Of a DNA stretch of 64,000 nt, positions 1 through 64,000 are shown piece after piece. The notes beneath the pieces are model-generated. The model had not been told where the DNA came from, made no database searches, and worked only from the letters and a program-made list of their open reading frames with translations. The DNA lies in the IMG/VR virus record IMGVR_UViG_2936984999_000007. The stretch is one strand, 5' to 3'. Every line of letters starts with the position of its first letter. The stretch's first letter is position 1. Position numbers and translations under genes: made by a program. This DNA comes from a virus.

Positions 1-474
1 GATCTAGCTTCTTTTACATCAATCCTGACAGACCTTTATGACCTCGCTTCTTCGTCTGATTACATACGAGATATGCGAATCAATGAGAAGCTTGGAACTT
101 TGCTCACATTGCTGATGGAGCAGTCCTGGCATCCAGAGAGTGTGACGGTGAGCCGAAAGAGAATGGAACTGGCGGCTGTAAAGGAGTATCTGGACGAGCA
201 TTATACGGAGAAGCTTACATTGGATGATTTGGCAGAGAAGTTCTTTATTAACAAGTTCTATCTGTCCAAAATCTTCAAAGAGACTTACGGAACAACGGTC
301 AACAACTATCTGATCTCAAAGCGGATCACCAGAGCCAAGCAGCTGCTTCGCTTCACAGATATGACTGTGGATGAGATCGGCGTTGGCGTTGGCATGGGAG
401 ATGCAAACTACTTTAGCCGGATGTTCCGCAAGGTGGAAGGTATCAGTCCAAGGGAGTACAGAAAGCAATGGTGA
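1..474 (+). CDS. AraC-family transcriptional regulator, C-terminal HTH domain (gene starts upstream of window)
   Basis: Frame 1 is open from nt 1. The translation carries the AraC double HTH signature (KLTLDDLAEKFFINKFYLSKIFKETYGTTVNNYLISKRITRAKQLL ... GDANYFSRMFRKVEGISPREYRK). Confidence 0.7.
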   Translation, partial: DLASFTSILTDLYDLASSSDYIRDMRINEKLGTLLTLLMEQSWHPESVTVSRKRMELAAVKEYLDEHYTEKLTLDDLAEKFFINKFYLSKIFKETYGTTVNNYLISKRITRAKQLLRFTDMTVDEIGVGVGMGDANYFSRMFRKVEGISPREYRKQW

Positions 475-527
475 ACACAGGGGTTTTCCTAAAAAACATA
501 TAGTTTGAAACGAAAATAAAAGGAGAA

Positions 528-1043
528 GTGTACATGGATACGAAGCCAATAATACTCACAGCCCCGGCCTTTGAAGACTTCAGAGGATATCTTGCTGTGC
601 CATACGACAAATCGGTGGATTTCACAATCTGTCAGATTAACCAGGGATACAGCAGGAAAGCGTTCACATTGCGTGGCTTGCACTTTCAGGAAGGGGAACA
701 CGCCCAAGCGAAGCTGGTGTCTTGCCTACATGGTTCGATCTTCAATGTGGCTGTGGATCTGCGCCCAGGAGAAACCTTCAGTCATGCTTACAGTGCGGTG
801 CTGTCTTTTGAAAATCGAAAGCAGATGCTAATTCCCAGAGGTTTTGCGCATGGATACCTGACGCTGGAAGATGATACCTTGATGCAGTGGTGTGTGGATA
901 ATGATTTCTGCGGTGAAGCTGCCAAGGCTGTGCGGTATGATTCGGATTTTGTCTGGGAAGGTGAGTCGTGGCCGGAAGCTGAGTATATAATATCGGAAAA
1001 AGATCGGAATGCTGTGAGATTGGAGAATTTTTGTGGGAGATAA
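528..1043 (+). CDS. dTDP-4-dehydrorhamnose 3,5-epimerase-like cupin (RmlC family)
   Basis: RmlC-like motifs: FEDFRGYL, RGLHFQ, KLVSCLHGSIFNVAVDLR, IPRGFAHGY. RBS AAAGGAGAAG precedes the ATG. Confidence 0.7.
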   Translation: MYMDTKPIILTAPAFEDFRGYLAVPYDKSVDFTICQINQGYSRKAFTLRGLHFQEGEHAQAKLVSCLHGSIFNVAVDLRPGETFSHAYSAVLSFENRKQMLIPRGFAHGYLTLEDDTLMQWCVDNDFCGEAAKAVRYDSDFVWEGESWPEAEYIISEKDRNAVRLENFCGR

Positions 1044-1833
1044 AAGACCATATAAACCAAGAAAACCCGGTGCTGGCCGGAAACCGTTGAAGCCGAACTA
1101 TGATGCGGCAGCTATCCTGCAGGAGCAGATGGAAGCGGCTGTGGCTCTCTATACAAATAATTCCCTTCAGACAATCGCAGACACACTATCTCTCAATCCC
1201 ATCAAGGTGCGGAAACTATTGATCACGGCCGGTGTTTATGAATCGGAAATTGCAAATGTGGTGAACGCTTCTTTTGAGGAAAAACAGGGGATGTCTTATA
1301 AAGAAGCATTGGAAGCGGTGGCTGCAGAACTGAATTTGTCAAAAGCATCTGTGACTTCTTACTTACCTTATAAGAAAGGCGTGTATTTCAGAGAAAACTG
1401 TGAGAGGGAGCAGATCAGCGTTGTGGCAGAGGGACTTCGACGAATGCGGCAGAGGCAGAAAGCAGTTGAAGAGTTAAAGCGTAGTCATGATGAGCAGCAC
1501 CTCTGGAAGTGTATCGTTGCTTTTCAAGGATACCGGTTCAAGACGATATCTGGATTGCCGTTTTCCTATAAGATCAAGACCGGGCGGAATGGGGAACTGA
1601 CCAAGGAACTGTGGATCGATCGTCGAGAAAGCAGTAAGAGCCTGACGTGGAGTTCGGTACTGCTGGCACTGGGGAATATAAAAGGAGAAGTGGTAGATCG
1701 CCCGAAAGCTCTGGGCGATATCCGGGGCGTAACTTATATATTCGGAATGTTCTACCGGTTCGGCCTGATCGATGTGCCAGACGAAGTGAAGGAGAAGATG
1801 AAGCACCCAAAGCAAAATACTGGTAAGCAATGA
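1033..1833 (+). CDS. hypothetical protein; GTG start at 1033 is uncertain
   Basis: Long ORF with a basic N-terminus and no recognisable family. Probably host-encoded. Confidence 0.35.
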   Translation: MGDKRPYKPRKPGAGRKPLKPNYDAAAILQEQMEAAVALYTNNSLQTIADTLSLNPIKVRKLLITAGVYESEIANVVNASFEEKQGMSYKEALEAVAAELNLSKASVTSYLPYKKGVYFRENCEREQISVVAEGLRRMRQRQKAVEELKRSHDEQHLWKCIVAFQGYRFKTISGLPFSYKIKTGRNGELTKELWIDRRESSKSLTWSSVLLALGNIKGEVVDRPKALGDIRGVTYIFGMFYRFGLIDVPDEVKEKMKHPKQNTGKQ

Positions 1834-1896
1834 AAAATTCAGTTGCTATGTATAGAACTGTGAGGTAATATCCATCCTAACCAGGGGCAGAATGTA

Positions 1897-2280
1897 TTGC
1901 TCACGGTTAGGAAGGTAGGTAGCATTATAGAAAAACTGAAAGAGATGCTAGAGGAATACTTAAAGAAAACGAAACCGAAGTATTATCCGCCAGTGGAGAA
2001 CTTGCTGGATCTGGTGTATGAGCATTACACAGAAAATAACAGCATTGCACCGGAGAATACAGTGGCCGGGAAAGCCGCAAAGGAAAAAGAAAAGGAACTG
2101 GAAACATGGCTTCGAGACTTGCCGAGGATGGATGAGATGGTTGAGGACTACGGAATAGACATTCCGCTTTGGGAAAAAATCATGGACCAGCAAGGCAGTG
2201 TGTGCTGTGCATGGGAGAAGACTGCTTTTGAGGAAGGCATGAAAGTCGGAATCAGGCTTATGATGGAAGCAATGAAGTAA
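1897..2280 (+). CDS. hypothetical protein
   Basis: ORF followed by hairpin 2321-2351. Confidence 0.4.
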   Translation: MLTVRKVGSIIEKLKEMLEEYLKKTKPKYYPPVENLLDLVYEHYTENNSIAPENTVAGKAAKEKEKELETWLRDLPRMDEMVEDYGIDIPLWEKIMDQQGSVCCAWEKTAFEEGMKVGIRLMMEAMK

Positions 2281-2320
2281 GTGCGATCCATTCCATATAG
2301 TTTGTAATGGAAATAAAAAT

Positions 2321-2351
2321 CCCTCACTGCGGTGTATGTACACAGTGAGGG
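2321..2351. terminator. hairpin CCCTCACTG-N13-CAGTGAGGG, flanked by an A/T run (bidirectional-like)
   Basis: Perfect 9 bp stem. A T-run follows on the minus strand (aaataaaaat on the plus strand). Confidence 0.5.
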
Positions 2352-2367
2352 TGATGTTCGTATATAA

Positions 2368-2553
2368 TTACTTTTCTTCAGCTTTTTTCTTCTTCGGAGC
2401 AATTTTATGACCGGAGTAGATTGCCATGCCCATGCAGATCAGGGAGCCGTAGGCAAAATATTTGTGAGCCTGCCGCAGTTTTTTGCAACCTGTGTAGAAA
2501 CAGCCTGTCATGCAAGCGAGTGCTCCGAGTGACCAATATTTATGTGCTTTCAT
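2368..2553 (-). CDS. small Cys-rich membrane protein, hypothetical
   Basis: 61 aa ORF with a hydrophobic core. First gene-like ORF at the presumed prophage left edge. Confidence 0.3.
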   Translation of the reverse strand: MKAHKYWSLGALACMTGCFYTGCKKLRQAHKYFAYGSLICMGMAIYSGHKIAPKKKKAEEK

Positions 2554-2569
2554 TATGTGTGTTCTCCTT

Positions 2570-2740
2570 TCAGTCGTTATCTTCTGCCCGAATTCTGAGC
2601 AGTTCTTTTACTTCGGTATCTGTTGCCTGCCGTACTGCTGCGTGATCGTTATATTCTATTGCGCCGCAATCAGGGCAACGGTCAGGGAACTTCTCGGCAG
2701 AGAAACAGTAGTGGCAGGTATCGCAGTAATAGTAGTTCAC
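2570..2740 (-). CDS. small zinc-ribbon protein (CxxC ... CPDCG), GTG start abutting the immA stop
   Basis: Minus-strand translation VNYYYCDTCHYCFSAEKFPDRCPDCGAIEYNDH.... Not in the ORF track (GTG start, under 60 aa). Start overlaps the immA stop, consistent with translational coupling. Confidence 0.3.
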   Translation of the reverse strand: MNYYYCDTCHYCFSAEKFPDRCPDCGAIEYNDHAAVRQATDTEVKELLRIRAEDND

Positions 2741-2741
2741 C

Positions 2742-3401
2742 TCATTTCACCTCGCTATTCTTCATGGAGTCTTTCAGAAAATCATTGTGGAGTTCAGGAA
2801 GAACTGGCAGCTGATATCCTTTTGCCGCGAGGATGTTCAGCTTAAAATCTACGAAGTGTTTTTCAATTTCGATTTTCTGGGCAATCTCAGCCGGGGTGAG
2901 TACATCACCGTGTGTATACAGGAATTCCTGTAAAAGTTCCTGATACTTCATCGCCCGGTAAGCTGCAGATGCGTGGGATGGCATATTTGTCTCCAGATGA
3001 ATCCGGTCGGCATTGAATTCGTAATAGCCAATCGGTTTAAGAATATCATCGTCCGACAGAAGCAGTTCGGAAGCAAAGATATTTGCTCGTCTTTCTGCCT
3101 TGGAGTTGTCCAGACTATAAAAATAGGTGTCTTGAAATGCCTGGCCGGAGCTGGCATGCTTCCGGTCAAACAGTGCGTGTCCCAGTTCATGAGCCAGAGC
3201 AGATATACGCTGGGCAGCTGTACAATTCGGATTGATGCCGATATATTCGCAGTTCAGCAGGACGGTATAGTAACCCAGAAGGTCGTGGCAAAAACGGATG
3301 TCTTTCAATTTGATAGCCCGTTGTGAGATGATTTCTTCTGGATTCCGGGTCTTATAGCGGCGAACCACAGCATCGGCGGTATCAATTATGCGTGTGTTCA
3401 A
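2742..3401 (-). CDS. immA: ImmA/IrrE-family zinc metallopeptidase (anti-repressor protease)
   Basis: HEXXH motif (AHELGHALF) and DUF955-like architecture. TTG start with RBS GGAGGAAAGGAG. Lies directly downstream of the XRE repressor in the same operon. Confidence 0.8.
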   Translation of the reverse strand: MNTRIIDTADAVVRRYKTRNPEEIISQRAIKLKDIRFCHDLLGYYTVLLNCEYIGINPNCTAAQRISALAHELGHALFDRKHASSGQAFQDTYFYSLDNSKAERRANIFASELLLSDDDILKPIGYYEFNADRIHLETNMPSHASAAYRAMKYQELLQEFLYTHGDVLTPAEIAQKIEIEKHFVDFKLNILAAKGYQLPVLPELHNDFLKDSMKNSEVK

Positions 3402-3436
3402 AGTAGACTCCTTTCCTCCGGAGTAAATGTGACTCT

Positions 3437-3946
3437 TTACCGCAGATATTTTTTTGGAGTAAATTTCTTCGCATCAGCTTTTGCATCGAGGAAAAGTGCT
3501 TCCATTTCTTTGATAAATGCCGCTTGATCTTCTTCGGACAGTTCACCGCCTGCAAATAGAGCTGTGGTCTGTTCTTTTATTTTCTTTGCCTGTGCAACAC
3601 CACGGGAGCCATACTTTTTTCGTACATCTGCATAGAAGAGGTCATCGTTGAGTTCTTGCTGGAAAGTGGCCTCATCCATAAAATAATCAGTGGTGACTCC
3701 AAGAGCTGCGGCAATCTTCTGGATTGCATCTACGCTTGGTTCACGCTGGTTGGATTCAATATAGCGGATCGCACGGTCTGACATAGAAGCCCGACGTGCC
3801 AGTTCAGCCATACTCATGTGCTGGGCGGTGCGGAGGGCTTTTATTTTATCTCCGTTGGTTGCGTCAGGAGCCAGAGTAGTGGCGGCTTCTGCCTTGGCAT
3901 CCTGTGTGTTAAGTGGACTGGTTTCAAAGTTTGTTTCTTTTTTCAT
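3437..3946 (-). CDS. immR: XRE-family HTH repressor (ImmR/CI-like)
   Basis: HTH: IKALRTAQHMSMAELARRASMSDRAIRYIESNQREPSVDAIQKIAAALG. Preferred start is the ATG at 3946 (MKKETNF) with RBS GGAGG. The ORF-track start at 4000 has no RBS. Confidence 0.8.
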   Translation of the reverse strand: MKKETNFETSPLNTQDAKAEAATTLAPDATNGDKIKALRTAQHMSMAELARRASMSDRAIRYIESNQREPSVDAIQKIAAALGVTTDYFMDEATFQQELNDDLFYADVRKKYGSRGVAQAKKIKEQTTALFAGGELSEEDQAAFIKEMEALFLDAKADAKKFTPKKYLR

Positions 3947-4025
3947 GTCATGCCTCCATGTGGGATAACCTGTTGTCTGTTGGAGGGAAAGCACCAACAT
4001 TTACAACATAATTTTGTAAAGCTAC

Positions 4026-4054
4026 TTGACAAGGAACAACTGTTCCTATATACT
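4026..4054 (+). promoter_or_regulatory. sigma-A-like promoter TTGACA-17-TATACT, overlapping operator O1
   Basis: Hexamers at 4026-4031 and 4049-4054. The spacer contains the palindrome AGGAACAACTGTTCCT (4032-4047). Confidence 0.55.
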
Positions 4055-4069
4055 AAGAACAAAGGTTCG

Positions 4070-4083
4070 GGAACTCATGTTCC
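4070..4083. promoter_or_regulatory. operator O2, GGAAC-TCAT-GTTCC palindrome (same family as O1)
   Basis: Perfect 5+4+5 palindrome. Overlaps the -10 of the leftward immR promoter. Confidence 0.55.
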
Positions 4084-4084
4084 T

Positions 4085-4113
4085 ATAATACAATAGAAGG
4101 TTGTAGAAGTCAA
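4085..4113 (-). promoter_or_regulatory. sigma-A-like promoter for immR (TTGACT-17-TATTAT on the minus strand)
   Basis: Reverse complement of 4108-4113 is TTGACT; reverse complement of 4085-4090 is TATTAT; 17 bp spacer. Confidence 0.55.
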
Positions 4114-4196
4114 GAGGTGATTTTGGAAGTAATTCGTTGAAATGTATGGTGAAAAGGGTACACTAAAAACATTTCAAAAATTAAATTGGAAATGTA

Positions 4197-4225
4197 TTGA
4201 CTTATACTACGATAGATGATAGTAT
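4197..4225 (+). promoter_or_regulatory. promoter TTGACT-17-TAGTAT in front of the S/M genes, flanked by GAAATGT/ACATTTC half-sites
   Basis: Half-sites at 4140, 4168, 4190, 4237 and 4246. The perfect palindrome ACATTTCAAATGT lies at 4239-4251. Confidence 0.5.
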
Positions 4226-4275
4226 ATGTACATGAAAAACATTTCAAATGTATAAAACGAAATGGCGGTGAAAGT

Positions 4276-4887
4276 ATGAATGTTGAATTTGGAGATTTGA
4301 TGGGAATGAGCATGGTCGGAAGCATCATGTCCAGACTGCAGATAAAAGAGGATGACAGGATAAAGGGAATCAAAGCTGAAAAAGTTACCGTTCTGGTACC
4401 GAAAGCAATTTCTAATGGTAGTGTAAACCATCAAGAGTTGACAGAGTACGAGGTAAAGGAAGGAAGTGGACAATCACGGCTGACTGTTGTCGATGATATT
4501 GTTATAAAGCTGACAACACCTTATAGCTGTGCGCTGATTACGGAAGAAGATGAGGATTTGGTTGTTCCGTCCTATTGTATGATATGCAGAGATTTTGATA
4601 CGCAAGAAGTGGATTTAGACTATCTGGTTGGCTATCTGAATACTGAATATGCACGACAACTTCTTACGGCTGGGGTTGCTGCAACAACCAATTCGATGTT
4701 AAAGCCTAAAGATGTACATCGACTTCCAGTACCAATGCTTCCAATAGAGGAACAGAGATTGCTTGGGAGACTTTATAGGCTGAGTTCTGAGAAACAGTTG
4801 GTGTTGAAGCAGATGCTTACGAATGAAGAAGCGATGGCAGATAATCTTATAACATCAGCGATTTTGGGGGTGATGAAGGATGAATGA
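4276..4887 (+). CDS. type I restriction-modification specificity subunit-like protein (half-HsdS, single TRD)
   Basis: C-terminal conserved HsdS region: LDYLVGYLNTEYARQLL ... LPVPMLPIEEQRLLGRLYRL. The ORF-track start at 4216 lies inside the promoter, so the ATG at 4276 (RBS GGCGGTGAAAGT) is preferred. Confidence 0.6.
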   Translation: MNVEFGDLMGMSMVGSIMSRLQIKEDDRIKGIKAEKVTVLVPKAISNGSVNHQELTEYEVKEGSGQSRLTVVDDIVIKLTTPYSCALITEEDEDLVVPSYCMICRDFDTQEVDLDYLVGYLNTEYARQLLTAGVAATTNSMLKPKDVHRLPVPMLPIEEQRLLGRLYRLSSEKQLVLKQMLTNEEAMADNLITSAILGVMKDE

Positions 4888-6343
4888 TATAAAGTTGGTT
4901 GAAAGTAACGAACAGCCGATGAAAAATCATTTGCTATCGAGTCATGAAAGGATTCGATCAATATATTGGGCAATAGAATTAGAACTACGAGGCTGGGATA
5001 TTAGAAGTGCTTTTGTAGGGGGAACGGTATCTGCTATCGTGTATGTGACTTTTCTAAAATACATCTCAGACAGAAGAGATCAGTTAGGACTACAAGTTTC
5101 AGACTTGTATAGATATGATGCCTTGCTTAATCTATATCCAAATGTGGTTAACCAGCAAGAATTGTGCGAATACCTGGATGATGTGGAAAGACAACTGGGG
5201 CTTTCTCAGCGGCTGCTCCAAAATTTTGTGCTGGACATAAAAAGCCCTAATTTAGATACAAAATTTTTGAATGCTTTACACATTGCAAATGAATTGGACT
5301 TTAGAAGTAATGATATAGCACAAATTGAAATCGAAGAGCTTGTTCGTATTGTGGAAAAGGTGATTGAATCAGAAGGGAAGGTAAGTGGGCTTGTATATAC
5401 GCCTTGGGCTATTTCGACTTTAATGAGCGAAATCTGTCAGATTAAAGATGGAATGTCCGTATATGATCCGTGCGCTGGTTGTGGACTTTCTCTTATTCAA
5501 GCAATAAGAGGGAAAGACGTTAGCGTATTTGCACAGGAACAAAATATGCACATTGCTGCAATTCTTGAAATGCTACTTATTATGACTGGTGTGCGTAAGG
5601 GAGCAGTCCGGTGCGATGATTCGATTTGGCATCCATTAACGCAGACTTTCAATCAGAAGTTTGATTGTGTTATCAGTGAGCCGCCTTATATGAGGCCAGA
5701 AACATCCTATAGAATGTCGATTGATAAAAATCTGATTGGTCAAGTCTTATACTATCCGGACCAGAAGATTGAGGATACGTGGATTTTTATTAGACATATA
5801 GTGGCGTCTCTTAAAGAGAATGGCAAAGCAGCGGTACTAGTGCCAATGTCAATGCTAACTCGTGAAGGATCAGCTGCTGTCAGTAGGAAGAAACTGATAG
5901 CAGATGGTTATATAGATAGTGTTATTGAACTTCCGGCAAACGCATTCTCAAATCGGAATATGAAAACATCAATTCTAATTTTGCGTAAAGAAAGGCCGAT
6001 TCATAATATATATATGCTGGATCTGTCGAGAGGCTTATGGGACGAAAAGTGTAAGACTGGAAAAGATGGAATTGCCGAAATTACAGAGATGGTGCTTAAT
6101 CGTAAAATAGTTACGGGTGCGTCAGATATAGTAGAAACGGAAGAAATTGTTCAAAACGCTTATCAGTTAGGAGTTTCTCGTTATGTGCCGCAGGAAATTG
6201 ATGTGGAACAGTTTTTAGCAGATTCCGTAAAGCTGTATCGGACGGCAGATAAGCTGGAAGCAAAGTTTGAAAGATTATGCAGAGAGTTTAAAGAAGCAAT
6301 GGATGATTATAATGGATATTGCAATGAAAGAAAGTCGAAATGA
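4880..6343 (+). CDS. N6-adenine DNA methyltransferase, type I HsdM-like
   Basis: Motif I LVYTPWAISTLMSEICQ ... VYDPCAGCGLSL. Motif IV variant VISEPPYM (EPPY in place of NPPF). Overlaps the stop of the S gene. No R subunit in the window. Confidence 0.7.
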   Translation: MNDIKLVESNEQPMKNHLLSSHERIRSIYWAIELELRGWDIRSAFVGGTVSAIVYVTFLKYISDRRDQLGLQVSDLYRYDALLNLYPNVVNQQELCEYLDDVERQLGLSQRLLQNFVLDIKSPNLDTKFLNALHIANELDFRSNDIAQIEIEELVRIVEKVIESEGKVSGLVYTPWAISTLMSEICQIKDGMSVYDPCAGCGLSLIQAIRGKDVSVFAQEQNMHIAAILEMLLIMTGVRKGAVRCDDSIWHPLTQTFNQKFDCVISEPPYMRPETSYRMSIDKNLIGQVLYYPDQKIEDTWIFIRHIVASLKENGKAAVLVPMSMLTREGSAAVSRKKLIADGYIDSVIELPANAFSNRNMKTSILILRKERPIHNIYMLDLSRGLWDEKCKTGKDGIAEITEMVLNRKIVTGASDIVETEEIVQNAYQLGVSRYVPQEIDVEQFLADSVKLYRTADKLEAKFERLCREFKEAMDDYNGYCNERKSK

Positions 6344-6356
6344 AGGAGGAAACCGT

Positions 6357-6554
6357 ATGGAGAATGAAATCTATCCAATTATGACAGAGGATGGAAAAAT
6401 GTTTTGCAAGTGTCGTAATGATGGAACAACAGTTGAACTGATTGGAAAAAACTGCTCGATGTCTATACAGGAACTTGTATCAAAGGCTTCAAATCCGAAA
6501 ATGGCACAGCAGCGCCGGTTTAAGCGGAAAAATAGAACGACAAAACAAATTTAA
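6357..6554 (+). CDS. small hypothetical protein (65 aa)
   Basis: Strong RBS AGGAGGAAACCGT before the ATG at 6357. The ORF-track start at 6267 would overlap the MTase. Confidence 0.3.
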   Translation: MENEIYPIMTEDGKMFCKCRNDGTTVELIGKNCSMSIQELVSKASNPKMAQQRRFKRKNRTTKQI

Positions 6555-6740
6555 GAAAAAAATGCTAGGCAACCCTGCGATATGGCCACAGTGTGCAAGC
6601 GGATTATTTCCCCCGAAGCATTGGACTGTGCGGTTATAGAACCTAATCATATCGACAAATCAGAGGAAGTCAGTAGAACAAATACGAATAATTTCTTACT
6701 CTAGAGCGAACCGAGTGGGATGGAATCCACTAAGAGAAAA

Positions 6741-6835
6741 GCCGGGGTAGATAAAAGTTTTATGGTATAGCCTGTACTCAAATTATTTTGAGTCTTGCAG
6801 ACAGGAACTTTTATCTTCCTCGGCTTTTTTTGTTG
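6741..6835. terminator. large compound hairpin (about 23 bp imperfect stem with a nested hairpin) followed by T7
   Basis: AAAAGCCGGGGTAGATAAAAGTT ... AACTTTTATCTTCCTCGGCTTTTTTT, with inner stem CTCAAA/TTTGAG. Ends the S/M operon. Confidence 0.55.
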
Positions 6836-7007
6836 GTATCAGCATAGACAAAATATTTTAGCATAATCGTTAATATACTTAAATATAACAAAAACATACA
6901 GAAAAATATATATTTCGGCGCGAAAAACGCAATCTGTTTCGATGTCGAAAAAGACACAAACAGGATATTATAAAGTAGGGAACTACACAGGAGAGGAGGT
7001 GGATTGA

Positions 7008-7355
7008 GTGACCGAGGAAGAAAAGCGGTTCCATGAAAAAATGGCTGACCGACTAATTGAAACACGAGAAGCAGCGGGAATGACGCAGGAGAAACTGGCC
7101 GAAAAAGTCGGCCTCCAAAGCAACTCAATCCACCGATATGAAGCCGCAGAGCGAAAAATCAACCTTTTTACAGCTGTAAAGATGGCCGACGCTCTTAATA
7201 CAACAGTGGACAAGCTGGTTCCGGAGGAGTACATACACAAAACTGAAAAGACGGATATTGAGAGAGAAGCAGAGGATGTATTCCACCAGCTATCACCAGA
7301 AGAACAAAAAATGCTCCTTCGACAGATGAAGGGGCTGCTGGCAGTACCAGCATGA
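7008..7355 (+). CDS. XRE-family HTH protein (Cro-like early regulator), GTG start
   Basis: HTH: REAAGMTQEKLAEKVGLQSNSIHRYEAAERKINLFTAVKMADAL. RBS AGGAGGTG. AT-rich promoter region 6840-7000 contains the TTTCGA-TG-TCGAAA inverted repeat. Confidence 0.6.
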   Translation: MTEEEKRFHEKMADRLIETREAAGMTQEKLAEKVGLQSNSIHRYEAAERKINLFTAVKMADALNTTVDKLVPEEYIHKTEKTDIEREAEDVFHQLSPEEQKMLLRQMKGLLAVPA

Positions 7356-7364
7356 ACCGTGCAG

Positions 7365-7392
7365 TAGAAGGTTACTGTGCGGTTTTTATTTT
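7365..7392 (+). terminator. intrinsic terminator (GCAGTA-N6-TACTGTGC + TTTTTATTTT)
   Basis: Hairpin followed by a T-run immediately after the stop of the 7008-7355 gene. Confidence 0.5.
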
Positions 7393-7427
7393 GTCATTGG
7401 CGGTCCTCCATGCCAATTATTTTTGAA

Positions 7428-7443
7428 TTTCTACCAAATGGTA
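7428..7443. promoter_or_regulatory. perfect 16 bp palindrome TCTACCAAATGGTAGA in a 440 nt non-coding region
   Basis: Read directly from the sequence; candidate operator. Confidence 0.35.
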
Positions 7444-7794
7444 GAGCGGGAAACATATCTTCAACAGTCTGGTTGAGGAAAGCCGTTGGTCATTTTGTTA
7501 TCATGTAATCAGTCCAAGGGACAAGCCCACAGAGTCAAATGAAAGCATCTGTCGGCAAGCCCCGGACAAATAAAAAAATATCGTAAGCCCGATTCTAGAG
7601 CAGGCGAAGGATACCATAGCAGAACTTCACAGAACAGCGATTTATTTGCTGGCTGTGGAGGTGTGCGGTTGGGATTATTCCTGCTGTCTCTGGAATCGGG
7701 CTTTTTTGTTTTATGCTCCTGCCAGATAGATCAGTGCCTCATCAGCATCCTGCTTTGGTATCTTTCCCTTTCAGAGTCCGGGGGAAAGGACAAA

Positions 7795-8553
7795 ACAATG
7801 ATGATGAACATGATGACTGGAGCAGTTGCAATCAATGGTGGCGTTGGTGTGATGGAGGTCCGCCAGCCGCAGGTAATGGAGAAAGCGGTACAGGACGCAG
7901 GACATATCGCCGCCGATATCGCGGAGAACGCACACATTACCTTACATGAACTGAAGGAAAAGATCGATGCAGTGGTGGAGAAAAAGCTGCCGAGTTTCAA
8001 GGCCCTCATGGAAATGAATCCGATGGCTGTAGCCCGGACGACTGTGAATGATGCTTCTCTGACTGTTTACCAGAACGGCTATGCAGTTTACGAGATGGAC
8101 GGCGCACACACGGTCATGGCAGTGGAGCGCTGCGGGGATTACCGCTATGACTTCACGGACGATACATATCAGGTAGTGCCGGCTGAGACTTTTGAGGAGA
8201 CTGAGTGGAGCGTACGTCTGCTCATGGAAGGGGAACGCCGGATGGAGCACAATCGGAATAATCGTACTGCTGAGACTGAAAATGTGTCCCTGGAATGCGA
8301 TGGCTCCGACTGGTCCGCAGCAGTTATGGTGGATTTTTTGGATGAGGATAATGCCGAGATGTTGGCAGATCAGGAACTTCGCCGTCTGTATGCAGCCATG
8401 AGTAAGCTGACCGAGCGTCAGACGGAAATCCTTCAGCTTTATTTTTATAAAGGTATGAACCAATACGAGATTGCAGAGGAACTTGGCATCTGCCAGCAGT
8501 CGGTTAACCGGATCATGAATCAGGCAGTAAAAAGGCTGAGAAAAAATTTCTAA
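7795..8553 (+). CDS. sigma-70 region-4 domain protein (phage sigma-factor-like regulator)
   Basis: C-terminus LTERQTEILQLYFYKGMNQYEIAEELGICQQSVNRIMNQAVKRLRK matches a sigma-70 r4 HTH. RBS GGGGGAAAGGA before ATGATGATG at 7795. Confidence 0.55.
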   Translation, partial: TMMMNMMTGAVAINGGVGVMEVRQPQVMEKAVQDAGHIAADIAENAHITLHELKEKIDAVVEKKLPSFKALMEMNPMAVARTTVNDASLTVYQNGYAVYEMDGAHTVMAVERCGDYRYDFTDDTYQVVPAETFEETEWSVRLLMEGERRMEHNRNNRTAETENVSLECDGSDWSAAVMVDFLDEDNAEMLADQELRRLYAAMSKLTERQTEILQLYFYKGMNQYEIAEELGICQQSVNRIMNQAVKRLRKNF

Positions 8554-8647
8554 AAAAGTTTTTAGAAAAGTGTCTGTTAAAAGGCTCAAAAAGATGTTCA
8601 TAGTGAGAGGGTTACTTCTCAAGTACATGAACAGGAGGTCAGAACTT

Positions 8648-9205
8648 ATGAGTGCAGTAAGCATGAATGAAGCTGCAAAGAAAACTGCCCAGTTAGAAAA
8701 TGCGAAGGAGGCCCGTCCACCCGGCGGTGCACCGCAGGAAGAACACCTGCCAAGAAAAATCTTCGTCTGCTCACCGTACCGTCCTACTTCACAGGACGAG
8801 AAGTGCAGAAAAGATGAACTGGAAGCAAACATCCGCAGAGCGAAGATGGCCTGTCGGATTCTTTCCACACTGGGCTTTCTGCCACTGGCACCGCACCTGT
8901 ATTTTACCCAGTTCTTAAAGGATGAGGAGAAGCAGGAACGAAATACCGGCATTCAGCTTGGAATGCAATGGCTGGAGGAGGCAGATGAACTCTGGGTGTT
9001 TGGGAGTACCGTGTCGGAGGGCATGGCTGCCGAGATCAAGAGAGCCCATGAGTTGCAGAAAAAGGTCCGGAATCTCCCGGAACCGGGGCGTGTGGTTGAA
9101 CTGCTTTTGAAAAACATTTCAGAACAGTACCATGTGCCGTTGAATGATAAGAAAACAGAGGGGCAGCAGGAAGCTGCAGAAAGTGAGGAAGACAATGGAG
9201 AATAA
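8648..9205 (+). CDS. DUF4406-like protein (possible nucleoside 2-deoxyribosyltransferase-like fold)
   Basis: Motifs IFVCSPYRP ... LAPHLYF ... ELWVFGSTVSEGMAAEI. RBS ACAGGAGG. Confidence 0.35.
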   Translation: MSAVSMNEAAKKTAQLENAKEARPPGGAPQEEHLPRKIFVCSPYRPTSQDEKCRKDELEANIRRAKMACRILSTLGFLPLAPHLYFTQFLKDEEKQERNTGIQLGMQWLEEADELWVFGSTVSEGMAAEIKRAHELQKKVRNLPEPGRVVELLLKNISEQYHVPLNDKKTEGQQEAAESEEDNGE

Positions 9206-9617
9206 GAACGAGAAGAGCATGACTCTGGAGGAAATGATCAGCGAGATGCTGAAGGATGCCAAGGTGGTAAAGGTTCCGCTTCCTGCCAAGGCAGAGGAAA
9301 AAACGGAAGCGCAGAAGCAGGACAAGCCGATGCCGGCACGCCCGTCTGGTGTTCCGTTCCTTTCGCTCAGCATCAAGAACCTGCATGTCCACATGGATGA
9401 GCGCATGACCTCTTACAACTACGGCTTCGGTCAGGAGCCGGATGCTGAGGCAGACGACCCGGCAGAGGACATTGACTTCGATGAGATGCTGGATCGCATC
9501 CACAAGGAAACCGGTCTGTGTGAGAAGGTCATTCTGGCAGTTCTGAAGGCACAGGCCGATTATCTGGATGACCTGTGGGGTGATGAGGAAGAAGCCGGAG
9601 AGGAGGAAAACGCATGA
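9196..9617 (+). CDS. acidic hypothetical protein
   Basis: ORF with an RBS; Glu/Asp-rich C-terminus. Confidence 0.35.
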
Positions 9618-10267
9618 TGGACGAACTGAATGCATTGAACGCTCCGAAGAAAGTCGTGGATGGTTTGGTCGAGGTCTTTGATGGCCTGGCACAGATGTTT
9701 GCGGGTGTATCCGAGCAGCTGGATATGCTGGCAGCAGATGCAAAGACGGAGGATGAGCCGGAGCTTCCGGTGGCAGAACAGCCGGTACTGCCCGTAACAG
9801 AAAAGAAAGGCCCGGCTGCTGTGCATCCCCGTAAGAAGCCGGTCAAGAAAACCAAAAAGGTGGAAGAGACGGCTCCTTCGGCTACCGAGGAAGCTGCAGA
9901 GGTGCCTGTGGTAGAAGACCCTGACGAGGCAGAGGAAGCAGTGAACTCCGAGAGTTCAGAATCTACAGAAGGTGAGCATCCGGTGGATGATGCGGATGCG
10001 CTGCCGTGGGAAGAAGATACCGGCCAAAAAGAAGTACCGTCCGATAAAACCACCGGCAAGGACACACCTGCTGCCAAAGAGGAAACGCAGTCAGCAGTGA
10101 CAATCACCAAGGATGAAATCACGGCGGTCATTGTCGCCAAGATCAAGAAGAAGCGTGATAACAACGAGAAGATCGGTCAGCTTCTGAAGACCTACGGTGT
10201 GGCCCAGCTGTCTGACCTGCCTGCAGAGAAGTACGAAGCATTTCTGGCAGATGTTTCCCAGATTTAA
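9614..10267 (+). CDS. hypothetical protein (acidic N-terminus, Lys-rich C-terminus)
   Basis: ATGA overlap with the upstream gene. Confidence 0.4.
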   Translation: MMDELNALNAPKKVVDGLVEVFDGLAQMFAGVSEQLDMLAADAKTEDEPELPVAEQPVLPVTEKKGPAAVHPRKKPVKKTKKVEETAPSATEEAAEVPVVEDPDEAEEAVNSESSESTEGEHPVDDADALPWEEDTGQKEVPSDKTTGKDTPAAKEETQSAVTITKDEITAVIVAKIKKKRDNNEKIGQLLKTYGVAQLSDLPAEKYEAFLADVSQI

Positions 10268-10278
10268 GGGAGGTCATC

Positions 10279-11502
10279 ATGCCGGAAGTACATGCAATCC
10301 TTTCTGCATCCAGCTCGAAGAGGTGGTTGAACTGCACGCCATCTGCAAGGCTGGAGCAGAACTTTCCAAATGAATCCTCGGTGTACGCCGAGGAGGGAAC
10401 TGCCGCCCATGCGCTGGGCGAATACAAGCTGCGGAAATATCTGCATGAACGGGTGAAGCGCCCAACCTCTGAATATGAGGATGAGGAGATGGAAGCGAAC
10501 ACTGATATCTATGCGGAGTTCATCATTTCCACAGTGGAGCGCATCAAGGAGACCTGTCCGCATCCGCTGGTCATGGTGGAGGAGCGGCTGGATTACAGTT
10601 ATCTTGTTCCATCCGGCTTTGGTACCGGCGACTGCGTGATCATCGCAGACGGTACGCTTTATGTCATGGACTACAAGAACGGCAAGGGCGTGTTCGTAAA
10701 CTGTGACCATAATCCGCAGATGATGCTGTACGCCCTGGGTGCTTACCACGCCTACGGATATCTGTACAGCATCAAAAAGGTGTCCATGACCATTATCCAG
10801 CCGAGACTGGAAAATATCTCAACGTTTGAATGCAGTGTGGAGGAACTGCTGGACTGGGCAGAGACCTATGTCAGACCGAGGGCAAAGCTGGCCTTTGAAG
10901 GAAAAGGCGAGCAGGTTCCCGGGGACTGGTGCCGGTTCTGTCGTGCCAGAACTTCCTGCAAAGCCTGCACCGATGAAGCAATGGCTCTGGTGAAAGAAGA
11001 GTTTCTGGATCTGGATGCCGGTGTGCTGGAGGATGAAACTGAGGAAACGGATGCGACGGCATCCTTTGACCCGGACACCTCCGTGCCGACCTTCAAATCC
11101 CCGGCACTGCTTTCCAAGACAGACATTGAGAAAATGCTGCCGACCCTGAACCGTATCGAGTCTTGGATCGAAGCGATCTTTGCCTATGTCAGCTCGGAGG
11201 CCATCAATCATGGTGTCAGCTGGGATGGGTATAAGGTGGTCGAGGGCCGGAGCAAGAGGCAGTTCCTTGATACGAAATCGGTGGTAGCTGCTGCAGAGAA
11301 GGCCGGATACACCGATATTTATAAGACGGAGCTGATCTCCCTGACAGCCTTTGAAAAGCTCATGGGGAAGAAAAAGTTCCAGGAGATTCTGGGAGAGTAT
11401 GTGGTCAAGCCGCCCGGTAAGCTGGCACTTGTCCCGGATTCGGACCCCAGAGAAGCAGTCGATCTGCAGACTGCGGAAGATGAATTTACTGTCCTCGACT
11501 GA
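10279..11502 (+). CDS. PD-(D/E)XK nuclease, DUF2800 family (phage replication-module nuclease)
   Basis: RBS GGGAGG. Motifs GDCVIIADGTLYVMDYKNGKG and CxxC cluster CRFCRARTSCKAC. Canonical partner of DUF2815 and PolA. Confidence 0.65.
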   Translation: MPEVHAILSASSSKRWLNCTPSARLEQNFPNESSVYAEEGTAAHALGEYKLRKYLHERVKRPTSEYEDEEMEANTDIYAEFIISTVERIKETCPHPLVMVEERLDYSYLVPSGFGTGDCVIIADGTLYVMDYKNGKGVFVNCDHNPQMMLYALGAYHAYGYLYSIKKVSMTIIQPRLENISTFECSVEELLDWAETYVRPRAKLAFEGKGEQVPGDWCRFCRARTSCKACTDEAMALVKEEFLDLDAGVLEDETEETDATASFDPDTSVPTFKSPALLSKTDIEKMLPTLNRIESWIEAIFAYVSSEAINHGVSWDGYKVVEGRSKRQFLDTKSVVAAAEKAGYTDIYKTELISLTAFEKLMGKKKFQEILGEYVVKPPGKLALVPDSDPREAVDLQTAEDEFTVLD

Positions 11503-11547
11503 GGGCAGCAGCAATACACAAAAACAGATTGATGGAGGATTTTTATT

Positions 11548-12132
11548 ATGGCTAACAAGATTTCCAGTGCAACTAAGGTCGTGATTCCGTGCCGTATCTC
11601 TTTTGCAAACATTTTTGAAGCAAAGAGCATCAACGGTGGTGAGGCTAAGTATTCCGTTTCCTGCCTGATCCCGAAGGAGGACAAGAAGACCCTGCTGGCG
11701 ATCCACAAGGCAGTGGAGGCCGCCAAGGAGGATGGCAAGACCCGTAAGTGGGGCGGTAAGATCCCGCCGAACCTGAAGCTGCCTCTGCGTGACGGCGATA
11801 TCGACCGCCCGGACGACGAGAACTACCAGGAGCATTTCTTTGTGAATGCCTCCAGCAAGGATGCACCGCAGGTCGTGGACCGTCATGTCCAGCCTGTGAC
11901 AGACCCGATGATGGTCTACTCCGGCTGCTACTGCAACGTCAGCGTGAACTTCTACGCTTTTAACGCCAACGGCAACCGCGGTGTGGCCGCTGGTTTGGGG
12001 AATGTGCAGTTCGTCAAGGATGGTGACCGTCTGTCCGGCAAGGCATCGGCAGAGTCTGATTTTGACGCGCTGGACGATGAGGATGTTCTGGGCGGCGATG
12101 CCGGTGAGGAACTGCCGGATTACCTTCGCTAA
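11548..12132 (+). CDS. DUF2815 family protein (phage ssDNA-binding-like)
   Basis: Conserved gene order DUF2800-DUF2815-PolA; RBS GGAGGA. Confidence 0.65.
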   Translation: MANKISSATKVVIPCRISFANIFEAKSINGGEAKYSVSCLIPKEDKKTLLAIHKAVEAAKEDGKTRKWGGKIPPNLKLPLRDGDIDRPDDENYQEHFFVNASSKDAPQVVDRHVQPVTDPMMVYSGCYCNVSVNFYAFNANGNRGVAAGLGNVQFVKDGDRLSGKASAESDFDALDDEDVLGGDAGEELPDYLR

Positions 12133-12153
12133 GAGAAACACAGATAAGTAACC

Positions 12154-12195
12154 GTGCCGGGGGATGCCAGGGTGTCCTCCGGCTTTTTACATCGA
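12154..12195 (+). terminator. hairpin CCGGGGGATGCC ... GTCCTCCGG + CTTTTT
   Basis: Lies between the DUF2815 gene and the polymerase start. This argues against the ORF-track polymerase start at 12154. Confidence 0.4.
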
Positions 12196-12210
12196 ATAGA
12201 GGTGAGATAT

Positions 12211-14208
12211 TTGAAAGAAACGCTGATCGATATTGAGACCTACAGCGAGGTGGATATCGGAAAATGCGGCCTGTACCGCTATGCCACAGATCCAAGCTTT
12301 GAGATCCTGTTGGTAGCCTGGGCTACCGATGAAGGGGATGGTTTTGGCGAGACCAGATGTGCAGATCTTGCATCAGGAGAACCGCTCCCCAAAGAACTGC
12401 TGGAGGATTTCCAGTCTGGAAACGTGCGCCTGATCGCCCATAATGCTTCCTTTGAGCGGGTCTGTTTTTCTGTGCATATGCAAAGACATCTGCCGGGACA
12501 GTATCTGAAACCCGGGGAGTTCCTTTCTCCGGACAGCTGGATCTGTACGATGGTTATGGCGGCATCGCTGACTCTGCCAATGGCCCTAAAGGATGTTGGC
12601 ACTGTGCTGAAGACCAGCCAGCAGAAAGATAAGGAAGGCGAGCGGCTGATCAAGCTGTTTTCCATGCCCTGTAAGCCAACGAAGAGTAATGGGATGCGTA
12701 CCCGGAATCTTCCGGAGCATTACCCTGCAGATTGGGAGAAGTTTAAGTATTACTGCATTCAGGATGTCAACACTGAGGTGGACATTTATAAGAGGCTGAA
12801 GAAATTCCCGATGCCGGAGCAGGAATGGAAACATTACCGGGTCAATGAACGTATCAATGACCGGGGCGTAAAGATCGACACGGAGCTGGTGCAGCAGGCC
12901 ATTGCCTGTGATCTGATGCTCTCGGACGCCATGAGTAAGAAAGCCTACGAACTGACAGGGCTTGAGAATCCCAACTCTGTGTCACAGCTGAAGTCATGGC
13001 TGGATGAGCGTGGCATTCCGATGGACACGCTCGGAAAAAAGGATGTAGCACAGATGATCAATGAACTGGACAAAAACGGAGTGGATGCTGAGGCAATGGA
13101 TATGCTGAAGCTCCGGCTTCAGATGGCGAAAAGTTCTGTGAAGAAATACCAGGCGGCAGAACGCTGTGTCTGCTCAGATGGCAGAGCCAGAGGGCTGTTC
13201 CAGTTCTATGGGGCCAGCCGCACAGGTCGGTATTCCGGCCGGAATATCCAGTTGCAGAATCTGCCGCAGAACCATATTTCCACGCTGGATGAGGCGAGGG
13301 AACTGGTGAAGCTGGGGTGCTTTGATATGGTCGAGACCATCTACGGAAACACCCCGGATGTGCTCTCTCAGTTGATCCGAACCATGCTGATTCCAAAAGA
13401 AGGCTGTGAGTTTATCGTGGCTGACTTCTCTGCCATCGAAGCCCGTGTGCTTGCATGGGAAGCCGGAGAGGACTGGCGGCTGGAAGCCTTTCTGGAAGGG
13501 AAGGACATCTACTGTGCCTCTGCCAGCCAGATGTTCCATGTGCCGGTGGTGAAGCACGGCATCAACGGGGAACTTCGGCAGAAAGGAAAGGTGGCAGAGC
13601 TGGCCTGCGGCTATGGCGGTTCTTCCGGCGCACTCATCAGTATGGGTGCTCTGCAGATGGGTCTGAAAGAAGAGGAACTGCCGGAGATCATCGATTCTTG
13701 GCGGGAAGCCAATCCGAAGATCGTCCAGTATTGGTGGGATGTGGAAAAGGCGGCAACGCAGGCATTCAAGACTGGAAAGCGACAGGAGATCGGCAAGCTG
13801 GCGTTCGAGTTTTATTCCGGTACGCTTTGGATGCTGCTTCCTTCTGGAAGAAAGCTGGCGTATCTGAAGCCGAGATTGCAGCCGAACCGCTTCGGAAGGA
13901 TGAGCCTGACCTATGAAGGAGTGGGACAGAACCACAAATGGGCCAGACAGGAAACCTACTCCGGCCGGCTGGTGGAGAATGCGACACAGGCGATTGCCCG
14001 TGATATTCTGGCAGAAGCAATGGCCCGTATGGAAGGCTATGGCCTGAATATCGTAGGTCACGTTCACGATGAAGTCATCATAGAAGCGTCCAAGGATCGA
14101 TACACAGTGGATGAGGTCTGCAAGCTGATGTCCGTTAACCCGGAGTGGTGCAAAGACCTTCCTCTGAATGCTGCCGGATATAAGGGCAGCTACTACTTTA
14201 AGGATTAA
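12211..14208 (+). CDS. DNA polymerase I family A (phage-type, with 3'-5' exonuclease), TTG start
   Basis: LIDIETYS exonuclease motif. Polymerase motifs DFSAIEARVLAWEAGE, RQKGKVAELACGYGG, HVHDEVIIE. RBS GAGGTGAG before the TTG. Confidence 0.85.
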   Translation: MKETLIDIETYSEVDIGKCGLYRYATDPSFEILLVAWATDEGDGFGETRCADLASGEPLPKELLEDFQSGNVRLIAHNASFERVCFSVHMQRHLPGQYLKPGEFLSPDSWICTMVMAASLTLPMALKDVGTVLKTSQQKDKEGERLIKLFSMPCKPTKSNGMRTRNLPEHYPADWEKFKYYCIQDVNTEVDIYKRLKKFPMPEQEWKHYRVNERINDRGVKIDTELVQQAIACDLMLSDAMSKKAYELTGLENPNSVSQLKSWLDERGIPMDTLGKKDVAQMINELDKNGVDAEAMDMLKLRLQMAKSSVKKYQAAERCVCSDGRARGLFQFYGASRTGRYSGRNIQLQNLPQNHISTLDEARELVKLGCFDMVETIYGNTPDVLSQLIRTMLIPKEGCEFIVADFSAIEARVLAWEAGEDWRLEAFLEGKDIYCASASQMFHVPVVKHGINGELRQKGKVAELACGYGGSSGALISMGALQMGLKEEELPEIIDSWREANPKIVQYWWDVEKAATQAFKTGKRQEIGKLAFEFYSGTLWMLLPSGRKLAYLKPRLQPNRFGRMSLTYEGVGQNHKWARQETYSGRLVENATQAIARDILAEAMARMEGYGLNIVGHVHDEVIIEASKDRYTVDEVCKLMSVNPEWCKDLPLNAAGYKGSYYFKD

Positions 14209-14221
14209 AGGGGGGAGCGAG

Positions 14222-14560
14222 ATGCCTCACGTTCTAAAAATGAAAGACGGGAAACTCCTGACACCCTTTGGCATCCGGGATCTGCTGGATGCGGTGCAGG
14301 ACTATACCGGCGAGGAACTCCGCCGGGAAATCGAAAGCTATATCGATACAAACGTGGAGGATATTGGCGACTATGAAAAGGAGTATGACCGCATGGAGCA
14401 GGACAATGAACGTCTTGCTGACCATCAACGGTCGGTTCTCTGTGACATCCGGGATGAGGTGGATGCTCTGGATACACTCCTGCAGGACACCCGGCTGAAC
14501 CGCCGCAGGATGCAGGGGGCAGTCCGGATCATCCAGCAGATGATCAACCGGGAACTGTAA
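14222..14560 (+). CDS. hypothetical protein
   Basis: RBS AAGGGGGGAG before the ATG at 14222. Confidence 0.4.
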   Translation: MPHVLKMKDGKLLTPFGIRDLLDAVQDYTGEELRREIESYIDTNVEDIGDYEKEYDRMEQDNERLADHQRSVLCDIRDEVDALDTLLQDTRLNRRRMQGAVRIIQQMINREL

Positions 14561-14656
14561 GCACTTAAAACGATAAGCACGGTGCCCTTGCCATAAGGAC
14601 GCAGACGCATAAACAGGCGTATAAATATGCGCCGCAAAAATGAAAGGATAAAAGCT

Positions 14657-15724
14657 ATGAAAACAGGAAGAAATTTGCAGGAAGTCCTGGTCGAACTGAA
14701 CCGGCAGAACCAGGCAAAGCAGGATTTCATCAGTCCGGCGCAGGGAATGCGTCTCCGGGAAGATGGACACACCTTTGAGATCAACCATCTCACTACGAAT
14801 CAGCAGGAGGTGTTCGGTACGACCTCACTGTTCCATCGTCAGGTGGCATCAGCACTGGGTATTCCGGCCAAATACTATGATCTCATGCAGGCACAGAAGC
14901 CGGAACTTCTGGCCGAGAACGTGAACAGCTGGTTTGCGGATAAGCCCAGCTCTTACATGGTCCGCTCGATGGATTACGGTGCCGGACAGGTGGCCCGCGC
15001 ACTGCTGTCAGAACGATACCGCCGTATCGACAACATGGAGATTGCCACAGCTGTCCTGCCGCTGTTTGCAGGCAACGATCAGTACGAGGTCATGTCCTGC
15101 GAGGTAACGGAGAACCGTCTGTACCTCAAGGTGGTCAATCACCGTCTGGAGATGGAAGTCCGCAAGGGTGATATCGTCCAGGCTGGTGTGATGATCTCCA
15201 ACTCCGAGGTCGGTCTGGGAGCTGTGTCCATTCAGCCGCTGGTATATCGTCTGGTCTGCACCAACGGTATGGTGGTGAATGACATGGGCGAACGACGCCA
15301 CCATGTTGGCCGGCAGGCGAAAGCAGTGGAGGACAGCTTTGCACTGTATTCGGATGAGACGATGGAAGCAGAGGACAAGGCATTCCTGCTGAAACTCCGC
15401 GATACCACGATGGCAGCTATTGATGAGGCTCGTTTTTTCCAGGTGGTCGGCCGCCTGCAGGAATCTATGGCAGTACCGATCACCGGCAAGGTACAGGATG
15501 TGGTGCAGTTGACTGCCCAGAGCTATGGCATCAATGCCGAGGAACAGGAAGGCATCCTCAAGTATCTCATTGAAGGCGGTGATCTTTCTCTGTACGGCCT
15601 GTCCAATGCGGTGACCCGTGCTTCGCAGGACGTTGTTTCCTATGACCGTGCTACCACACTGGAGGGCATCGGCTGGCAGGTCGCCACAATGGAGCCGCAG
15701 CAGTGGAAGCAGATCAATCAGTGA
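14657..15724 (+). CDS. DUF932 domain protein (phage/plasmid-related)
   Basis: Typical member of this replication module; ORF with an RBS. Confidence 0.55.
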   Translation: MKTGRNLQEVLVELNRQNQAKQDFISPAQGMRLREDGHTFEINHLTTNQQEVFGTTSLFHRQVASALGIPAKYYDLMQAQKPELLAENVNSWFADKPSSYMVRSMDYGAGQVARALLSERYRRIDNMEIATAVLPLFAGNDQYEVMSCEVTENRLYLKVVNHRLEMEVRKGDIVQAGVMISNSEVGLGAVSIQPLVYRLVCTNGMVVNDMGERRHHVGRQAKAVEDSFALYSDETMEAEDKAFLLKLRDTTMAAIDEARFFQVVGRLQESMAVPITGKVQDVVQLTAQSYGINAEEQEGILKYLIEGGDLSLYGLSNAVTRASQDVVSYDRATTLEGIGWQVATMEPQQWKQINQ

Positions 15725-15733
15725 GGTGACGGT

Positions 15734-15970
15734 ATGGAAGATGTCATTCACTGGATCACAGAACACAAAGAGGGCGGCTCTCCGAACAGGAAAGTCAGCC
15801 ACAGCCACCCGGACCCGACTGCCAATGAAGCCATCGGCAATGTGGTTCGGGAAGAGCGCAGGAAGAAGCAACGCCCAAGGAAGCGCTCGAAAAGGGAACA
15901 CCAGGAAAAGCACCACCCACGCATCGGTGTATGGCGGGCAGAGGAGGCGAAGCCGGATGAGAGAGAATGA
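15734..15970 (+). CDS. small basic hypothetical protein
   Basis: RBS GTGAGGTGACGGT. Overlaps the VRR-NUC start by 14 nt. Confidence 0.3.
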   Translation: MEDVIHWITEHKEGGSPNRKVSHSHPDPTANEAIGNVVREERRKKQRPRKRSKREHQEKHHPRIGVWRAEEAKPDERE

Positions 15971-16358
15971 AGTCGAAAAGCAGTTTGTGGAAGCAGTCAG
16001 GGCCGCCGGTGGGCAGGCCCTTAAATTTACCAGTCAGAGTATGAACGGTGTGCCGGATCGACTGGTTTTGCTGCTCGGCGGCAAGTGTGCTTTTGTGGAA
16101 CTGAAAGCTCCCGGCAAGCAGATGCGTATCCTTCAGAGAAAACGTAGACTGCAGCTGGAGGCACTGGGTTTCCCGGTATTCTGCGTAGACCGCCCGGAAC
16201 AGATCCAGCCTGCTATCCATGCGTTGATTTGCTGGAAACCGGGCGAGCCTATCCCACAGGGGATCGGAGCAAAGATCCCGGAGCTGCCGGCGGTTACATT
16301 GCCGCAGAATACGCCAGAACAGGACGGAAAGTCGGAAAGCGAGGTGATGCCCAAATGA
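15957..16358 (+). CDS. VRR-NUC domain nuclease
   Basis: FVELKAPGKQMRILQRKRRLQLEALGFPVFCV. Confidence 0.6.
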   Translation: MRENEVEKQFVEAVRAAGGQALKFTSQSMNGVPDRLVLLLGGKCAFVELKAPGKQMRILQRKRRLQLEALGFPVFCVDRPEQIQPAIHALICWKPGEPIPQGIGAKIPELPAVTLPQNTPEQDGKSESEVMPK

Positions 16359-17737
16359 AGTTCATTCCTCATGATTATCAGAGCTACTGTACGGAGTATA
16401 TCAAAACACACCCGGTTGCAGCCCTTTTTCTGGATATGGGCTTGGGTTAAGGAAAGACCGTTATCACATTGACGGCCATCAAAGACCTTATGCTGGAGAC
16501 CTTTGAAGTCAGCAAGGTTCTCATCATTGCGCCGCTGCGTGTGGCCCGTGACACATGGCCGGCAGAAATCGAAAAGTGGGATCATCTGCAGGGACTGGAT
16601 ATTTCCGTCATCGTAGGTGATACAAAGACCCGCATTGCAGCACTCCACCATCCGGCAATGATCTATGTCATCAACCGGGAAAATATCAAGTGGCTGGTGG
16701 AGTATTATGAGAAAAACGGAATGCGCTGGGATTTTGGCATGGTCGTGATCGATGAGCTTTCATCGTTCAAGAACTACCAGTCTCAGCGTTTTAAATTCCT
16801 GCGGAAAGTCCGTCCGTATGTGAAACGATGGGTTGGGCTGACCGGTACCCCTTCTTCCAATGGTCTCATGGATCTTTGGGCGGAGATCGGGATTCTGGAT
16901 GGCGGTGAGAGACTCGGCAAATTCATTGGCCGGTACCGGGAAGCTTATTTCAAAGCCTCTTCCATGAATCCTTCCACGGGTGTTGTGTTCCAATACAAGC
17001 CCAGAGAAGGAGCAGAGGAGCTGATCTACCAGAGGATCTCGGATATCACGATCTCCATGAAAGCACTGGATTACCTCCATATGCCGGACTGTATTCCAAG
17101 CCGGTATGAGGTGGAGATGAGCGCGCCGGAGCGGGAACTTTACGATATGCTCCGAAAGGACCTGCTGATCCCGCTGAAAGATGGTGACATAGATGCTGCC
17201 AATGCCGCATCACTGACAGGGAAGCTGTTGCAGATGAGCAATGGCGCTGTCTACGATGAGAACGGCAAAGCGAGGATCATCCACGACCACAAGCTGGAAG
17301 CATTGGAAGACCTGATCGAAGCCGCCAATGGGCAGCCTGTTCTGGTGGCGTACTGGTTCAAGCATGACCGCCAGCGCATCATGGAGCATTTGTCCAAGCA
17401 GAAGATTCCGGTGCGGGATATCAAGAGCAGCACCGATATCAAGGACTGGAACACCGGCAAGATCCCGGTCGCCCTGATCCACCCGGCATCAGCCGGACAC
17501 GGTCTGAACATCCAGCAGGGCGGACACATCCTGATCTGGTTCGGATTGACATGGAGCCTGGAATTGTATCAGCAGACCAACGCCAGACTTTGGCGGCAGG
17601 GGCAGACGGATGTGGTCACCATCCACCATATCATTACCAAGGACACCGTGGATGAGGATGTCATGGCCGCTTTGGAGCAGAAAGACATGACACAGGAAAA
17701 GCTGATCTCAGCAGTCAGGGCGCAGCTGGGGAGATAA
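16355..17737 (+). pseudogene. SNF2/DEAD-like helicase interrupted by an in-frame TAA (16448-16450) inside Walker A (DMGLG*GKT)
   Basis: ATGA overlap with VRR-NUC. N-terminal fragment MKFIPHDYQ ... FLDMGLG, then stop, then GKTVITLTAIKD ... DELSSFKN ... helicase C-domain. Removing 3 nt restores DMGLGKT. Confidence 0.65.
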
Positions 17738-17746
17738 GGAGAGAAT

Positions 17747-18445
17747 ATGAAAAAGTATCTTTTTTTGAGTGCAGAGGACCGCCGTCCGGTCGAGGAGAGC
17801 GGTTATCGTTATAAGAAGTCGAAGCCGGTGACGGCTGTAAAAACCAAACGGGATGAGGATGGTTTCTTCATCCCCTGGGCAATGTTCCGACCGCTGGGAG
17901 AAAAAGGACTTTTCTGCGAACTCTTCGGGGCGAGTCCCGTCCGCAGAGCAGCAGATCTCCGCATGAACCGTGACCTGCTGCTGAAGGAAGCCTATGAGCA
18001 CGAAGTGGAACTGCTGATGTGCCGGATTCGTATGAGTGAATTTCAGATGCAGCAGTCATTCTGCAAGGAAGAACAGGCTCTGGAACTGTATCAGCGGTCC
18101 AAACTCCAGAATATGCCCAAAATCACACCGGAGCATAAGCGAAAGATTCTGCTGGATGCAGTCACTTGGAAATACGACTGTGTCCAGCAGTACAAGAAGA
18201 TCTGCTTTCAGTTTGCCGAGGCAGTCATTGGCAGGGAGCATGACAAAGGCTCCAAAAATTTGAACAGGGATCATTTTATCGAGAATTTCATCCAGAAGGC
18301 AAATGAACTGCCGGAAGCAAACCGATTTCTGGTTGACCGTCTGTATGAGACGGCATGGCGCACGATTTTTGTTTTTAAGTATGGTTGTGATCCAGAAGAC
18401 ATCCCGGCTCCCTGGTACGACAAGAAGGGAGGCACAGAGGAGTGA
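17747..18445 (+). CDS. hypothetical protein
   Basis: RBS AAGGAGAG. Confidence 0.45.
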   Translation: MKKYLFLSAEDRRPVEESGYRYKKSKPVTAVKTKRDEDGFFIPWAMFRPLGEKGLFCELFGASPVRRAADLRMNRDLLLKEAYEHEVELLMCRIRMSEFQMQQSFCKEEQALELYQRSKLQNMPKITPEHKRKILLDAVTWKYDCVQQYKKICFQFAEAVIGREHDKGSKNLNRDHFIENFIQKANELPEANRFLVDRLYETAWRTIFVFKYGCDPEDIPAPWYDKKGGTEE

Positions 18446-18771
18446 GTACAGTAAGAAGTGCTGCGAGAGTTGCAGTCAATGAAAATCTGGACTGTTATGA
18501 GAATCTGGCAAATGCCATCATTCTGCAGGCGGTCAAGGATTACAAGAAAGCACTCCGCCAGCTGGAGGGCAATCCAAGAAATCAGGAGGCCCGGCATGAT
18601 AAGGTGCGGCTGGAGAAATTCTTCCGTTCTCAGTGGTACGGTGTTCTTACAGAACTTGATCCGGAGCGGCTCATGGCCGGGGTGAAAGAAAATGTGCAGC
18701 ATGAGATGAACGAGCGTAGGAGAAAGAAAGCGGAAAAGCTGCGCCGGAAAGCAGAACTGAGAGGAAGCTGA
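18442..18771 (+). CDS. hypothetical protein (GTG start, GTGA overlap)
   Basis: Translationally coupled ORF. Confidence 0.4.
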   Translation: MSTVRSAARVAVNENLDCYENLANAIILQAVKDYKKALRQLEGNPRNQEARHDKVRLEKFFRSQWYGVLTELDPERLMAGVKENVQHEMNERRRKKAEKLRRKAELRGS

Positions 18772-19358
18772 TGGGCTGGATCGGCCAGAAAGGAGGGCCA
18801 AAGGTGGAAGAAGAAAAGAACGTGGCGACTGCAGAACGGAACTGTTCCGAGCAGACCGATTATCTGGAGCAGGCAAGAAAACTGGCCGATTCCTATCGGC
18901 TCCTGATCCACAGACGGGATCTGCTCCGCCAGCAGTACGAGGATTCCAAGTCATGGTTTTACACCAAGGAGGAAATTGTCTATAAGCTGTCGCAGGGCGC
19001 ACACGAGGAATCCGAGCATGTGCAGACCAGCGGATTGTCGAATCCGGTGGAGCGTACCGTCCTCAACTGCGATAAGGTACTGGCGTCTATGAACCGTGAG
19101 GTACAGACTCAGCGCACGGAGCAGTTTCTGGAGCCATACTATGAAGTCTGTGAGCAGATCGAACTATTTGAGGTCGGGCTTCGCAGTCTCCGGGGCCAGA
19201 CCCGGCTTGTGGCAGAGCAGCTGTTTGTGGAGGGAAAGAAACAGACGGAGATCACAGGGGCGGATGGAAATAACTTGACCCGGCGAACGGTAGTCCGGGA
19301 AAAGAAAAATGCCCTTGTTGGAATAGCCGACACAATTTGCCGGTATCAGAAAAGGTGA
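18771..19358 (+). CDS. putative transcriptional regulator with a sigma-70 r4-like C-terminus (ArpU/RinA-like?)
   Basis: LRSLRGQTRLVAEQLFVEGKKQTEI resembles a region-4 HTH. Weak. Confidence 0.3.
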   Translation: MGWIGQKGGPKVEEEKNVATAERNCSEQTDYLEQARKLADSYRLLIHRRDLLRQQYEDSKSWFYTKEEIVYKLSQGAHEESEHVQTSGLSNPVERTVLNCDKVLASMNREVQTQRTEQFLEPYYEVCEQIELFEVGLRSLRGQTRLVAEQLFVEGKKQTEITGADGNNLTRRTVVREKKNALVGIADTICRYQKR

Positions 19359-19366
19359 GGTGGAAT

Positions 19367-19834
19367 ATGGAGCGAGAAGCAACAGAGGAAATGCTCCGGT
19401 ACACAGCAGAAGTCTGCGGAAAGTATCGGGAAATCAAAATGCTGGCTGAAGAAGCGGAAGCTGCATGGAAACAGAGCCTTGCACTGATGGCGGAATCAAA
19501 GTATCCAAGCGAAAAAGAAATGTACGAACGTGAGGCAGCAGAGGAACTGGAAAAATATGAATCCGCCCGAAGCTGGATGAAACTGGTGAATGCCACAGTG
19601 TCCAAAGTGAAGGAAGAAAAGGCAAGGCTGGTTTTGAAACAGAATTGTCTGGAAGGCGCAACGATGAAAGCGGTTCTGGTGGACAAAAAGGCAGAAATTT
19701 ATATGAGCCGGTCTACAGCAACCCGGTACAAAAAGAAAGGTCTTGCTGAACTTTCTTGCCGTTTGGTTCCGCTTCAAAGTCGCTTGGAAGAACTGGAGAA
19801 AAATATTTATAAAAATGAGCCAGTTTGGAGCTAA
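19367..19834 (+). CDS. hypothetical protein
   Basis: RBS GGTGAGGTGG. Confidence 0.35.
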   Translation: MEREATEEMLRYTAEVCGKYREIKMLAEEAEAAWKQSLALMAESKYPSEKEMYEREAAEELEKYESARSWMKLVNATVSKVKEEKARLVLKQNCLEGATMKAVLVDKKAEIYMSRSTATRYKKKGLAELSCRLVPLQSRLEELEKNIYKNEPVWS

Positions 19835-19980
19835 GTGAGCCACTTTGAGCCAAATTCTCTCTTAACCGTACATTGGCTTTTTGCTATACTTTAAACTAGG
19901 AAAATAGGAGAAACGAAGGCATGGAAAGTCCGGGAGCAGAAGATGCTGTCCGGTATTTTTTATGCCTTTTTACATTTTGT

Positions 19981-20015
19981 GCCGCCTAAAAGTGTGAACT
20001 TGGGCGGCCTTTTTG
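19981..20015 (+). terminator. hairpin GCCGCC-N16-GGCGGC + CTTTTT
   Basis: Precedes the mazF-like gene; isolates it transcriptionally from the upstream genes. Confidence 0.45.
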
Positions 20016-20040
20016 CTATCAACATGGAGGTGATATCCTG

Positions 20041-20610
20041 ATGGGACGAAAGAAAAGTAATGCCAGGCCGATAGAGCGCGGCCGCAAGATCCATGTCAAT
20101 AAATACATCAACCAGCGTGGAAAAACAAAGCCGCACCGCAGATCAGAGGCATCCTGTAAACTGACATCGAAAGAACCTCAGTTTTACGAGTTGCCAGCAG
20201 ATCAGTGGCCGGCAACAAAGATACCGAAGCAGTATGAAATCTGGTTTGCAGAATTGGGAAACCATTATGGCACTTCGGTCCAGAGCGGAAACCGTCCGGT
20301 GCTGGTCATCAGCAACGATATGGCAAACCGCAATTCCCCAATCATCACGGTGATCCCGATGAGTTCTAAGCTGAAGAAGCTGGAGCTGCCGGTACACATT
20401 CCGGTCACCGGGAAAGACTGTGAAATGCTCCGGGATGAGTGTCTGGAAGAATCCATTCTGCTGGTGGAGCAGATCACGACCATTGACAAGATGGTTCTGT
20501 GCAACCGGCTCTGCCGTGTGACCTCGGCCAGGAAAAAGCAGGAGATCGAAGCTGCTGTTAAAAAGCAGTTTGCGATGCAGGCTTGTACGGGAAGGGAGGC
20601 GCAGGCATGA
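20041..20610 (+). CDS. MazF/EndoA (PemK-family) endoribonuclease toxin homologue with a ~60 aa basic N-terminal extension
   Basis: Residues ~63-170 align motif-for-motif with B. subtilis EndoA: EIWFAELG ... GNRPVLVISND ... NRNSP ... KLELPVHIPV ... LLVEQITTIDK. RBS GGAGGTGAT. No mazE-like gene adjacent. Confidence 0.75.
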   Translation: MGRKKSNARPIERGRKIHVNKYINQRGKTKPHRRSEASCKLTSKEPQFYELPADQWPATKIPKQYEIWFAELGNHYGTSVQSGNRPVLVISNDMANRNSPIITVIPMSSKLKKLELPVHIPVTGKDCEMLRDECLEESILLVEQITTIDKMVLCNRLCRVTSARKKQEIEAAVKKQFAMQACTGREAQA

Positions 20611-23036
20611 TGGACATCAAGAACATTCCGGGCAAGCTGAAAACGACCTGCAGCTTCTGTGTCTGGAAGTTTGAAAAGCGCAATGGACAGAAAACGAAGA
20701 TGCCGTACAACCCGGCAACGGGAGAACGGGCAAAGATCAATGACCTGCGTACATTTTCGGATTTCAAGAATACCCTCGTCACCTATGCGATGGGTGGTTA
20801 TGACGGAATCGGCATCGCAGTCGGAAACGGCATCGGTGCTTTTGATATCGACCACTGTATCCGGGAGGATGGTACGCTGAACGATACAGCGGATACTGTC
20901 CTTTCCATCTTTCCTACGGCTTACGTGGAAAAATCTCCATCCGGGAAAGGACTGCGAGGTTTCTTCTGTGTGCCGGAAGACTACGTCTACGACAAGACAG
21001 TCTACTACATCAATAACCGCAACAAGGGTCTGGAAGTGTATATGCCCGGTGCGACGAACCGCTTCGTCACCGTAACGGGAGATGTTTACCGCACAGGTGA
21101 GATCCCAAACGATGAAACGGCAATGACAACACTGCTGGACACGCTGATGAAGCGAAACAAGCAGGTGCAGCAGACCCATTTCCAGCACCATTCGTACTTG
21201 GATGATGATGCTGTTATCGCACACGCCAACGAAGCCAGCAACTCGGAAAAGTTTAAAAAACTCTTTGCCGGTGACTGGGAAGACCTCTACGGCAGCCAGT
21301 CGGATGCGGATATGGCATTGCTGTCGATCCTGGCATTCTGGTGTGGCTGCGATGAGGAGCAGATGGATCGCATCTTCCGTACATCGGGCTTGATGCGTGA
21401 TAAGTGGGATCGCAAGCAGGCTGGTTCGACCTATGGTGCGATCTCTATCCGTAACACGGTCAATACCTGTTCGGCTGTCTATATGCCGGTCAATGCGCAG
21501 GACATTGTGGATGAGGAATTTTCCAAGCTGGATGAGGATGATTATATCGAGTTTCAGCCGGATCTCACCAAGATCACGGTCACGCTGGAAGAAATGGCTC
21601 CGCACACAAATGCCCGGTATGGAAGAAATGAGATCGGCATGGGCAATATGTTTGCGGATTATTTCAAGCAGATTGCCCGGTACAACAGTGAGCGTAAAGG
21701 CTGGTATGTCTATGACGGCTCTGTCTGGCGGCCGGACAAAGGCAATCTCAAGGTGTCGGAACTGGCAAAGCTGCTGGCTGACAAGCTGTATGTGTTTGCC
21801 CTGACGATCATCGAAGAAGATGCCAGGAAGCGGTTCATCGACCGTGTCCGAAAGCTGCAACTGCGTAAGAACCGGGAAACGATGCTGAAAGATGCCATGT
21901 CCGTGTATCCGATCTCCATGCAGGCGTTCGACAGGAACAAGTATTTCTTCAACTGCAAAAATGGAACGCTGGATATGCGGACACTGGAATTCAGGGAGCA
22001 TCGGCCGGAGGATTATCTCACAATGGAATCCGGTATTACCTATGACCCAGATGCAGACTGCACACGCTGGCACTCGTTTATCAAGGAAGTCATGTGTGGG
22101 GATGCAGATCTGGCAGACTTCCTTCAGCGTTCTTTGGGATACGCCCTGACAGGAGACACCTCGCAGGAGTGTATGTTTATCCTTTACGGTGCCACTTCCC
22201 GAAATGGAAAAGGTACTGCAATGGAAACATTCCTGAAGATCATGGGCGACTATGGAAAGACATCAAATCCGGATATGCTGGCAGCTAAATTCCGTGGTGG
22301 GAACACAGGCGGACCTTCGGAAGAAGTGGCTCGTCTGGTCGGTTCCAGATTTGTAAATATCTCTGAGCCAGAGAAGAAGATCACATTCAATGCGGCTCTC
22401 GTAAAAAGAATGACCGGCAACGATACCATCAACGCCCGATTCCTAAATGAGAACAGCTTTGATTTTATACCAGTGTTCAAGATTTTTATCAATACGAACT
22501 ACCTGCCCAATGTCAATGATATGACCTTGTTCCAATCCGGCCGACTGAAAATCATACCGTTCAACCGTCACTTTGAAGAGGGAGAACAGGACCAGGGGCT
22601 GAAGGGGCAGTTTGCGAAGCCGGAGAACCTGTCAGGTATTTTCAACTGGTGCTTGGAAGGGTACAAGAAGTATTGTAAGCAGGGGCTTGAAGTTCCAGAT
22701 GCAGTTAAGAGAGCCACAGAGGATTATAAGGATGACTCTGACCGAATTGGGCAGTTCATCGAGGCGTGGATTGAAAAAGACGAGACTTCGGAACTCAGGA
22801 CATCTGCTGCGTACCAGTTGTACGCCAAGTGGTGCGAGGAAAACGGATACTCGTCCGAAAACCAGAAAAACTTCAAAAATGCCATCGGTGTGCATTTCAA
22901 AATAACGAGAAAACGTCCAAAAGACGGCGGTGGTCAAACAACGATGATTCTTGGTTGTCGATTCCGTGATGTTCAAGAAGGAGCAGAAGATTCAACCGTT
23001 CAGGATGCTTATAAACCAAAGGATGTGCTCCTTTGA
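20607..23036 (+). CDS. primase-polymerase / VirE-family primase with D5-like P-loop NTPase domain
   Basis: N-terminal prim-pol domain plus C-terminal P-loop (ILYGATSRNGKGTAMETFLK). Overlaps the mazF stop by 4 nt. Confidence 0.8.
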   Translation: MMDIKNIPGKLKTTCSFCVWKFEKRNGQKTKMPYNPATGERAKINDLRTFSDFKNTLVTYAMGGYDGIGIAVGNGIGAFDIDHCIREDGTLNDTADTVLSIFPTAYVEKSPSGKGLRGFFCVPEDYVYDKTVYYINNRNKGLEVYMPGATNRFVTVTGDVYRTGEIPNDETAMTTLLDTLMKRNKQVQQTHFQHHSYLDDDAVIAHANEASNSEKFKKLFAGDWEDLYGSQSDADMALLSILAFWCGCDEEQMDRIFRTSGLMRDKWDRKQAGSTYGAISIRNTVNTCSAVYMPVNAQDIVDEEFSKLDEDDYIEFQPDLTKITVTLEEMAPHTNARYGRNEIGMGNMFADYFKQIARYNSERKGWYVYDGSVWRPDKGNLKVSELAKLLADKLYVFALTIIEEDARKRFIDRVRKLQLRKNRETMLKDAMSVYPISMQAFDRNKYFFNCKNGTLDMRTLEFREHRPEDYLTMESGITYDPDADCTRWHSFIKEVMCGDADLADFLQRSLGYALTGDTSQECMFILYGATSRNGKGTAMETFLKIMGDYGKTSNPDMLAAKFRGGNTGGPSEEVARLVGSRFVNISEPEKKITFNAALVKRMTGNDTINARFLNENSFDFIPVFKIFINTNYLPNVNDMTLFQSGRLKIIPFNRHFEEGEQDQGLKGQFAKPENLSGIFNWCLEGYKKYCKQGLEVPDAVKRATEDYKDDSDRIGQFIEAWIEKDETSELRTSAAYQLYAKWCEENGYSSENQKNFKNAIGVHFKITRKRPKDGGGQTTMILGCRFRDVQEGAEDSTVQDAYKPKDVLL

Positions 23037-23045
23037 AGTGAAAAA

Positions 23046-23151
23046 CTGTAGCAGGTAGCAATTTGTAGCCTGATTTTCATATCCCTTTTTATTATTACTT
23101 TCTTTTATAGACTTCTATATGAAAAAGTATCTACAACCTGCTACTTGCTAC
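23046..23151. repeat. iteron-like element: 3 direct plus 3 inverted GTAGCA hexamers flanking a 57 bp AT-rich core (candidate origin or terminator)
   Basis: tGTAGCAgGTAGCAatttGTAGCc ... AT-rich ... cTACAAccTGCTACtTGCTACaaaaaaaa. Immediately 3' of the primase gene. Confidence 0.45.
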
Positions 23152-23338
23152 AAAAAAAACAAATAAGAGAATCCGAGGTCTGCTTTTTATCTTGGCGGCC
23201 CAATTTTTGAGAAATCCATTTTGTGAGATATAAATTTTGAGTTTCACCTGAAACAGAGCAGGCAACCTTTGTGGGAGCCTATTTGTGGGCATGGGCAAAG
23301 GCGGCCTGCTTTGTGATACAAGAAAGAGAGGACAGAAC

Positions 23339-24406
23339 ATGAGTAAGATTATCACCTGTGAACAGGTCAGCAACGGCCATCCTGATAAGATCTGTGACCA
23401 GATCGCAGATGCCATTGTGACCGACATTCTTCAGCATGACAAGCACGCCCGCGTGGCGATTGAGTGTCTGCTGAAAAAGAGCCAGCTCTTTATTGCTGGC
23501 GAAGTCACTACCGATTACCGCCCAAACTACAACCAGATCGTACACGATGTGTTCAATCGTATCGGTGCCGAAAAGCTGGGCTGGAACCTGACCGAGCTTC
23601 TTCGCATCGGCATTCTGGTGGACAAGCAGTCCCCGGACATTGCACTGGGTGTGGATAAGGGCGGTGCCGGTGACCAGGGAATCATGTATGGCTATGCCAC
23701 CAACGAGACGGCAGAGCAGATGCCGATTCCCTACATGGTCGCCACCAAGTTCCTGCAGCTTCTCAAGGCACATCCGTCTAAGATGTTCCGTGCAGATGCC
23801 AAGGCGCAGGTCAGCTACGATTACGACACCGGACGCATCACCACATTCCTCTGCTCTGTGCAGCACAGCCCAGATGTGGAGGTCAGCGACTTCCGGCACA
23901 TCATCGAATCCATGATGGTGCTTGCCGCCTGCGAGTATGGTCTGGACGGTGACTTCACGAAGCTGGTCAATCCGACCGGCCGTTTCGTTCTGGGCGGCAG
24001 CTACGCCGACTGTGGTGTGACTGGTCGGAAGCTGGCGTGCGATACCTACGGCGGCATTGGTCGCATGGGTGGCGGTGCTCTGAGCGGTAAAGACCCCACC
24101 AAGGTGGATCGCTCCGCAGCATACATGGCGAGGAAGATTGCCAAGGACATCGTGCAGGCGGGCTACGCTGACAAGTGCGAAGTCCAGCTGGCCTACGCCA
24201 TCGGTGTGGTACAGCCGGTAGGTGTGGCTGTGGAGTGCTTCGGTACTGAGCACCAGTCCCTTGACTTCATCGAAGCCTATGTCCATGACAGCTATGACCT
24301 GACCCCACAGGGTATCATCAAGCGGCTGGGACTGCTGGATGTAGATTACAACAAAGTCAGTGCTTACGGTCATTTCGGTAAGGCTGGTCTTCCGTGGGAG
24401 GACTGA
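23339..24406 (+). CDS. metK: S-adenosylmethionine synthetase (MetK)
   Basis: GHPDKICDQIADAIVTDIL and GAGDQGIMYGYATNET. Full-length alignment to MetK; RBS AGAGAGGA. Confidence 0.85.
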   Translation: MSKIITCEQVSNGHPDKICDQIADAIVTDILQHDKHARVAIECLLKKSQLFIAGEVTTDYRPNYNQIVHDVFNRIGAEKLGWNLTELLRIGILVDKQSPDIALGVDKGGAGDQGIMYGYATNETAEQMPIPYMVATKFLQLLKAHPSKMFRADAKAQVSYDYDTGRITTFLCSVQHSPDVEVSDFRHIIESMMVLAACEYGLDGDFTKLVNPTGRFVLGGSYADCGVTGRKLACDTYGGIGRMGGGALSGKDPTKVDRSAAYMARKIAKDIVQAGYADKCEVQLAYAIGVVQPVGVAVECFGTEHQSLDFIEAYVHDSYDLTPQGIIKRLGLLDVDYNKVSAYGHFGKAGLPWED

Positions 24407-24409
24407 CCT

Positions 24410-24769
24410 ATGCCGTACAGACCAAAGACACCGTGCCATCACCCCGGCTGCCCGGAGCTGGTGGAAGCCGGCCAGCTCTACTGTGAGAAGCACCTGCCTC
24501 TCCATCCAGAGGTGACCCGCCCGGCAGCGAAGCGTGGATACAACAGGCGGTGGCAGAAAGCCAGAAAGTCGTATCTGGAAGCTCATCCACTCTGTGTGCA
24601 GTGTGCCAAGCAGGGCAAGTACGTCCGGGCAACGGTTGTGGACCATATCATTCCACACCGTGGTGACCAGAAACTTTTCTGGGACCAGAATAACTGGCAG
24701 TCGCTCTGCAAAAGCTGCCACGATAAAAAGACGCTGACCGAAGACATCAACCCGCCCTACTCCTACTGA
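24410..24769 (+). CDS. HNH endonuclease
   Basis: VDHIIPHRGDQKLFWDQNNWQSLCKSCHDKKT with CxxC pairs. Confidence 0.8.
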   Translation: MPYRPKTPCHHPGCPELVEAGQLYCEKHLPLHPEVTRPAAKRGYNRRWQKARKSYLEAHPLCVQCAKQGKYVRATVVDHIIPHRGDQKLFWDQNNWQSLCKSCHDKKTLTEDINPPYSY

Positions 24770-25170
24770 CACCCCCACCGGGGGCCGGGGTCACTTCTCT
24801 ACGGTGAAGTCACACGGAGACCGGTGCGCCCTTTTCCGTGAAAAACCGCAAAATTCATAGGCCGGGGGTCAGAGGAATAACGGCGCAAAATGAAACAGGA
24901 AAATGTACAGGCATCGGAGCTTCGGTTTCGGTGCCATTCTTTTTCCCCGAAATGAACCAAAGTGTGTGAAACCTCTCGTAAACAGGGAGCTTTCGCACAT
25001 TTTAGCTTGTTCCGGGAGGAGCAGGGGCGAGCGAGAATCGGCCGCCGCAACAACAATCCAACCTGGCGGGGCGGTGCCGATTTCCACTTCGCCGCTTTTC
25101 GTATGAATTATGAGATTTTTCTAAGAAACCGCCGAAGAAACGGCGAAAAATGAGAGTGAGGTGAGGGCAG

Positions 25171-25479
25171 ATGGAAGACTACACGGCTGAGATGATCAAG
25201 GACATGGCGTTTTCGTTCTGTCCTCAGTGCGGCACGGCAATCATACCAAACCACAAAGGCAGACCACGGAAGTTCTGCTCTCCGGAATGCCGGTCACGGT
25301 GGAACAACACCCATCCGAAGCCGGAGAACTGGAAGACCGTGCGGTCGAAGATCTGCCCGGTGTGCGGCAGGGAGTTTTCCTATCGGCATCAGTACGGGTT
25401 GGAACGGAAATATTGCAGCCGGGCTTGTGCCAACCGGGGCAGAGGAAAGGAGGCAAAAGATGCAGCCGTTGAGTATTGA
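25171..25479 (+). CDS. tandem TRASH/zf-FCS zinc-ribbon protein
   Basis: Two CxxCG ... GRPRKFCSxEC / ERKYCSRAC motifs. Confidence 0.5.
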   Translation: MEDYTAEMIKDMAFSFCPQCGTAIIPNHKGRPRKFCSPECRSRWNNTHPKPENWKTVRSKICPVCGREFSYRHQYGLERKYCSRACANRGRGKEAKDAAVEY

Positions 25480-25963
25480 ACGGGATGTCAGAAGAAATGG
25501 CATCCGTATGGATTGTGTTTTTGAAGGAACGGCGTTTGATACTGCCAGGGAGCAGGTGAGGACGCTGCGGCTTTCTGGAACGAAACTTTCTCAGATCGCA
25601 GAGCAGACGGGAATGCCTGTGGAACAGGTGATGGATTACTGCCGGGAACTGGGATTGCCGGAAATAGGAAGCTGCCATCTGGTGCCGCCGGGCCGAGTGA
25701 AAGAACGCAGATGTCCAGTCTGTGGAAGAATCATCGGGCAGAGTGGAAGAGGTGCGCCGAGAAAATATTGTTCGGATGAGTGCTATGCCGAATATGAACG
25801 AAGGAATTATAAACGGGAAAAGGCTGGCAGGGTAGCATTCTGTCAGAACTGTGGCCGTCCGTTTACGGCAATCTGCGAAAGCAGGAGTCAGCGGATGTTC
25901 TGCAGCAGAAATTGTTATTTTGAATTTCGATATGGAATGAAGGAGGCGAAGGAGCATGAGTGA
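25460..25963 (+). CDS. HTH plus tandem TRASH/zf-FCS zinc-ribbon protein (paralogue of the upstream gene)
   Basis: LSQIAEQTGMPVEQV HTH-like segment, then CPVCG ... APRKYCSDEC and CQNCG ... RMFCSRNC. Confidence 0.5.
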   Translation: MQPLSIERDVRRNGIRMDCVFEGTAFDTAREQVRTLRLSGTKLSQIAEQTGMPVEQVMDYCRELGLPEIGSCHLVPPGRVKERRCPVCGRIIGQSGRGAPRKYCSDECYAEYERRNYKREKAGRVAFCQNCGRPFTAICESRSQRMFCSRNCYFEFRYGMKEAKEHE

Positions 25964-26183
25964 AAAGGTGATCGGTGTGTACCCATTGTTCAACACCGGG
26001 GGTATTTGTGTACATGCAATCGACTATGCGGAAGATAAGGTCCTGGCATCTGTGAACGGGGAAAACCCGGAATGGTGCGAGATGGCAGAGAAACCGCAGC
26101 CAGAAGAAGATGGCAGTGAAATGGAGTCGGGCTTTTTGTTCGGCTCCTTTTTCGTGCCGTTCTCCGGGGTCATACGCATGTGA
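25956..26183 (+). CDS. small hypothetical protein
   Basis: ORF in the operon gap; weak support. Confidence 0.25.
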   Translation: MSEKVIGVYPLFNTGGICVHAIDYAEDKVLASVNGENPEWCEMAEKPQPEEDGSEMESGFLFGSFFVPFSGVIRM

Positions 26184-26204
26184 ATCTAAAACGGGAGGGC
26201 TTAC

Positions 26205-27473
26205 ATGAAAGCGACTGCTGAACTAAAGATGCTGCCGGTGTCCGTACTCAAGCCGGCTGCATACAATCCCCGGAAAAAGTTGAAGCCGGGGGATAAAGAG
26301 TACGAGAAAATCAAGAACTCCATCACGGAGTTCGGCTTCGCAGATCCTTTGGTGGTCAATGCAGACATGACGATCATCGGCGGCCATCAGAGACTGACTG
26401 TTGCAATGGAACTGGGATACACAGAAGTGCCTTGTGCGGTGGTGGACATCGACAAGACCAGAGAAAAAGCTCTGAACATCGCACTCAACAAGATTACGGG
26501 TGCATGGGATGATTCTCTGCTGGCGGATCTTTTGAAGGACATCGAGGATTCCGATTTCGATCTCGGAAAGACGGGTTTTGACCCGCCTGAGATTGAGACT
26601 CTGTTCAACAAGGTCCACAGCAAAGAGGTCAAGGAAGATGACTTCGATGTGGAATCCGAGTTGAAGCAGCCATGCTTCTCCAAAGAGGGTGACCTCTGGC
26701 ATCTGGGAAAGCATATCGTTCTGTGCGGTGATTCTACCAAAGCAGAATGCTACAACACCCTGATGGACGGAACCAAGGCAAATCTGGTCCTTTCCGATCC
26801 CCCTTATAACGTGGATGTGGAAGAGACTGCCGGTAAGATCATGAATGACAACATGGGCGATTCGGAATTCTACCAGTTCCTTCTGGCAGCGTTCCAGCAG
26901 ATGCACGACCATCTTGCAGACGACGGTTCCATCTACATCTTCCATGCAGATACGGAAGGGCTGAACTTTAGAAAGGCATTCAAGGATGCCGGGTTCTACC
27001 TGTCCGGGTGCTGTATCTGGAAGAAGAATGCGCTGGTGCTGGGCCGTAGTCCTTACCAGTGGCAGCACGAACCGTGTCTCTACGGCTGGAAGCAGAAGGG
27101 GAAGCACCAGTGGTATTCCGACCGGAAGCAGACGACCATATGGGAGTATGACCGGCCGAAGTCTAACAAGGATCATCCGACCATGAAGCCCATCGGCCTG
27201 ATGAGCTATCCAATCCGCAATTCCACTATGACCAACGGCATCGTCCTCGATCCGTTCCTCGGCAGCGGCTCGACCCTGATCGCCTGTGAGGAGACCGACC
27301 GTGTGTGCCGGGGCATCGAGCTGGACCCGAAGTTCGTGGATGTGATCGTGAAGCGGTACATCGAACACAGCGAAGGTCATTACGATGATGTGTATGTCAT
27401 CCGGGATGGGCAGAAGCTGAAGTTCGAGGAGGTGGCGACCTTCGAGCCGGAAAGCGAGGATGCCGATGCCTGA
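26205..27473 (+). CDS. ParB-like nuclease domain fused to an N6-adenine/N4-cytosine DNA methyltransferase (beta class)
   Basis: ParB N-domain (GGHQRLTVAMELG). Motif IV SDPPYN precedes motif I DPFLGSGST. Confidence 0.8.
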   Translation: MKATAELKMLPVSVLKPAAYNPRKKLKPGDKEYEKIKNSITEFGFADPLVVNADMTIIGGHQRLTVAMELGYTEVPCAVVDIDKTREKALNIALNKITGAWDDSLLADLLKDIEDSDFDLGKTGFDPPEIETLFNKVHSKEVKEDDFDVESELKQPCFSKEGDLWHLGKHIVLCGDSTKAECYNTLMDGTKANLVLSDPPYNVDVEETAGKIMNDNMGDSEFYQFLLAAFQQMHDHLADDGSIYIFHADTEGLNFRKAFKDAGFYLSGCCIWKKNALVLGRSPYQWQHEPCLYGWKQKGKHQWYSDRKQTTIWEYDRPKSNKDHPTMKPIGLMSYPIRNSTMTNGIVLDPFLGSGSTLIACEETDRVCRGIELDPKFVDVIVKRYIEHSEGHYDDVYVIRDGQKLKFEEVATFEPESEDADA

Positions 27474-28239
27474 TGTGAAATGTGTTCTCATTCACGACAA
27501 CTTCCAGAACTTCAAGTCTTATAACATCCCCAAGGCACAGCTGGTGATCGCAGATATTCCGTACAACATCGGTACAGATTTCTACGCCAGCCGGCCGGAC
27601 TGGTATGTGGATGGCGATAACAAAAACGGGGAGAGCAGCAAGGCGAGGAAGGCGGCGTTCAATACCGACTTCACCTTCAACATTGCAGAGTATTTCCACT
27701 TCTGCAACCGCCTGCTGAAGAAAGAACCCGGCACGGGCGAGAAGGATGCGCCGTGCATGATCGTGTTCTGTGCGTTCCAGCAGATCCCGAAGGTGATCAC
27801 CGAAGCAGAGAAATACGGCTTCAAGAATTATATCCCTCTGGTGTTCTGCAAGAACTACAGTCCGCAGGTGCTCAAAGCCAACATGAAGATTGTGGGTGCA
27901 ACAGAGTATGCGCTGGTGCTGTATCGGGGAAAGCTCCCGAAGTTCCGTAATCTCGGTGAGGACGGAAAGCCCCACATGATCTTCAACTGGTTTGACTGGA
28001 AGAGGGATGGCAAGGAATATCCGAAGATCCATCCTTCCCAGAAACCGATCTCTGTGCTGAAACGACTGATCGAGACCTTTACAGATGAGGGCGATGTGGT
28101 CATTGACCCCTGCGCCGGCAGCGGTTCCACGCTGAGAGCAGCAAGAGAACTGGGGCGCAACAGCTACGGATTTGAAGTGTCCAGAGATTTTTACCGGAAA
28201 GCAAATGAGCAGATGCTCGGAGAGGAGGCTTCCGCATGA
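27460..28239 (+). CDS. DNA methyltransferase (amino-MTase, beta class)
   Basis: ADIPYN ... DPCAGSGST. Confidence 0.75.
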   Translation: MPMPDVKCVLIHDNFQNFKSYNIPKAQLVIADIPYNIGTDFYASRPDWYVDGDNKNGESSKARKAAFNTDFTFNIAEYFHFCNRLLKKEPGTGEKDAPCMIVFCAFQQIPKVITEAEKYGFKNYIPLVFCKNYSPQVLKANMKIVGATEYALVLYRGKLPKFRNLGEDGKPHMIFNWFDWKRDGKEYPKIHPSQKPISVLKRLIETFTDEGDVVIDPCAGSGSTLRAARELGRNSYGFEVSRDFYRKANEQMLGEEASA

Positions 28240-30491
28240 GCACAGAACAGAATAAGACTTTGACCCTCGGCAGCCTCTTTGATGGCTCCGGGGGTTTTCC
28301 GTTAGGCGGTCTTCTGACTGGGCAGATCACTCCGCTGTGGAGCAGCGAGATCGAGCCCTTTGCCATCCGGGTCACGACCAAACGTCTACCACAGGTGAAG
28401 CACTACGGAGATGTATCCGTCATCAGCGGCGCAGACCTGCCGCCTGTGGACATCATCACCTTTGGCAGTCCCTGTCAGGATATGTCCATCGCGGGTAAGC
28501 GGGACGGTCTGGATGGTTCACGGTCCAGTCTGTTTTACGAAGCAATCCGAATCGTGAAGGAAATGAGGTGTAAGACCAATGGAGAAAAACCAAGATTTAT
28601 CGTGTGGGAGAATGTGCCAGGGGCCTTCTCCTCAAACAAAGGACAGGACTTCAAAGCAGTCCTCGAAGCCGTCATCGGTGTTAAAGAACCGGCCGCCTCG
28701 GTGCCTGCGCCTGAGAAGAAAGGATGGCCCGACGCTGACTACTACGTGGGAGACGGATGGAGCGTCGCATATCGAGTTCTTGATGCACAATGGTGGGGCG
28801 TTCCCCAAAGACGAAAACGTATCTACCTTGTCGCAGATTTTGCAGGTCAGAGTGCCCCAGAAATATTATTTAACTCCGAGGGCTTGTCTCGGTATTCTGC
28901 GGAGGGCTTCCGTGCGTGGCAAAGAGCTGCCGCCGGTGTTGAAAGCGGCACTGGAGAGGCAGGCTGCAACGGAGCAGGAGGACGGATCTGTCTGAACGAC
29001 CAGGGCGGAGAGCGGATGGATGTGACAGAGGAAGTGACAGCCACCCTCCGTGCGGAGGCACATCATCCCCCGTGTGTTATGGAAGCAGCTGGTTTCTGTA
29101 CCGAGCATTCCGCAAATGCCAGAAGCATCGGATATGAAGAGGAGCGGTCACCGACTCTCCGAGCTGGTGTCGTACCGGCCGCCATCGCACTGGAAAATCA
29201 TCCTGCTGACAGCCGGGTGAAGATTTCCGAGGATGATAAGGTGCAGACACTGACAAGCCGGTGTGGTACGGGTGGCGGTAATGTCCCGATGGTTATGGAT
29301 GCTGTTGAAAATTCAGTGGAAAGCCAGGTGAAAGATGTTGAAAACTCCCCGGCGGTCACGTTAAAGATCCGTTCCGGATGTGAAGGTGGCGGAAAGGGAG
29401 CCATCTGGCAGGAAGAAAAGTCTGCCACTCTTGGCTGCAACAACGACCAGACACTGTTCGTTCCGAAATGCTATGGTGTCTGCTCAAAAGCCAGCCACTC
29501 CATGATGTCCGACAATCCGCACAGCGGTTTTTATGAAGCGGAGACCTCCCGGACACTGGATCGCAGCGGTGGAGACCCGACTTGCAATCAGGGCGGCATC
29601 TGTGTGGTAGAGCCGGTCGCCTTTACTCAGAATCAGAGGGATGAAGTCCGGGATCTGGGAGATAAGTCGGCGGCACTGGCAGCAGAGCCGGGGATGAAGC
29701 AGCAGACATTCGTGGCACAGCCGGAAGATGTGACAGCTTTCCATGTGAACCAGCGCAATGAGCTGATTGACCTGCATGGCAAGTCCGGGGCTTTGATGGC
29801 GACCCGGAGTGATCAGATGCAGACCTTTGTCCTGCAGGGCAACATGATCGGTCGCAAAGATGAGAATGGCCCACAGGGGGATGGTGTCAATGAGGATGTC
29901 TGCTTTACACTGGATGCCACTGACCGCCATGCAGTCTGCGCACCGGAGGATGTGTATGCCATGACCACCGGCTCCTATATGCAGGTGGCAAAAGAAGTCG
30001 CACCGACTCTGATGGCACGGGATTACAAAGACCCGACCACCATCGCACCGGCACCACATCTGAACGAGGGTGTGGCTGGTACTGTGGCGACCGGGGCACA
30101 TCCCAGCGGCTTCAATGGGCAGGATGCTTTCAATGACCGTCTGGTCATCGACAACCCGGAGGCACAGTCCACCCCTGTGACCTACACCGTCCGCCGCCTT
30201 ACACCGACCGAGTGTGCCAGACTGCAGGGCTTCCCGGACTGGTGGTGCAGAGACCTTGGAACGGAGAATCCGACCGAGGAAGAGCTGGCGTTCTGGACAG
30301 ATGTGTTTGAAACGCACCGCAAGATCGTGACCCATGCCAAGAAGCCGAAGACGGAGAAGCAGATCCGGAAATGGCTGGCTGACCCGTATACGGATTCGGC
30401 AGAGTACCGTATCTGGGGTAACGGCATTTGTTTGGCCAACGCATTTTTTGTTCTGGCCGGCATCGCATGGTGTGCAGGTCTGGAAGAATAA
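28236..30491 (+). CDS. DNA cytosine-5 methyltransferase, unusually long (751 aa) with an expanded variable region
   Basis: Motif I FDGSGGF, IV GSPCQDMS, VI ENVPG, VIII QRRKRIY, IX/X RRLTPTECARLQGFPD. About 420 aa between VIII and IX, containing several TL/RDYKDP-type segments and internal repeats. Confidence 0.85.
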   Translation: MSTEQNKTLTLGSLFDGSGGFPLGGLLTGQITPLWSSEIEPFAIRVTTKRLPQVKHYGDVSVISGADLPPVDIITFGSPCQDMSIAGKRDGLDGSRSSLFYEAIRIVKEMRCKTNGEKPRFIVWENVPGAFSSNKGQDFKAVLEAVIGVKEPAASVPAPEKKGWPDADYYVGDGWSVAYRVLDAQWWGVPQRRKRIYLVADFAGQSAPEILFNSEGLSRYSAEGFRAWQRAAAGVESGTGEAGCNGAGGRICLNDQGGERMDVTEEVTATLRAEAHHPPCVMEAAGFCTEHSANARSIGYEEERSPTLRAGVVPAAIALENHPADSRVKISEDDKVQTLTSRCGTGGGNVPMVMDAVENSVESQVKDVENSPAVTLKIRSGCEGGGKGAIWQEEKSATLGCNNDQTLFVPKCYGVCSKASHSMMSDNPHSGFYEAETSRTLDRSGGDPTCNQGGICVVEPVAFTQNQRDEVRDLGDKSAALAAEPGMKQQTFVAQPEDVTAFHVNQRNELIDLHGKSGALMATRSDQMQTFVLQGNMIGRKDENGPQGDGVNEDVCFTLDATDRHAVCAPEDVYAMTTGSYMQVAKEVAPTLMARDYKDPTTIAPAPHLNEGVAGTVATGAHPSGFNGQDAFNDRLVIDNPEAQSTPVTYTVRRLTPTECARLQGFPDWWCRDLGTENPTEEELAFWTDVFETHRKIVTHAKKPKTEKQIRKWLADPYTDSAEYRIWGNGICLANAFFVLAGIAWCAGLEE

Positions 30492-30715
30492 AATGGCCCA
30501 CTATATTACAAGGTAGAAAGGCTACCAAGTGATATGGCGGGCTTACATATCGGGACTATTTACACAAATGAGTTAGCATCTCATTGTGTAAAGGGTCGAA
30601 CATAAAGATTATTCGGAAATGGACTTGCTATTTGCCCGGTTCAGAGTGATATATGTGCTACCGAAAAAACATCGGGATGCACAAAAACAAAATAATGAAA
30701 AAGGAGCGATGAATT

Positions 30716-31843
30716 ATGTTGAAGTTTGAACTAAATGTAGAGGAGCGCAAAACACTGGCAAAGCGGATGGAGGAGCTGACAGGCATCCATCCTTACTACA
30801 CCAAGGCGCCTCGGTATGCGTATGACATCGGAAATTACACCATTGACCGGGATGGCAACCTGCTGGTGGAGGCGGAAAATGCAGATCTGGAATTGCTGAC
30901 TACGCTGATGAACGAAGGTCTGATCCGCGGCGGCGAGGATGTGGATGCAGAGACTTTGCAGGAAACTGCAGACGAACAGCCTGCGGTAGACCTTGCCGAG
31001 GGTGTCCAGATGATTCCGGCAGTACATCCAAATGAGCAGGAGACCTGTGAAGGGGATTCAGAAGAAGCCGAGGAAGATGGGGAATCCGAAATGGAGAGTG
31101 CAGAGCAAATTCCATCGGAAGAAGGTGAGGAACAGCCTGTGGCAGAGGAAGCAATCCCTCTGGATGCGGATTTTTCTTTCCCGATCAGCCAGCATAACGG
31201 CGTATCGCTTCGCAACCTGGTCAATCTGATCTACAGCAGAGGGGAACTCGTCAGCAAGGCAACGGACGGCATTTTCCTTGCCGATAAGGGGCTGGTGGAT
31301 GCCTTGAAAGATGACAGCTGCACTTATGCGGTAGCAAATTTCATTCATGCGCTCAAAGAGTATGAAGAACAGCATGGTGCTTCCCTGGAAGGCTTGACGA
31401 TCACAGATGAGAAAGTTACCTTTACAGGTTTCCCGACTGCACCGGATTATGACCACCTGACTGCATTCGGACACCTTGCGATTCTGATGAACCAGCAGGC
31501 TATCAGCCAGAAGCGGATTCAGGCAAAAGAGGTGAACGATTCCAATGAGAAATACGCTTTGCGAACTTGGCTTCTGCGCCTTGGCATGAATGGCCCGGAC
31601 TTCAAGCAGACCAGAAAGATCTTGATGGAGAACCTTTCCGGCCATGCGGCTTTCCGCACAGATGAGGAAGCACAGAAGTTCCTTGCAAGGGAAAAGGCAA
31701 AACGGGATGCCCTGAAAGCCGCGAAACAGGCGGCACAGGAGGGCAGTGCCTCCGCTGGGGAAACGATTGCATCAGCAGATGCCGAGCCGACACAGCTCGG
31801 CTGTGGGGCAGACACGGCGCAGATGCTGGAGGCGGGAGCGTAA
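30716..31843 (+). CDS. acidic protein whose C-terminal ~45 aa module is homologous to the amidoligase C-terminus
   Basis: NEKYALRTWLLRLGMNGPDFKQTRKILMENLSGHAAFR here, versus NEKYAMRCWMLRLGFIGDEFATAREILLRNMEGNASWR in the 32076-33014 gene. Confidence 0.45.
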   Translation: MLKFELNVEERKTLAKRMEELTGIHPYYTKAPRYAYDIGNYTIDRDGNLLVEAENADLELLTTLMNEGLIRGGEDVDAETLQETADEQPAVDLAEGVQMIPAVHPNEQETCEGDSEEAEEDGESEMESAEQIPSEEGEEQPVAEEAIPLDADFSFPISQHNGVSLRNLVNLIYSRGELVSKATDGIFLADKGLVDALKDDSCTYAVANFIHALKEYEEQHGASLEGLTITDEKVTFTGFPTAPDYDHLTAFGHLAILMNQQAISQKRIQAKEVNDSNEKYALRTWLLRLGMNGPDFKQTRKILMENLSGHAAFRTDEEAQKFLAREKAKRDALKAAKQAAQEGSASAGETIASADAEPTQLGCGADTAQMLEAGA

Positions 31844-31999
31844 GCTCTCAAGCCCCCAGTGGGGGCCGGAAAATATGCGAGACCCTCTTCCATTGTACTG
31901 ATATTAGCTCTGAAAATGTACATTATCAAGCGGATAAACTGCAGAAATGTACACGATCATTCCTCTCAATATTTGTCGAATATATGTTCTTTTATGGCC

Positions 32000-32028
32000 T
32001 TGCTATTATGTGCACCTGACGGTAATAT
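32000..32028 (+). promoter_or_regulatory. cassette promoter copy 1 (TTGCTA-17-TAATAT plus conserved leader GCACATACCGAAAGGGAAAAC)
   Basis: Member of the 7-copy family; drives the amidoligase. Confidence 0.55.
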
Positions 32029-32075
32029 GCACATACCGAAAGGGAAAACAAGGAAAAAGCAAAGGAGAACATACC

Positions 32076-33014
32076 ATGAACGATAAAACAAGAGAGCAGA
32101 TTGAAGCCATGAAGAACCAGACCATCGGAGTTGAGATCGAGATGAACAACATCACCAGAGAAAAAGCGGCAAGAAAGGTCGCTGATTACTTCGGAACCAG
32201 AGCATGGAACGCCGCCAGCGAGTACGGATATTACAGCTGGGCTTGCAAAGACCAGCAGGGCAGGGTTTGGAAATTTCAGAGGGATGTGAGCATCTACGGG
32301 CCAGACGCAGAAAAATGCGAACTGGTCACCCCGATCCTCACCTACGACGACATCGAACCCCTGCAGGAAATCATCCGACTGCTCCGCAAGGCAGGCGCAA
32401 AGAGCGGCCCAAGCCGCGGATGCGGGGTCCACATCCACATTGGCAAAGGCGACCACACCGCAAAGACCATCCGCAACCTTGTGAACATCATGGCGGCACA
32501 CGAACAGCAGATCGGAAGAGCCATCCGGATTGATGCAGGACGCACCGGACAATATTGCCGGGTAGTCGACCACCGCTTCCTCGACCGGCTGAACCGCGAG
32601 AAGCCGACCACCATGCGCAAGCTGGAAGACATCTGGTACGAAGGCAACGGTTCCAGCTGGGAAAACCGGAATGTCCACTACAATTCAAGCCGATACCATA
32701 TGCTGAACCTCCATGCCACCTTTACAAAAGGGACCATTGAATTCCGCCTTTTCCAATTCGCAGACCCAGCGGACGGAAAGCGCAACGGACTGCATGCCGG
32801 TGAGATGAAAGCTTACATCCAGCTTTGCCTCGCAATGAGCCAGCTTGCCAAGATGGTCAGAACAGCAAGCCCGAAGCCCCAGCAGACCGACAACGAAAAG
32901 TACGCGATGCGGTGCTGGATGCTGAGGCTGGGATTCATCGGGGATGAATTTGCAACGGCAAGGGAGATTCTTCTGCGGAACATGGAGGGCAACGCATCCT
33001 GGCGGAACAAATAA
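32076..33014 (+). CDS. amidoligase (glutamine-synthetase-like, Amidoligase_2 family)
   Basis: IGVEIEMN start, YGPDAEKCELVTP, GCGVHIHIG. RBS AAAGGAGAAC. Confidence 0.6.
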   Translation: MNDKTREQIEAMKNQTIGVEIEMNNITREKAARKVADYFGTRAWNAASEYGYYSWACKDQQGRVWKFQRDVSIYGPDAEKCELVTPILTYDDIEPLQEIIRLLRKAGAKSGPSRGCGVHIHIGKGDHTAKTIRNLVNIMAAHEQQIGRAIRIDAGRTGQYCRVVDHRFLDRLNREKPTTMRKLEDIWYEGNGSSWENRNVHYNSSRYHMLNLHATFTKGTIEFRLFQFADPADGKRNGLHAGEMKAYIQLCLAMSQLAKMVRTASPKPQQTDNEKYAMRCWMLRLGFIGDEFATAREILLRNMEGNASWRNK

Positions 33015-33081
33015 GCCAGGATGCACGGGCACCTTTTGGGCGGGAAACCGCCCTTGAGGTGGTAGAAGGAGGTGCAGGTTT

Positions 33082-33318
33082 ATGAAAAGCACGTTAAAAA
33101 ATGAAAACACACCGGGTGGCAGAGCCTTTAAGGTGACCATCACCGAGACCTACCAGAGGACGGTGACCATTTATGAATCTGAGATGAAAGAGCCGACCGT
33201 GGAGGAAGCCCAGCGTGTGGCAGAGGACTGGTGGCAGGACAGCCAGATCGAGCTTGGGACAGAGGATTTCCAGGGCGTGGAATTCACTGGCAGGGAGGAC
33301 GGTGAGGCAGATGTTTGA
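33082..33318 (+). CDS. small hypothetical protein
   Basis: RBS GGAGGTG. Confidence 0.3.
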   Translation: MKSTLKNENTPGGRAFKVTITETYQRTVTIYESEMKEPTVEEAQRVAEDWWQDSQIELGTEDFQGVEFTGREDGEADV

Positions 33319-33832
33319 ACTGATCAGCCGAGTCCCATCCAAATATTACCTTGCCTATGGAAGCAACCTCGACATGGAGCGGATGGGAAAGAGATGCCCT
33401 TACGCTGTGGTGGTCGGCACGACCGAGATCAAGGGCTACCGGCTCCTGTTCAAAAAGAGTAAGACCGGCTGCTATGCCACCATCGAGCAGGACGCCAATG
33501 AAAGCGTACCGGCGGTGGTCTGGAAGCTCTCGGAATATGATGAGCTCCTGCTGGACCGGTACGAGGGTTGCCCAAGATACTATTACAAGAAGCAGTTCCA
33601 GCTTCCGGTCTGGAACCTGAACGGGAACCGCATGAAAAAGGCAAAGCCCTGCACCGCTTATGTGATGCACGAGGACCGGCGGCTTGGCTGCCCGGATGCC
33701 GAGTATTTTGAACTGCTGCACGGCGGATACAGCGACTGGGAATTTCCGCTGGACACACTGAAGCGTGGACTGGCAGCCAGCATCGGAAGGGCGGAAGCCA
33801 TCCGGTATCTGAAGAAGCGGCAGATGATGTAA
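33311..33832 (+). CDS. gamma-glutamyl cyclotransferase (GGCT/AIG2-like)
   Basis: YLAYGSNL motif near the N-terminus. RBS GGGAGGACGGTGAGG. Confidence 0.65.
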   Translation: MFELISRVPSKYYLAYGSNLDMERMGKRCPYAVVVGTTEIKGYRLLFKKSKTGCYATIEQDANESVPAVVWKLSEYDELLLDRYEGCPRYYYKKQFQLPVWNLNGNRMKKAKPCTAYVMHEDRRLGCPDAEYFELLHGGYSDWEFPLDTLKRGLAASIGRAEAIRYLKKRQMM

Positions 33833-33962
33833 GAGTACACGATCACAGGGAAAAAACATTGTGCAGTATATGATGCTCATCGGCCTTGATAAATCAGGGC
33901 AAAAGAGTGATATATACCATACCGCCAGACAAGAGCGGAGAAAACCGAAGGGAGAGATTCAA

Positions 33963-34442
33963 ATGAAGAACAAGAAATATTACATCGCCTACGGCAGCAA
34001 CCTGTCGGTGGAGCAGATGGCATACCGGTGTCCGGATGCAAAAATAGCAGGACAGGCGGTGCTGGCAGGCTGGGAGCTTTTGTTCCGAGGCTGCGCTACC
34101 ATCGCACCGAACCCGAAGAAGAACACGCCGGTTCTGGTGTGGGAGATCTCGGAAAGGGACGAAGAGAACCTCGACCTCTATGAGGGCTACCCGAACTACT
34201 ACCGCAAGGAAGACCTGAACATCGAACTGCTCCGGGAAGGGGCAGAGCCGGAGATGGTGACCGCAATGGTCTACATCATGGAGAACGACTTCGGACATCG
34301 CGCACCGAGCCGGTATTACTACAAAGTTTTGCATGACGGCTACAAGGCATTCCACTTCCCGATGCACATCCTCGAAGGTGCACTGAAGGAGTGCATGGAT
34401 AAGGATGCCGCCCAGAAGATGATCGAGGAGGTGCAGGCATGA
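33963..34442 (+). CDS. gamma-glutamyl cyclotransferase (GGCT/AIG2-like), second paralogue
   Basis: YIAYGSNL motif. Confidence 0.65.
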   Translation: MKNKKYYIAYGSNLSVEQMAYRCPDAKIAGQAVLAGWELLFRGCATIAPNPKKNTPVLVWEISERDEENLDLYEGYPNYYRKEDLNIELLREGAEPEMVTAMVYIMENDFGHRAPSRYYYKVLHDGYKAFHFPMHILEGALKECMDKDAAQKMIEEVQA

Positions 34443-34906
34443 ATTTCGCAGATCAGAAAACAGTCGAACGCCTTCGGGCAGAATTCCCGGTCGGATGCCG
34501 GATCGTCCTCGATGAGATGGATGACAGGCAGGCAACGCCCATCGGAACGCAGGGAACCTGCAACGGGGTCGATGATGCCGGAAACATCTTAGTGAGCTGG
34601 GATACCGGAAGCCATCTGAACGTTGCCTACGGTGCGGACAGTTGCCACCGTGTGGCTTCGGAAACCGAGGTCAAGGTGTCGCTCGACCGCCTTGGTAAAA
34701 CGCGACAGACCGGCCCACGTTGCCCCAGGTGCGGAGCAAAGCCCGACTGCTACGACCATCAGCAGCAGGCACTCAGCCGAAGGGCGGACATCCAGATCTG
34801 CAACCGCTGCGGAACGGAGGAAGCGTTAGAGGACATTGCATGGGGTGGACAGCAGAAGATGCAGCTTGCAGACTGGGCAATCGTGAAAGGGGGCTGGGTC
34901 GAATGA
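34439..34906 (+). CDS. DUF4314-like domain protein with a C-terminal zinc ribbon
   Basis: CPRCG ... CNRCG. Confidence 0.4.
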   Translation: MNFADQKTVERLRAEFPVGCRIVLDEMDDRQATPIGTQGTCNGVDDAGNILVSWDTGSHLNVAYGADSCHRVASETEVKVSLDRLGKTRQTGPRCPRCGAKPDCYDHQQQALSRRADIQICNRCGTEEALEDIAWGGQQKMQLADWAIVKGGWVE

Positions 34907-35277
34907 AAGTCCTTCTGATCAAACCGATGGAGCATCCGCATGTGGTGGACATTGAAAACTCCCTGAAAGAGTTCTACCGCATCCTCGACTGCGACTGCAT
35001 CACAGCCACGTACCCGTGGGAAGCGGATGCCGTGGCACTGGTAACGGACGACAATGGGATGTTCACTGAGAAGCCGTTCAGCCGGTACATTCCGGAGCTG
35101 GAGCAGCCCATCAAGGGAAACTTCTTCATCTGCGGACTGGGAGAGGAGGATTTCGCAGAGCTGCCCCAAGACCTTATCCAGAAATTCAGGGAACGATTCT
35201 GGGTGCCGGAGGCATTCGTCAGCATGTTCGGGCAGATGGCAGTCATCCAGATGGATGACGGAACGAAGCCGGAATAA
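34903..35277 (+). CDS. DUF3846-like protein
   Basis: MKVLLIKPMEHPHVVDIEN N-terminus typical of DUF3846. Confidence 0.4.
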   Translation: MKVLLIKPMEHPHVVDIENSLKEFYRILDCDCITATYPWEADAVALVTDDNGMFTEKPFSRYIPELEQPIKGNFFICGLGEEDFAELPQDLIQKFRERFWVPEAFVSMFGQMAVIQMDDGTKPE

Positions 35278-35349
35278 GATACCACAATCAGAAAAAATAC
35301 CCTCTCGGCCAGAAAAGACCGGGAGGGCTTGGTTTAACAGGAGGAGCCT

Positions 35350-35541
35350 ATGGGACACAGAAAGATGCCGGCTTATGGCGAGAGGGAACACGGCGGCAGA
35401 TACGTTCTGGATGAATACGAATGGTCGAGAAATCACTGCAAGGCAGTAACCATCCGCAGATGGAAAAGGGACCTGAAAAAGAAAGCCAGAGCGCATAACC
35501 GCAGGGTGATGCATCAGGCAATACGGGGCGAAGCCGATTAG
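35350..35541 (+). CDS. small basic hypothetical protein
   Basis: Excellent RBS AACAGGAGGAGCCT before the ATG. Confidence 0.35.
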   Translation: MGHRKMPAYGEREHGGRYVLDEYEWSRNHCKAVTIRRWKRDLKKKARAHNRRVMHQAIRGEAD

Positions 35542-35705
35542 ACGGAAAATGGGGGCCTCAAAAGAATGAGAACCCCTTTCCAGTTTACTGTATATTACCT
35601 CTGGAAAGCAACAATAGCAAGGAGAACCGCCGCCATAATGTACACAAACATCTGGCAGCGGTTTTGTGTATCATACCAAACCAAAACGGGGGATACGAGG
35701 CAGAG

Positions 35706-35757
35706 CCCCAGCTTCTGCTGGGGAGCCTCTGAGGGATTCCTTAGAAGAAATCCCTCA
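35706..35757. terminator. two adjacent hairpins (CCCCAGC-ttct-GCTGGGG and GAGGGATT-N9-AATCCCTC) between convergent genes
   Basis: Bidirectional terminator position. Confidence 0.45.
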
Positions 35758-35974
35758 TGCTCATGCCGACCTCGTTCAGTCGTTCCTCCATGCTGTGGTA
35801 GTGCCAATCCTCTTCCTCAAGCTCCTCTGGAAAAGGGTCGTGCTGCCATCCGGCTTTCTGGTATTCTTCTTCCCGGATGTCGTTGCGGTCGTAAATGTCC
35901 AGCTCGTATTCTTCTTCAAGCTCTGCGATGCGGTTTTCGATTGCGTTTTCAACTTCTGTAATGGTCTTTTTCAT
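35741..35974 (-). CDS. small acidic protein (77 aa); the only minus-strand gene in the 4-64 kb block
   Basis: Minus-strand RBS AAACGGAGGACAAAACCC before the ATG at 35974. Rich in E/D/W/Y. Confidence 0.4.
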   Translation of the reverse strand: MKKTITEVENAIENRIAELEEEYELDIYDRNDIREEEYQKAGWQHDPFPEELEEEDWHYHSMEERLNEVGMSMRDFF

Positions 35975-36123
35975 GGGTTTTGTCCTCCGTTTTTGGTTTG
36001 GTTTTCTTTGCTTTCGTTGTGTGTATAATGCCGCAGAAACACATATATAGCAAGTCAATCAGGGGTCATATATGTACCAAACATGAAGGGGGAAGATCGT
36101 TGATAATATGACGTTTTATGGCC

Positions 36124-36152
36124 TTGCTATCACAGGGCGGTGACGGTAATAT
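36124..36152 (+). promoter_or_regulatory. cassette promoter copy 2 (TTGCTA-17-TAATAT, ACAGCTAC leader)
   Basis: Conserved family member. Confidence 0.55.
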
Positions 36153-36183
36153 ACAGCTACAAAAAGCAAAGGAGGACAGCAGA

Positions 36184-36360
36184 ATGGCTGATTGGAGAAC
36201 ATGGAAAAAAGGGAGAAAGACAACATGGCACTGGAACGAATTCGATGGAAGCGGAAGCCGGGAAGGGATCATCACCGAGGTTCATGAAGACCACGCGATC
36301 ATGGAAGCAGACGGCATGCACCTTTGGATCGACGATGACACAGCAGAGATGTTCAGCTAA
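36184..36360 (+). CDS. small hypothetical protein (58 aa), cassette gene A
   Basis: RBS AAAGGAGGACAGCAGA. Terminator hairpin CGGGGAGG-gaaa-CCTCCCCG at 36363-36390. Confidence 0.4.
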   Translation: MADWRTWKKGRKTTWHWNEFDGSGSREGIITEVHEDHAIMEADGMHLWIDDDTAEMFS

Positions 36361-36441
36361 GAAAAACGGGGAGGGAAACCTCCCCGGATAAACACATAAA
36401 TCCACCAGATCAAGGTGCAGATGATCGTGTACTTTAGCCGC

Positions 36442-36470
36442 TTGATAGTATCCGGCAGTGACGGTAATAT
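36442..36470 (+). promoter_or_regulatory. cassette promoter copy 3 (TTGATA-17-TAATAT)
   Basis: Conserved upstream box GATCGTGTACTTTAGCCGC. Confidence 0.55.
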
Positions 36471-36500
36471 ACAGCTACCAAAACGAAAGGGGCAAAGAAC

Positions 36501-36707
36501 ATGGAACGCTACACTTACGAGATCACTTTTACACGGCTGGATGGACAGCCAGATGAAATCCAGCAGCACACCAGCGAGGAGCTGGCAAGAGAATGCTTCC
36601 GGCTTTTCGATGAGCCAGACAGTGCAGAGATGTACAGCAAAATCGAACTTAGCCGCCACGACTGGGAGACAGCCACGGATGAGATTCTGGAAACGATGAC
36701 ATTCTGA
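36501..36707 (+). CDS. small acidic hypothetical protein (68 aa), cassette gene B
   Basis: RBS GAAAGGGGCAAAG. Confidence 0.4.
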   Translation: MERYTYEITFTRLDGQPDEIQQHTSEELARECFRLFDEPDSAEMYSKIELSRHDWETATDEILETMTF

Positions 36708-36722
36708 GAGGAGGAAAATACA

Positions 36723-36983
36723 ATGACCTACACAAAAATCAACCTTTACCTTGCGAACGGAATCCCAGAGGCGCTCAGCAACCTTTGGTACGGAAGCGAC
36801 AGCTCGGTGGTCGAGATCAGGGATGCCGTTGAGGATGCGAAGAACGGCAAAGACCTTCTGAACCGCATCCAGAAGATGAAGCTCCTGCGGAAATTCACCC
36901 TCGACAGGGAGACCGACAAGCGAATCCGCTTCAAGGGCACGGACTGCTGGGACAACGTAAGCTACCTCGAAATCATCCGCTAA
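36723..36983 (+). CDS. small hypothetical protein (86 aa), co-transcribed with gene B
   Basis: RBS GAGGAGGAAAATACA. Terminator 37003-37030. Confidence 0.35.
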   Translation: MTYTKINLYLANGIPEALSNLWYGSDSSVVEIRDAVEDAKNGKDLLNRIQKMKLLRKFTLDRETDKRIRFKGTDCWDNVSYLEIIR

Positions 36984-37112
36984 AGGCAAGACCGACAGGC
37001 GCAAGGGGCTGGAAATGACCAGCCTTTTGCTCGTGTCTGTCTTCCGAAAGCCGACATAAAAAGCACATAAATATGACAATTACAGGATTGAATGATTGTG
37101 TAGTTTAGCCGC

Positions 37113-37141
37113 TTGATAGTGCTCCGGGGTGACGGTAATAT
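37113..37141 (+). promoter_or_regulatory. cassette promoter copy 4 (TTGATA-17-TAATAT)
   Basis: Conserved family member. Confidence 0.55.
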
Positions 37142-37185
37142 ACAGTCACCGAAAGGGGAAAACAACAAAAACGGAGGATAAGACA

Positions 37186-37629
37186 ATGACGAAGAACGAA
37201 GACCGCATCAATAAACTTTTCAAGGAACTGGTACCGGAGACGGGCAAGGCGGACAGCCTCGCAGGGGAGCTGGTAAGGGCAATGAGCCGCATCGGATACC
37301 GCTTTTACAACGACGGTGACCAGCTGGGCATCGGCTACGGCAAGGAAACCTGCAACCCTGCAGGGCGGTTCCTTGGAGCCAAGGGAAACGACAAAATCGC
37401 AAAGCTGACTGCAGATGCCTGGGCAGTTTACAGCGAGGAAGCCTACGAAAAGGTTCTGGACATCCTTTGCGGAGCGGTTGCCGACTATGTCGAGCAGAAC
37501 CCAGACCTTAAAAACCAGCCGACCGAAGATATGTGGGACTTCAAGGATGAGGAAGAAGACCAGGATGACAGCTGGGATGAGGAAGAAGATGACTGGGACG
37601 AAGAGGACTACGACGAGGAAGACTACTAA
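37186..37629 (+). CDS. hypothetical protein with an extremely acidic C-terminal tail (DNA-mimic candidate), cassette gene D
   Basis: C-terminus DEEEDQDDSWDEEEDDWDEEDYDEEDY. RBS AACGGAGGATAAGACA. The ORF-track start at 37129 lies inside the promoter. Confidence 0.45.
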   Translation: MTKNEDRINKLFKELVPETGKADSLAGELVRAMSRIGYRFYNDGDQLGIGYGKETCNPAGRFLGAKGNDKIAKLTADAWAVYSEEAYEKVLDILCGAVADYVEQNPDLKNQPTEDMWDFKDEEEDQDDSWDEEEDDWDEEDYDEEDY

Positions 37630-37726
37630 GCCAGAGAAACACAGGGGGCTTGCCGGAAACGGCGGCCCTTTTCCTCTGTCATAATCCTTACAGATCCGGG
37701 CGGTCATCTTTGTGTAGTATAGCCGC

Positions 37727-37755
37727 TTGATAGTGTGTGACATAGACGGTAATAT
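37727..37755 (+). promoter_or_regulatory. cassette promoter copy 5 (TTGATA-17-TAATAT, GCACATACCGAAAGGGAAAAC leader)
   Basis: Conserved family member. Confidence 0.55.
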
Positions 37756-37799
37756 GCACATACCGAAAGGGAAAACAAAGAAAAACGGAGGAAACCACC

Positions 37800-37991
37800 A
37801 TGAAGAAGAACATCACCAAGGAAGAAGAAAAAGCCCTGCTGGAGATCACTAAGCGCCTGCTGGCAGCGGTAGACAGCCGGGGCGACCTCGAAGCCCGCGA
37901 TAATGACAGCGAGGACTTCATTGAGGTTCCGGTCTGGGGCATCCAGAAAGCAATGGAGGAAGCCTACTTGCTGGGACGGATGACCAGATAA
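37800..37991 (+). CDS. small acidic hypothetical protein (63 aa), cassette gene E
   Basis: RBS AACGGAGGAAACCACC. Confidence 0.4.
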   Translation: MKKNITKEEEKALLEITKRLLAAVDSRGDLEARDNDSEDFIEVPVWGIQKAMEEAYLLGRMTR

Positions 37992-38122
37992 ACCGACAGC
38001 CCCCGACACAGCCCTCACACAGAGGCTTGTGCCACGGGTGGCAAAATGATCCGGATGAACCGACAGCGCCCCACACAGGGGCAGATGTGGCGGTGTGGAT
38101 GCGCCAGAAAGAGGAGAAGCAT

Positions 38123-38329
38123 ATGGAAGAACGGATGATGGATACCATCGTGGAAATCTACAACCACATGGATGACAGCGATAAGGATGCCTTCACACTG
38201 GAGGATGCCGAGGATATGGTGGAAGACCAGATCAGGATGGACAAGGAAGCCGGACGGGAGCCGCTGGCATATGACCCGCAGTTCTTCTACGATACCATTG
38301 TGGAACTCATGGAGCAGGATGTAGAATGA
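38123..38329 (+). CDS. small acidic hypothetical protein (68 aa)
   Basis: RBS AGAGGAGAAGCAT. No promoter copy of its own. Confidence 0.3.
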   Translation: MEERMMDTIVEIYNHMDDSDKDAFTLEDAEDMVEDQIRMDKEAGREPLAYDPQFFYDTIVELMEQDVE

Positions 38330-38378
38330 TGTACGTTTTGCCTGGTATTCCGGGCAGAAGATCGTGTACTTTAGCCGC

Positions 38379-38407
38379 TTGCTATCCTTTGCACCTGACG
38401 GTAATAT
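38379..38407 (+). promoter_or_regulatory. cassette promoter copy 6 (TTGCTA-17-TAATAT)
   Basis: Conserved family member. Confidence 0.55.
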
Positions 38408-38463
38408 GCACATACCGAAAGGGAAAGACCCCAAGAAAAAAACGAAAACACGGAGGATTTACC

Positions 38464-38748
38464 ATGAAAAAGCATTTGATCGACTTCCCGGAAAACAACA
38501 TCAGCATCGAGAGTTTCTACGAACGACTCAGACCTTGCTACGACAGCATCATGCAGTTCGGTGACCGGGTTCTGGTTGCCCAGATGAACTGGAACGGCAT
38601 GCTGGAAGGAGCGGTATATGGCTTTGTGGAAGACCCAGAGGAAGGCTGGTCACCGATTGAGTGCCGACTGGAACTTCTGAAGATTTCCGATGAGACCTAC
38701 ACGGATGCCGGTCACGCAATCGAGTGGTGCATCAAGAACGCACACTGA
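38464..38748 (+). CDS. hypothetical protein (94 aa), cassette gene G
   Basis: RBS ACGGAGGATTTACC. Confidence 0.4.
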   Translation: MKKHLIDFPENNISIESFYERLRPCYDSIMQFGDRVLVAQMNWNGMLEGAVYGFVEDPEEGWSPIECRLELLKISDETYTDAGHAIEWCIKNAH

Positions 38749-38860
38749 AAAAGGGCAGAGCTCCTTCGGGGGCTTTTGCTCGTAGTGGCGGATTCTTCCA
38801 GTGTGGAAATATACATAAATCCGACAAAAAGAGGTGTGTATGATCGTGCAGCATAGCCGC

Positions 38861-38889
38861 TTGCTATATCCGGGCGGTGACGGTAATAT
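38861..38889 (+). promoter_or_regulatory. cassette promoter copy 7 (TTGCTA-17-TAATAT)
   Basis: Conserved family member. Confidence 0.55.
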
Positions 38890-38947
38890 ACAGTCACAAC
38901 GAAGGGGAAAGCCCTACGGAAAACAAAACACACGGAGGATACAGACC

Positions 38948-39325
38948 ATGACGAACAAAGCAAAAACCTACCTTAAGAACATTCAGGGAGCCGATACCGA
39001 GAAGAAGCTGATCGGCATCGAGATCGCCTTCAAGCAGGACATGACCCTCAGCTGCAGCGACCTCGGAAGCCTTTGCAGGGCGGCAGAGGACAGGCGGTAC
39101 AGCCTGCGGAACAACGAGGAAACGCTGAAGCTGAAGCAGATCCTTTTCTTCCGGACGAAAGCGGAAATGGATGCCTACCATGACATGAGCCACAAGCCGG
39201 AAGATTGGACGGAAGCGGAGATCAAGCAGCAGAGAAGCCGCTTCTGCAGCGTCTGGCAGGTCATCGAGGAAGCGGAGCTGGTCGATGAATACGAGGCTTG
39301 GAAGGAAGCCAACCCCAACGCATAA
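38948..39325 (+). CDS. hypothetical protein (125 aa), cassette gene H
   Basis: RBS ACGGAGGATACAGACC. Confidence 0.4.
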   Translation: MTNKAKTYLKNIQGADTEKKLIGIEIAFKQDMTLSCSDLGSLCRAAEDRRYSLRNNEETLKLKQILFFRTKAEMDAYHDMSHKPEDWTEAEIKQQRSRFCSVWQVIEEAELVDEYEAWKEANPNA

Positions 39326-39395
39326 CAGCACCCAAAAGGTACACGCCCCGAAAAGGGGCTGTGCCTCGTATCCGATGTGTTTTATATAGATTTCA

Positions 39396-39423
39396 AGGAC
39401 TTCTTCGGAGGTCCTTTTTCTTT
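39396..39423 (+). terminator. strong intrinsic terminator (AGGACTTC-ttcg-GAGGTCC + TTTTTCTTT)
   Basis: Separates the cassette array from the packaging genes. Confidence 0.6.
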
Positions 39424-39453
39424 ACCCAAATTTCAGGAGAGGAGGGGAAGCCA

Positions 39454-39933
39454 ATGGCTACCAGAGGCAGAAAACCAAAGCCGACCGCCATGAAGGAACT
39501 GGAAGGCAATCCAGGCAAGCATCCGCTGAATACCAGCGAACCGAAGCCCAACAAGAAAGCACCGGCCTGTCCGAAGTGGCTGGAGCCGGAAGCAAAGAAA
39601 GAGTGGCGCAGACTTGCCAAACAGATGGAAGCCATCGGCATCCTGACCGAAGTGGACATGGCGGCCTTCGCCGGTTACTGTCAGGCGTATGCCCGATGGA
39701 AAGAGGCAGAGGAGTTCATCACCCAGCACGGCACCATTGTCAAGACCCCGTCCGGCTACTGGCAGCAAGTGCCGCAGGTGTCCATTGCTCAGACCTATCT
39801 GAAAATCATGAATAAGTTTGCCGAGCAGTTCGGCCTGACCCCATCCTCCCGAAGCCGGATCATTGCTTCGGACGGTGGTCCTGCGGATGCAGCCGATGAG
39901 ATGGAGAATCTGCTGGGAGGAGGTGGAAGCTGA
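39454..39933 (+). CDS. terminase small subunit, P27 family
   Basis: MATRGRKPKPTAMKELEGNPGKHPLN ... PACPKWL ... AKKEWRRL matches the P27-family TerS N-terminus. RBS GGAGAGGAGGGG. Confidence 0.75.
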   Translation: MATRGRKPKPTAMKELEGNPGKHPLNTSEPKPNKKAPACPKWLEPEAKKEWRRLAKQMEAIGILTEVDMAAFAGYCQAYARWKEAEEFITQHGTIVKTPSGYWQQVPQVSIAQTYLKIMNKFAEQFGLTPSSRSRIIASDGGPADAADEMENLLGGGGS

Positions 39934-41558
39934 TGGCAGAGTGCAGACCGAAAAACTATCCGAAACTGAAGAACTATAAGCCCAGCCGGTTCATGCTTCC
40001 GACCTGTCACTACGATGCGGCCAAGGCTGACCGGGCAGTGACTTTTATCGAAAACCTGCGCCATACCAAAGGCAAGTGGGCAGGCAAGCGGTTCTGGCTG
40101 CTTCCTTGGCAGGAGCAGATCATTCGGGATGTGTTCGGCATTGTGGATGAAAAAGGGAACCGTCAGTTTCGCACGGCTTATGTCGAAATCGGTAAGAAAA
40201 ACGGAAAGTCAGAGCTTGCCGCTGCGGTGGCCTTGTATCTGCTTTTTGCCGATAACGAGCCGTCTGCCGAAGTCTATGGTGCGGCGGCTGACCGCCAGCA
40301 GGCATCCATCGTTTTTGATGTCGCCCATCAGATGGTGCAGATGACCCCAGCACTTTTGAAACGGTGCAAGATCATGGCGGCCACCAAGCGCATTGTGAAC
40401 TACGGGAATGCAGGATTCTACCAAGTCCTGTCTGCTGAAGTTGGTACGAAGCACGGCCTGAATGTGTCGGGTCTTGTTCTGGATGAGGTACATGCCCAGC
40501 CAAACCGAAAGCTCTACGATGTCCTTACCAAAGGTTCTGGTGATGCCCGTGAACAGCCGCTATTCTTCCTGATTACCACGGCCGGCACGGACAAAGAAAG
40601 CATCTGCTACGAACTGCACATGAAAGCACTTGATCTGCTGAACGGCCGCAAGATTGACCATACTTTTTATCCGGTAGTCTACGGCCTGACCGATGAGGAT
40701 GACTGGCACGATGAAGCCAACTGGTATAAAGCCAATCCGTCTCTCGGACAGACCATCCAGATCCAGCGTGTCCGGGATGCGTATCAGGAAGCATTGGATA
40801 ACCCGGCAGAGGAGAATGTATTCAAGCAGCTTCGTCTGAATATGTGGGTGTCCTCGCTGACGAGATTTATCCCGGAACACATCTACAACCTCGGAAACCA
40901 GCCAATCGATATGGAAGCCCTCAAGGGCCGTGACTGCTATGGCGGACTGGACTTGTCCAGTACCGGAGACATCACGGCTTTTGTGCTGATGTTCCCGCCC
41001 AGAGTTCCAGAGGAGAAATACATCATGCTTCCGTTCTTCTGGATACCGGAGGACACGATCCCCCAGCGTGTGCGCAGGGCATCCGTTCCGTATGATGTCT
41101 GGTATCAGCAGGGCTACCTGATGGCGACCGAGGGAAATGTCATCCACTACGGCTTTATCGAAAAAGTCATCGAGGAGCTTGGCAAGACTTATCACATTCT
41201 GGAGATTGCCTTTGACCGATGGGGAGCCGTGCAGATGACTCAGAACCTTGAGGGGATGGGCTTCACAGTCATTCCTTTTGGTCAGGGATTCAAAGATATG
41301 AGCCCGCCTACCAAGGAGTTTTACAAGCTCCTGATGGAAGGGCGTATTACCCACGGCGGCAATCCGGTCATGGCATGGATGGCGGGGAATGTGGTCGTGG
41401 ATACCGACCCGGCGGGCAACATCAAGCCGACCAAGGCAAAGTCGCCGGAGAAGATTGATGGTATCGTCGCTGCGATCATGGCACTGGATCGCTGTATCCG
41501 AAATGAAGGACAGCAGCAGGGAAGCGTCTACGACGAACGTGACATGATCGTTTTTTGA
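39933..41558 (+). CDS. terminase large subunit
   Basis: Walker-A-like YVEIGKKNGKSEL plus a C-terminal nuclease domain; standard position. Confidence 0.85.
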   Translation: MAECRPKNYPKLKNYKPSRFMLPTCHYDAAKADRAVTFIENLRHTKGKWAGKRFWLLPWQEQIIRDVFGIVDEKGNRQFRTAYVEIGKKNGKSELAAAVALYLLFADNEPSAEVYGAAADRQQASIVFDVAHQMVQMTPALLKRCKIMAATKRIVNYGNAGFYQVLSAEVGTKHGLNVSGLVLDEVHAQPNRKLYDVLTKGSGDAREQPLFFLITTAGTDKESICYELHMKALDLLNGRKIDHTFYPVVYGLTDEDDWHDEANWYKANPSLGQTIQIQRVRDAYQEALDNPAEENVFKQLRLNMWVSSLTRFIPEHIYNLGNQPIDMEALKGRDCYGGLDLSSTGDITAFVLMFPPRVPEEKYIMLPFFWIPEDTIPQRVRRASVPYDVWYQQGYLMATEGNVIHYGFIEKVIEELGKTYHILEIAFDRWGAVQMTQNLEGMGFTVIPFGQGFKDMSPPTKEFYKLLMEGRITHGGNPVMAWMAGNVVVDTDPAGNIKPTKAKSPEKIDGIVAAIMALDRCIRNEGQQQGSVYDERDMIVF

Positions 41559-41582
41559 TATGAAGATTTGGAGGAAAACACA

Positions 41583-41798
41583 ATGAAGTATCTGATGAGC
41601 GCAGAATGGTGGAAGGCAGCCGGTATCCGTGCTGCAAAGACGATGTTCCAGACCGGCGCGGCCCTGGTCGTGACACAGATGCCCGGCGGCACGGTGGACT
41701 GGATGGCGGTCGGCAGTGCAGTGATCGTGGCAGGCGTTGCGTCCCTCGGCACCAGCCTTGCCGGTCTGCCGGAGCTGGAGAAAGGAGATAAGGCTTAA
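41583..41798 (+). CDS. small membrane protein (resembles phi-LC3-type holin family; function uncertain)
   Basis: WWKAAGIRAAKTMFQTGAALVVTQ ... followed by a hydrophobic helix. RBS GGAGGAAAACACA. Confidence 0.3.
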   Translation: MKYLMSAEWWKAAGIRAAKTMFQTGAALVVTQMPGGTVDWMAVGSAVIVAGVASLGTSLAGLPELEKGDKA

Positions 41799-43204
41799 TG
41801 GGATTCTGGGAATGGATGGGGTTTGAGAACCCAAGGGATTCTCCCAAAACAGAACAGCCAAAAGAAGGTCTGCCGCAGGTCACGGATAACGTCCGCGATT
41901 CCGGGCAGACCTTTGTGTTTGGCCGTTCCAATGCCGGGGAGCAGGTGGATGAGAAAGCCGCCATGCAGATTCCGACTGTGTATGCCTGTGTCCGTCTGTT
42001 GGCAGAGTCCATTGCGGCACTGCCGCTGCATCTGTACCGGGTGACAGACGATAACGGCAACAAGGAAAAGGCGAGGGATCATCCACTGTACAAGATTCTG
42101 TATCGCCAGCCCAACCCAGAAATGACATCCTTTGTATTCTGGGAAACGCTGATGACCCATCTGCTTCTTTGGGGCAACGCCTACGCACAGATCGTCCGGG
42201 ACGGAAAGAATACAGTACTGGGTCTGTATCCGCTTTTGCCGGAAAACGTCGAGGTGGATCGGGACGAAAGCGGAGAACTCTACTATATCTACCACGCATA
42301 CACGGACGAAGTTCCGGGAGAGCAGAACAAGGATATCTACTTTCGTCGGGACGAGATCTTTCATGTGCCGGGACTGGGGTTCAATGGTCTGATCGGTTTC
42401 TCGCCAATCGCCATGATGAAGAACAGCCTCGGCACTTCCATTGCGGTGGATAAGTACGGCTCTTCCTTTTTCAAGAACGGCGCACAGCCCAGCGGTGTAC
42501 TGGAACACCCTGGTGTCTTAAAAGACCCGAACCGTGTCCGGGATAACTGGGAGGCCGCATACGGCGGTGCCGCCAATGCCCACCGTGTGGCTGTGCTGGA
42601 AGAGGGCATGGCCTACAAGCCAATCTCCCTGCCGCCAGAGGACAGCCAATTCCTCGAAACAAAGCAGTTCTCTGTGACGGAGATCTGCCGCATCTTCCGT
42701 GTGCCTCCGCATCTGGTGGCCGACCTGTCGAGAGCTACTTTTTCCAACATTGAATACCAGTCGCTGAATTTTGTGATGCATTCCCTGACCCCGTGGCTTG
42801 TCCGCATTGAGCAGGGCATCATTAAGGATCTGCTGCTGGAAGAGGAGCAGGACACCTACTTCCCGAAATTCAATGTGGACGGTCTGCTCCGTGGCGACTA
42901 CCAGAGCCGGATGAACGGCTACGCGACAGGAATAAGCAACGGCTTTCTTTCTCCGAATGATGTGCATCGTCTTGAGAACATGGACCTCATCCCGGCAGAG
43001 GAGGGAGGAGATGACTACTACCTGAACGGCGGGTATGTGAAACTGAAAGACGCCGGGGTGGCACAGCAGAATAAAGCTGCGTCAGTCCAGCAGAATCAGC
43101 CCAAGCAAACACAGTCGGAGGAGCAAGACCCGGAAGAAGAACCTGACAGCGATAACCGGCTGAGTGAGAGTAAGCCACGGAAAAATGGAAGGAGAAACCG
43201 ATGA
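41798..43204 (+). CDS. portal protein (HK97 family)
   Basis: Size and position downstream of TerL. The conserved portal core is at GFNGLIGFSPIAMMKNS ... LPPEDSQFLE. Confidence 0.85.
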   Translation: MGFWEWMGFENPRDSPKTEQPKEGLPQVTDNVRDSGQTFVFGRSNAGEQVDEKAAMQIPTVYACVRLLAESIAALPLHLYRVTDDNGNKEKARDHPLYKILYRQPNPEMTSFVFWETLMTHLLLWGNAYAQIVRDGKNTVLGLYPLLPENVEVDRDESGELYYIYHAYTDEVPGEQNKDIYFRRDEIFHVPGLGFNGLIGFSPIAMMKNSLGTSIAVDKYGSSFFKNGAQPSGVLEHPGVLKDPNRVRDNWEAAYGGAANAHRVAVLEEGMAYKPISLPPEDSQFLETKQFSVTEICRIFRVPPHLVADLSRATFSNIEYQSLNFVMHSLTPWLVRIEQGIIKDLLLEEEQDTYFPKFNVDGLLRGDYQSRMNGYATGISNGFLSPNDVHRLENMDLIPAEEGGDDYYLNGGYVKLKDAGVAQQNKAASVQQNQPKQTQSEEQDPEEEPDSDNRLSESKPRKNGRRNR

Positions 43205-44067
43205 AGAAATTCTGGAACTGGATCAAAAACAGTGACGACACCAGAATCCTCCGGCTGGAAGGCCCCATCGACGAGGAATCGTTCTGGGGCGATGAGATCA
43301 CGCCGCAGATGTTCCGGGATGAGCTGGAATCCGGCGAGGGGGATCTGACCGTCTGGATCAACTCTCCGGGCGGCAATGTGTTCGCCGCTGCCGAGATTTA
43401 TACCATGCTGAAGGACTACAAGGGCAGTATCACGGTCAAGATCGATGCGATTGCGGCATCTGCCGCATCTGTTGTGGCAATGGCCGGTGACACTGTCCAG
43501 ATGAGTCCCGTTGCCATGCTGATGATCCATGACCCCAGCACGGTTGCGATGGGCAATACCAAGGACATGGAAAAGGCCATCGAGGTGCTGACCGAGGTCA
43601 AGGAAAGCATCATCAATGCCTATGCTGCAAAGAGCGGACTCAGCCACGCCCGCATCGCCAACCTCATGAGCAATGAGACCTGGATGAATGCGAAGAAGGC
43701 GGTGGAGCTGGGCTTTGCAGACGAGATCCTTTTTGAAAAGAAAGAGGAGGAGCCGGACAGTGACCCGGCAGACCCGGAGAATCCGGAAGAAGACCCTGAC
43801 AGTGAACCGGGCGAGGGCGAAGAAAAGAAGCCGTTCCAGAAGGATACGGCAGGGCACCTTTTCTCCAGCCGTCAGATGGATCTAATCGTCCTGAACCGTC
43901 TGGGTGTGAAGCCGGAACAGACCGAGCCAAAAGCCAAAGAGCCGGAGAAAACCCCTCCGACAGAACCGCCTGCCAATCCGGGGCCTGTCCTTGACATGGA
44001 CGGCAAGACCGAGGATGGCAGTATCCCCTACAATATCCTGATGAAGCAGCTTGAGTGCATGAAGTGA
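43201..44067 (+). CDS. prohead maturation protease (ClpP/S14 family) with a C-terminal acidic/Pro-rich extension
   Basis: WINSPGGNVFAAAEIYTML ... AASAASVVAMAGD ... MLMIHDPS. Confidence 0.8.
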   Translation: MKKFWNWIKNSDDTRILRLEGPIDEESFWGDEITPQMFRDELESGEGDLTVWINSPGGNVFAAAEIYTMLKDYKGSITVKIDAIAASAASVVAMAGDTVQMSPVAMLMIHDPSTVAMGNTKDMEKAIEVLTEVKESIINAYAAKSGLSHARIANLMSNETWMNAKKAVELGFADEILFEKKEEEPDSDPADPENPEEDPDSEPGEGEEKKPFQKDTAGHLFSSRQMDLIVLNRLGVKPEQTEPKAKEPEKTPPTEPPANPGPVLDMDGKTEDGSIPYNILMKQLECMK

Positions 44068-44127
44068 TGTGCATTTAGGCTGTTTTTCATATCACAACCA
44101 ATCAATTATCTATGGAGGAAATGCACT

Positions 44128-45333
44128 ATGAGTAAGATTCTGGAACTGCGCACCAAGCGCAACACTCTCTGGGAGCAGACCAAGGACTTTCTGGAGAAGA
44201 ACCGCGGCGAGAACGGTCTGGTAAAGGCTGAGGCCGTGGAGCAGTACAACAAGATGGCACAGGAGGTCAAGGACCTGGGTGCAGAGATCGAGCGTCTGGA
44301 GCAGCAGGCACAGATCGAGGCACAGCTGTCCGCACCGACTTCCAGTCCTGTCCACGCTGACCCGAAGAACGGTGCCAAGAAGGATGTCAAGCCGACCGCC
44401 ACTGCCGAGTATGCCGAAAACTTCTGGAACATGATTCGCAACCGTGGCCATTACGGCGAGGTCCGCAATGCCCTGTCTGTGGGTGAGGACACCGAGGGCG
44501 GCTTTACCGTTCCCGATGAGTTTGAAAAGAAGCTGGTGGAGGCACTGGAGGAGAACAACATCTTCCGTGGCATGGCGACCGTCATCCGCACCAGCTCCGG
44601 CACCCGCAAGATCCCTATCGCAGAGGATACCGGTGAAGCCAGCTGGATCGATGAGGGCGAGGAGATCCCGGAGAGCGATACCACTTTCGGTCAGACTATG
44701 CTGTCTGCGTACAAGCTGGGCACTATGATCAAGATCTCCAACGAGCTGCTGAACGATTCCGCATTCGACCTCGCCACCTATATTGCCCGCCGTTTCGGTG
44801 TGCGTATGGGCAACGCAGAGGAGCGCGCCTTTATCACCGGTGACGGTGTGGGCAAGCCTCTGGGTCTGCTGGCTGAGACTGGCGGTGCCAAGGTCGGTGT
44901 GACCGCTGCCCAGAAGGATGCCGTTACCTTCGATGAAATCTTCAAGCTCTACTACGCACTGAAGGCTCCGTACCGCAAGAAGGCACAGTTCCTCTGCAAC
45001 GAAGCCCTGGTGCTGCAGCTGATGACCATTAAGGACAACAACGGCAACTATATCTGGAAACCGGGTCTGGAGATCGGTAAGCCTGATACCCTGCTGAACC
45101 GTCCGCTGAAGACTTCCGCCTTCATGCCGGAGATCAAGGGCGGCAGCAAGGTCATGGCCTTTGGCGATTACAGCTACTACTGGGTAGCTGACCGCCAGAA
45201 CCGCACCTTCCGCCGTCTGAACGAGCTGTATGCCCGTACTGATCAGGTCGGCTTCCTGACCACCCAGCGTGTGGATGGCAAGCTGATCCTGCCTGAAGCC
45301 GTACAGCTTCTGCAGATGGCACCGCAGGGCTAA
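44128..45333 (+). CDS. major capsid protein (HK97 fold) with an N-terminal coiled-coil delta domain
   Basis: Position after the protease; coiled-coil N-terminus; 401 aa. Confidence 0.75.
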   Translation: MSKILELRTKRNTLWEQTKDFLEKNRGENGLVKAEAVEQYNKMAQEVKDLGAEIERLEQQAQIEAQLSAPTSSPVHADPKNGAKKDVKPTATAEYAENFWNMIRNRGHYGEVRNALSVGEDTEGGFTVPDEFEKKLVEALEENNIFRGMATVIRTSSGTRKIPIAEDTGEASWIDEGEEIPESDTTFGQTMLSAYKLGTMIKISNELLNDSAFDLATYIARRFGVRMGNAEERAFITGDGVGKPLGLLAETGGAKVGVTAAQKDAVTFDEIFKLYYALKAPYRKKAQFLCNEALVLQLMTIKDNNGNYIWKPGLEIGKPDTLLNRPLKTSAFMPEIKGGSKVMAFGDYSYYWVADRQNRTFRRLNELYARTDQVGFLTTQRVDGKLILPEAVQLLQMAPQG

Positions 45334-45359
45334 GAAAGCCCGGAAAGGAGGAGCCGGTT

Positions 45360-45698
45360 ATGGCACTGATCCCGCTTTACGAGGCGAAGACCTATCTCCG
45401 CGTGGACAGCAGTGATGAGGATACCATGATCGGCATCCTTTTATCTTCTGCGGAGCAGATGTGCAAGGACGTGGGACGTTTATCGGAAGACCAGTGGGAG
45501 GCAGTCAATGCCGCTGACCGGGATGTCGAGAACGGGGTACAGCCCACAAGGGAACTGGAAGCCTTGCGCAGTACCTGCCGTGTGGCAATTCTGTATGCGC
45601 TGGGCTATCTGTATGAACACCGGGACGAAGCCGACCACCATCAGCTGATGCTGACGCTTCGTTCCATTCTGTTTGCTGTGAGGGAGGGGGTGTTCTGA
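45360..45698 (+). CDS. head-tail connector protein (gp6-like)
   Basis: MALIPLYEAKTYLRVD typical N-terminus. Confidence 0.55.
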   Translation: MALIPLYEAKTYLRVDSSDEDTMIGILLSSAEQMCKDVGRLSEDQWEAVNAADRDVENGVQPTRELEALRSTCRVAILYALGYLYEHRDEADHHQLMLTLRSILFAVREGVF

Positions 45699-46054
45699 TG
45701 ATCGAGAAACTGAATGAGCGGATCACGATCGAGAAAAGCACGGTCGTGACCGATAAGGTCGGAAACCATCGGAACACATGGGAGGAATATTTCACCTGCT
45801 TTGCCTACGCTTCGACCTATCAGGCGCAGGAAGACGAGGGTGAGGTCACAGCCGAACAGAAGAGCGTGGTGTTCACGGTCCGGTGGTGCAGTGAGACGAG
45901 AGGTCTGACTTCCACCGGTTACCGTATCCGCTTCCGGGAGCAGCTCTACAATATCGAATCCGTTGACCCGATGAACTATCAGAAGAAGATCCTGAAGATT
46001 CATTGCCGTTTGGAAAGGAGGCAGCCAGATGAGCAGAACCGTCAGCATCGATGA
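45698..46054 (+). CDS. head closure / head-tail adaptor protein
   Basis: Size and position; ATGA overlap. Confidence 0.5.
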   Translation: MIEKLNERITIEKSTVVTDKVGNHRNTWEEYFTCFAYASTYQAQEDEGEVTAEQKSVVFTVRWCSETRGLTSTGYRIRFREQLYNIESVDPMNYQKKILKIHCRLERRQPDEQNRQHR

Positions 46055-46406
46055 GATGGCAGATGCCATCAATGAAGGCCTGAAAGAGTATGCGACCCTT
46101 GCCTCCACCGAGGTCAAGAAGGCTGTGAGAAAATCAGCCAAGACCGTCAAGGAGCAGATTCAGTCCGGCGCACCGTCCAGAACGGGAGCATACAAAGGAA
46201 GCTGGGTGGCGACCAAACAGTCGGAATCCAGCCAGAGCCTTCAGATGGTGGTGCATTCCAAGAACCGCTACCAGCTGGCACATCTGCTGGAAAAAGGCCA
46301 TGCCAAGCGCGGCGGTGGCCGGGTGGCAGGAAGACCGCATATCGCTCCGGCAGAACAGGCTGGTATTGAGCAGCTCCAATCCCTTATCGAAAAGGCACTG
46401 AAATAG
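46029..46406 (+). CDS. HK97 gp10-family tail component
   Basis: Size and position. Confidence 0.5.
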   Translation: MSRTVSIDEMADAINEGLKEYATLASTEVKKAVRKSAKTVKEQIQSGAPSRTGAYKGSWVATKQSESSQSLQMVVHSKNRYQLAHLLEKGHAKRGGGRVAGRPHIAPAEQAGIEQLQSLIEKALK

Positions 46407-46415
46407 GAGGAGTCT

Positions 46416-46733
46416 ATGACCCACGAAGAAGTAAAAGCTCTGGTGGAGGAGATGGGGCTTCCCTATGCGTATGACCATTTCGCAGAAGGGGAGAGCCCTG
46501 ATCCACCGTTTATCTGCTTCCTGTATCCGAAAGCCGAGAATTTCGGTGCGGATAACCTTGTGTACCATCACTTCAACCGGCTGGACATCGAGGTGTACAC
46601 CGACTACAAAGACCCGGATATGGAAGCAAATATTGAAGAAGTCCTGACCGCACACGAACTCTACTATGAGAAAAGCGAGGTCTGGATCGAAACAGAAAAA
46701 ATGTATGAAGTCCTGTATGAGCTGACTGTCTGA
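46416..46733 (+). CDS. tail-module hypothetical protein (tail completion/terminator position)
   Basis: Position only. Confidence 0.35.
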   Translation: MTHEEVKALVEEMGLPYAYDHFAEGESPDPPFICFLYPKAENFGADNLVYHHFNRLDIEVYTDYKDPDMEANIEEVLTAHELYYEKSEVWIETEKMYEVLYELTV

Positions 46734-46767
46734 GTCAGCCAGCAGGCTATTTTTATGGGAGGATTCT

Positions 46768-47385
46768 ATGGCAAACAAGAAAAGCAACAAGGTCAAATTC
46801 GGCCTGAAAAACTGCCATTATGCAAAGGCAACCTTTGACGAAGATGGCAGTGTCACTTACGCAAAGCCGGTCCGCATCCCCGGTGCAGTCAGTCTTTCGA
46901 TGGATGCCAATGGCGAGATCGAGCCGTTCTATGCAGACAATATCGCCTACTATGTCGTGAATAACAACTCCGGCTACGAGGGGGATCTGGAGATCGCACT
47001 GATCCCGGAGAGCTTCCTCACGGATATCATGCACGAGGAGCTGGATGGCAACGGTGTGCTTGCTGAGAACGCCAACGTGGAACTGGAGCATTTCGCCTTC
47101 CTGTTCGAGTTCGATGGCGACCAGCGCCACATCCGTCATGTGCTGTACAACTGTGTGGCAAGTCGTCCGTCCATCGAGGGTGAGACCAATGAGGACAGCA
47201 AGGAAGTCAAGACGGATACCCTGAACCTGCAGGCAACCCCTCTGGCAAACGGTTATGTCAAGGCAAAGACCGGCACCAACACCACTGATGATGTCTATAA
47301 CAAGTGGTACGATGCGGTCTATGAGCCGCAAGCAGAAGCTGTGGACACCGAAGACACCAGCCATACCGAGGAACCGCAGGGCTAA
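46768..47385 (+). CDS. major tail protein (phi13-family-like)
   Basis: Position before the chaperone pair; size 205 aa. Confidence 0.6.
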   Translation: MANKKSNKVKFGLKNCHYAKATFDEDGSVTYAKPVRIPGAVSLSMDANGEIEPFYADNIAYYVVNNNSGYEGDLEIALIPESFLTDIMHEELDGNGVLAENANVELEHFAFLFEFDGDQRHIRHVLYNCVASRPSIEGETNEDSKEVKTDTLNLQATPLANGYVKAKTGTNTTDDVYNKWYDAVYEPQAEAVDTEDTSHTEEPQG

Positions 47386-47441
47386 GTGACCAATTCACAC
47401 CGCAGGGCTTCGGCTCTGCTTACATTATTATAAAGAGGTAT

Positions 47442-48275
47442 ATGACTATGAAGAAGATTTTTCCTTTGTTCGCAGTGATCATCGTTCTGGTGCTGGCTGT
47501 CTGCTCGTTCCACATCATCCCCACCGGTTACACGGGCGTGAAGACCAGCTTCGGTCAGATTCAGAAAACTACCATTCAGAGTGGCAAGCTCAACTTCTGC
47601 ATTCCCTTTGTGCAGAGTATCCACAAGGTCAACAACAAGCAGCAGGATAAACACATCGAGGCGCAGGTCTGGGGCGAAGCCTCCGACAAGACTCCTGTGT
47701 ATGCGGCTGATGTGATCGTGACCTATCAGGTGCTTCCTGAGAAGAGTGCATGGCTGTATGCGAATGTGTCCGACATCAAGAATCTGGTCGGTGACGAACT
47801 GGTGGCATCGGCAATCAAGTCTGCGATGGCAGAACTTGGTCCCAATGAGGTAACCAACCGTACCAAGATCGAGCCTCTGGCACAGCAAAAGCTGGCAGAG
47901 TCCCTTGTGCAGAAATACGGTGAGGACGTTGTATTCGTAAACAAGGTGGTCATCAACGACATGAATTTCGAGGATGCCTATAACGAAGCCATCCAGCAGA
48001 AGTCCATTGCACAGCAGAATGCAGATAAGCAGAAGATCGAGAATGAAGCCGCCATTGCCAAGGCAGAAGCGGATAAGCAGGTGGCGATCACCAATGCAGA
48101 GGCGGAAGCACAGAAAACTTCCATTGCCGCAGACGCACAGGCAGAGGCAAACCGCAAACTGGCAGAAAGCCTGTCCGATACGCTGATCGATTACCAGAAG
48201 GTTCAGAAGTGGGATGGAAAGCTTCCTACTGTGAGCGGCGGTAATGCACTGGTCAGCATTGACCCGGCAGAGTAA
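47442..48275 (+). CDS. SPFH/band-7 (prohibitin/stomatin-like) membrane protein inserted in the tail module
   Basis: N-terminal TM helix, then SPFH core (IIPTGYTGVKTSFGQIQ ...), then an A/E/K-rich coiled-coil tail. Confidence 0.7.
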   Translation: MTMKKIFPLFAVIIVLVLAVCSFHIIPTGYTGVKTSFGQIQKTTIQSGKLNFCIPFVQSIHKVNNKQQDKHIEAQVWGEASDKTPVYAADVIVTYQVLPEKSAWLYANVSDIKNLVGDELVASAIKSAMAELGPNEVTNRTKIEPLAQQKLAESLVQKYGEDVVFVNKVVINDMNFEDAYNEAIQQKSIAQQNADKQKIENEAAIAKAEADKQVAITNAEAEAQKTSIAADAQAEANRKLAESLSDTLIDYQKVQKWDGKLPTVSGGNALVSIDPAE

Positions 48276-48342
48276 GAAACACGATATACGGCAGGGCTTC
48301 GGCTCTGCCAATTTTACATGAAATTTATGGAGGATTACGATT

Positions 48343-48723
48343 ATGGCAGTTACAAAGAAAATCGAGATCGATGGCAAGGAAGTCACCTTTAAGGCAAGTG
48401 CCGCTGTGCCTCGCCTGTACCGCATCAAGTTCGGTCGTGACATCTACAAAGACCTGCGCCAGTTGGAAAAGAGCGTGGGGGAGAATGATGAGGACAATTC
48501 CAACCTCGACCTGTTCAGTTTGGAGATGTTTGAGGACTTGGCATGGCTGATGGCCCGTCATGCAGACCCGGCAAAGGTGCCGGACAGCCCGGAGGAGTTC
48601 CTGGACCAGTTCAACACCTTCTCTATTTATCAGATCCTGCCCCAGCTGATCGAACTGTGGGGTCTGAATGTGCAGACCGAGGTAGAATCCAGAAAAAACC
48701 TCGCAAAAGTGAGCGGGAAATGA
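48343..48723 (+). CDS. tail assembly chaperone (G-like)
   Basis: Canonical position between the major tail protein and TMP; partner -1 frame ORF overlaps. Confidence 0.7.
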   Translation: MAVTKKIEIDGKEVTFKASAAVPRLYRIKFGRDIYKDLRQLEKSVGENDEDNSNLDLFSLEMFEDLAWLMARHADPAKVPDSPEEFLDQFNTFSIYQILPQLIELWGLNVQTEVESRKNLAKVSGK

Positions 48724-48884
48724 CCACCCCGCTCTTTCTGCTGCGCTGTGTGCAGCTCGGTATCAGCATCGCCGATCTCGACCTGCTGACCATCGGGTTG
48801 GTCAATGATATGTTCACGGAACGGCAGAACGACGACTATCCGTACAAAGAGCTGGCTTCGCAAAGTGATTTTGACAAATTTTGA
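48343..48884 (+). CDS. tail assembly chaperone -1 frameshift extension product (G-T-like)
   Basis: Slippery heptamer A-AAA-AAC at 48693-48699 in the zero frame. The -1 frame continues to 48884 (KKPRKSEREMTTPLF ...). Confidence 0.5.
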
Positions 48885-48948
48885 CAGAATAAAACTCGAC
48901 GAGCGTGCATATATTAAACATGAAATAAGCACGCCCGTTTGATTTTGC

Positions 48949-48977
48949 TTGACTACCGTGCTTATTTCGATTACAAT
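48949..48977 (+). promoter_or_regulatory. promoter TTGACT-17-TACAAT for the abiE cassette, embedded in inverted repeats
   Basis: Hairpins GCGTGC ... GCACGC and CCGTGCTTAT ... ATAAGCACGG flank it. Confidence 0.5.
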
Positions 48978-49002
48978 ATAAGCACGGAAGGATGGTGATT
49001 CT

Positions 49003-49587
49003 ATGAATGAGATGACAAGATTAGTTCAAAATCATGATTACCTTACGCCGAGAATTGCGGGAAAATCTGGAATTTCAAAATTTAAGTTTTACAAATATGT
49101 TCGAGAAAACGGATTGGAGCCGGTCAGCCGTGGTGTTTATTCTACGGGAGCGGATTGGGTCGATGAGTTGTATGTGCTTCATAAGAGATGCCCGAATGCT
49201 GTTTTTTCACATGACGAGGCTTTTTATTATCATGGTCTGACAGACAGAGAACCGTTTGTCCACACACTTACCATATACAGCGGTTACAATGCACATCGGC
49301 TTATAGCGGATGGAAGTTGTAAAGTATATACGGTAAAACGGGAATTACTGGATGTCGGAAAGATCATTGTGAAAGACAACGATGGGAACATGATTCCAAT
49401 GTATGACTTGGAACGAACGATTTGTGATCTGATGAGAAGCCGGAGCAGTATTGAAGCACAGGATTTCAATTCCGTTCTGAAGACATATGTTTCCAGAAGA
49501 GACAAGGACCTAAATCGACTCATGGAATATGCAAAGCTGTTTCGGGTTGATAATGTGATCCGCAGATATATGGGGGTATTATTGTAA
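49003..49587 (+). CDS. abiEi: AbiEi-family antitoxin/transcriptional regulator (type IV TA / abortive infection)
   Basis: N-terminal AbiEi_4-like wHTH (LTPRIAGKSGISKFKFYKYVRENGLEPVSRGVYS). Confidence 0.65.
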   Translation: MNEMTRLVQNHDYLTPRIAGKSGISKFKFYKYVRENGLEPVSRGVYSTGADWVDELYVLHKRCPNAVFSHDEAFYYHGLTDREPFVHTLTIYSGYNAHRLIADGSCKVYTVKRELLDVGKIIVKDNDGNMIPMYDLERTICDLMRSRSSIEAQDFNSVLKTYVSRRDKDLNRLMEYAKLFRVDNVIRRYMGVLL

Positions 49588-49588
49588 A

Positions 49589-50428
49589 ATGCAGCTGACA
49601 CCAGAACAGGTTAAGGGAAGAATTAAGAATGTGGCAAAGGAAAACAAGGCAGATGCCAGAACGCTCATGCGGATCTATATGATGGAGCGTTTCCTTGAGA
49701 GAGTTGCCAGTTCGCAGTACAAAGATAATTTTATCATCAAAGGCGGGATGCTGGTGACAGCAATGGTTGGCGTAGCATTGCGGTCTACGATGGATATCGA
49801 TACGAGCATAAAAAATCAGAATCTGTCGGCAGAAGATGCCAGACGGATTGTGGATGAAATCAAGGACATCGATCTTGGCGATGGAGTGACCTTTGAGGTT
49901 AAGGAAGTTTCCAATATCATGGATGAGATGGAGTATCCGGGTATTCGTTTTACCATGAATGCCGTGATGGGAAAACTTGTGACACCTATGAAAATTGATA
50001 TTTCTACAGGAGATGTTATTACGCCGAGAGCTATCGAGTATAATTATAAATTGCTCTTGGATGACCGTTCCATCAGCCTTTGGTCATATAATTTGGAAAC
50101 AATTCTGGCAGAAAAACTTCAGACGGTCCTTGCAAGAGGTCTTTTGAATACCCGAATGAGAGACTTCTATGACATCAAGACCCTGCTTTCTATTTACGAG
50201 CAGGACATAGATGCTGATGTGCTGAAAAAGGCATTTGAGGCAACCTGTAAGAAAAGAAGCACCGAAAATCTGAAAGAGGAAGCACCCAAAATTATGGCTG
50301 CCGTCAGTGATGACGCACAGTTACATACACTTTGGAAGTCCTACCAGAAGAAATATCCGTATGCTGCTGATATCAGCTATGAGGATATTATGGAGAGCAC
50401 AATGCTCTTATGGAGTAAAATTCAATAA
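49589..50428 (+). CDS. abiEii: AbiEii nucleotidyltransferase toxin (DUF1814)
   Basis: FIIKGGMLV ... RSTMDIDTS ... nucleotidyltransferase motifs. 1 nt gap after abiEi. Terminator 50441-50470. Confidence 0.75.
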   Translation: MQLTPEQVKGRIKNVAKENKADARTLMRIYMMERFLERVASSQYKDNFIIKGGMLVTAMVGVALRSTMDIDTSIKNQNLSAEDARRIVDEIKDIDLGDGVTFEVKEVSNIMDEMEYPGIRFTMNAVMGKLVTPMKIDISTGDVITPRAIEYNYKLLLDDRSISLWSYNLETILAEKLQTVLARGLLNTRMRDFYDIKTLLSIYEQDIDADVLKKAFEATCKKRSTENLKEEAPKIMAAVSDDAQLHTLWKSYQKKYPYAADISYEDIMESTMLLWSKIQ

Positions 50429-50440
50429 TCGGTAGCAACC

Positions 50441-50470
50441 CCGTTGGAGAAATCTGACGGGGTATTTTTA
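50441..50470 (+). terminator. intrinsic terminator ACCCCGT-N13-ACGGGGT + ATTTTTA
   Basis: Ends the abiE unit. Confidence 0.55.
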
Positions 50471-50540
50471 TACCCATTTTTAGCCTGTCTGTCCCGTGCA
50501 GATGGGCTTTTTTCATGCCCACAAGGAGGTGGTTACGCAA

Positions 50541-53500
50541 ATGGCATCCAGAATCCAGGGCATCACCGTTGAGATCGGCGGCGATACCACAAAGCTCTCC
50601 AAAGCACTGGAAGGTGTAAACAAGTCAATCAAGGGGACGCAGTCCGGACTGAAGGATGTCAACAAACTCCTGAAACTGGATCCCTCGAATACAGAACTGG
50701 TCGTCCAGAAGCAGAAGATGCTGAAGGATGCCATTCAAGCAACCAAGGAAAAGCTGGCAACTCTGAAGACTGCGGCACAGCAGGCGAATGAGCAGCTTGC
50801 AAATGGTGAGATCACCCAGCAGCAGTACGATGCTCTCCAGCGCGAGATCGTGGAAACCGAACAGAATCTGCGGTCATTACAGGACCAGGCGGCTACTACC
50901 AATGCGACGCTTGCCAAGATTGATGAAGCCGGAGAAAAGCTCCAGAACATTGGATCTTCTGTGGAGAATGTCGGTAAGAAGTTCCTGCCGGTGACTGCCG
51001 CTGTAACGGGTCTTGGCACTGCCGCAGTGAAGACCGCAGCCGACTTCGATTCTGAGATGAGCAAGGTTTCTGCCATTTCCGGTGCAACAGGGGATGACTT
51101 TGACCAGCTTCGTGCAAAAGCCCGTGAAATGGGTGCAAAGACAAAGTTCTCCGCATCCGAGGCGGCCTCGGCGATGGAGTACATGGCCATGGCCGGATGG
51201 AAAACGGGGGACATGCTGAATGGTATCGAAGGTATCATGAACCTCGCGGCGGCATCCGGTGAAGACCTCGCTACGACTTCGGATATCGTCACCGATGCCC
51301 TTACCGCTTTCGGTTTGTCTGCGGCGGATTCCGGGCATTTTGCAGATATCCTTGCAGCCGCTTCCTCCAATGCGAACACCAATGTCAGCATGATGGGCGA
51401 GACGTTCAAGTACTGTGCGCCTATCGCCGGTGCGCTTGGGTTCTCGGCAGAGGATACCGCAGAAGCCATCGGTCTGATGGCAAACAGTGGTATCAAGGCT
51501 TCTCAGGCTGGTACTTCCCTTCGTACCATCATGAACAACCTTTCCGGTGAAGTGACCTTTGTGGGCAAGAACATCGGTGAGGTCACGATTGCGACCAGCA
51601 ACGCAGATGGCAGCATGAGAAGCCTGAACGACATCCTTGCGGACTGCCGTGTGGCATTCTCCGGGTTGTCGGAATCTGAGAAAGCTGCCAACGCAGAGGC
51701 ACTGGTCGGCAAGAATGCCATGTCCGGCTTCCTTGCCCTGATGAATTCCAGCGAGACGGACATCAACAAACTGCGTGGAGCCATTGAAAACTGCGATGGC
51801 GCATCCGAGAGCATGGCAGAGACCATGCAGGACAACTTAAATGGTCAGCTCACCATCCTGAAATCTCAGCTGGAGGAGCTGGCTATTTCTTTTGGTGATA
51901 TCCTGATGCCGACCATCCGCAAGATCGTATCAGCCGTGCAGCAGTTCGTGGATAAACTGAACAGCATGGATGAAAGTACCAGGGAAACGATCATCAAAAT
52001 CGGACTTCTGGCAGCATCCATCGGTCCGCTGCTCATTGTGCTGGGCAAGACCATATCGACCGTCGGCACAGCGATGCGGGGGTTCAGTTCTCTTGCAAAG
52101 GGTGTCCGGCTTCTCATCACCCATGTGGGCAGTGCCAGCGGTGTGTTCAGCAAGCTGGGTGTGGTTCTGGGTGGTCTGTCCGGGCCGGTCGTAGCAGTGG
52201 TGGCGGTCATCGGCACACTGGTGGCGGCGTTCATGAACCTCTGGAACACCAACGAGGAGTTCCGTGCTGCCATTACCGGTATCTGGAACGACATCGTTTC
52301 CAAGGTGAAAGGCTTCTGCGACCAACTGACACAGCGGATCAACGGGCTGGGCTTTGATTTTAAGGATGTCACTGAGGTACTGAAAGCAGTATGGGATGGC
52401 TTCTGTCAGGTGCTTGCACCGCTGTTTGAGGGAGCATTCCAGAATATTTCGACCATCCTTGGCGTTGTTCTGGATACCTTACTGGGTCTGTTCGATGTCT
52501 TTTCCAATGTGTTCTCCGGCAACTGGAGCGGTGCATGGGAAGCGGCAAAGGGCATCTTCTCCAGTATCTGGGATGGCGTGAAGTCTGTATTCTCTACGAC
52601 TCTTACCGCATTAAAGAGCGCACTGGATGTGTTCCTTGGTCTGTTCGGTACGGACTGGCAGACTGTCTGGGGCAGTATCAAGAACTTCTTCGAGATCGTG
52701 TGGAGCGGAATCAGCAGCTTCTTTTCAAACACAGTTTCTGCTATCCAAAGTGTGGCAACGACTGTGTTCACTGCAGTTTCGAGCTTCTTTACGACTGTCC
52801 TTACGAGTATCCAGACGACCTTCAGCACCATCTGGACTGCCATTTCTACAGCAGTTTCGTCTGTGTTGAATACGATCCATACCACGGTGACAACTGTGTG
52901 GACGGCGATCTCGACTGCGATTTCTACGGTCATGAACACCATCAGCACGACAATCACTTCGGTGTGGAATGGCATCTACAACACCATGAAACCTCTGTTG
53001 GATGCGTTCAAGTATCTGTTTGAGACCATCTGGCAGGCAATCCAGATCCTGATCGGCGCAGCACTGACCGCAATCCAGACGAAGATCACTTCCATCTGGA
53101 ACGCTATCGTCGCCTTTGTGACTCCGATCCTGACTGGATTGCAGACGACTTTCTCTACGGTTTGGTCTGCAATCCAAACAGCCATCTCCACGGTGCTGAC
53201 TGCGATCCAGACTGCAGTGACGACGGTGTGGAACGCCATTGTGTCGTTCCTGTCTCCGCTGCTGACTGGCATCCAGACCCGGATGAGTACGGCATGGAAT
53301 GCGATCAAGACGGTCATCTCGACGGTCCTTTCTGCAATCCAGTCCAAGGTTTCTTCCATCTGGAGCGCCATCAGCAGCAAGATATCCGGTGTGGTAAACA
53401 GCATCAAATCGGTGGTTTCTTCCGGCTGGAATGCTATGAAATCCACGGTATCGTCCCTCAGTAACAGCATCAAGAGCGCAGCGACCACAGCTTTTAACTC

Positions 53501-56450
53501 GATGAAATCCGGGATTTCCTCTACGATCTCCGGCATTAAGACTACCATTACGAATGGCTTTAACAGTGCAGTCTCATTTATCAAGGGTCTGGCTGGACAG
53601 GCATTCTCGTGGGGCTCTGACATGATCGGCAACATTGTGTCCGGTATCCAGTCGAGGATTCAGGATGTGGCAAGTGCCGTATCGGGAGTGGCGGACCGTA
53701 TCCGTTCCTTCCTGCACTTCTCCGTGCCGGACGAAGGACCGTTGGCGGATATGGAAAGCTGGATGCCGGACTTCATGCAGGGACTGGCAAACGGTATCAC
53801 GACCAACACCAGCCTTGTAACTGCGGCGGCAGAGAACCTGTCCACCACGCTGTCTACCTCCATCACCAACTCCATGAGGGGAGTGGAGCAGGCATACAGT
53901 AAGAGCTGGGCAGCCATCAGCCAGACGGTAAGAACCGGAACGGCAGGTGTGAGTGCCGCGATGAGATCCGCATGGAGTTCCATTACGGCCAGTACCACAA
54001 GCACATGGAACAGCATCAAGACCACCACCCAGACCAGCTTTGCGGCGGTGAAGACCAATGTGACCTCTGCGACGGCAGCAGTGAAAACGTCAATGACCAG
54101 TGCTTGGAATGCGGTGAAGTCGCTGACAATGACCAGCTGGAACGGAATCAAGAGCGTTATTACTACAGCATGGAATGGGATCAAGTCACTGACCACCTCG
54201 GCGACCGCTTCTGTCAAAACGTCAATGACCAGCGCGTGGAATGCGGTGAAAACTCTGACGAATACCAGTTGGAATGGTATCAAAACAGTCATCACGACAG
54301 CGTGGAGCAGTATCAAGTCTCTTACAACTTCCTCTGTATCCGCAGTTCGCAGTACGGTCACAAGCGGCTGGAACACACTGAAATCCACCACGACCTCTGC
54401 TTTCAACAGCATCAAGTCCACGGTGTCTTCGGCAATGTCCGGCCTGCGCAGCACGGTTTCTTCCGGTGTTGCAAGTATCAGGAGCAGCTTTAACTCGCTC
54501 GGTTCGATTGCTTCTTCGGCATACCGCTGGGGCGCAGATATCTGTTCCCAGATGGCGGCAGGTGTCCGGGCAGCAGCCGGTTCCGTGATCGCAGCGGCAG
54601 AAAATGTCGCAAGCAGGGTCAGAAGTCTGCTGCATTTCTCTGTGCCGGACGAAGGACCTCTGTCCGACGCAGATACCTATATGCCCGACTTCATGAAGCT
54701 GCTGGCGACCGGCATTAAGAAAAATGTCAAGTCGGTGGTGAAAGCCGTGCAGGGACTTGCCGGGTCTATGAGCAGCAACCTGACAACCCCAGTAGATTCT
54801 CTGGGCGACTGGATGGATTCCGTGGTCGGCAGTTTTGCTACCACGATCAAGAAAAGCCAGAGCGGTATCGGCAGTGCTGCAAGGGATGTGGGCAGCGGTA
54901 TCCAGACCCAGCTGATGTCCGGGCTTTCCGGTGTGAAGACACAGTTCCAGCAGCTCTGGACTGACCTGCAGGGCATCACCAAAACTGCAGTCGGCAGTAT
55001 GAGCGATGAAGTGAAGCAGGGCTTTACGGATATGAAGGATTCCATTGGAGAGCTGAGTTCACAGACCAGTTCTCTTGGGAATGCGATCCGCAGCCTTGGC
55101 GATACCTTCAACTCGGATTTTCTAAAGAGCCTGGGCAACGGCATCAACAAAGTCGGTGACACGGTCAATACGGTCACCGGTCTTGTGGACAAGCTCGGCT
55201 CCATGAAGAACACCATCGGAAATCTCGGAAGTACGTTGCAGAACCTCGGTAATGTCCTTGGCTCCGAAAACGGAGGCGGTCTGCTGTCCAACCTCGGCAG
55301 TTTCCTGTCGAAGATCGGCAGCGCAGATGGCGGTCAGATCGTGTCGAACTTTGGCAACCTGATCTCCGGGCTGACCTCCAAAATGGGTGGTCTGGGAGAG
55401 GGAATCTCCGGCATCATCTCGAAGCTGGGAAGCCTTGGTTCCAGCGGTGGGGGAATCCTGTCGAAGCTGGGCGGGCTGCTTTCCGGCGTAGTGTCGAAAA
55501 TCGGCGGCTTAGGCGGCAGTCTTTCCGGCATCGTATCGTCTATCGGTTCTTCGCTGGGCGGTATTGCCGGGACAGTCGGGACAACGCTTTCCGGTCTGCT
55601 CGGTTCTGTGGGTACGACCGTATCTGGTTTGGCGGCAGGTGCGGGTACGGCTCTTGCAGGCGTAGCAAGCTCCGCAGGTGGTTTCCTCGCATCCGCAGGC
55701 ACAGCACTTGCTGGTCTGGCGGGTCCTGCAGGTATCGCAGTGGCAGCAGTTGGCGGCATCGGTCTTGGACTGACCGCTCTCTGGAAAAACTGCGATGGCT
55801 TCCGGGAGGAAGTCACAAATATTTGGAACAAGGTTACTTCGGTGTTTTCCAAGGGCGTGTCGGCCATCAAGAACGGTATCTCCAATGCAGCATCTGCTAT
55901 TGGCAATGTGGCATCGTCCATCTGGGGCGGTATCAAGAATGTGGCTTCCTCGGCAGTCAGCTGGGGCAAGGACATCGTTGGCGGTATCGCAGGAGGTATC
56001 AAGAAGGGCGTGGGCTGGGTCGGCAGTGCAGTCAAGAGTGTGGCAAGGGGCATCCGCTCGTTCCTGCACTTTTCGGTGCCGGACGAGGGTCCGTTGTCTG
56101 ATGCAGACACCTATATGCCGGATTTCATGAAGCTGCTGACTGGCGGCATCAAGAAAGGCGAGGGTGGACTGATCAGCCAGATCAAGTCGATGGCAGCAAA
56201 GGTACAGCAGGGAATTGAGGGCATCAGTTCCTTCAGCCTGCCGGAACTGACCCTGCCGCACTTCGATGGCTCTGGCTGGAACTTCCCGCAGGCAGCTCTG
56301 GCCGGAGGCGGTACCACCCGGACGACCAACCTTGGCGGCGTATATATCACGGTCAATGGCTATAACGCCCGGAACGATGATGAACTGGCACAGACTGTTG
56401 CCGATAAGATCAACGGCATGATCCACGAGGATGATTCAGTCTTCAAGTAA
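50541..56450 (+). CDS. tail tape measure protein (TP901-family core), ~1969 aa
   Basis: RBS AAGGAGGTGG. TMP core SASEAASAMEYMAMAGWKTGD. Long 11-residue-periodic Thr/Ser/Trp repeat tracts and three copies of a ~30 aa RSFLHFSVPDEGPL ... MPDFM motif. Confidence 0.85.
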   Translation: MASRIQGITVEIGGDTTKLSKALEGVNKSIKGTQSGLKDVNKLLKLDPSNTELVVQKQKMLKDAIQATKEKLATLKTAAQQANEQLANGEITQQQYDALQREIVETEQNLRSLQDQAATTNATLAKIDEAGEKLQNIGSSVENVGKKFLPVTAAVTGLGTAAVKTAADFDSEMSKVSAISGATGDDFDQLRAKAREMGAKTKFSASEAASAMEYMAMAGWKTGDMLNGIEGIMNLAAASGEDLATTSDIVTDALTAFGLSAADSGHFADILAAASSNANTNVSMMGETFKYCAPIAGALGFSAEDTAEAIGLMANSGIKASQAGTSLRTIMNNLSGEVTFVGKNIGEVTIATSNADGSMRSLNDILADCRVAFSGLSESEKAANAEALVGKNAMSGFLALMNSSETDINKLRGAIENCDGASESMAETMQDNLNGQLTILKSQLEELAISFGDILMPTIRKIVSAVQQFVDKLNSMDESTRETIIKIGLLAASIGPLLIVLGKTISTVGTAMRGFSSLAKGVRLLITHVGSASGVFSKLGVVLGGLSGPVVAVVAVIGTLVAAFMNLWNTNEEFRAAITGIWNDIVSKVKGFCDQLTQRINGLGFDFKDVTEVLKAVWDGFCQVLAPLFEGAFQNISTILGVVLDTLLGLFDVFSNVFSGNWSGAWEAAKGIFSSIWDGVKSVFSTTLTALKSALDVFLGLFGTDWQTVWGSIKNFFEIVWSGISSFFSNTVSAIQSVATTVFTAVSSFFTTVLTSIQTTFSTIWTAISTAVSSVLNTIHTTVTTVWTAISTAISTVMNTISTTITSVWNGIYNTMKPLLDAFKYLFETIWQAIQILIGAALTAIQTKITSIWNAIVAFVTPILTGLQTTFSTVWSAIQTAISTVLTAIQTAVTTVWNAIVSFLSPLLTGIQTRMSTAWNAIKTVISTVLSAIQSKVSSIWSAISSKISGVVNSIKSVVSSGWNAMKSTVSSLSNSIKSAATTAFNSMKSGISSTISGIKTTITNGFNSAVSFIKGLAGQAFSWGSDMIGNIVSGIQSRIQDVASAVSGVADRIRSFLHFSVPDEGPLADMESWMPDFMQGLANGITTNTSLVTAAAENLSTTLSTSITNSMRGVEQAYSKSWAAISQTVRTGTAGVSAAMRSAWSSITASTTSTWNSIKTTTQTSFAAVKTNVTSATAAVKTSMTSAWNAVKSLTMTSWNGIKSVITTAWNGIKSLTTSATASVKTSMTSAWNAVKTLTNTSWNGIKTVITTAWSSIKSLTTSSVSAVRSTVTSGWNTLKSTTTSAFNSIKSTVSSAMSGLRSTVSSGVASIRSSFNSLGSIASSAYRWGADICSQMAAGVRAAAGSVIAAAENVASRVRSLLHFSVPDEGPLSDADTYMPDFMKLLATGIKKNVKSVVKAVQGLAGSMSSNLTTPVDSLGDWMDSVVGSFATTIKKSQSGIGSAARDVGSGIQTQLMSGLSGVKTQFQQLWTDLQGITKTAVGSMSDEVKQGFTDMKDSIGELSSQTSSLGNAIRSLGDTFNSDFLKSLGNGINKVGDTVNTVTGLVDKLGSMKNTIGNLGSTLQNLGNVLGSENGGGLLSNLGSFLSKIGSADGGQIVSNFGNLISGLTSKMGGLGEGISGIISKLGSLGSSGGGILSKLGGLLSGVVSKIGGLGGSLSGIVSSIGSSLGGIAGTVGTTLSGLLGSVGTTVSGLAAGAGTALAGVASSAGGFLASAGTALAGLAGPAGIAVAAVGGIGLGLTALWKNCDGFREEVTNIWNKVTSVFSKGVSAIKNGISNAASAIGNVASSIWGGIKNVASSAVSWGKDIVGGIAGGIKKGVGWVGSAVKSVARGIRSFLHFSVPDEGPLSDADTYMPDFMKLLTGGIKKGEGGLISQIKSMAAKVQQGIEGISSFSLPELTLPHFDGSGWNFPQAALAGGGTTRTTNLGGVYITVNGYNARNDDELAQTVADKINGMIHEDDSVFK
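52590..53590 (+). repeat. 33 bp (11 aa) periodic repeats within the TMP gene (a second tract lies near 53990-54490)
   Basis: Reiterated TxxxTxxWxAI units in the translation. Confidence 0.5.
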
Positions 56451-56458
56451 AGGAGGAG

Positions 56459-57241
56459 ATGCGTATGGGCTATAACACCCCAAAGCAGACAGTATCACAG
56501 TTTCAGCTCAAAGGCAGATACGCCAGACAGTATCTGTCCTTTGCCGGGAAGTCCAGCAAAGACTTCCTTTTATATTTGTCTGGCCCCGGTGTGTATGATT
56601 CCCCGGCTGCGGATGTGGAGAGTACCTCCGTACCCGGCAGGAACGGGGACATCATCACCGAGAATGCAAGGACAGGAAGGCGCAGATATCAGAACGTGGA
56701 TATCAAGTATAAGGCATTTTTTTTCAATGGTCTGCCAGCCAAGACAGCAGCGGTCAAGGCATGGCTGTTATCTCCGATCGGGTATCAGAAATTGCAGGAC
56801 ACTTACGATCCGGATTTTTTCCGGATGGCAGTCTGCAAGGATGCCCTGGAATTTGATATCACCGCCCAGAAAGCCGCTGAGATGGAACTGACCTTCAATT
56901 GTAAGCCCCAGCGTTGGAGCGTGGACGGGCAGAGGAGCATTCGATTGGAAAGCAGGTCAACTCTAAAGAATCCCTTTGCTTTTCCGGCACAGCCCATCTT
57001 CAAGGTCTACGGAGACAGCAGCGGCGAACTGTATGTGGGTGAGGAGAAGATCACCATCCACAGCATCAAGGACTACGTGCTGCTCAACTGTGAAACGCAC
57101 AACGCTTACAACGCTTCCGGCTTCTGCAATGAGACCATTCTTTCGGATGATTTCCCGGAACTGCCGGAGGGAAAGACACAGATCACATGGACAGGCGGTA
57201 TCACGGCGGTGGAGGTGGCTCCACGCTGGTGGACACTGTAA
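56459..57241 (+). CDS. distal tail protein (Dit)
   Basis: Position after the TMP; ~260 aa siphovirus Dit size. Confidence 0.65.
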   Translation: MRMGYNTPKQTVSQFQLKGRYARQYLSFAGKSSKDFLLYLSGPGVYDSPAADVESTSVPGRNGDIITENARTGRRRYQNVDIKYKAFFFNGLPAKTAAVKAWLLSPIGYQKLQDTYDPDFFRMAVCKDALEFDITAQKAAEMELTFNCKPQRWSVDGQRSIRLESRSTLKNPFAFPAQPIFKVYGDSSGELYVGEEKITIHSIKDYVLLNCETHNAYNASGFCNETILSDDFPELPEGKTQITWTGGITAVEVAPRWWTL

Positions 57242-57257
57242 GAGGGAGGTGCAGCCA

Positions 57258-59252
57258 GTGATCCCATGTTTATATGATTCCAGAGAAATGAAATTTGACC
57301 ATAACGGCATCGGAAAGCTGGCAGATGCACAGTCCTGTACCGTGACAGAAAAGAGAAACGGAAGCTACGAGCTGAAGCTCATCTGTCCGGCAGATGGCAT
57401 TCATGCGGAAATGTTGGAGGAAGGGAATATCATCCTTGCCAAGCCATCCGATACCATGCAGTCTCAGCCGTTCCGCATCTACAAGATCACGACCCCGATC
57501 GATGGAAAACTGGAAGTGCAGGCACGGCATATTTCCTACCAGCTCAATTTTATCACGGTATCACCGTTTTCGGTGGTCGGATGTGTCGGGGCAATGCAGG
57601 GGCTGAAAAGCCATGCGGCTTCTGACTGTCCCTTTGAGGTTTGGACGGATGTGGAATCCAGCGCGACTTTTACGCTTGGGGTTCCATCTTCCTTCCGAAA
57701 CTGCCTTGGAGGTATGGCCGGGTCAGTCCTGGATGTTTTTGGCGGTGAATTTGAGTGGGACCGGTACACGGTCAAGTTCCATAAGGCCAGAGGTGCCGAC
57801 CATAACGTCCACATCATCTACGGTAAGAACCTGACGGATTTCAAGATGGAAAAGTCCATCGAGAACACGATTACAGGGGTGCATCCGTACTGGGTAGACA
57901 ACGAAACGCAGGCAGTCATGGAGCTACCGGAGAAGGTGGTGTTGCAAAGCAAACGGTCGATCCCCTACCAGAAGATCACCGTGCTGGATTGTACTAGCAA
58001 TTTTCAGGAAAAGCCGAGTGAAGCGGCACTTCGGGAATACGCACAGAACTATATCGACACCACGGACTTAACGGAGCCGGAAATCGACATCAAGATCGAC
58101 TTTTTACAGCTCTGGAATACGCCGGGGTATGAGGACATCGTGGAAGCAGAGCGTGTCTCCCTTTGCGATATGGTCCATGTGTTTATCTCAAAGCTGGGTA
58201 TCGAAGTTAGTTCCAAAGTCACCGAGACCGAGTATGATGCGCTGCTGGAACGTTATAACAGCATCACATTGTCGAACTCCACGGTCAGCAGCCGGAATTC
58301 CTCTCTGACAGGTTCTCTTAACAGTATCCGAAATACAGCTGTTATTGCCTACGACACTGCCGTCCGTGCGGAGACTGCAGTTGGGGAGCAGGTCGGTGGA
58401 ATCACAGCGTCTATCATTTATGACGGTGCGCTTTTTGCTGCGCTATTTGGTCTTCATTATAAGAATGAGACAGATAGCAAAGGCAATACAATCCGGTATG
58501 CTTTTAATGCTGTATCCCTGAAACAGTCAACAGTTGCGTGGAAGAACAGCCCTGCTGGATTATTTGTATCCACAGATGGTGGTAAAACTTGGGGCTATGG
58601 ATGGGAATCCGATGACACAGCAGTAAAAACAGCAATCCTGTTGGAACAGACCCTCAAGGAGTTAGATGACCGCTATAAGAAAGCTACGGAGCTTTCCGAG
58701 GAACTGCTGAAAGAACTGGATGATCGGTATAAGACGGCAACAGCGCTTTCTTCCGAACTCCAAGAGCAGCTGGATCAGCGGTATGAAACTGCAAAGAAGT
58801 TATCCAAAGAACTGTCTGAGGAATTGGACAGACGGTATGGAAATGTCACGACACTCTCGGAAGCACTGCAAAAGGAATTGGATGAGAGATACAGCGTGGC
58901 AAAGAAGCTGTCGGAAGATGTCGAAAAAGAGCTGGATAAAAAGTATCAGCCGAGTATCCCGGTATCGGAAACCGCACCAGAGGAGCCGGGGAACGATGCA
59001 TTGTGGGTCGATAAGAAGAATCTGCGGCTGAAGCTGTGGGATGGAGAAAACTGGCGAATTGTTGGATATGAGCCAGAAGACCCAAAAGATCCAGAGAAAC
59101 CAGTAGAACCAGAAGGACCGGACAACACCGGGCAGGGAGGAGGCGAAAGCGATGGCAGTAAGGAGGAAACAGATAGTGGAAACACAGACACAGGAAGCAC
59201 AGGAGATGGCAGCGACAACAGCGAAACCAGTCCGGATCTTTCAGGAGATTGA
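57258..59252 (+). CDS. tail-associated lysin / tail endopeptidase-like protein (Tal) with a C-terminal coiled-coil repeat array and a Pro/Asp/Gly-rich tail
   Basis: GTG start with RBS AGAGGGAGG. N-terminal Tal domain. Six 15 aa repeats LKELDDRYKxAxxLSEE at 58660-58950. Confidence 0.65.
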   Translation: MIPCLYDSREMKFDHNGIGKLADAQSCTVTEKRNGSYELKLICPADGIHAEMLEEGNIILAKPSDTMQSQPFRIYKITTPIDGKLEVQARHISYQLNFITVSPFSVVGCVGAMQGLKSHAASDCPFEVWTDVESSATFTLGVPSSFRNCLGGMAGSVLDVFGGEFEWDRYTVKFHKARGADHNVHIIYGKNLTDFKMEKSIENTITGVHPYWVDNETQAVMELPEKVVLQSKRSIPYQKITVLDCTSNFQEKPSEAALREYAQNYIDTTDLTEPEIDIKIDFLQLWNTPGYEDIVEAERVSLCDMVHVFISKLGIEVSSKVTETEYDALLERYNSITLSNSTVSSRNSSLTGSLNSIRNTAVIAYDTAVRAETAVGEQVGGITASIIYDGALFAALFGLHYKNETDSKGNTIRYAFNAVSLKQSTVAWKNSPAGLFVSTDGGKTWGYGWESDDTAVKTAILLEQTLKELDDRYKKATELSEELLKELDDRYKTATALSSELQEQLDQRYETAKKLSKELSEELDRRYGNVTTLSEALQKELDERYSVAKKLSEDVEKELDKKYQPSIPVSETAPEEPGNDALWVDKKNLRLKLWDGENWRIVGYEPEDPKDPEKPVEPEGPDNTGQGGGESDGSKEETDSGNTDTGSTGDGSDNSETSPDLSGD

Positions 59253-59913
59253 ACTGTCCTTCACGGAAAATCTGATCCCGGTGCAGATTCCGGTCAAACA
59301 GTTTGACAATCAGGCGCGAAAAGTCAGATGCCGACTATATCAGAATTCGGTGGAATATGTTGTGCAGGAAGGTATCATCGTCAGCTATTCGGGTACAAGG
59401 CCAGATGGAGCGGTGTTCCAGTATTCCAGCGAATCCAGACCGGAGCTTGTGTTTGTGGATTCCGGTACGATCATTCTGACCGTCACTTCTTTTATGACGG
59501 AAGTGTATGGCCGTTTTCCAATTGACATTTACCTTCTTTCTGATGATGGGGATGTACTGGGAATGTTCAACCTGACCCTGAACGTGGCACGGGCGGCAAT
59601 CACGAACCGGAAGATTGCAACGCTGACCTATAAGCAGTGCGTGGATGCAACGGTGGCGGGCATTCAGGGATTCTATATTTCTGAGGACGGATACCTTGTC
59701 ATGGAATCGGACGATGAACTTGGGCTGATGAAGGGCTCTTATTCCAGTACGATGGAAAAGGTGGCAGCAGATGTGTATGACAAGATGGTCAACAGCTCCA
59801 TTGACGGAAACGGCTATCTGAATTTTCAGTCCTGGGATGATCTGGGGCTGGTGTTTTCTTTGGATGAAGAATCACAGCTGGTCGTCCAGTATGGAGAAGA
59901 AAAAGAACAATGA
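59206..59913 (+). CDS. tail/baseplate structural protein (alternative start 59152)
   Basis: ORF overlapping the Tal 3' end; position before the fibre gene. Confidence 0.4.
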   Translation: MAATTAKPVRIFQEIELSFTENLIPVQIPVKQFDNQARKVRCRLYQNSVEYVVQEGIIVSYSGTRPDGAVFQYSSESRPELVFVDSGTIILTVTSFMTEVYGRFPIDIYLLSDDGDVLGMFNLTLNVARAAITNRKIATLTYKQCVDATVAGIQGFYISEDGYLVMESDDELGLMKGSYSSTMEKVAADVYDKMVNSSIDGNGYLNFQSWDDLGLVFSLDEESQLVVQYGEEKEQ

Positions 59914-59942
59914 TACCGGAAATCCGGTAGGAAGGAGATACA

Positions 59943-62900
59943 ATGGGAGAATTTCTTGGAAAGAGAGTCATTCCCCGGCATGAGGGAGACTGGGAGAAGG
60001 CGAGAAGTTATGAACCGCTGATGATCGTCCTTGACCCGGAAACGGGGGATGGTTATATCAGCCGGTATGATGTTCCCGCCGGTACGCTGCTCACAAACGA
60101 GCACTACTGGGCAAGGTGCAGCCATTTCAATGCTCAGATGCACCGTCTGGAAACAGATGTGGCAGAAGATGTGGAAGGAATGCACACAGATCTTGCTAAT
60201 ACGAAGTCTGCGATGAGTGAGGAACTTTCGCAGACCCATCAGAAAATGGCAGAGGAACTCTCAGAAACAGAGAACCGGATGGGTGAAAAGGTAACTGCTG
60301 CAACGTCTGCCATGAAAGACACACAGAACAGCATGGATGCGGCAGTTGCCCAGATGAATAAACGTCTGGATGCAAATGTGACGGCATCCACGGACAGCAA
60401 GGCGGACTATGCCGCAGAATTGGTGGATACCAGAGTGGACAGCGAAGGAACTACCTATCCGAGTGCCGGGGAAGCCATCCGCAGCATTACGGCAGGTTTG
60501 GCAAGAAAAATCGTTCCGGCAGAAATGGGAACTGCATACCGAAATGAGAATACTGTTCAGAATAGTATGGAAGGTGCAGCTGTTCACTGCTTGGTTCATC
60601 ATGTTTCTGGCTACACGGGAACCTTTCTTGGCTTCTTCAGTTCCTATGAAGAGTGCAAAGAAAAGTCGTTCCGGGTCGTTATTCTAAGCAACAAGGTGCC
60701 GTATGAAGGACAGGCTATCATTACAAATTCTCCGAATGCATGGGGCAGCGACAATGGAAAGGTTGGCTGTGTAGCTCTCGGTGCTGTAAAGCTGAATGAG
60801 GAAAACGGCTATCTGGCAGCGTTTGATCTGGATTTTTCCGAAAGCCGCTGGGAAGAATTTGTGACGAAGTACACGGCATCCAGAAAACTCTATTTCTGTA
60901 TCCGCAGGGAAAAAGCTGCTGCACAGGACAGTGAGTTTTATGTGTATGCGTATGAAACAACAGATGTCAAGGATTTTGGCTGGAAATATGTTTCTGAGCA
61001 TGACTGTCTGCGGATTCTGGAGCAGGAAATCATCAATGCCAGAGCCGGAGAGGCATCCCTGTCACAGCTTTTGCGGGCGCACGAGGCAATCCTGAAAGAG
61101 GTGACGGACTGCCACTCGGATTCTTCTGGTATCCTTTATGAAAACCTGTCCGACCGCTTAAAGCTGCTCGATGCGATGGCGGCTCCCAGACTTCCGGTAA
61201 GTTCTTATTTTGCACCGAGGGACAATACAAACGGAGAACTGAAAACCGGTGCGATGGGAGTATCCGCAGTGGGAGAGAACGTGCAGTTTAAGTTTGACCA
61301 TACGGCCTATGTGACTGAGTACGAACAGACCGCCTGGTCTTCGGTGCATTTTGCATTCTGTATTTCCTATGAGCAGATGATGAAGCTGAAGGGGCTAGAT
61401 CGCCTGTACCTGGAACTGTTCTTTGAAGGCGTGGGCGAGAAAGGAAATAAGGAGCAGACCGGAAAAGTGCTGAATCCCCGGTTCTATGTGAATAGTGTGG
61501 GAAACTGGGCATCTTCGGTCAATCCCTCTGTCGTGGTTCCGATCACGGTCGGCTCTAAGGTGTTCTATCATCTGGAGCAGGAGATGGTGGAGAAGGTTCT
61601 GGAAAAGGAAAGACCGCTGTATATCGTTTTTGCCGGAAGTTTCATGGACAACGCAGTTGTCAAGGATCTGGGACAGGTCTGCCTGACCGTTTCTATTGTG
61701 AATCAGCGTTCCTCCGGCATTCTGACTCCGTTTATCAGCTATGCGGACAGTGCAGAAACGGCGGCATTTGCCAATGAAGCAGGCAAAGCTATTCAGGCAG
61801 AAAATGCTTCGTATGCAGAAAACGCTGACTATGCAGGCAGCGCAGGGAGTGCCGTCATTGCAGATAACTTCTTCCTCGTCCCGGCGGAGGAACTGCTGAA
61901 TCATCCGGGAGTGCGTTATTCGTTTGGGCTGGATACGCTGGCGTACCCGGAGAAGTATCCATATGCCTACCGTTTTGGATTCCAGAGTACCGGCAACCGG
62001 GCAAGTGCAAAGATCAGTGGTACAGGTTTTGACCAGGTGGTCGAGTTTAGCATCGGTCTGAGCAAAGAATCCGATCAGCCGCATAACCAAGGATATGCCA
62101 AGCAGCTGAGCGGCATGATGTCCTTTGACGAGATGCTCCGGAAGTTTGAAGAAGGCTACCAGTATTGTTATCTCTGTGAGATCGAGGAATTCGAGAACTG
62201 TCCGGAAGGTGTTCAGGGTGGTGCGTATGATAACCGGCTGTTGATTGCCTATTATCTGGATGGCAAGTTCACGAATCCAATCAATGTTTCACCAGTGCTG
62301 AAGCGTATCATTTACGGAAACCGAAAGATGTATGTCTGGCGGTTTGCTTTTACGCAGGAAATACTGGAAGCAATCCAAGTACAGAAAGAAGCAGGAACAT
62401 TCAGTGCCAGCTGGTTTGGCATCTGGAACACCCGGAAGTATTCCGGAGAGGAGCATGTTGTATGGACTCCGAAATGGTATTGGCAGGATTATGCTTTTGC
62501 GGATGACAGTTTTTCCAATGAAGATATGGCAACCTTCTTCCAGAGTAAATACACCTACTGGTGTTCCTATGTGAACCACGGAAAGCTGAAAGAACGCTTT
62601 GCAGAGGTGGATGCTTCGTTGGAACAGCTGAAATCCGGTGCGGAGAAGGCAGAAGAAAGACTGAATGGGCAGGAAGCACGAATAAAAAATCTGGAGAAAC
62701 CGACTGTGCTGACGGGTATTGTCTGTTGGGGCGATTCTCTTACCGCAGGAGGTGGATGGACGTCCACTCTTCAGAAACTGTCCGGGATTCCGGTCTACAA
62801 CGGCGGTACCGGTGGCGAGAATGCCAGAACGATTGCTGCCCGTCAGGGAGCTGATGTGATGCTGGTCAATAATATCACGATCCCGGCCACCTGTGAGCCG

Positions 62901-63593
62901 GTAACTATCGCCGTGCGGAAAACGGATTCTGGTATCTTGACAGAGGAAGGCTATAAGGTGACGCCACTTTTGCAGGGCGGAGCCCATGTCAATCCAGTCA
63001 AGATCGGCGAGGTGGAAGGTACGCTCCGTTGGACTGGCACGAACTATGCGGATACCAACGGCATCTGGACGTTTACACGTTCTGTCGCTGGTGAAGCAGT
63101 CACAATCAAGCGTCCGACTGCGGTCCGTACTGCATTTGACCGGCTGCACAATCAGCCTTCTGAAGTGATGATTCTTTTTATTGGTCAGAATGGTGGCTAT
63201 GCAGACCTTACAGATCTGATTCGGATGCACCAGCAGATGATCAGCCACTTCAAAGGAAAGGAATATCTGGTGCTGGGCCTTTCGACTGGCACGGAAAGCC
63301 AGCGTGCAGAATATGAAAAGCAGATGAAGCAGGCGTTTGGCAGACGTTTCGTCAGTCTCAGAGAGTATCTGGCGCATCCGGTGTATGACACGGATGGCAA
63401 GACGGTCATCAGCTGCTATGGTCTGGACGATGCAGGCCTTGATCCCACGGATGCGGACATCGAGCGTATCAAACAGGGACAGGTTCCGCAGACACTGCTG
63501 GCGGATTCCGTTCATTACACAGCTGCAACCAAGACGGTCATCGGAACTATGCTGTATAAGAAGATGATCGAACTTGGAATTTTGGAACAGTAA
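59943..63593 (+). CDS. receptor-binding tail fibre with a C-terminal SGNH (GDSL) esterase domain
   Basis: RBS GGAAGGAGATACA. SGNH blocks GDSLTAGGGW, NGGTGGEN, GQNGGYAD, DSVHYT. Confidence 0.7.
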   Translation: MGEFLGKRVIPRHEGDWEKARSYEPLMIVLDPETGDGYISRYDVPAGTLLTNEHYWARCSHFNAQMHRLETDVAEDVEGMHTDLANTKSAMSEELSQTHQKMAEELSETENRMGEKVTAATSAMKDTQNSMDAAVAQMNKRLDANVTASTDSKADYAAELVDTRVDSEGTTYPSAGEAIRSITAGLARKIVPAEMGTAYRNENTVQNSMEGAAVHCLVHHVSGYTGTFLGFFSSYEECKEKSFRVVILSNKVPYEGQAIITNSPNAWGSDNGKVGCVALGAVKLNEENGYLAAFDLDFSESRWEEFVTKYTASRKLYFCIRREKAAAQDSEFYVYAYETTDVKDFGWKYVSEHDCLRILEQEIINARAGEASLSQLLRAHEAILKEVTDCHSDSSGILYENLSDRLKLLDAMAAPRLPVSSYFAPRDNTNGELKTGAMGVSAVGENVQFKFDHTAYVTEYEQTAWSSVHFAFCISYEQMMKLKGLDRLYLELFFEGVGEKGNKEQTGKVLNPRFYVNSVGNWASSVNPSVVVPITVGSKVFYHLEQEMVEKVLEKERPLYIVFAGSFMDNAVVKDLGQVCLTVSIVNQRSSGILTPFISYADSAETAAFANEAGKAIQAENASYAENADYAGSAGSAVIADNFFLVPAEELLNHPGVRYSFGLDTLAYPEKYPYAYRFGFQSTGNRASAKISGTGFDQVVEFSIGLSKESDQPHNQGYAKQLSGMMSFDEMLRKFEEGYQYCYLCEIEEFENCPEGVQGGAYDNRLLIAYYLDGKFTNPINVSPVLKRIIYGNRKMYVWRFAFTQEILEAIQVQKEAGTFSASWFGIWNTRKYSGEEHVVWTPKWYWQDYAFADDSFSNEDMATFFQSKYTYWCSYVNHGKLKERFAEVDASLEQLKSGAEKAEERLNGQEARIKNLEKPTVLTGIVCWGDSLTAGGGWTSTLQKLSGIPVYNGGTGGENARTIAARQGADVMLVNNITIPATCEPVTIAVRKTDSGILTEEGYKVTPLLQGGAHVNPVKIGEVEGTLRWTGTNYADTNGIWTFTRSVAGEAVTIKRPTAVRTAFDRLHNQPSEVMILFIGQNGGYADLTDLIRMHQQMISHFKGKEYLVLGLSTGTESQRAEYEKQMKQAFGRRFVSLREYLAHPVYDTDGKTVISCYGLDDAGLDPTDADIERIKQGQVPQTLLADSVHYTAATKTVIGTMLYKKMIELGILEQ

Positions 63594-63642
63594 GAGAAAG
63601 GACACTAAAATGAAGAAAAAGCGGTATATCGAAAAAATGTTC

Positions 63643-63651
63643 GGGGGGGGG
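63643..63651. repeat. G9 homopolymer tract between the two fibre genes
   Basis: ttcgggggggggtaaaacc read directly from the sequence. Confidence 0.6.
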
Positions 63652-63754
63652 TAAAACCTGACCGCCATAAGAAAAGAACTCCTCCCTGACCGGGTGACTA
63701 TCCGAAATTGTTATGAGGACAGCCGGATAAACACCGGCAGGAAGGAGATTTTTT

Positions 63755-64000
63755 ATGGGAACTTTTAAGGGTAAGCGGATCATTCCGAAACACGATGGCG
63801 TATGGAATCAGAAAAAGGAATATGAGGAACTGACGATCGTTCTGGATGCGGAAAGTGGGGATGGTTATATCTCCAGAAAGCCAGTCCCGGCAGGTACAGT
63901 GCTGACCGATACGGATTATTGGAGCCTGTGCAGTCATTTCAATGCCCAGATGCACCGTCTGGAAACAGATGTGGCAGAAGATGTGGAAGGAATGCACACA
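63755..64000 (+). CDS. second receptor-binding fibre gene, 5' end (continues beyond window)
   Basis: MGTFKGKRIIPKHDG ... CSHFNAQMHRLETDVAEDVEGMHT. The last ~65 nt are near-identical to 60121-60190 of the first fibre gene. Confidence 0.55.
   Translation, partial: MGTFKGKRIIPKHDGVWNQKKEYEELTIVLDAESGDGYISRKPVPAGTVLTDTDYWSLCSHFNAQMHRLETDVAEDVEGMHT

What the first reader, a model, noticed from the sequence alone, without database searches (positions are those of the whole stretch)
48885..50470. Self-contained AbiEi/AbiEii abortive-infection cassette inserted between the tail chaperone and the tape-measure gene
The cassette has its own promoter (TTGACT-17-TACAAT inside inverted repeats), abiEi (wHTH antitoxin/regulator), abiEii (DUF1814 nucleotidyltransferase toxin) and a clean intrinsic terminator. 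It is dropped into the middle of the late tail operon.

This is a classic moron architecture: a prophage-encoded anti-phage (superinfection exclusion) system expressed independently of late transcription. Together with the SPFH gene 0.6 kb upstream, it makes the segment between the major tail protein and the TMP a defense and accessory hot-spot.
Basis: partly seen in the sequence, partly recalled or inferred. Interest (0 to 1): 0.6.

Follow-up and report, generated by a model that had tools for sequence, protein, structure and literature searches.

The report
AbiE toxin–antitoxin cargo in phage tail hot-spot
A gut-bacterium prophage carries a complete, self-regulated AbiE toxin–antitoxin (abortive-infection) gene pair wedged between two tail genes, at a spot where closely related phages carry at least eight other toxin or defence gene sets instead; the gene pair itself is a known kind, and the swap-site is the more useful result.

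Summary
Window 48885-50470 holds abiEi (49003-49587) and abiEii (49589-50428), preceded by TTGACT-17-TACAAT inside a perfect 9-N12-9 palindrome and followed by a strong hairpin plus T-run. GC falls from about 0.55 to about 0.42 over exactly this stretch.

AbiEii passes Pfam PF08843 (2e-41) and keeps all NTase motifs and the phospho-acceptor Thr. AbiEi matches the solved S. agalactiae AbiEi (1e-17) and PADLOC (1e-62), but fails Pfam AbiEi_4 (14.7 bits, cut-off 25).

Described Ca. Heliusvirales relatives have MTP-G-T-TMP with 14-18 nt gaps. Among 61 IMG/VR relatives about 95% identical in the flanks, the T-TMP junction carries nine alternative cargos or is empty: DUF3990/DUF3791, ParE/Phd-like, AbiD, AbiE, abiEi with a replaced toxin, PDC-S27, YoeB/RelB and SoFic.

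- The second downstream hairpin is backbone.
- IR1 also sits beside unrelated cargos.
- The SPFH site is a single-cargo site.

The same cassette family, with a co-varying operator, occurs on ICE-like elements and chromosomes. Both genes are under strong purifying selection (dN/dS 0-0.18).

It is a new member of known kinds (AbiE, moron, phage defence hot-spot). Expression in lysogens and anti-phage activity are untested.

The parts
46768..47385 (+). Major tail protein gene (upstream landmark of the tail operon)
   Evidence: Pfam PF06488 at 1.7e-07; PHROG 88 'major tail protein' at 1e-58.
47442..48275 (+). SPFH/Band_7 membrane protein gene: a separate accessory insertion between MTP and G, with its own hairpin at 48290-48309
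   Evidence: Pfam Band_7 at 2e-17; PHROG 200. Absent from L001-L008. Present in 70/77 close relatives, cleanly absent in 2, internally deleted in 5. Hairpin -15.7 kcal/mol.
48343..48723 (+). Tail assembly chaperone G (by synteny), with an in-frame slippery heptamer A_AAA_AAC at 48693-48699
   Evidence: Lies between MTP and TMP. Heptamer in the zero frame conserved in 8 of the 9 phages compared, with A_AAA_AAA in L006 at the same position. No Pfam hit; PHROG 709 has unknown function.
48699..48884 (+). T extension (-1 frame; also callable as a 54-aa ORF from ATG 48720). The last ~8 codons (48857-48884) co-vary with the cargo
   Evidence: The -1 frame extension of about 61 codons ending ..DFDxF is present in all relatives. 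Homology among cargo alleles ends at ...AAAGAGCTGGC.
48899..48938 (.). IR1: imperfect palindrome (core CGTGCATAT-N12-ATAAGCACG, 48904-48933). An upstream copy of the operator unit, homologous to the left-border hairpin of other cargo alleles
   Evidence: folds at -15.5 kcal/mol, z = -4.1.
48949..48977 (+). Sigma-70-type promoter-like site TTGACT-17-TACAAT
   Evidence: 10/12 match. The -35 and -10 hexamers are conserved in 38 distinct abiEi upstream regions from unrelated contexts.
48957..48986 (.). IR2: perfect palindrome CGTGCTTAT-N12-ATAAGCACG spanning the -10 hexamer. Inferred AbiEi operator
   Evidence: Found at the same register (right arm ending about 16 nt before the ATG) in 49/70 homologous loci. 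Arms co-vary at 4 of 9 positions, with 0/500 shuffles reaching the observed score.
49003..49587 (+). abiEi: COG5340-type wHTH antitoxin and predicted autorepressor (RBS GGAAGGA at 48986-48992)
   Evidence: PADLOC AbiEi 1e-62; PDB 6Y8Q 9.9e-18 and 9HLO_A 1e-17; Pfam AbiEi_4 only 14.7 bits, below cut-off; dN/dS 0.02-0.18 with 29/29 distinct alleles intact.
49589..50428 (+). abiEii: DUF1814 nucleotidyltransferase toxin
   Evidence: Pfam PF08843 2.1e-41; PADLOC 1.8e-99; PDB 9HLO_B 2.2e-48. G52/G53, R65, T67, D69, D71, K176, R183, D192 and D195 conserved. dN/dS 0-0.09 with 20/20 distinct alleles intact.
50438..50473 (+). Cassette terminator: 11-bp stem hairpin plus AUUUUUAU
   Evidence: -18.3 kcal/mol, z = -3.9. 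Also follows the plus-strand PDC-S27 cargo in L081, with two compensatory stem changes.
50482..50514 (+). Backbone hairpin plus U-run immediately upstream of the TMP RBS. This is the right border of the hot-spot and is not part of the cassette
   Evidence: Conserved with every cargo type and in the empty site L037; -15.4 kcal/mol, z = -4.1.
50541..56450 (+). Tape measure protein gene (likely start ATG 50541 after AAGGAGG; the ORF listing gives an upstream GTG at 50496)
   Evidence: Pfam PhageMin_Tail 3e-52. Start inferred from the sequence and from conservation of ATGGCATCCAGAATCCAGGGC in all alleles.

Best explanation
The segment is an autonomous AbiE module: a DUF1814 nucleotidyltransferase toxin, AbiEii, with its COG5340 antitoxin/repressor, AbiEi. 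It is carried as a moron in a cargo hot-spot of a temperate Ca. Heliusvirales siphophage integrated in a Blautia-like Lachnospiraceae genome.

Shown here:
- It is extra DNA of foreign composition, lying exactly between the G/T chaperone genes and the TMP gene.
- Both genes are intact and under purifying selection, and keep the residues needed for toxicity and for neutralisation.
- The same promoter-palindrome-abiEi-abiEii unit exists on ICE-like elements and in plain chromosomal sites, so it does not depend on the phage late operon for its signals.

Inferred by analogy with S. agalactiae AbiE and M. tuberculosis MenAT:
1. In the lysogen a sigma-70 promoter drives a bicistronic transcript.
2. 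AbiEi binds the 9-N12-9 palindrome that covers the -10 hexamer (and probably IR1, 53 bp upstream) and represses its own operon.
3. AbiEi also binds AbiEii and triggers its auto-phosphorylation on Thr67, keeping it inactive.
4. When an incoming phage disturbs this balance, or when the prophage is lost, active AbiEii adds nucleotides to tRNA 3' ends and stops translation. That either aborts the infection or arrests cells that lost the element.
5. The cassette terminator and the backbone hairpin keep lysogenic transcription from running into the TMP gene. Late transcription must read through both.
For: Family identity. Catalytic and phospho-acceptor residues: set against the residues defined in PMC3985639 and preprint 10.64898/2026.01.19.700257.

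Insertion:
- Described relatives have MTP-G-T-TMP with 14-18 nt gaps.
- L037 is an empty site of 104 nt.
- GC drops by about 0.13.
- Neither protein matches any PHROG.

Autonomy:
- Homologous cassettes with the same -35/palindrome/-10/RBS layout occur on relaxase-bearing elements, between housekeeping genes, and in other phages.
- The palindrome arms co-vary.
- The terminator stem shows compensatory changes and a stable fold.

Function retained:
- dN/dS is 0-0.18 and all alleles are intact.
- AbiE is kept in a decayed prophage remnant.

Prophage state:
- The exact protein lies on a 1.49 Mb genome contig and in Blautia assemblies.
- Heliusvirales are 97.9% temperate.

Defence context: alternative cargos at the same junction match AbiD, SoFic, PDC-S27 and PDC-M13.
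Against: - No expression data. The promoter scan as a whole is not enriched over shuffles.
- Pfam AbiEi_4 is below threshold, and NCBIfam gives nothing for either protein.
- The AbiEi loop shown to be needed for antitoxicity in S. agalactiae (D-E-I) is D-R-E here.
- Phage defence has been shown for only some AbiE systems. S. agalactiae AbiE gave no protection against 32 coliphages in E. coli.
- AbiE also stabilises plasmids and ICEs (abstract of PMC11062541), so defence is not the only plausible role.
- Operator layout differs from S. agalactiae: 9-N12-9 here against 11-N27-11 there.
Confidence: 0.78

Rival explanations
1. The cassette works mainly as an addiction or stabilisation module for the prophage, causing growth arrest in cells that lose it, rather than as an anti-phage defence. 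It is retained because it cannot easily be lost. This is compatible with the same molecular mechanism.
For: - AbiE stabilises plasmids (PMC3985639) and an ICE in S. suis (PMC11062541 abstract).
- The same cassette family sits on relaxase-bearing mobile elements.
- It persists in a decayed prophage remnant.
- The commonest alternative cargos are classical TA pairs (ParE/Phd-like, YoeB/RelB).
- S. agalactiae AbiE gave no phage protection in E. coli.
Against: - Other cargos at the same junction are single-gene Abi or defence proteins that are not TA addiction modules (AbiD, SoFic, PDC-S27).
- L. lactis AbiE and some relatives do give phage resistance.
- Rapid cargo turnover among about 95% identical phages looks more like diversifying selection on defence than like simple addiction.
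Confidence: 0.3
2. The cassette, or at least AbiEi, serves the phage as counter-defence. Phage-supplied AbiEi neutralises AbiEii toxins of AbiE systems resident in the host or in competing prophages.
For: - Five of 61 close relatives keep promoter plus abiEi but have lost abiEii.
- AbiEi acts by binding and inducing auto-phosphorylation of the toxin, a mechanism that could in principle work in trans.
- AbiE homologues are common in the same host clades.
Against: - In the window abiEii is intact, has every catalytic residue and is under purifying selection.
- In the abiEi-only alleles another toxin-like cargo follows directly downstream, so abiEi may simply be kept as the regulated promoter module.
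- Cross-neutralisation between AbiE pairs has not been tested here.
Confidence: 0.1
3. The pair is expressed only as part of the late tail operon and acts during lytic growth (host shut-off). The promoter-like and terminator-like sequences are incidental.
For: - Same strand as the tail operon.
- The promoter scan alone is not statistically enriched.
- No expression data.
Against: - The promoter, palindrome and RBS are conserved with the cassette in non-phage contexts where no late operon exists.
- A strong terminator with compensatory changes follows the cassette.
- Many alternative cargos at the junction lie on the opposite strand with their own terminator, which cannot be late-operon expression.
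Confidence: 0.05
4. The cassette is a decaying, non-functional relic of horizontal transfer.
For: One relative (Aequitasia, L100) has a split abiEii. The AbiEi loop differs from the model system.
Against: - 29/29 distinct abiEi alleles and 20/20 distinct abiEii alleles are intact, with dN/dS 0-0.18 at dS up to more than 1.
- All catalytic residues are kept.
- The exact protein is indexed in 1214 blocks of the collection.
Confidence: 0.02

Closest known systems
Streptococcus agalactiae / Lactococcus lactis AbiE (AbiEi-AbiEii; PDB 6Y8Q, 9HLO), and the related M. tuberculosis MenA/MenT systems
   Same: - Bicistronic layout with the antitoxin first.
- DUF1814 NTase toxin with motifs I-IV and the phospho-acceptor Thr in motif II.
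- Two-domain wHTH antitoxin.
- Inverted repeats over the promoter.
- Found on mobile elements.
   Different: - Only 33% (toxin) and 27% (antitoxin) identity over the aligned regions.
- Antitoxin loop D-R-E instead of D-E-I.
- Operator is a 9-N12-9 palindrome over the -10 hexamer plus a second copy 53 bp upstream, not the 11-N27-11 arrangement.
- Pfam AbiEi_4 below threshold.
- Carried inside a phage tail operon.
Phage morons in tail morphogenesis regions, e.g. HK97 gp15 (Cumby et al. 2012; position recalled from my own knowledge, paper not held) and P-FimU between the tail tube and chaperone genes of P. aeruginosa F10-like phages (PMC12952977)
   Same: - Extra gene(s) between tail genes that are adjacent in related phages.
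- Own signals.
- Presumed lysogenic expression protecting against other phages.
   Different: - Those are single small proteins acting at the envelope or pilus (superinfection exclusion). Here the cargo is an intracellular two-gene toxin-antitoxin/Abi system.
- The site is multi-allelic, with at least nine cargos.
Defence-system hot-spots in temperate phages and satellites (P2/P4 hot-spots, Rousset et al. 2022, cited; mycobacteriophage prophage-mediated defence, Dedrick et al. 2017)
   Same: - Conserved flanking genes with rapidly exchanged cargo.
- Cargo enriched in known and candidate defence systems.
- Cargo GC differs from the backbone.
   Different: - Different phage group (gut Ca. Heliusvirales of Lachnospiraceae).
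- Different position (between the chaperone frameshift product and the TMP gene).
- Bounded by two conserved hairpins.
- Not mentioned in the Heliusvirales description.

Membership tests
AbiE (AbiEi/AbiEii) toxin-antitoxin / abortive infection system | Toxin with a DUF1814/AbiEii nucleotidyltransferase domain above the curated threshold | tested here: met
   Pfam PF08843: 142.8 bits against a cut-off of 22.5, covering profile positions 1-236 of 238. PADLOC AbiEii 1.8e-99. PDB 9HLO_B 2.2e-48.
AbiE (AbiEi/AbiEii) toxin-antitoxin / abortive infection system | NTase motifs I-IV whose mutation abolishes toxicity (GG; R..D.D; K......R; +DxxD) | tested here: met
   G52/G53, R65, D69/D71, K176/R183 and R191-D192-F-Y-D195 align with the S. 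agalactiae residues mutated in PMC3985639.
AbiE (AbiEi/AbiEii) toxin-antitoxin / abortive infection system | Phospho-acceptor Ser/Thr in motif II (T65 in S. agalactiae), used for antitoxin-induced neutralisation | tested here: met
   T67 aligns with T65. Phosphorylation itself was not testable.
AbiE (AbiEi/AbiEii) toxin-antitoxin / abortive infection system | Upstream COG5340-type AbiEi antitoxin (wHTH N-domain plus C-domain) | tested here: met
   PDB 6Y8Q 9.9e-18 over residues 10-190. PADLOC AbiEi 1e-62. However, Pfam AbiEi_4 gives only 14.7 bits against a cut-off of 25, and NCBIfam gives nothing.
AbiE (AbiEi/AbiEii) toxin-antitoxin / abortive infection system | Antitoxin loop D85-E86-I87 required for stable complex formation and antitoxicity | tested here: inconclusive
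   The window has T-D-R-E-P where S. agalactiae has T-D-E-I-P: the Asp is kept and the other two differ. Single substitutions had no effect in the model system.
AbiE (AbiEi/AbiEii) toxin-antitoxin / abortive infection system | Bicistronic operon with the antitoxin first, and inverted repeats overlapping the promoter for autoregulation | tested here: met
   1-nt gap between the genes. Palindrome over the -10 hexamer. Conserved and co-varying in 38 distinct homologous upstream regions. Binding by AbiEi was not testable.
AbiE (AbiEi/AbiEii) toxin-antitoxin / abortive infection system | Toxicity of AbiEii, neutralisation by AbiEi, and phage resistance by abortive infection | not testable with these tools
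   Needs cloning, kill-rescue assays and phage challenge.
Phage moron | Extra DNA between two genes that are adjacent in related phages | tested here: met
   L001-L003 have T and TMP 14-18 nt apart. The empty site L037 has 104 nt.
Phage moron | Own promoter and terminator, and base composition unlike the neighbours | tested here: met
   Sequence-level only. The signals are conserved with the cassette in non-phage contexts.
Phage moron | Expressed from the repressed prophage | not testable with these tools
   No transcript data available.
Phage-encoded defence hot-spot | Conserved flanks with many alternative cargos among close relatives | tested here: met
   Flanks are 88-100% identical. There are nine cargo classes plus an empty site among 61 IMG/VR loci, and further cargos in distant relatives (GNAT, glyoxalase, HNH).
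Phage-encoded defence hot-spot | Cargo enriched in known or candidate defence systems | tested here: met
   AbiE, AbiD 3e-62, SoFic 1e-118, PDC-S27 3e-56, PDC-M13 5e-31, plus the type II TA pairs ParE/Phd-like and YoeB/RelB.
Tail assembly chaperone G/GT pair (flanking genes) | Two overlapping ORFs between MTP and TMP, joined by a programmed -1 frameshift at a slippery heptamer | tested here: met
   A_AAA_AAC lies in the zero frame about 25 nt before the G stop, followed by a -1 extension of about 61 codons. It is conserved in 8 of the 9 phages compared, and L006 has A_AAA_AAA.
Tail assembly chaperone G/GT pair (flanking genes) | Match to an annotated chaperone family | tested here: not met
   No Pfam or NCBIfam hit. 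PHROG 709 and PHROG 3033 are 'unknown function'.

The most novel reading that the evidence does not exclude
The T-TMP junction may be a structured cassette-exchange site rather than a passive gap. It would be bounded on the left by the AbiEi-operator palindrome, which persists as a perfect hairpin of about 19 bp even beside unrelated minus-strand cargos, and on the right by a backbone hairpin. The promoter-operator-abiEi unit would then act as a portable, self-limiting expression platform. In 5 of 61 relatives abiEii has been swapped for other toxin-like cargos (HTH plus a DUF6036 NTase, or Phd/ParE), leaving an orphan AbiEi. That orphan could both regulate the new cargo and neutralise AbiEii toxins of rival prophages in trans, acting as a counter-defence.
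Probability: 0.15. Interest if true: 0.7.

Novelty: new member of a known kind. Interest (0 to 1): 0.45.

Why it matters
The AbiE pair itself adds little, because AbiE is among the commonest defence/TA systems and is known on mobile elements. The useful result is the context.

- **A swap-site in a common gut phage.** A very prevalent human-gut phage lineage has a sharply bounded site in its tail operon. The exact AbiEii protein is indexed in 1214 blocks of the collection, and the host is Blautia or another Lachnospiraceae. Phages about 95% identical exchange at least nine toxin or defence cargos at this site.
- **A source of candidates.** Sites like this have been productive for finding new defence systems. 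This one already contains uncharacterised candidates: DUF3990/DUF3791 sets with extra small ORFs, an HTH plus DUF6036 NTase pair, and unannotated small ORFs in distant relatives.
- **A test of defence versus addiction.** Near-isogenic prophages differing only in cargo can be compared in gut Firmicutes.
- **An operator to test.** The conserved, co-varying 9-N12-9 operator gives a concrete, testable DNA target for this AbiEi clade.

Tried and rejected
- **Family libraries.** Pfam (E <= 0.01) and NCBIfam gave nothing for AbiEi, and NCBIfam gave nothing for AbiEii. At E <= 10, Pfam AbiEi_4 appears only below threshold. PHROGs gave no hit for either AbiE protein, and only 'unknown function' for G and T.
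- **RNA families.** Rfam at E <= 1 over 47300-50700 gave only a chance-level hit: 16.6 bits against a gathering score of 290.8.
- **DNA searches.** The cassette found nothing in 50,697 GenBank phage records, and only short 69-84% matches to Lactobacillus plasmid abiEii genes.
- **'Both IRs are AbiE-specific.'** Rejected: an IR1-like hairpin flanks ParE, AbiD and DUF3990 cargos.
- **The opposite idea, that the palindrome is a backbone element unrelated to AbiE.** Also rejected: it travels with abiEi to ICE-like and chromosomal sites and co-varies.
- **'Both downstream hairpins belong to the cassette.'** Rejected.
- **'The MTP-G (SPFH) site is part of a multi-cargo hot-spot.'** Rejected.
- **Literature.** The HK97 gp15 paper could not be read, so its gene position is from memory only.
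- **Not done.** I did not run structure prediction, because sequence matches to solved AbiE structures were already decisive.
- **Caveats on my own numbers.** The co-variation count used upstream regions pre-selected for at most 1 arm mismatch (49 of 70), so its 'percent paired' is partly by construction. Loci L009-L012 were fetched by exact AbiEii identity and were left out of the cargo frequencies.
Full report
**1. What is there**

The window between the major tail protein gene (46768-47385) and the tape measure gene (ATG 50541, ending at 56450) contains, in order and on the + strand:
- an SPFH/Band_7 gene (47442-48275);
- a 126-codon ORF (48343-48723);
- a -1-frame extension ending at 48884;
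- a 118-nt non-coding leader;
- two ORFs of 194 and 279 codons, separated by one base (49003-49587 and 49589-50428);
- two hairpins, each followed by a T-run.

The leader holds TTGACT-17-TACAAT (48949-48977, 10/12). It also holds two copies of a 9-N12-9 inverted repeat, at 48904-48933 (one mismatch) and 48957-48986 (perfect). The second copy spans the -10 hexamer. The repeat motif occurs nowhere else in the 64 kb, against 0.02 matches expected by chance. GC falls from 0.55-0.58 to 0.38-0.44 across about 48800-50450. One caveat applies: the promoter scan by itself is not enriched over shuffled sequence (7 sites against 5.9 +/- 2.2).

**2. Identity of the two proteins**

*AbiEii (279 aa).*
- It matches Pfam PF08843 end to end (142.8 bits against a cut-off of 22.5), PADLOC AbiEii (1.8e-99) and the solved S. 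agalactiae toxin 9HLO_B (2.2e-48).
- Mapped through that alignment, every residue whose mutation abolishes toxicity in S. agalactiae is conserved: motif I GG, R63, D67, D69, K173, R180 and D192 (PMC3985639). The window equivalents are G52/G53, R65, D69/D71, K176/R183 and D192/D195.
- The threonine that is auto-phosphorylated when the antitoxin binds (T65; preprint 10.64898/2026.01.19.700257) is also conserved, as T67 here.

*AbiEi (194 aa).*
- It matches the solved AbiEi 6Y8Q over residues 10-190 (9.9e-18) and PADLOC AbiEi (1e-62).
- It has no NCBIfam hit, and reaches only 14.7 bits on Pfam AbiEi_4 against a cut-off of 25.
- The antitoxin loop needed for stable complex formation (D-E-I) reads D-R-E here.

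**3. It is an insertion, and the site is a hot-spot**

The nearest described phages are Ca. Heliusvirales from human faeces, at 68-72% nucleotide identity. Three of them have MTP-G-T-TMP with only 14-18 nt between T and TMP, and no SPFH gene. Five others carry different genes at the T-TMP junction: a GNAT acetyltransferase, a glyoxalase/bleomycin-resistance protein, a reverse-strand HNH endonuclease, and unannotated small ORFs.

A scan of IMG/VR with the G protein returned 331 relatives. The best 80 have G at least 98% identical. Their MTP, SPFH, G/T and TMP 5' regions are 87-100% identical to the window, yet the T-TMP interval ranges from 104 nt to 3.5 kb.

Clustering and family searches give the following counts for the 61 loci that were picked by G alone and hold both anchors:

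| Cargo at the T-TMP junction | Loci |
|---|---|
| DUF3990 + DUF3791 sets (PADLOC PDC-M13) | 19 |
| ParE/RelE-like + Phd-like | 17 |
| Abi_2 (PADLOC AbiD, 3e-62) | 9 |
| AbiEi + AbiEii | 5 |
| abiEi followed by something else (HTH + DUF6036 NTase, or Phd + ParE; one of the latter also with a group II intron) | 5 |
| ATPase_2/DUF234 (PDC-S27) | 3 |
| YoeB + RelB | 1 |
| Fic (SoFic, 1e-118) | 1 |
| Empty | 1 |

All cargos have GC of 0.38-0.45.

It is not right for the SPFH position. That site is SPFH-present in 70 of 77 loci, cleanly absent in 2 and internally deleted in 5, with no alternative cargo.

**4. Boundaries and the two corrections**

*Left border.* Homology among all cargo alleles stops inside the last eight codons of T, after ...AAAGAGCTGGC at about 48856. 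Each cargo supplies its own version of the conserved C-terminus ..DFDxF*.

*Right border.* Homology resumes at about 50482, with the hairpin GCCTGTCTG...CAGATGGGC plus a U-run. This hairpin is present with every cargo and in the empty site. It is therefore a backbone element in front of the TMP ribosome-binding site, not part of the cassette. Only the first hairpin (50438-50463; -18.3 kcal/mol) belongs to the cargo. The same terminator follows the other plus-strand cargo (PDC-S27, L081), with two compensatory stem changes.

*IR1.* An IR1-like palindrome with the same core, CGTGCTTAT-N12-ATAAGCACG, sits directly after the T stop in the ParE, AbiD and DUF3990 alleles. There it is extended to a perfect stem of about 19 bp, followed on the minus strand by UUUUUG (-34.6 kcal/mol, z = -10.5). 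That makes it the likely terminator of those minus-strand cargos.

**5. Is the palindrome the AbiEi operator or a phage element?**

AbiEi homologues of 78-86% identity were traced to their contigs. They lie in four settings:
- another phage at the same junction;
- a roughly 4.5 kb prophage remnant flanked by pyrI/pyrB;
- an element with a relaxase, MobC, ArdC and a serine recombinase;
- a chromosomal site between a GH42 beta-galactosidase gene and an ion-channel gene.

All of them keep IR2 with the -35 and -10 hexamers, and the phage and ICE-like copies also keep IR1 53 bp upstream.

A scan of one genome per species returned 79 loci, in Blautia, Coprococcus, Lachnobacterium, Allofournierella, Ruminococcus, Erysipelotrichaceae and others. 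About ten of these are in a phage-tail context. In 49 of 70 abiEi upstream regions a 9-N12-9 palindrome lies in the same register, with -35 TTGACt three bases before the left arm, TAyAAT at the end of the spacer, and the right arm ending about 16 nt before the ATG. This holds down to about 45% AbiEi identity.

In 38 distinct sequences the arms change symmetrically, for example CTTGCTAAT/ATTAGCAAG and TGTGCTAAT/ATTAGCACA. Four of nine positions change on both sides, in 17 cells, and 0 of 500 shuffles reach the observed score. The caveat is that I pre-selected sequences with at most one arm mismatch.

The palindrome therefore belongs to the cassette and behaves like a dimer-binding operator. By analogy with AbiEi binding to inverted repeats at PabiE in S. 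agalactiae, I infer that it is the AbiEi operator. The IR1-like hairpin beside other cargos is most simply a remnant of an earlier AbiE allele that was kept and lengthened as a terminator.

The ICE-like copy also carries 24 nt identical to the 3' end of the phage T gene. This points to transfer of the unit between the phage hot-spot and the ICE.

**6. Function retained**

All 29 distinct full-length abiEi alleles and all 20 distinct abiEii alleles are intact, with dN/dS of 0-0.18 at dS up to more than 1. The exact AbiEii protein is indexed in 1214 blocks of the collection and lies on a 1.49 Mb genome contig, so the phage is integrated. Heliusvirales are 97.9% temperate, with Blautia among the top predicted hosts.

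**7. Mechanism (inferred)**

- In the lysogen the cassette is transcribed from its own promoter.
- AbiEi represses that promoter through IR2 (and IR1), and keeps AbiEii inactive by inducing its auto-phosphorylation on T67.
- When this control fails, AbiEii nucleotidylates tRNA 3' ends and stops translation (MenT3 work, PMC7450476 abstract).
- The outcome could be abortive infection, post-segregational arrest, or both. The sequence does not decide between them. S. agalactiae AbiE gave no protection against 32 coliphages in E. coli, whereas lactococcal AbiE and some relatives do protect. AbiE also stabilises plasmids and ICEs.
- The company kept at this junction (AbiD, SoFic, PDC-S27) tilts me towards defence.

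**8. Flanking genes**

G and T have no annotated family: Pfam and NCBIfam give nothing, and PHROG 709 and 3033 are of unknown function. Three things support their identity as tail assembly chaperones:
- the position between MTP and TMP;
- an in-frame A_AAA_AAC heptamer, conserved in 8 of the 9 phages compared, with A_AAA_AAA in L006 at the same position;
- a -1 extension of about 61 codons, present in all nine.

**9. Comparison and novelty**

The cassette is a new member of the AbiE family in a moron setting. Morons within tail operons are known: P-FimU and HK97 gp15 (cited; its position is from my memory). Defence hot-spots in temperate phages are also known (Rousset 2022, cited). I found no description of this junction as a hot-spot. 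The Heliusvirales paper does not mention toxins, hot-spots or the tape measure gene, and targeted searches gave nothing closer.

**Verdict:** the finding is real and correctly interpreted. It is ordinary as a gene pair and moderately interesting as an entry point to a multi-allelic defence/TA site in a very common gut phage.

Noticed in passing
window 4001-7000: A second low-GC island (0.38-0.39 against 0.52-0.55). It holds an unannotated 223-aa ORF (4216-4887) and an N6_Mtase/Eco57I-like methyltransferase (4880-6343), next to a divergent HTH_3 repressor-like gene (3437-4000, minus strand). It may be another cargo site near the lysogeny module.
   Followed up: partly
window 50541-56450: The tape measure protein is about 1970 aa, roughly twice the length in relatives L001-L003 (about 970-1060 aa). 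It contains three copies of a motif ...R(S/F)(F/L)LHFSVPDEGPL(A/S)D...MPDFM..., which suggests internal duplication.
   Followed up: no
L075, L089, L092, L013, L042 (T-TMP interval): These are 'orphan abiEi' alleles. The promoter, IR2 and an intact abiEi are kept, but abiEii is replaced exactly at the gene junction. The replacement is either an XRE-HTH protein plus a DUF6036 nucleotidyltransferase, or a Phd/ParE pair.
   Followed up: partly
L042, interval positions about 2054-3343: A group II intron reverse transcriptase/maturase (RVT_1 + GIIM) is inserted downstream of the abiEi + Phd + ParE cargo, making the interval 3.5 kb.
   Followed up: no
L093, L095, L096: A prophage remnant of about 4.5 kb (connector genes, MTP, G, T, AbiEi, AbiEii) is embedded between host genes (VanZ; pyrI/pyrB). 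The TMP and the rest of the tail are gone. AbiE remains intact in several samples.
   Followed up: partly
L097-L099, about 130 nt upstream of abiEi: A cassette copy on a relaxase/MobC/ArdC/serine-recombinase element carries TTTTGACAAATTTTGACAGAATA, identical to the last codons and stop of the phage T gene. This indicates exchange of the unit between the phage hot-spot and an ICE/IME.
   Followed up: partly
window 50482-50514 and the same position in all relatives: A conserved terminator-like hairpin plus U-run lies inside the late tail operon, directly before the TMP ribosome-binding site, even in the empty site. This implies attenuation or a need for read-through or antitermination of late transcripts.
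   Followed up: partly
window 47442-48309: The SPFH/Band_7 gene with its own hairpin lies between MTP and G. It is absent from distant Heliusvirales, present in 70/77 close relatives, cleanly absent in 2 and internally deleted in 5, so it is a stable single accessory gene that sometimes decays.
   Followed up: yes
window 7663-8553: A phage-encoded sigma-70 region-4 protein (296 aa) lies in the early or middle region. It could direct late transcription and may bear on whether late transcripts pass the hairpins in the tail operon.
   Followed up: no
L014, L016, L025 (T-TMP interval): The commonest cargo class is a minus-strand set of DUF3791 (81 aa), DUF3990 (190-193 aa) and one or two further small ORFs (83-118 aa) with no family. 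It matches only candidate PADLOC systems (PDC-M13/M10) and comes in three sequence variants.
   Followed up: partly
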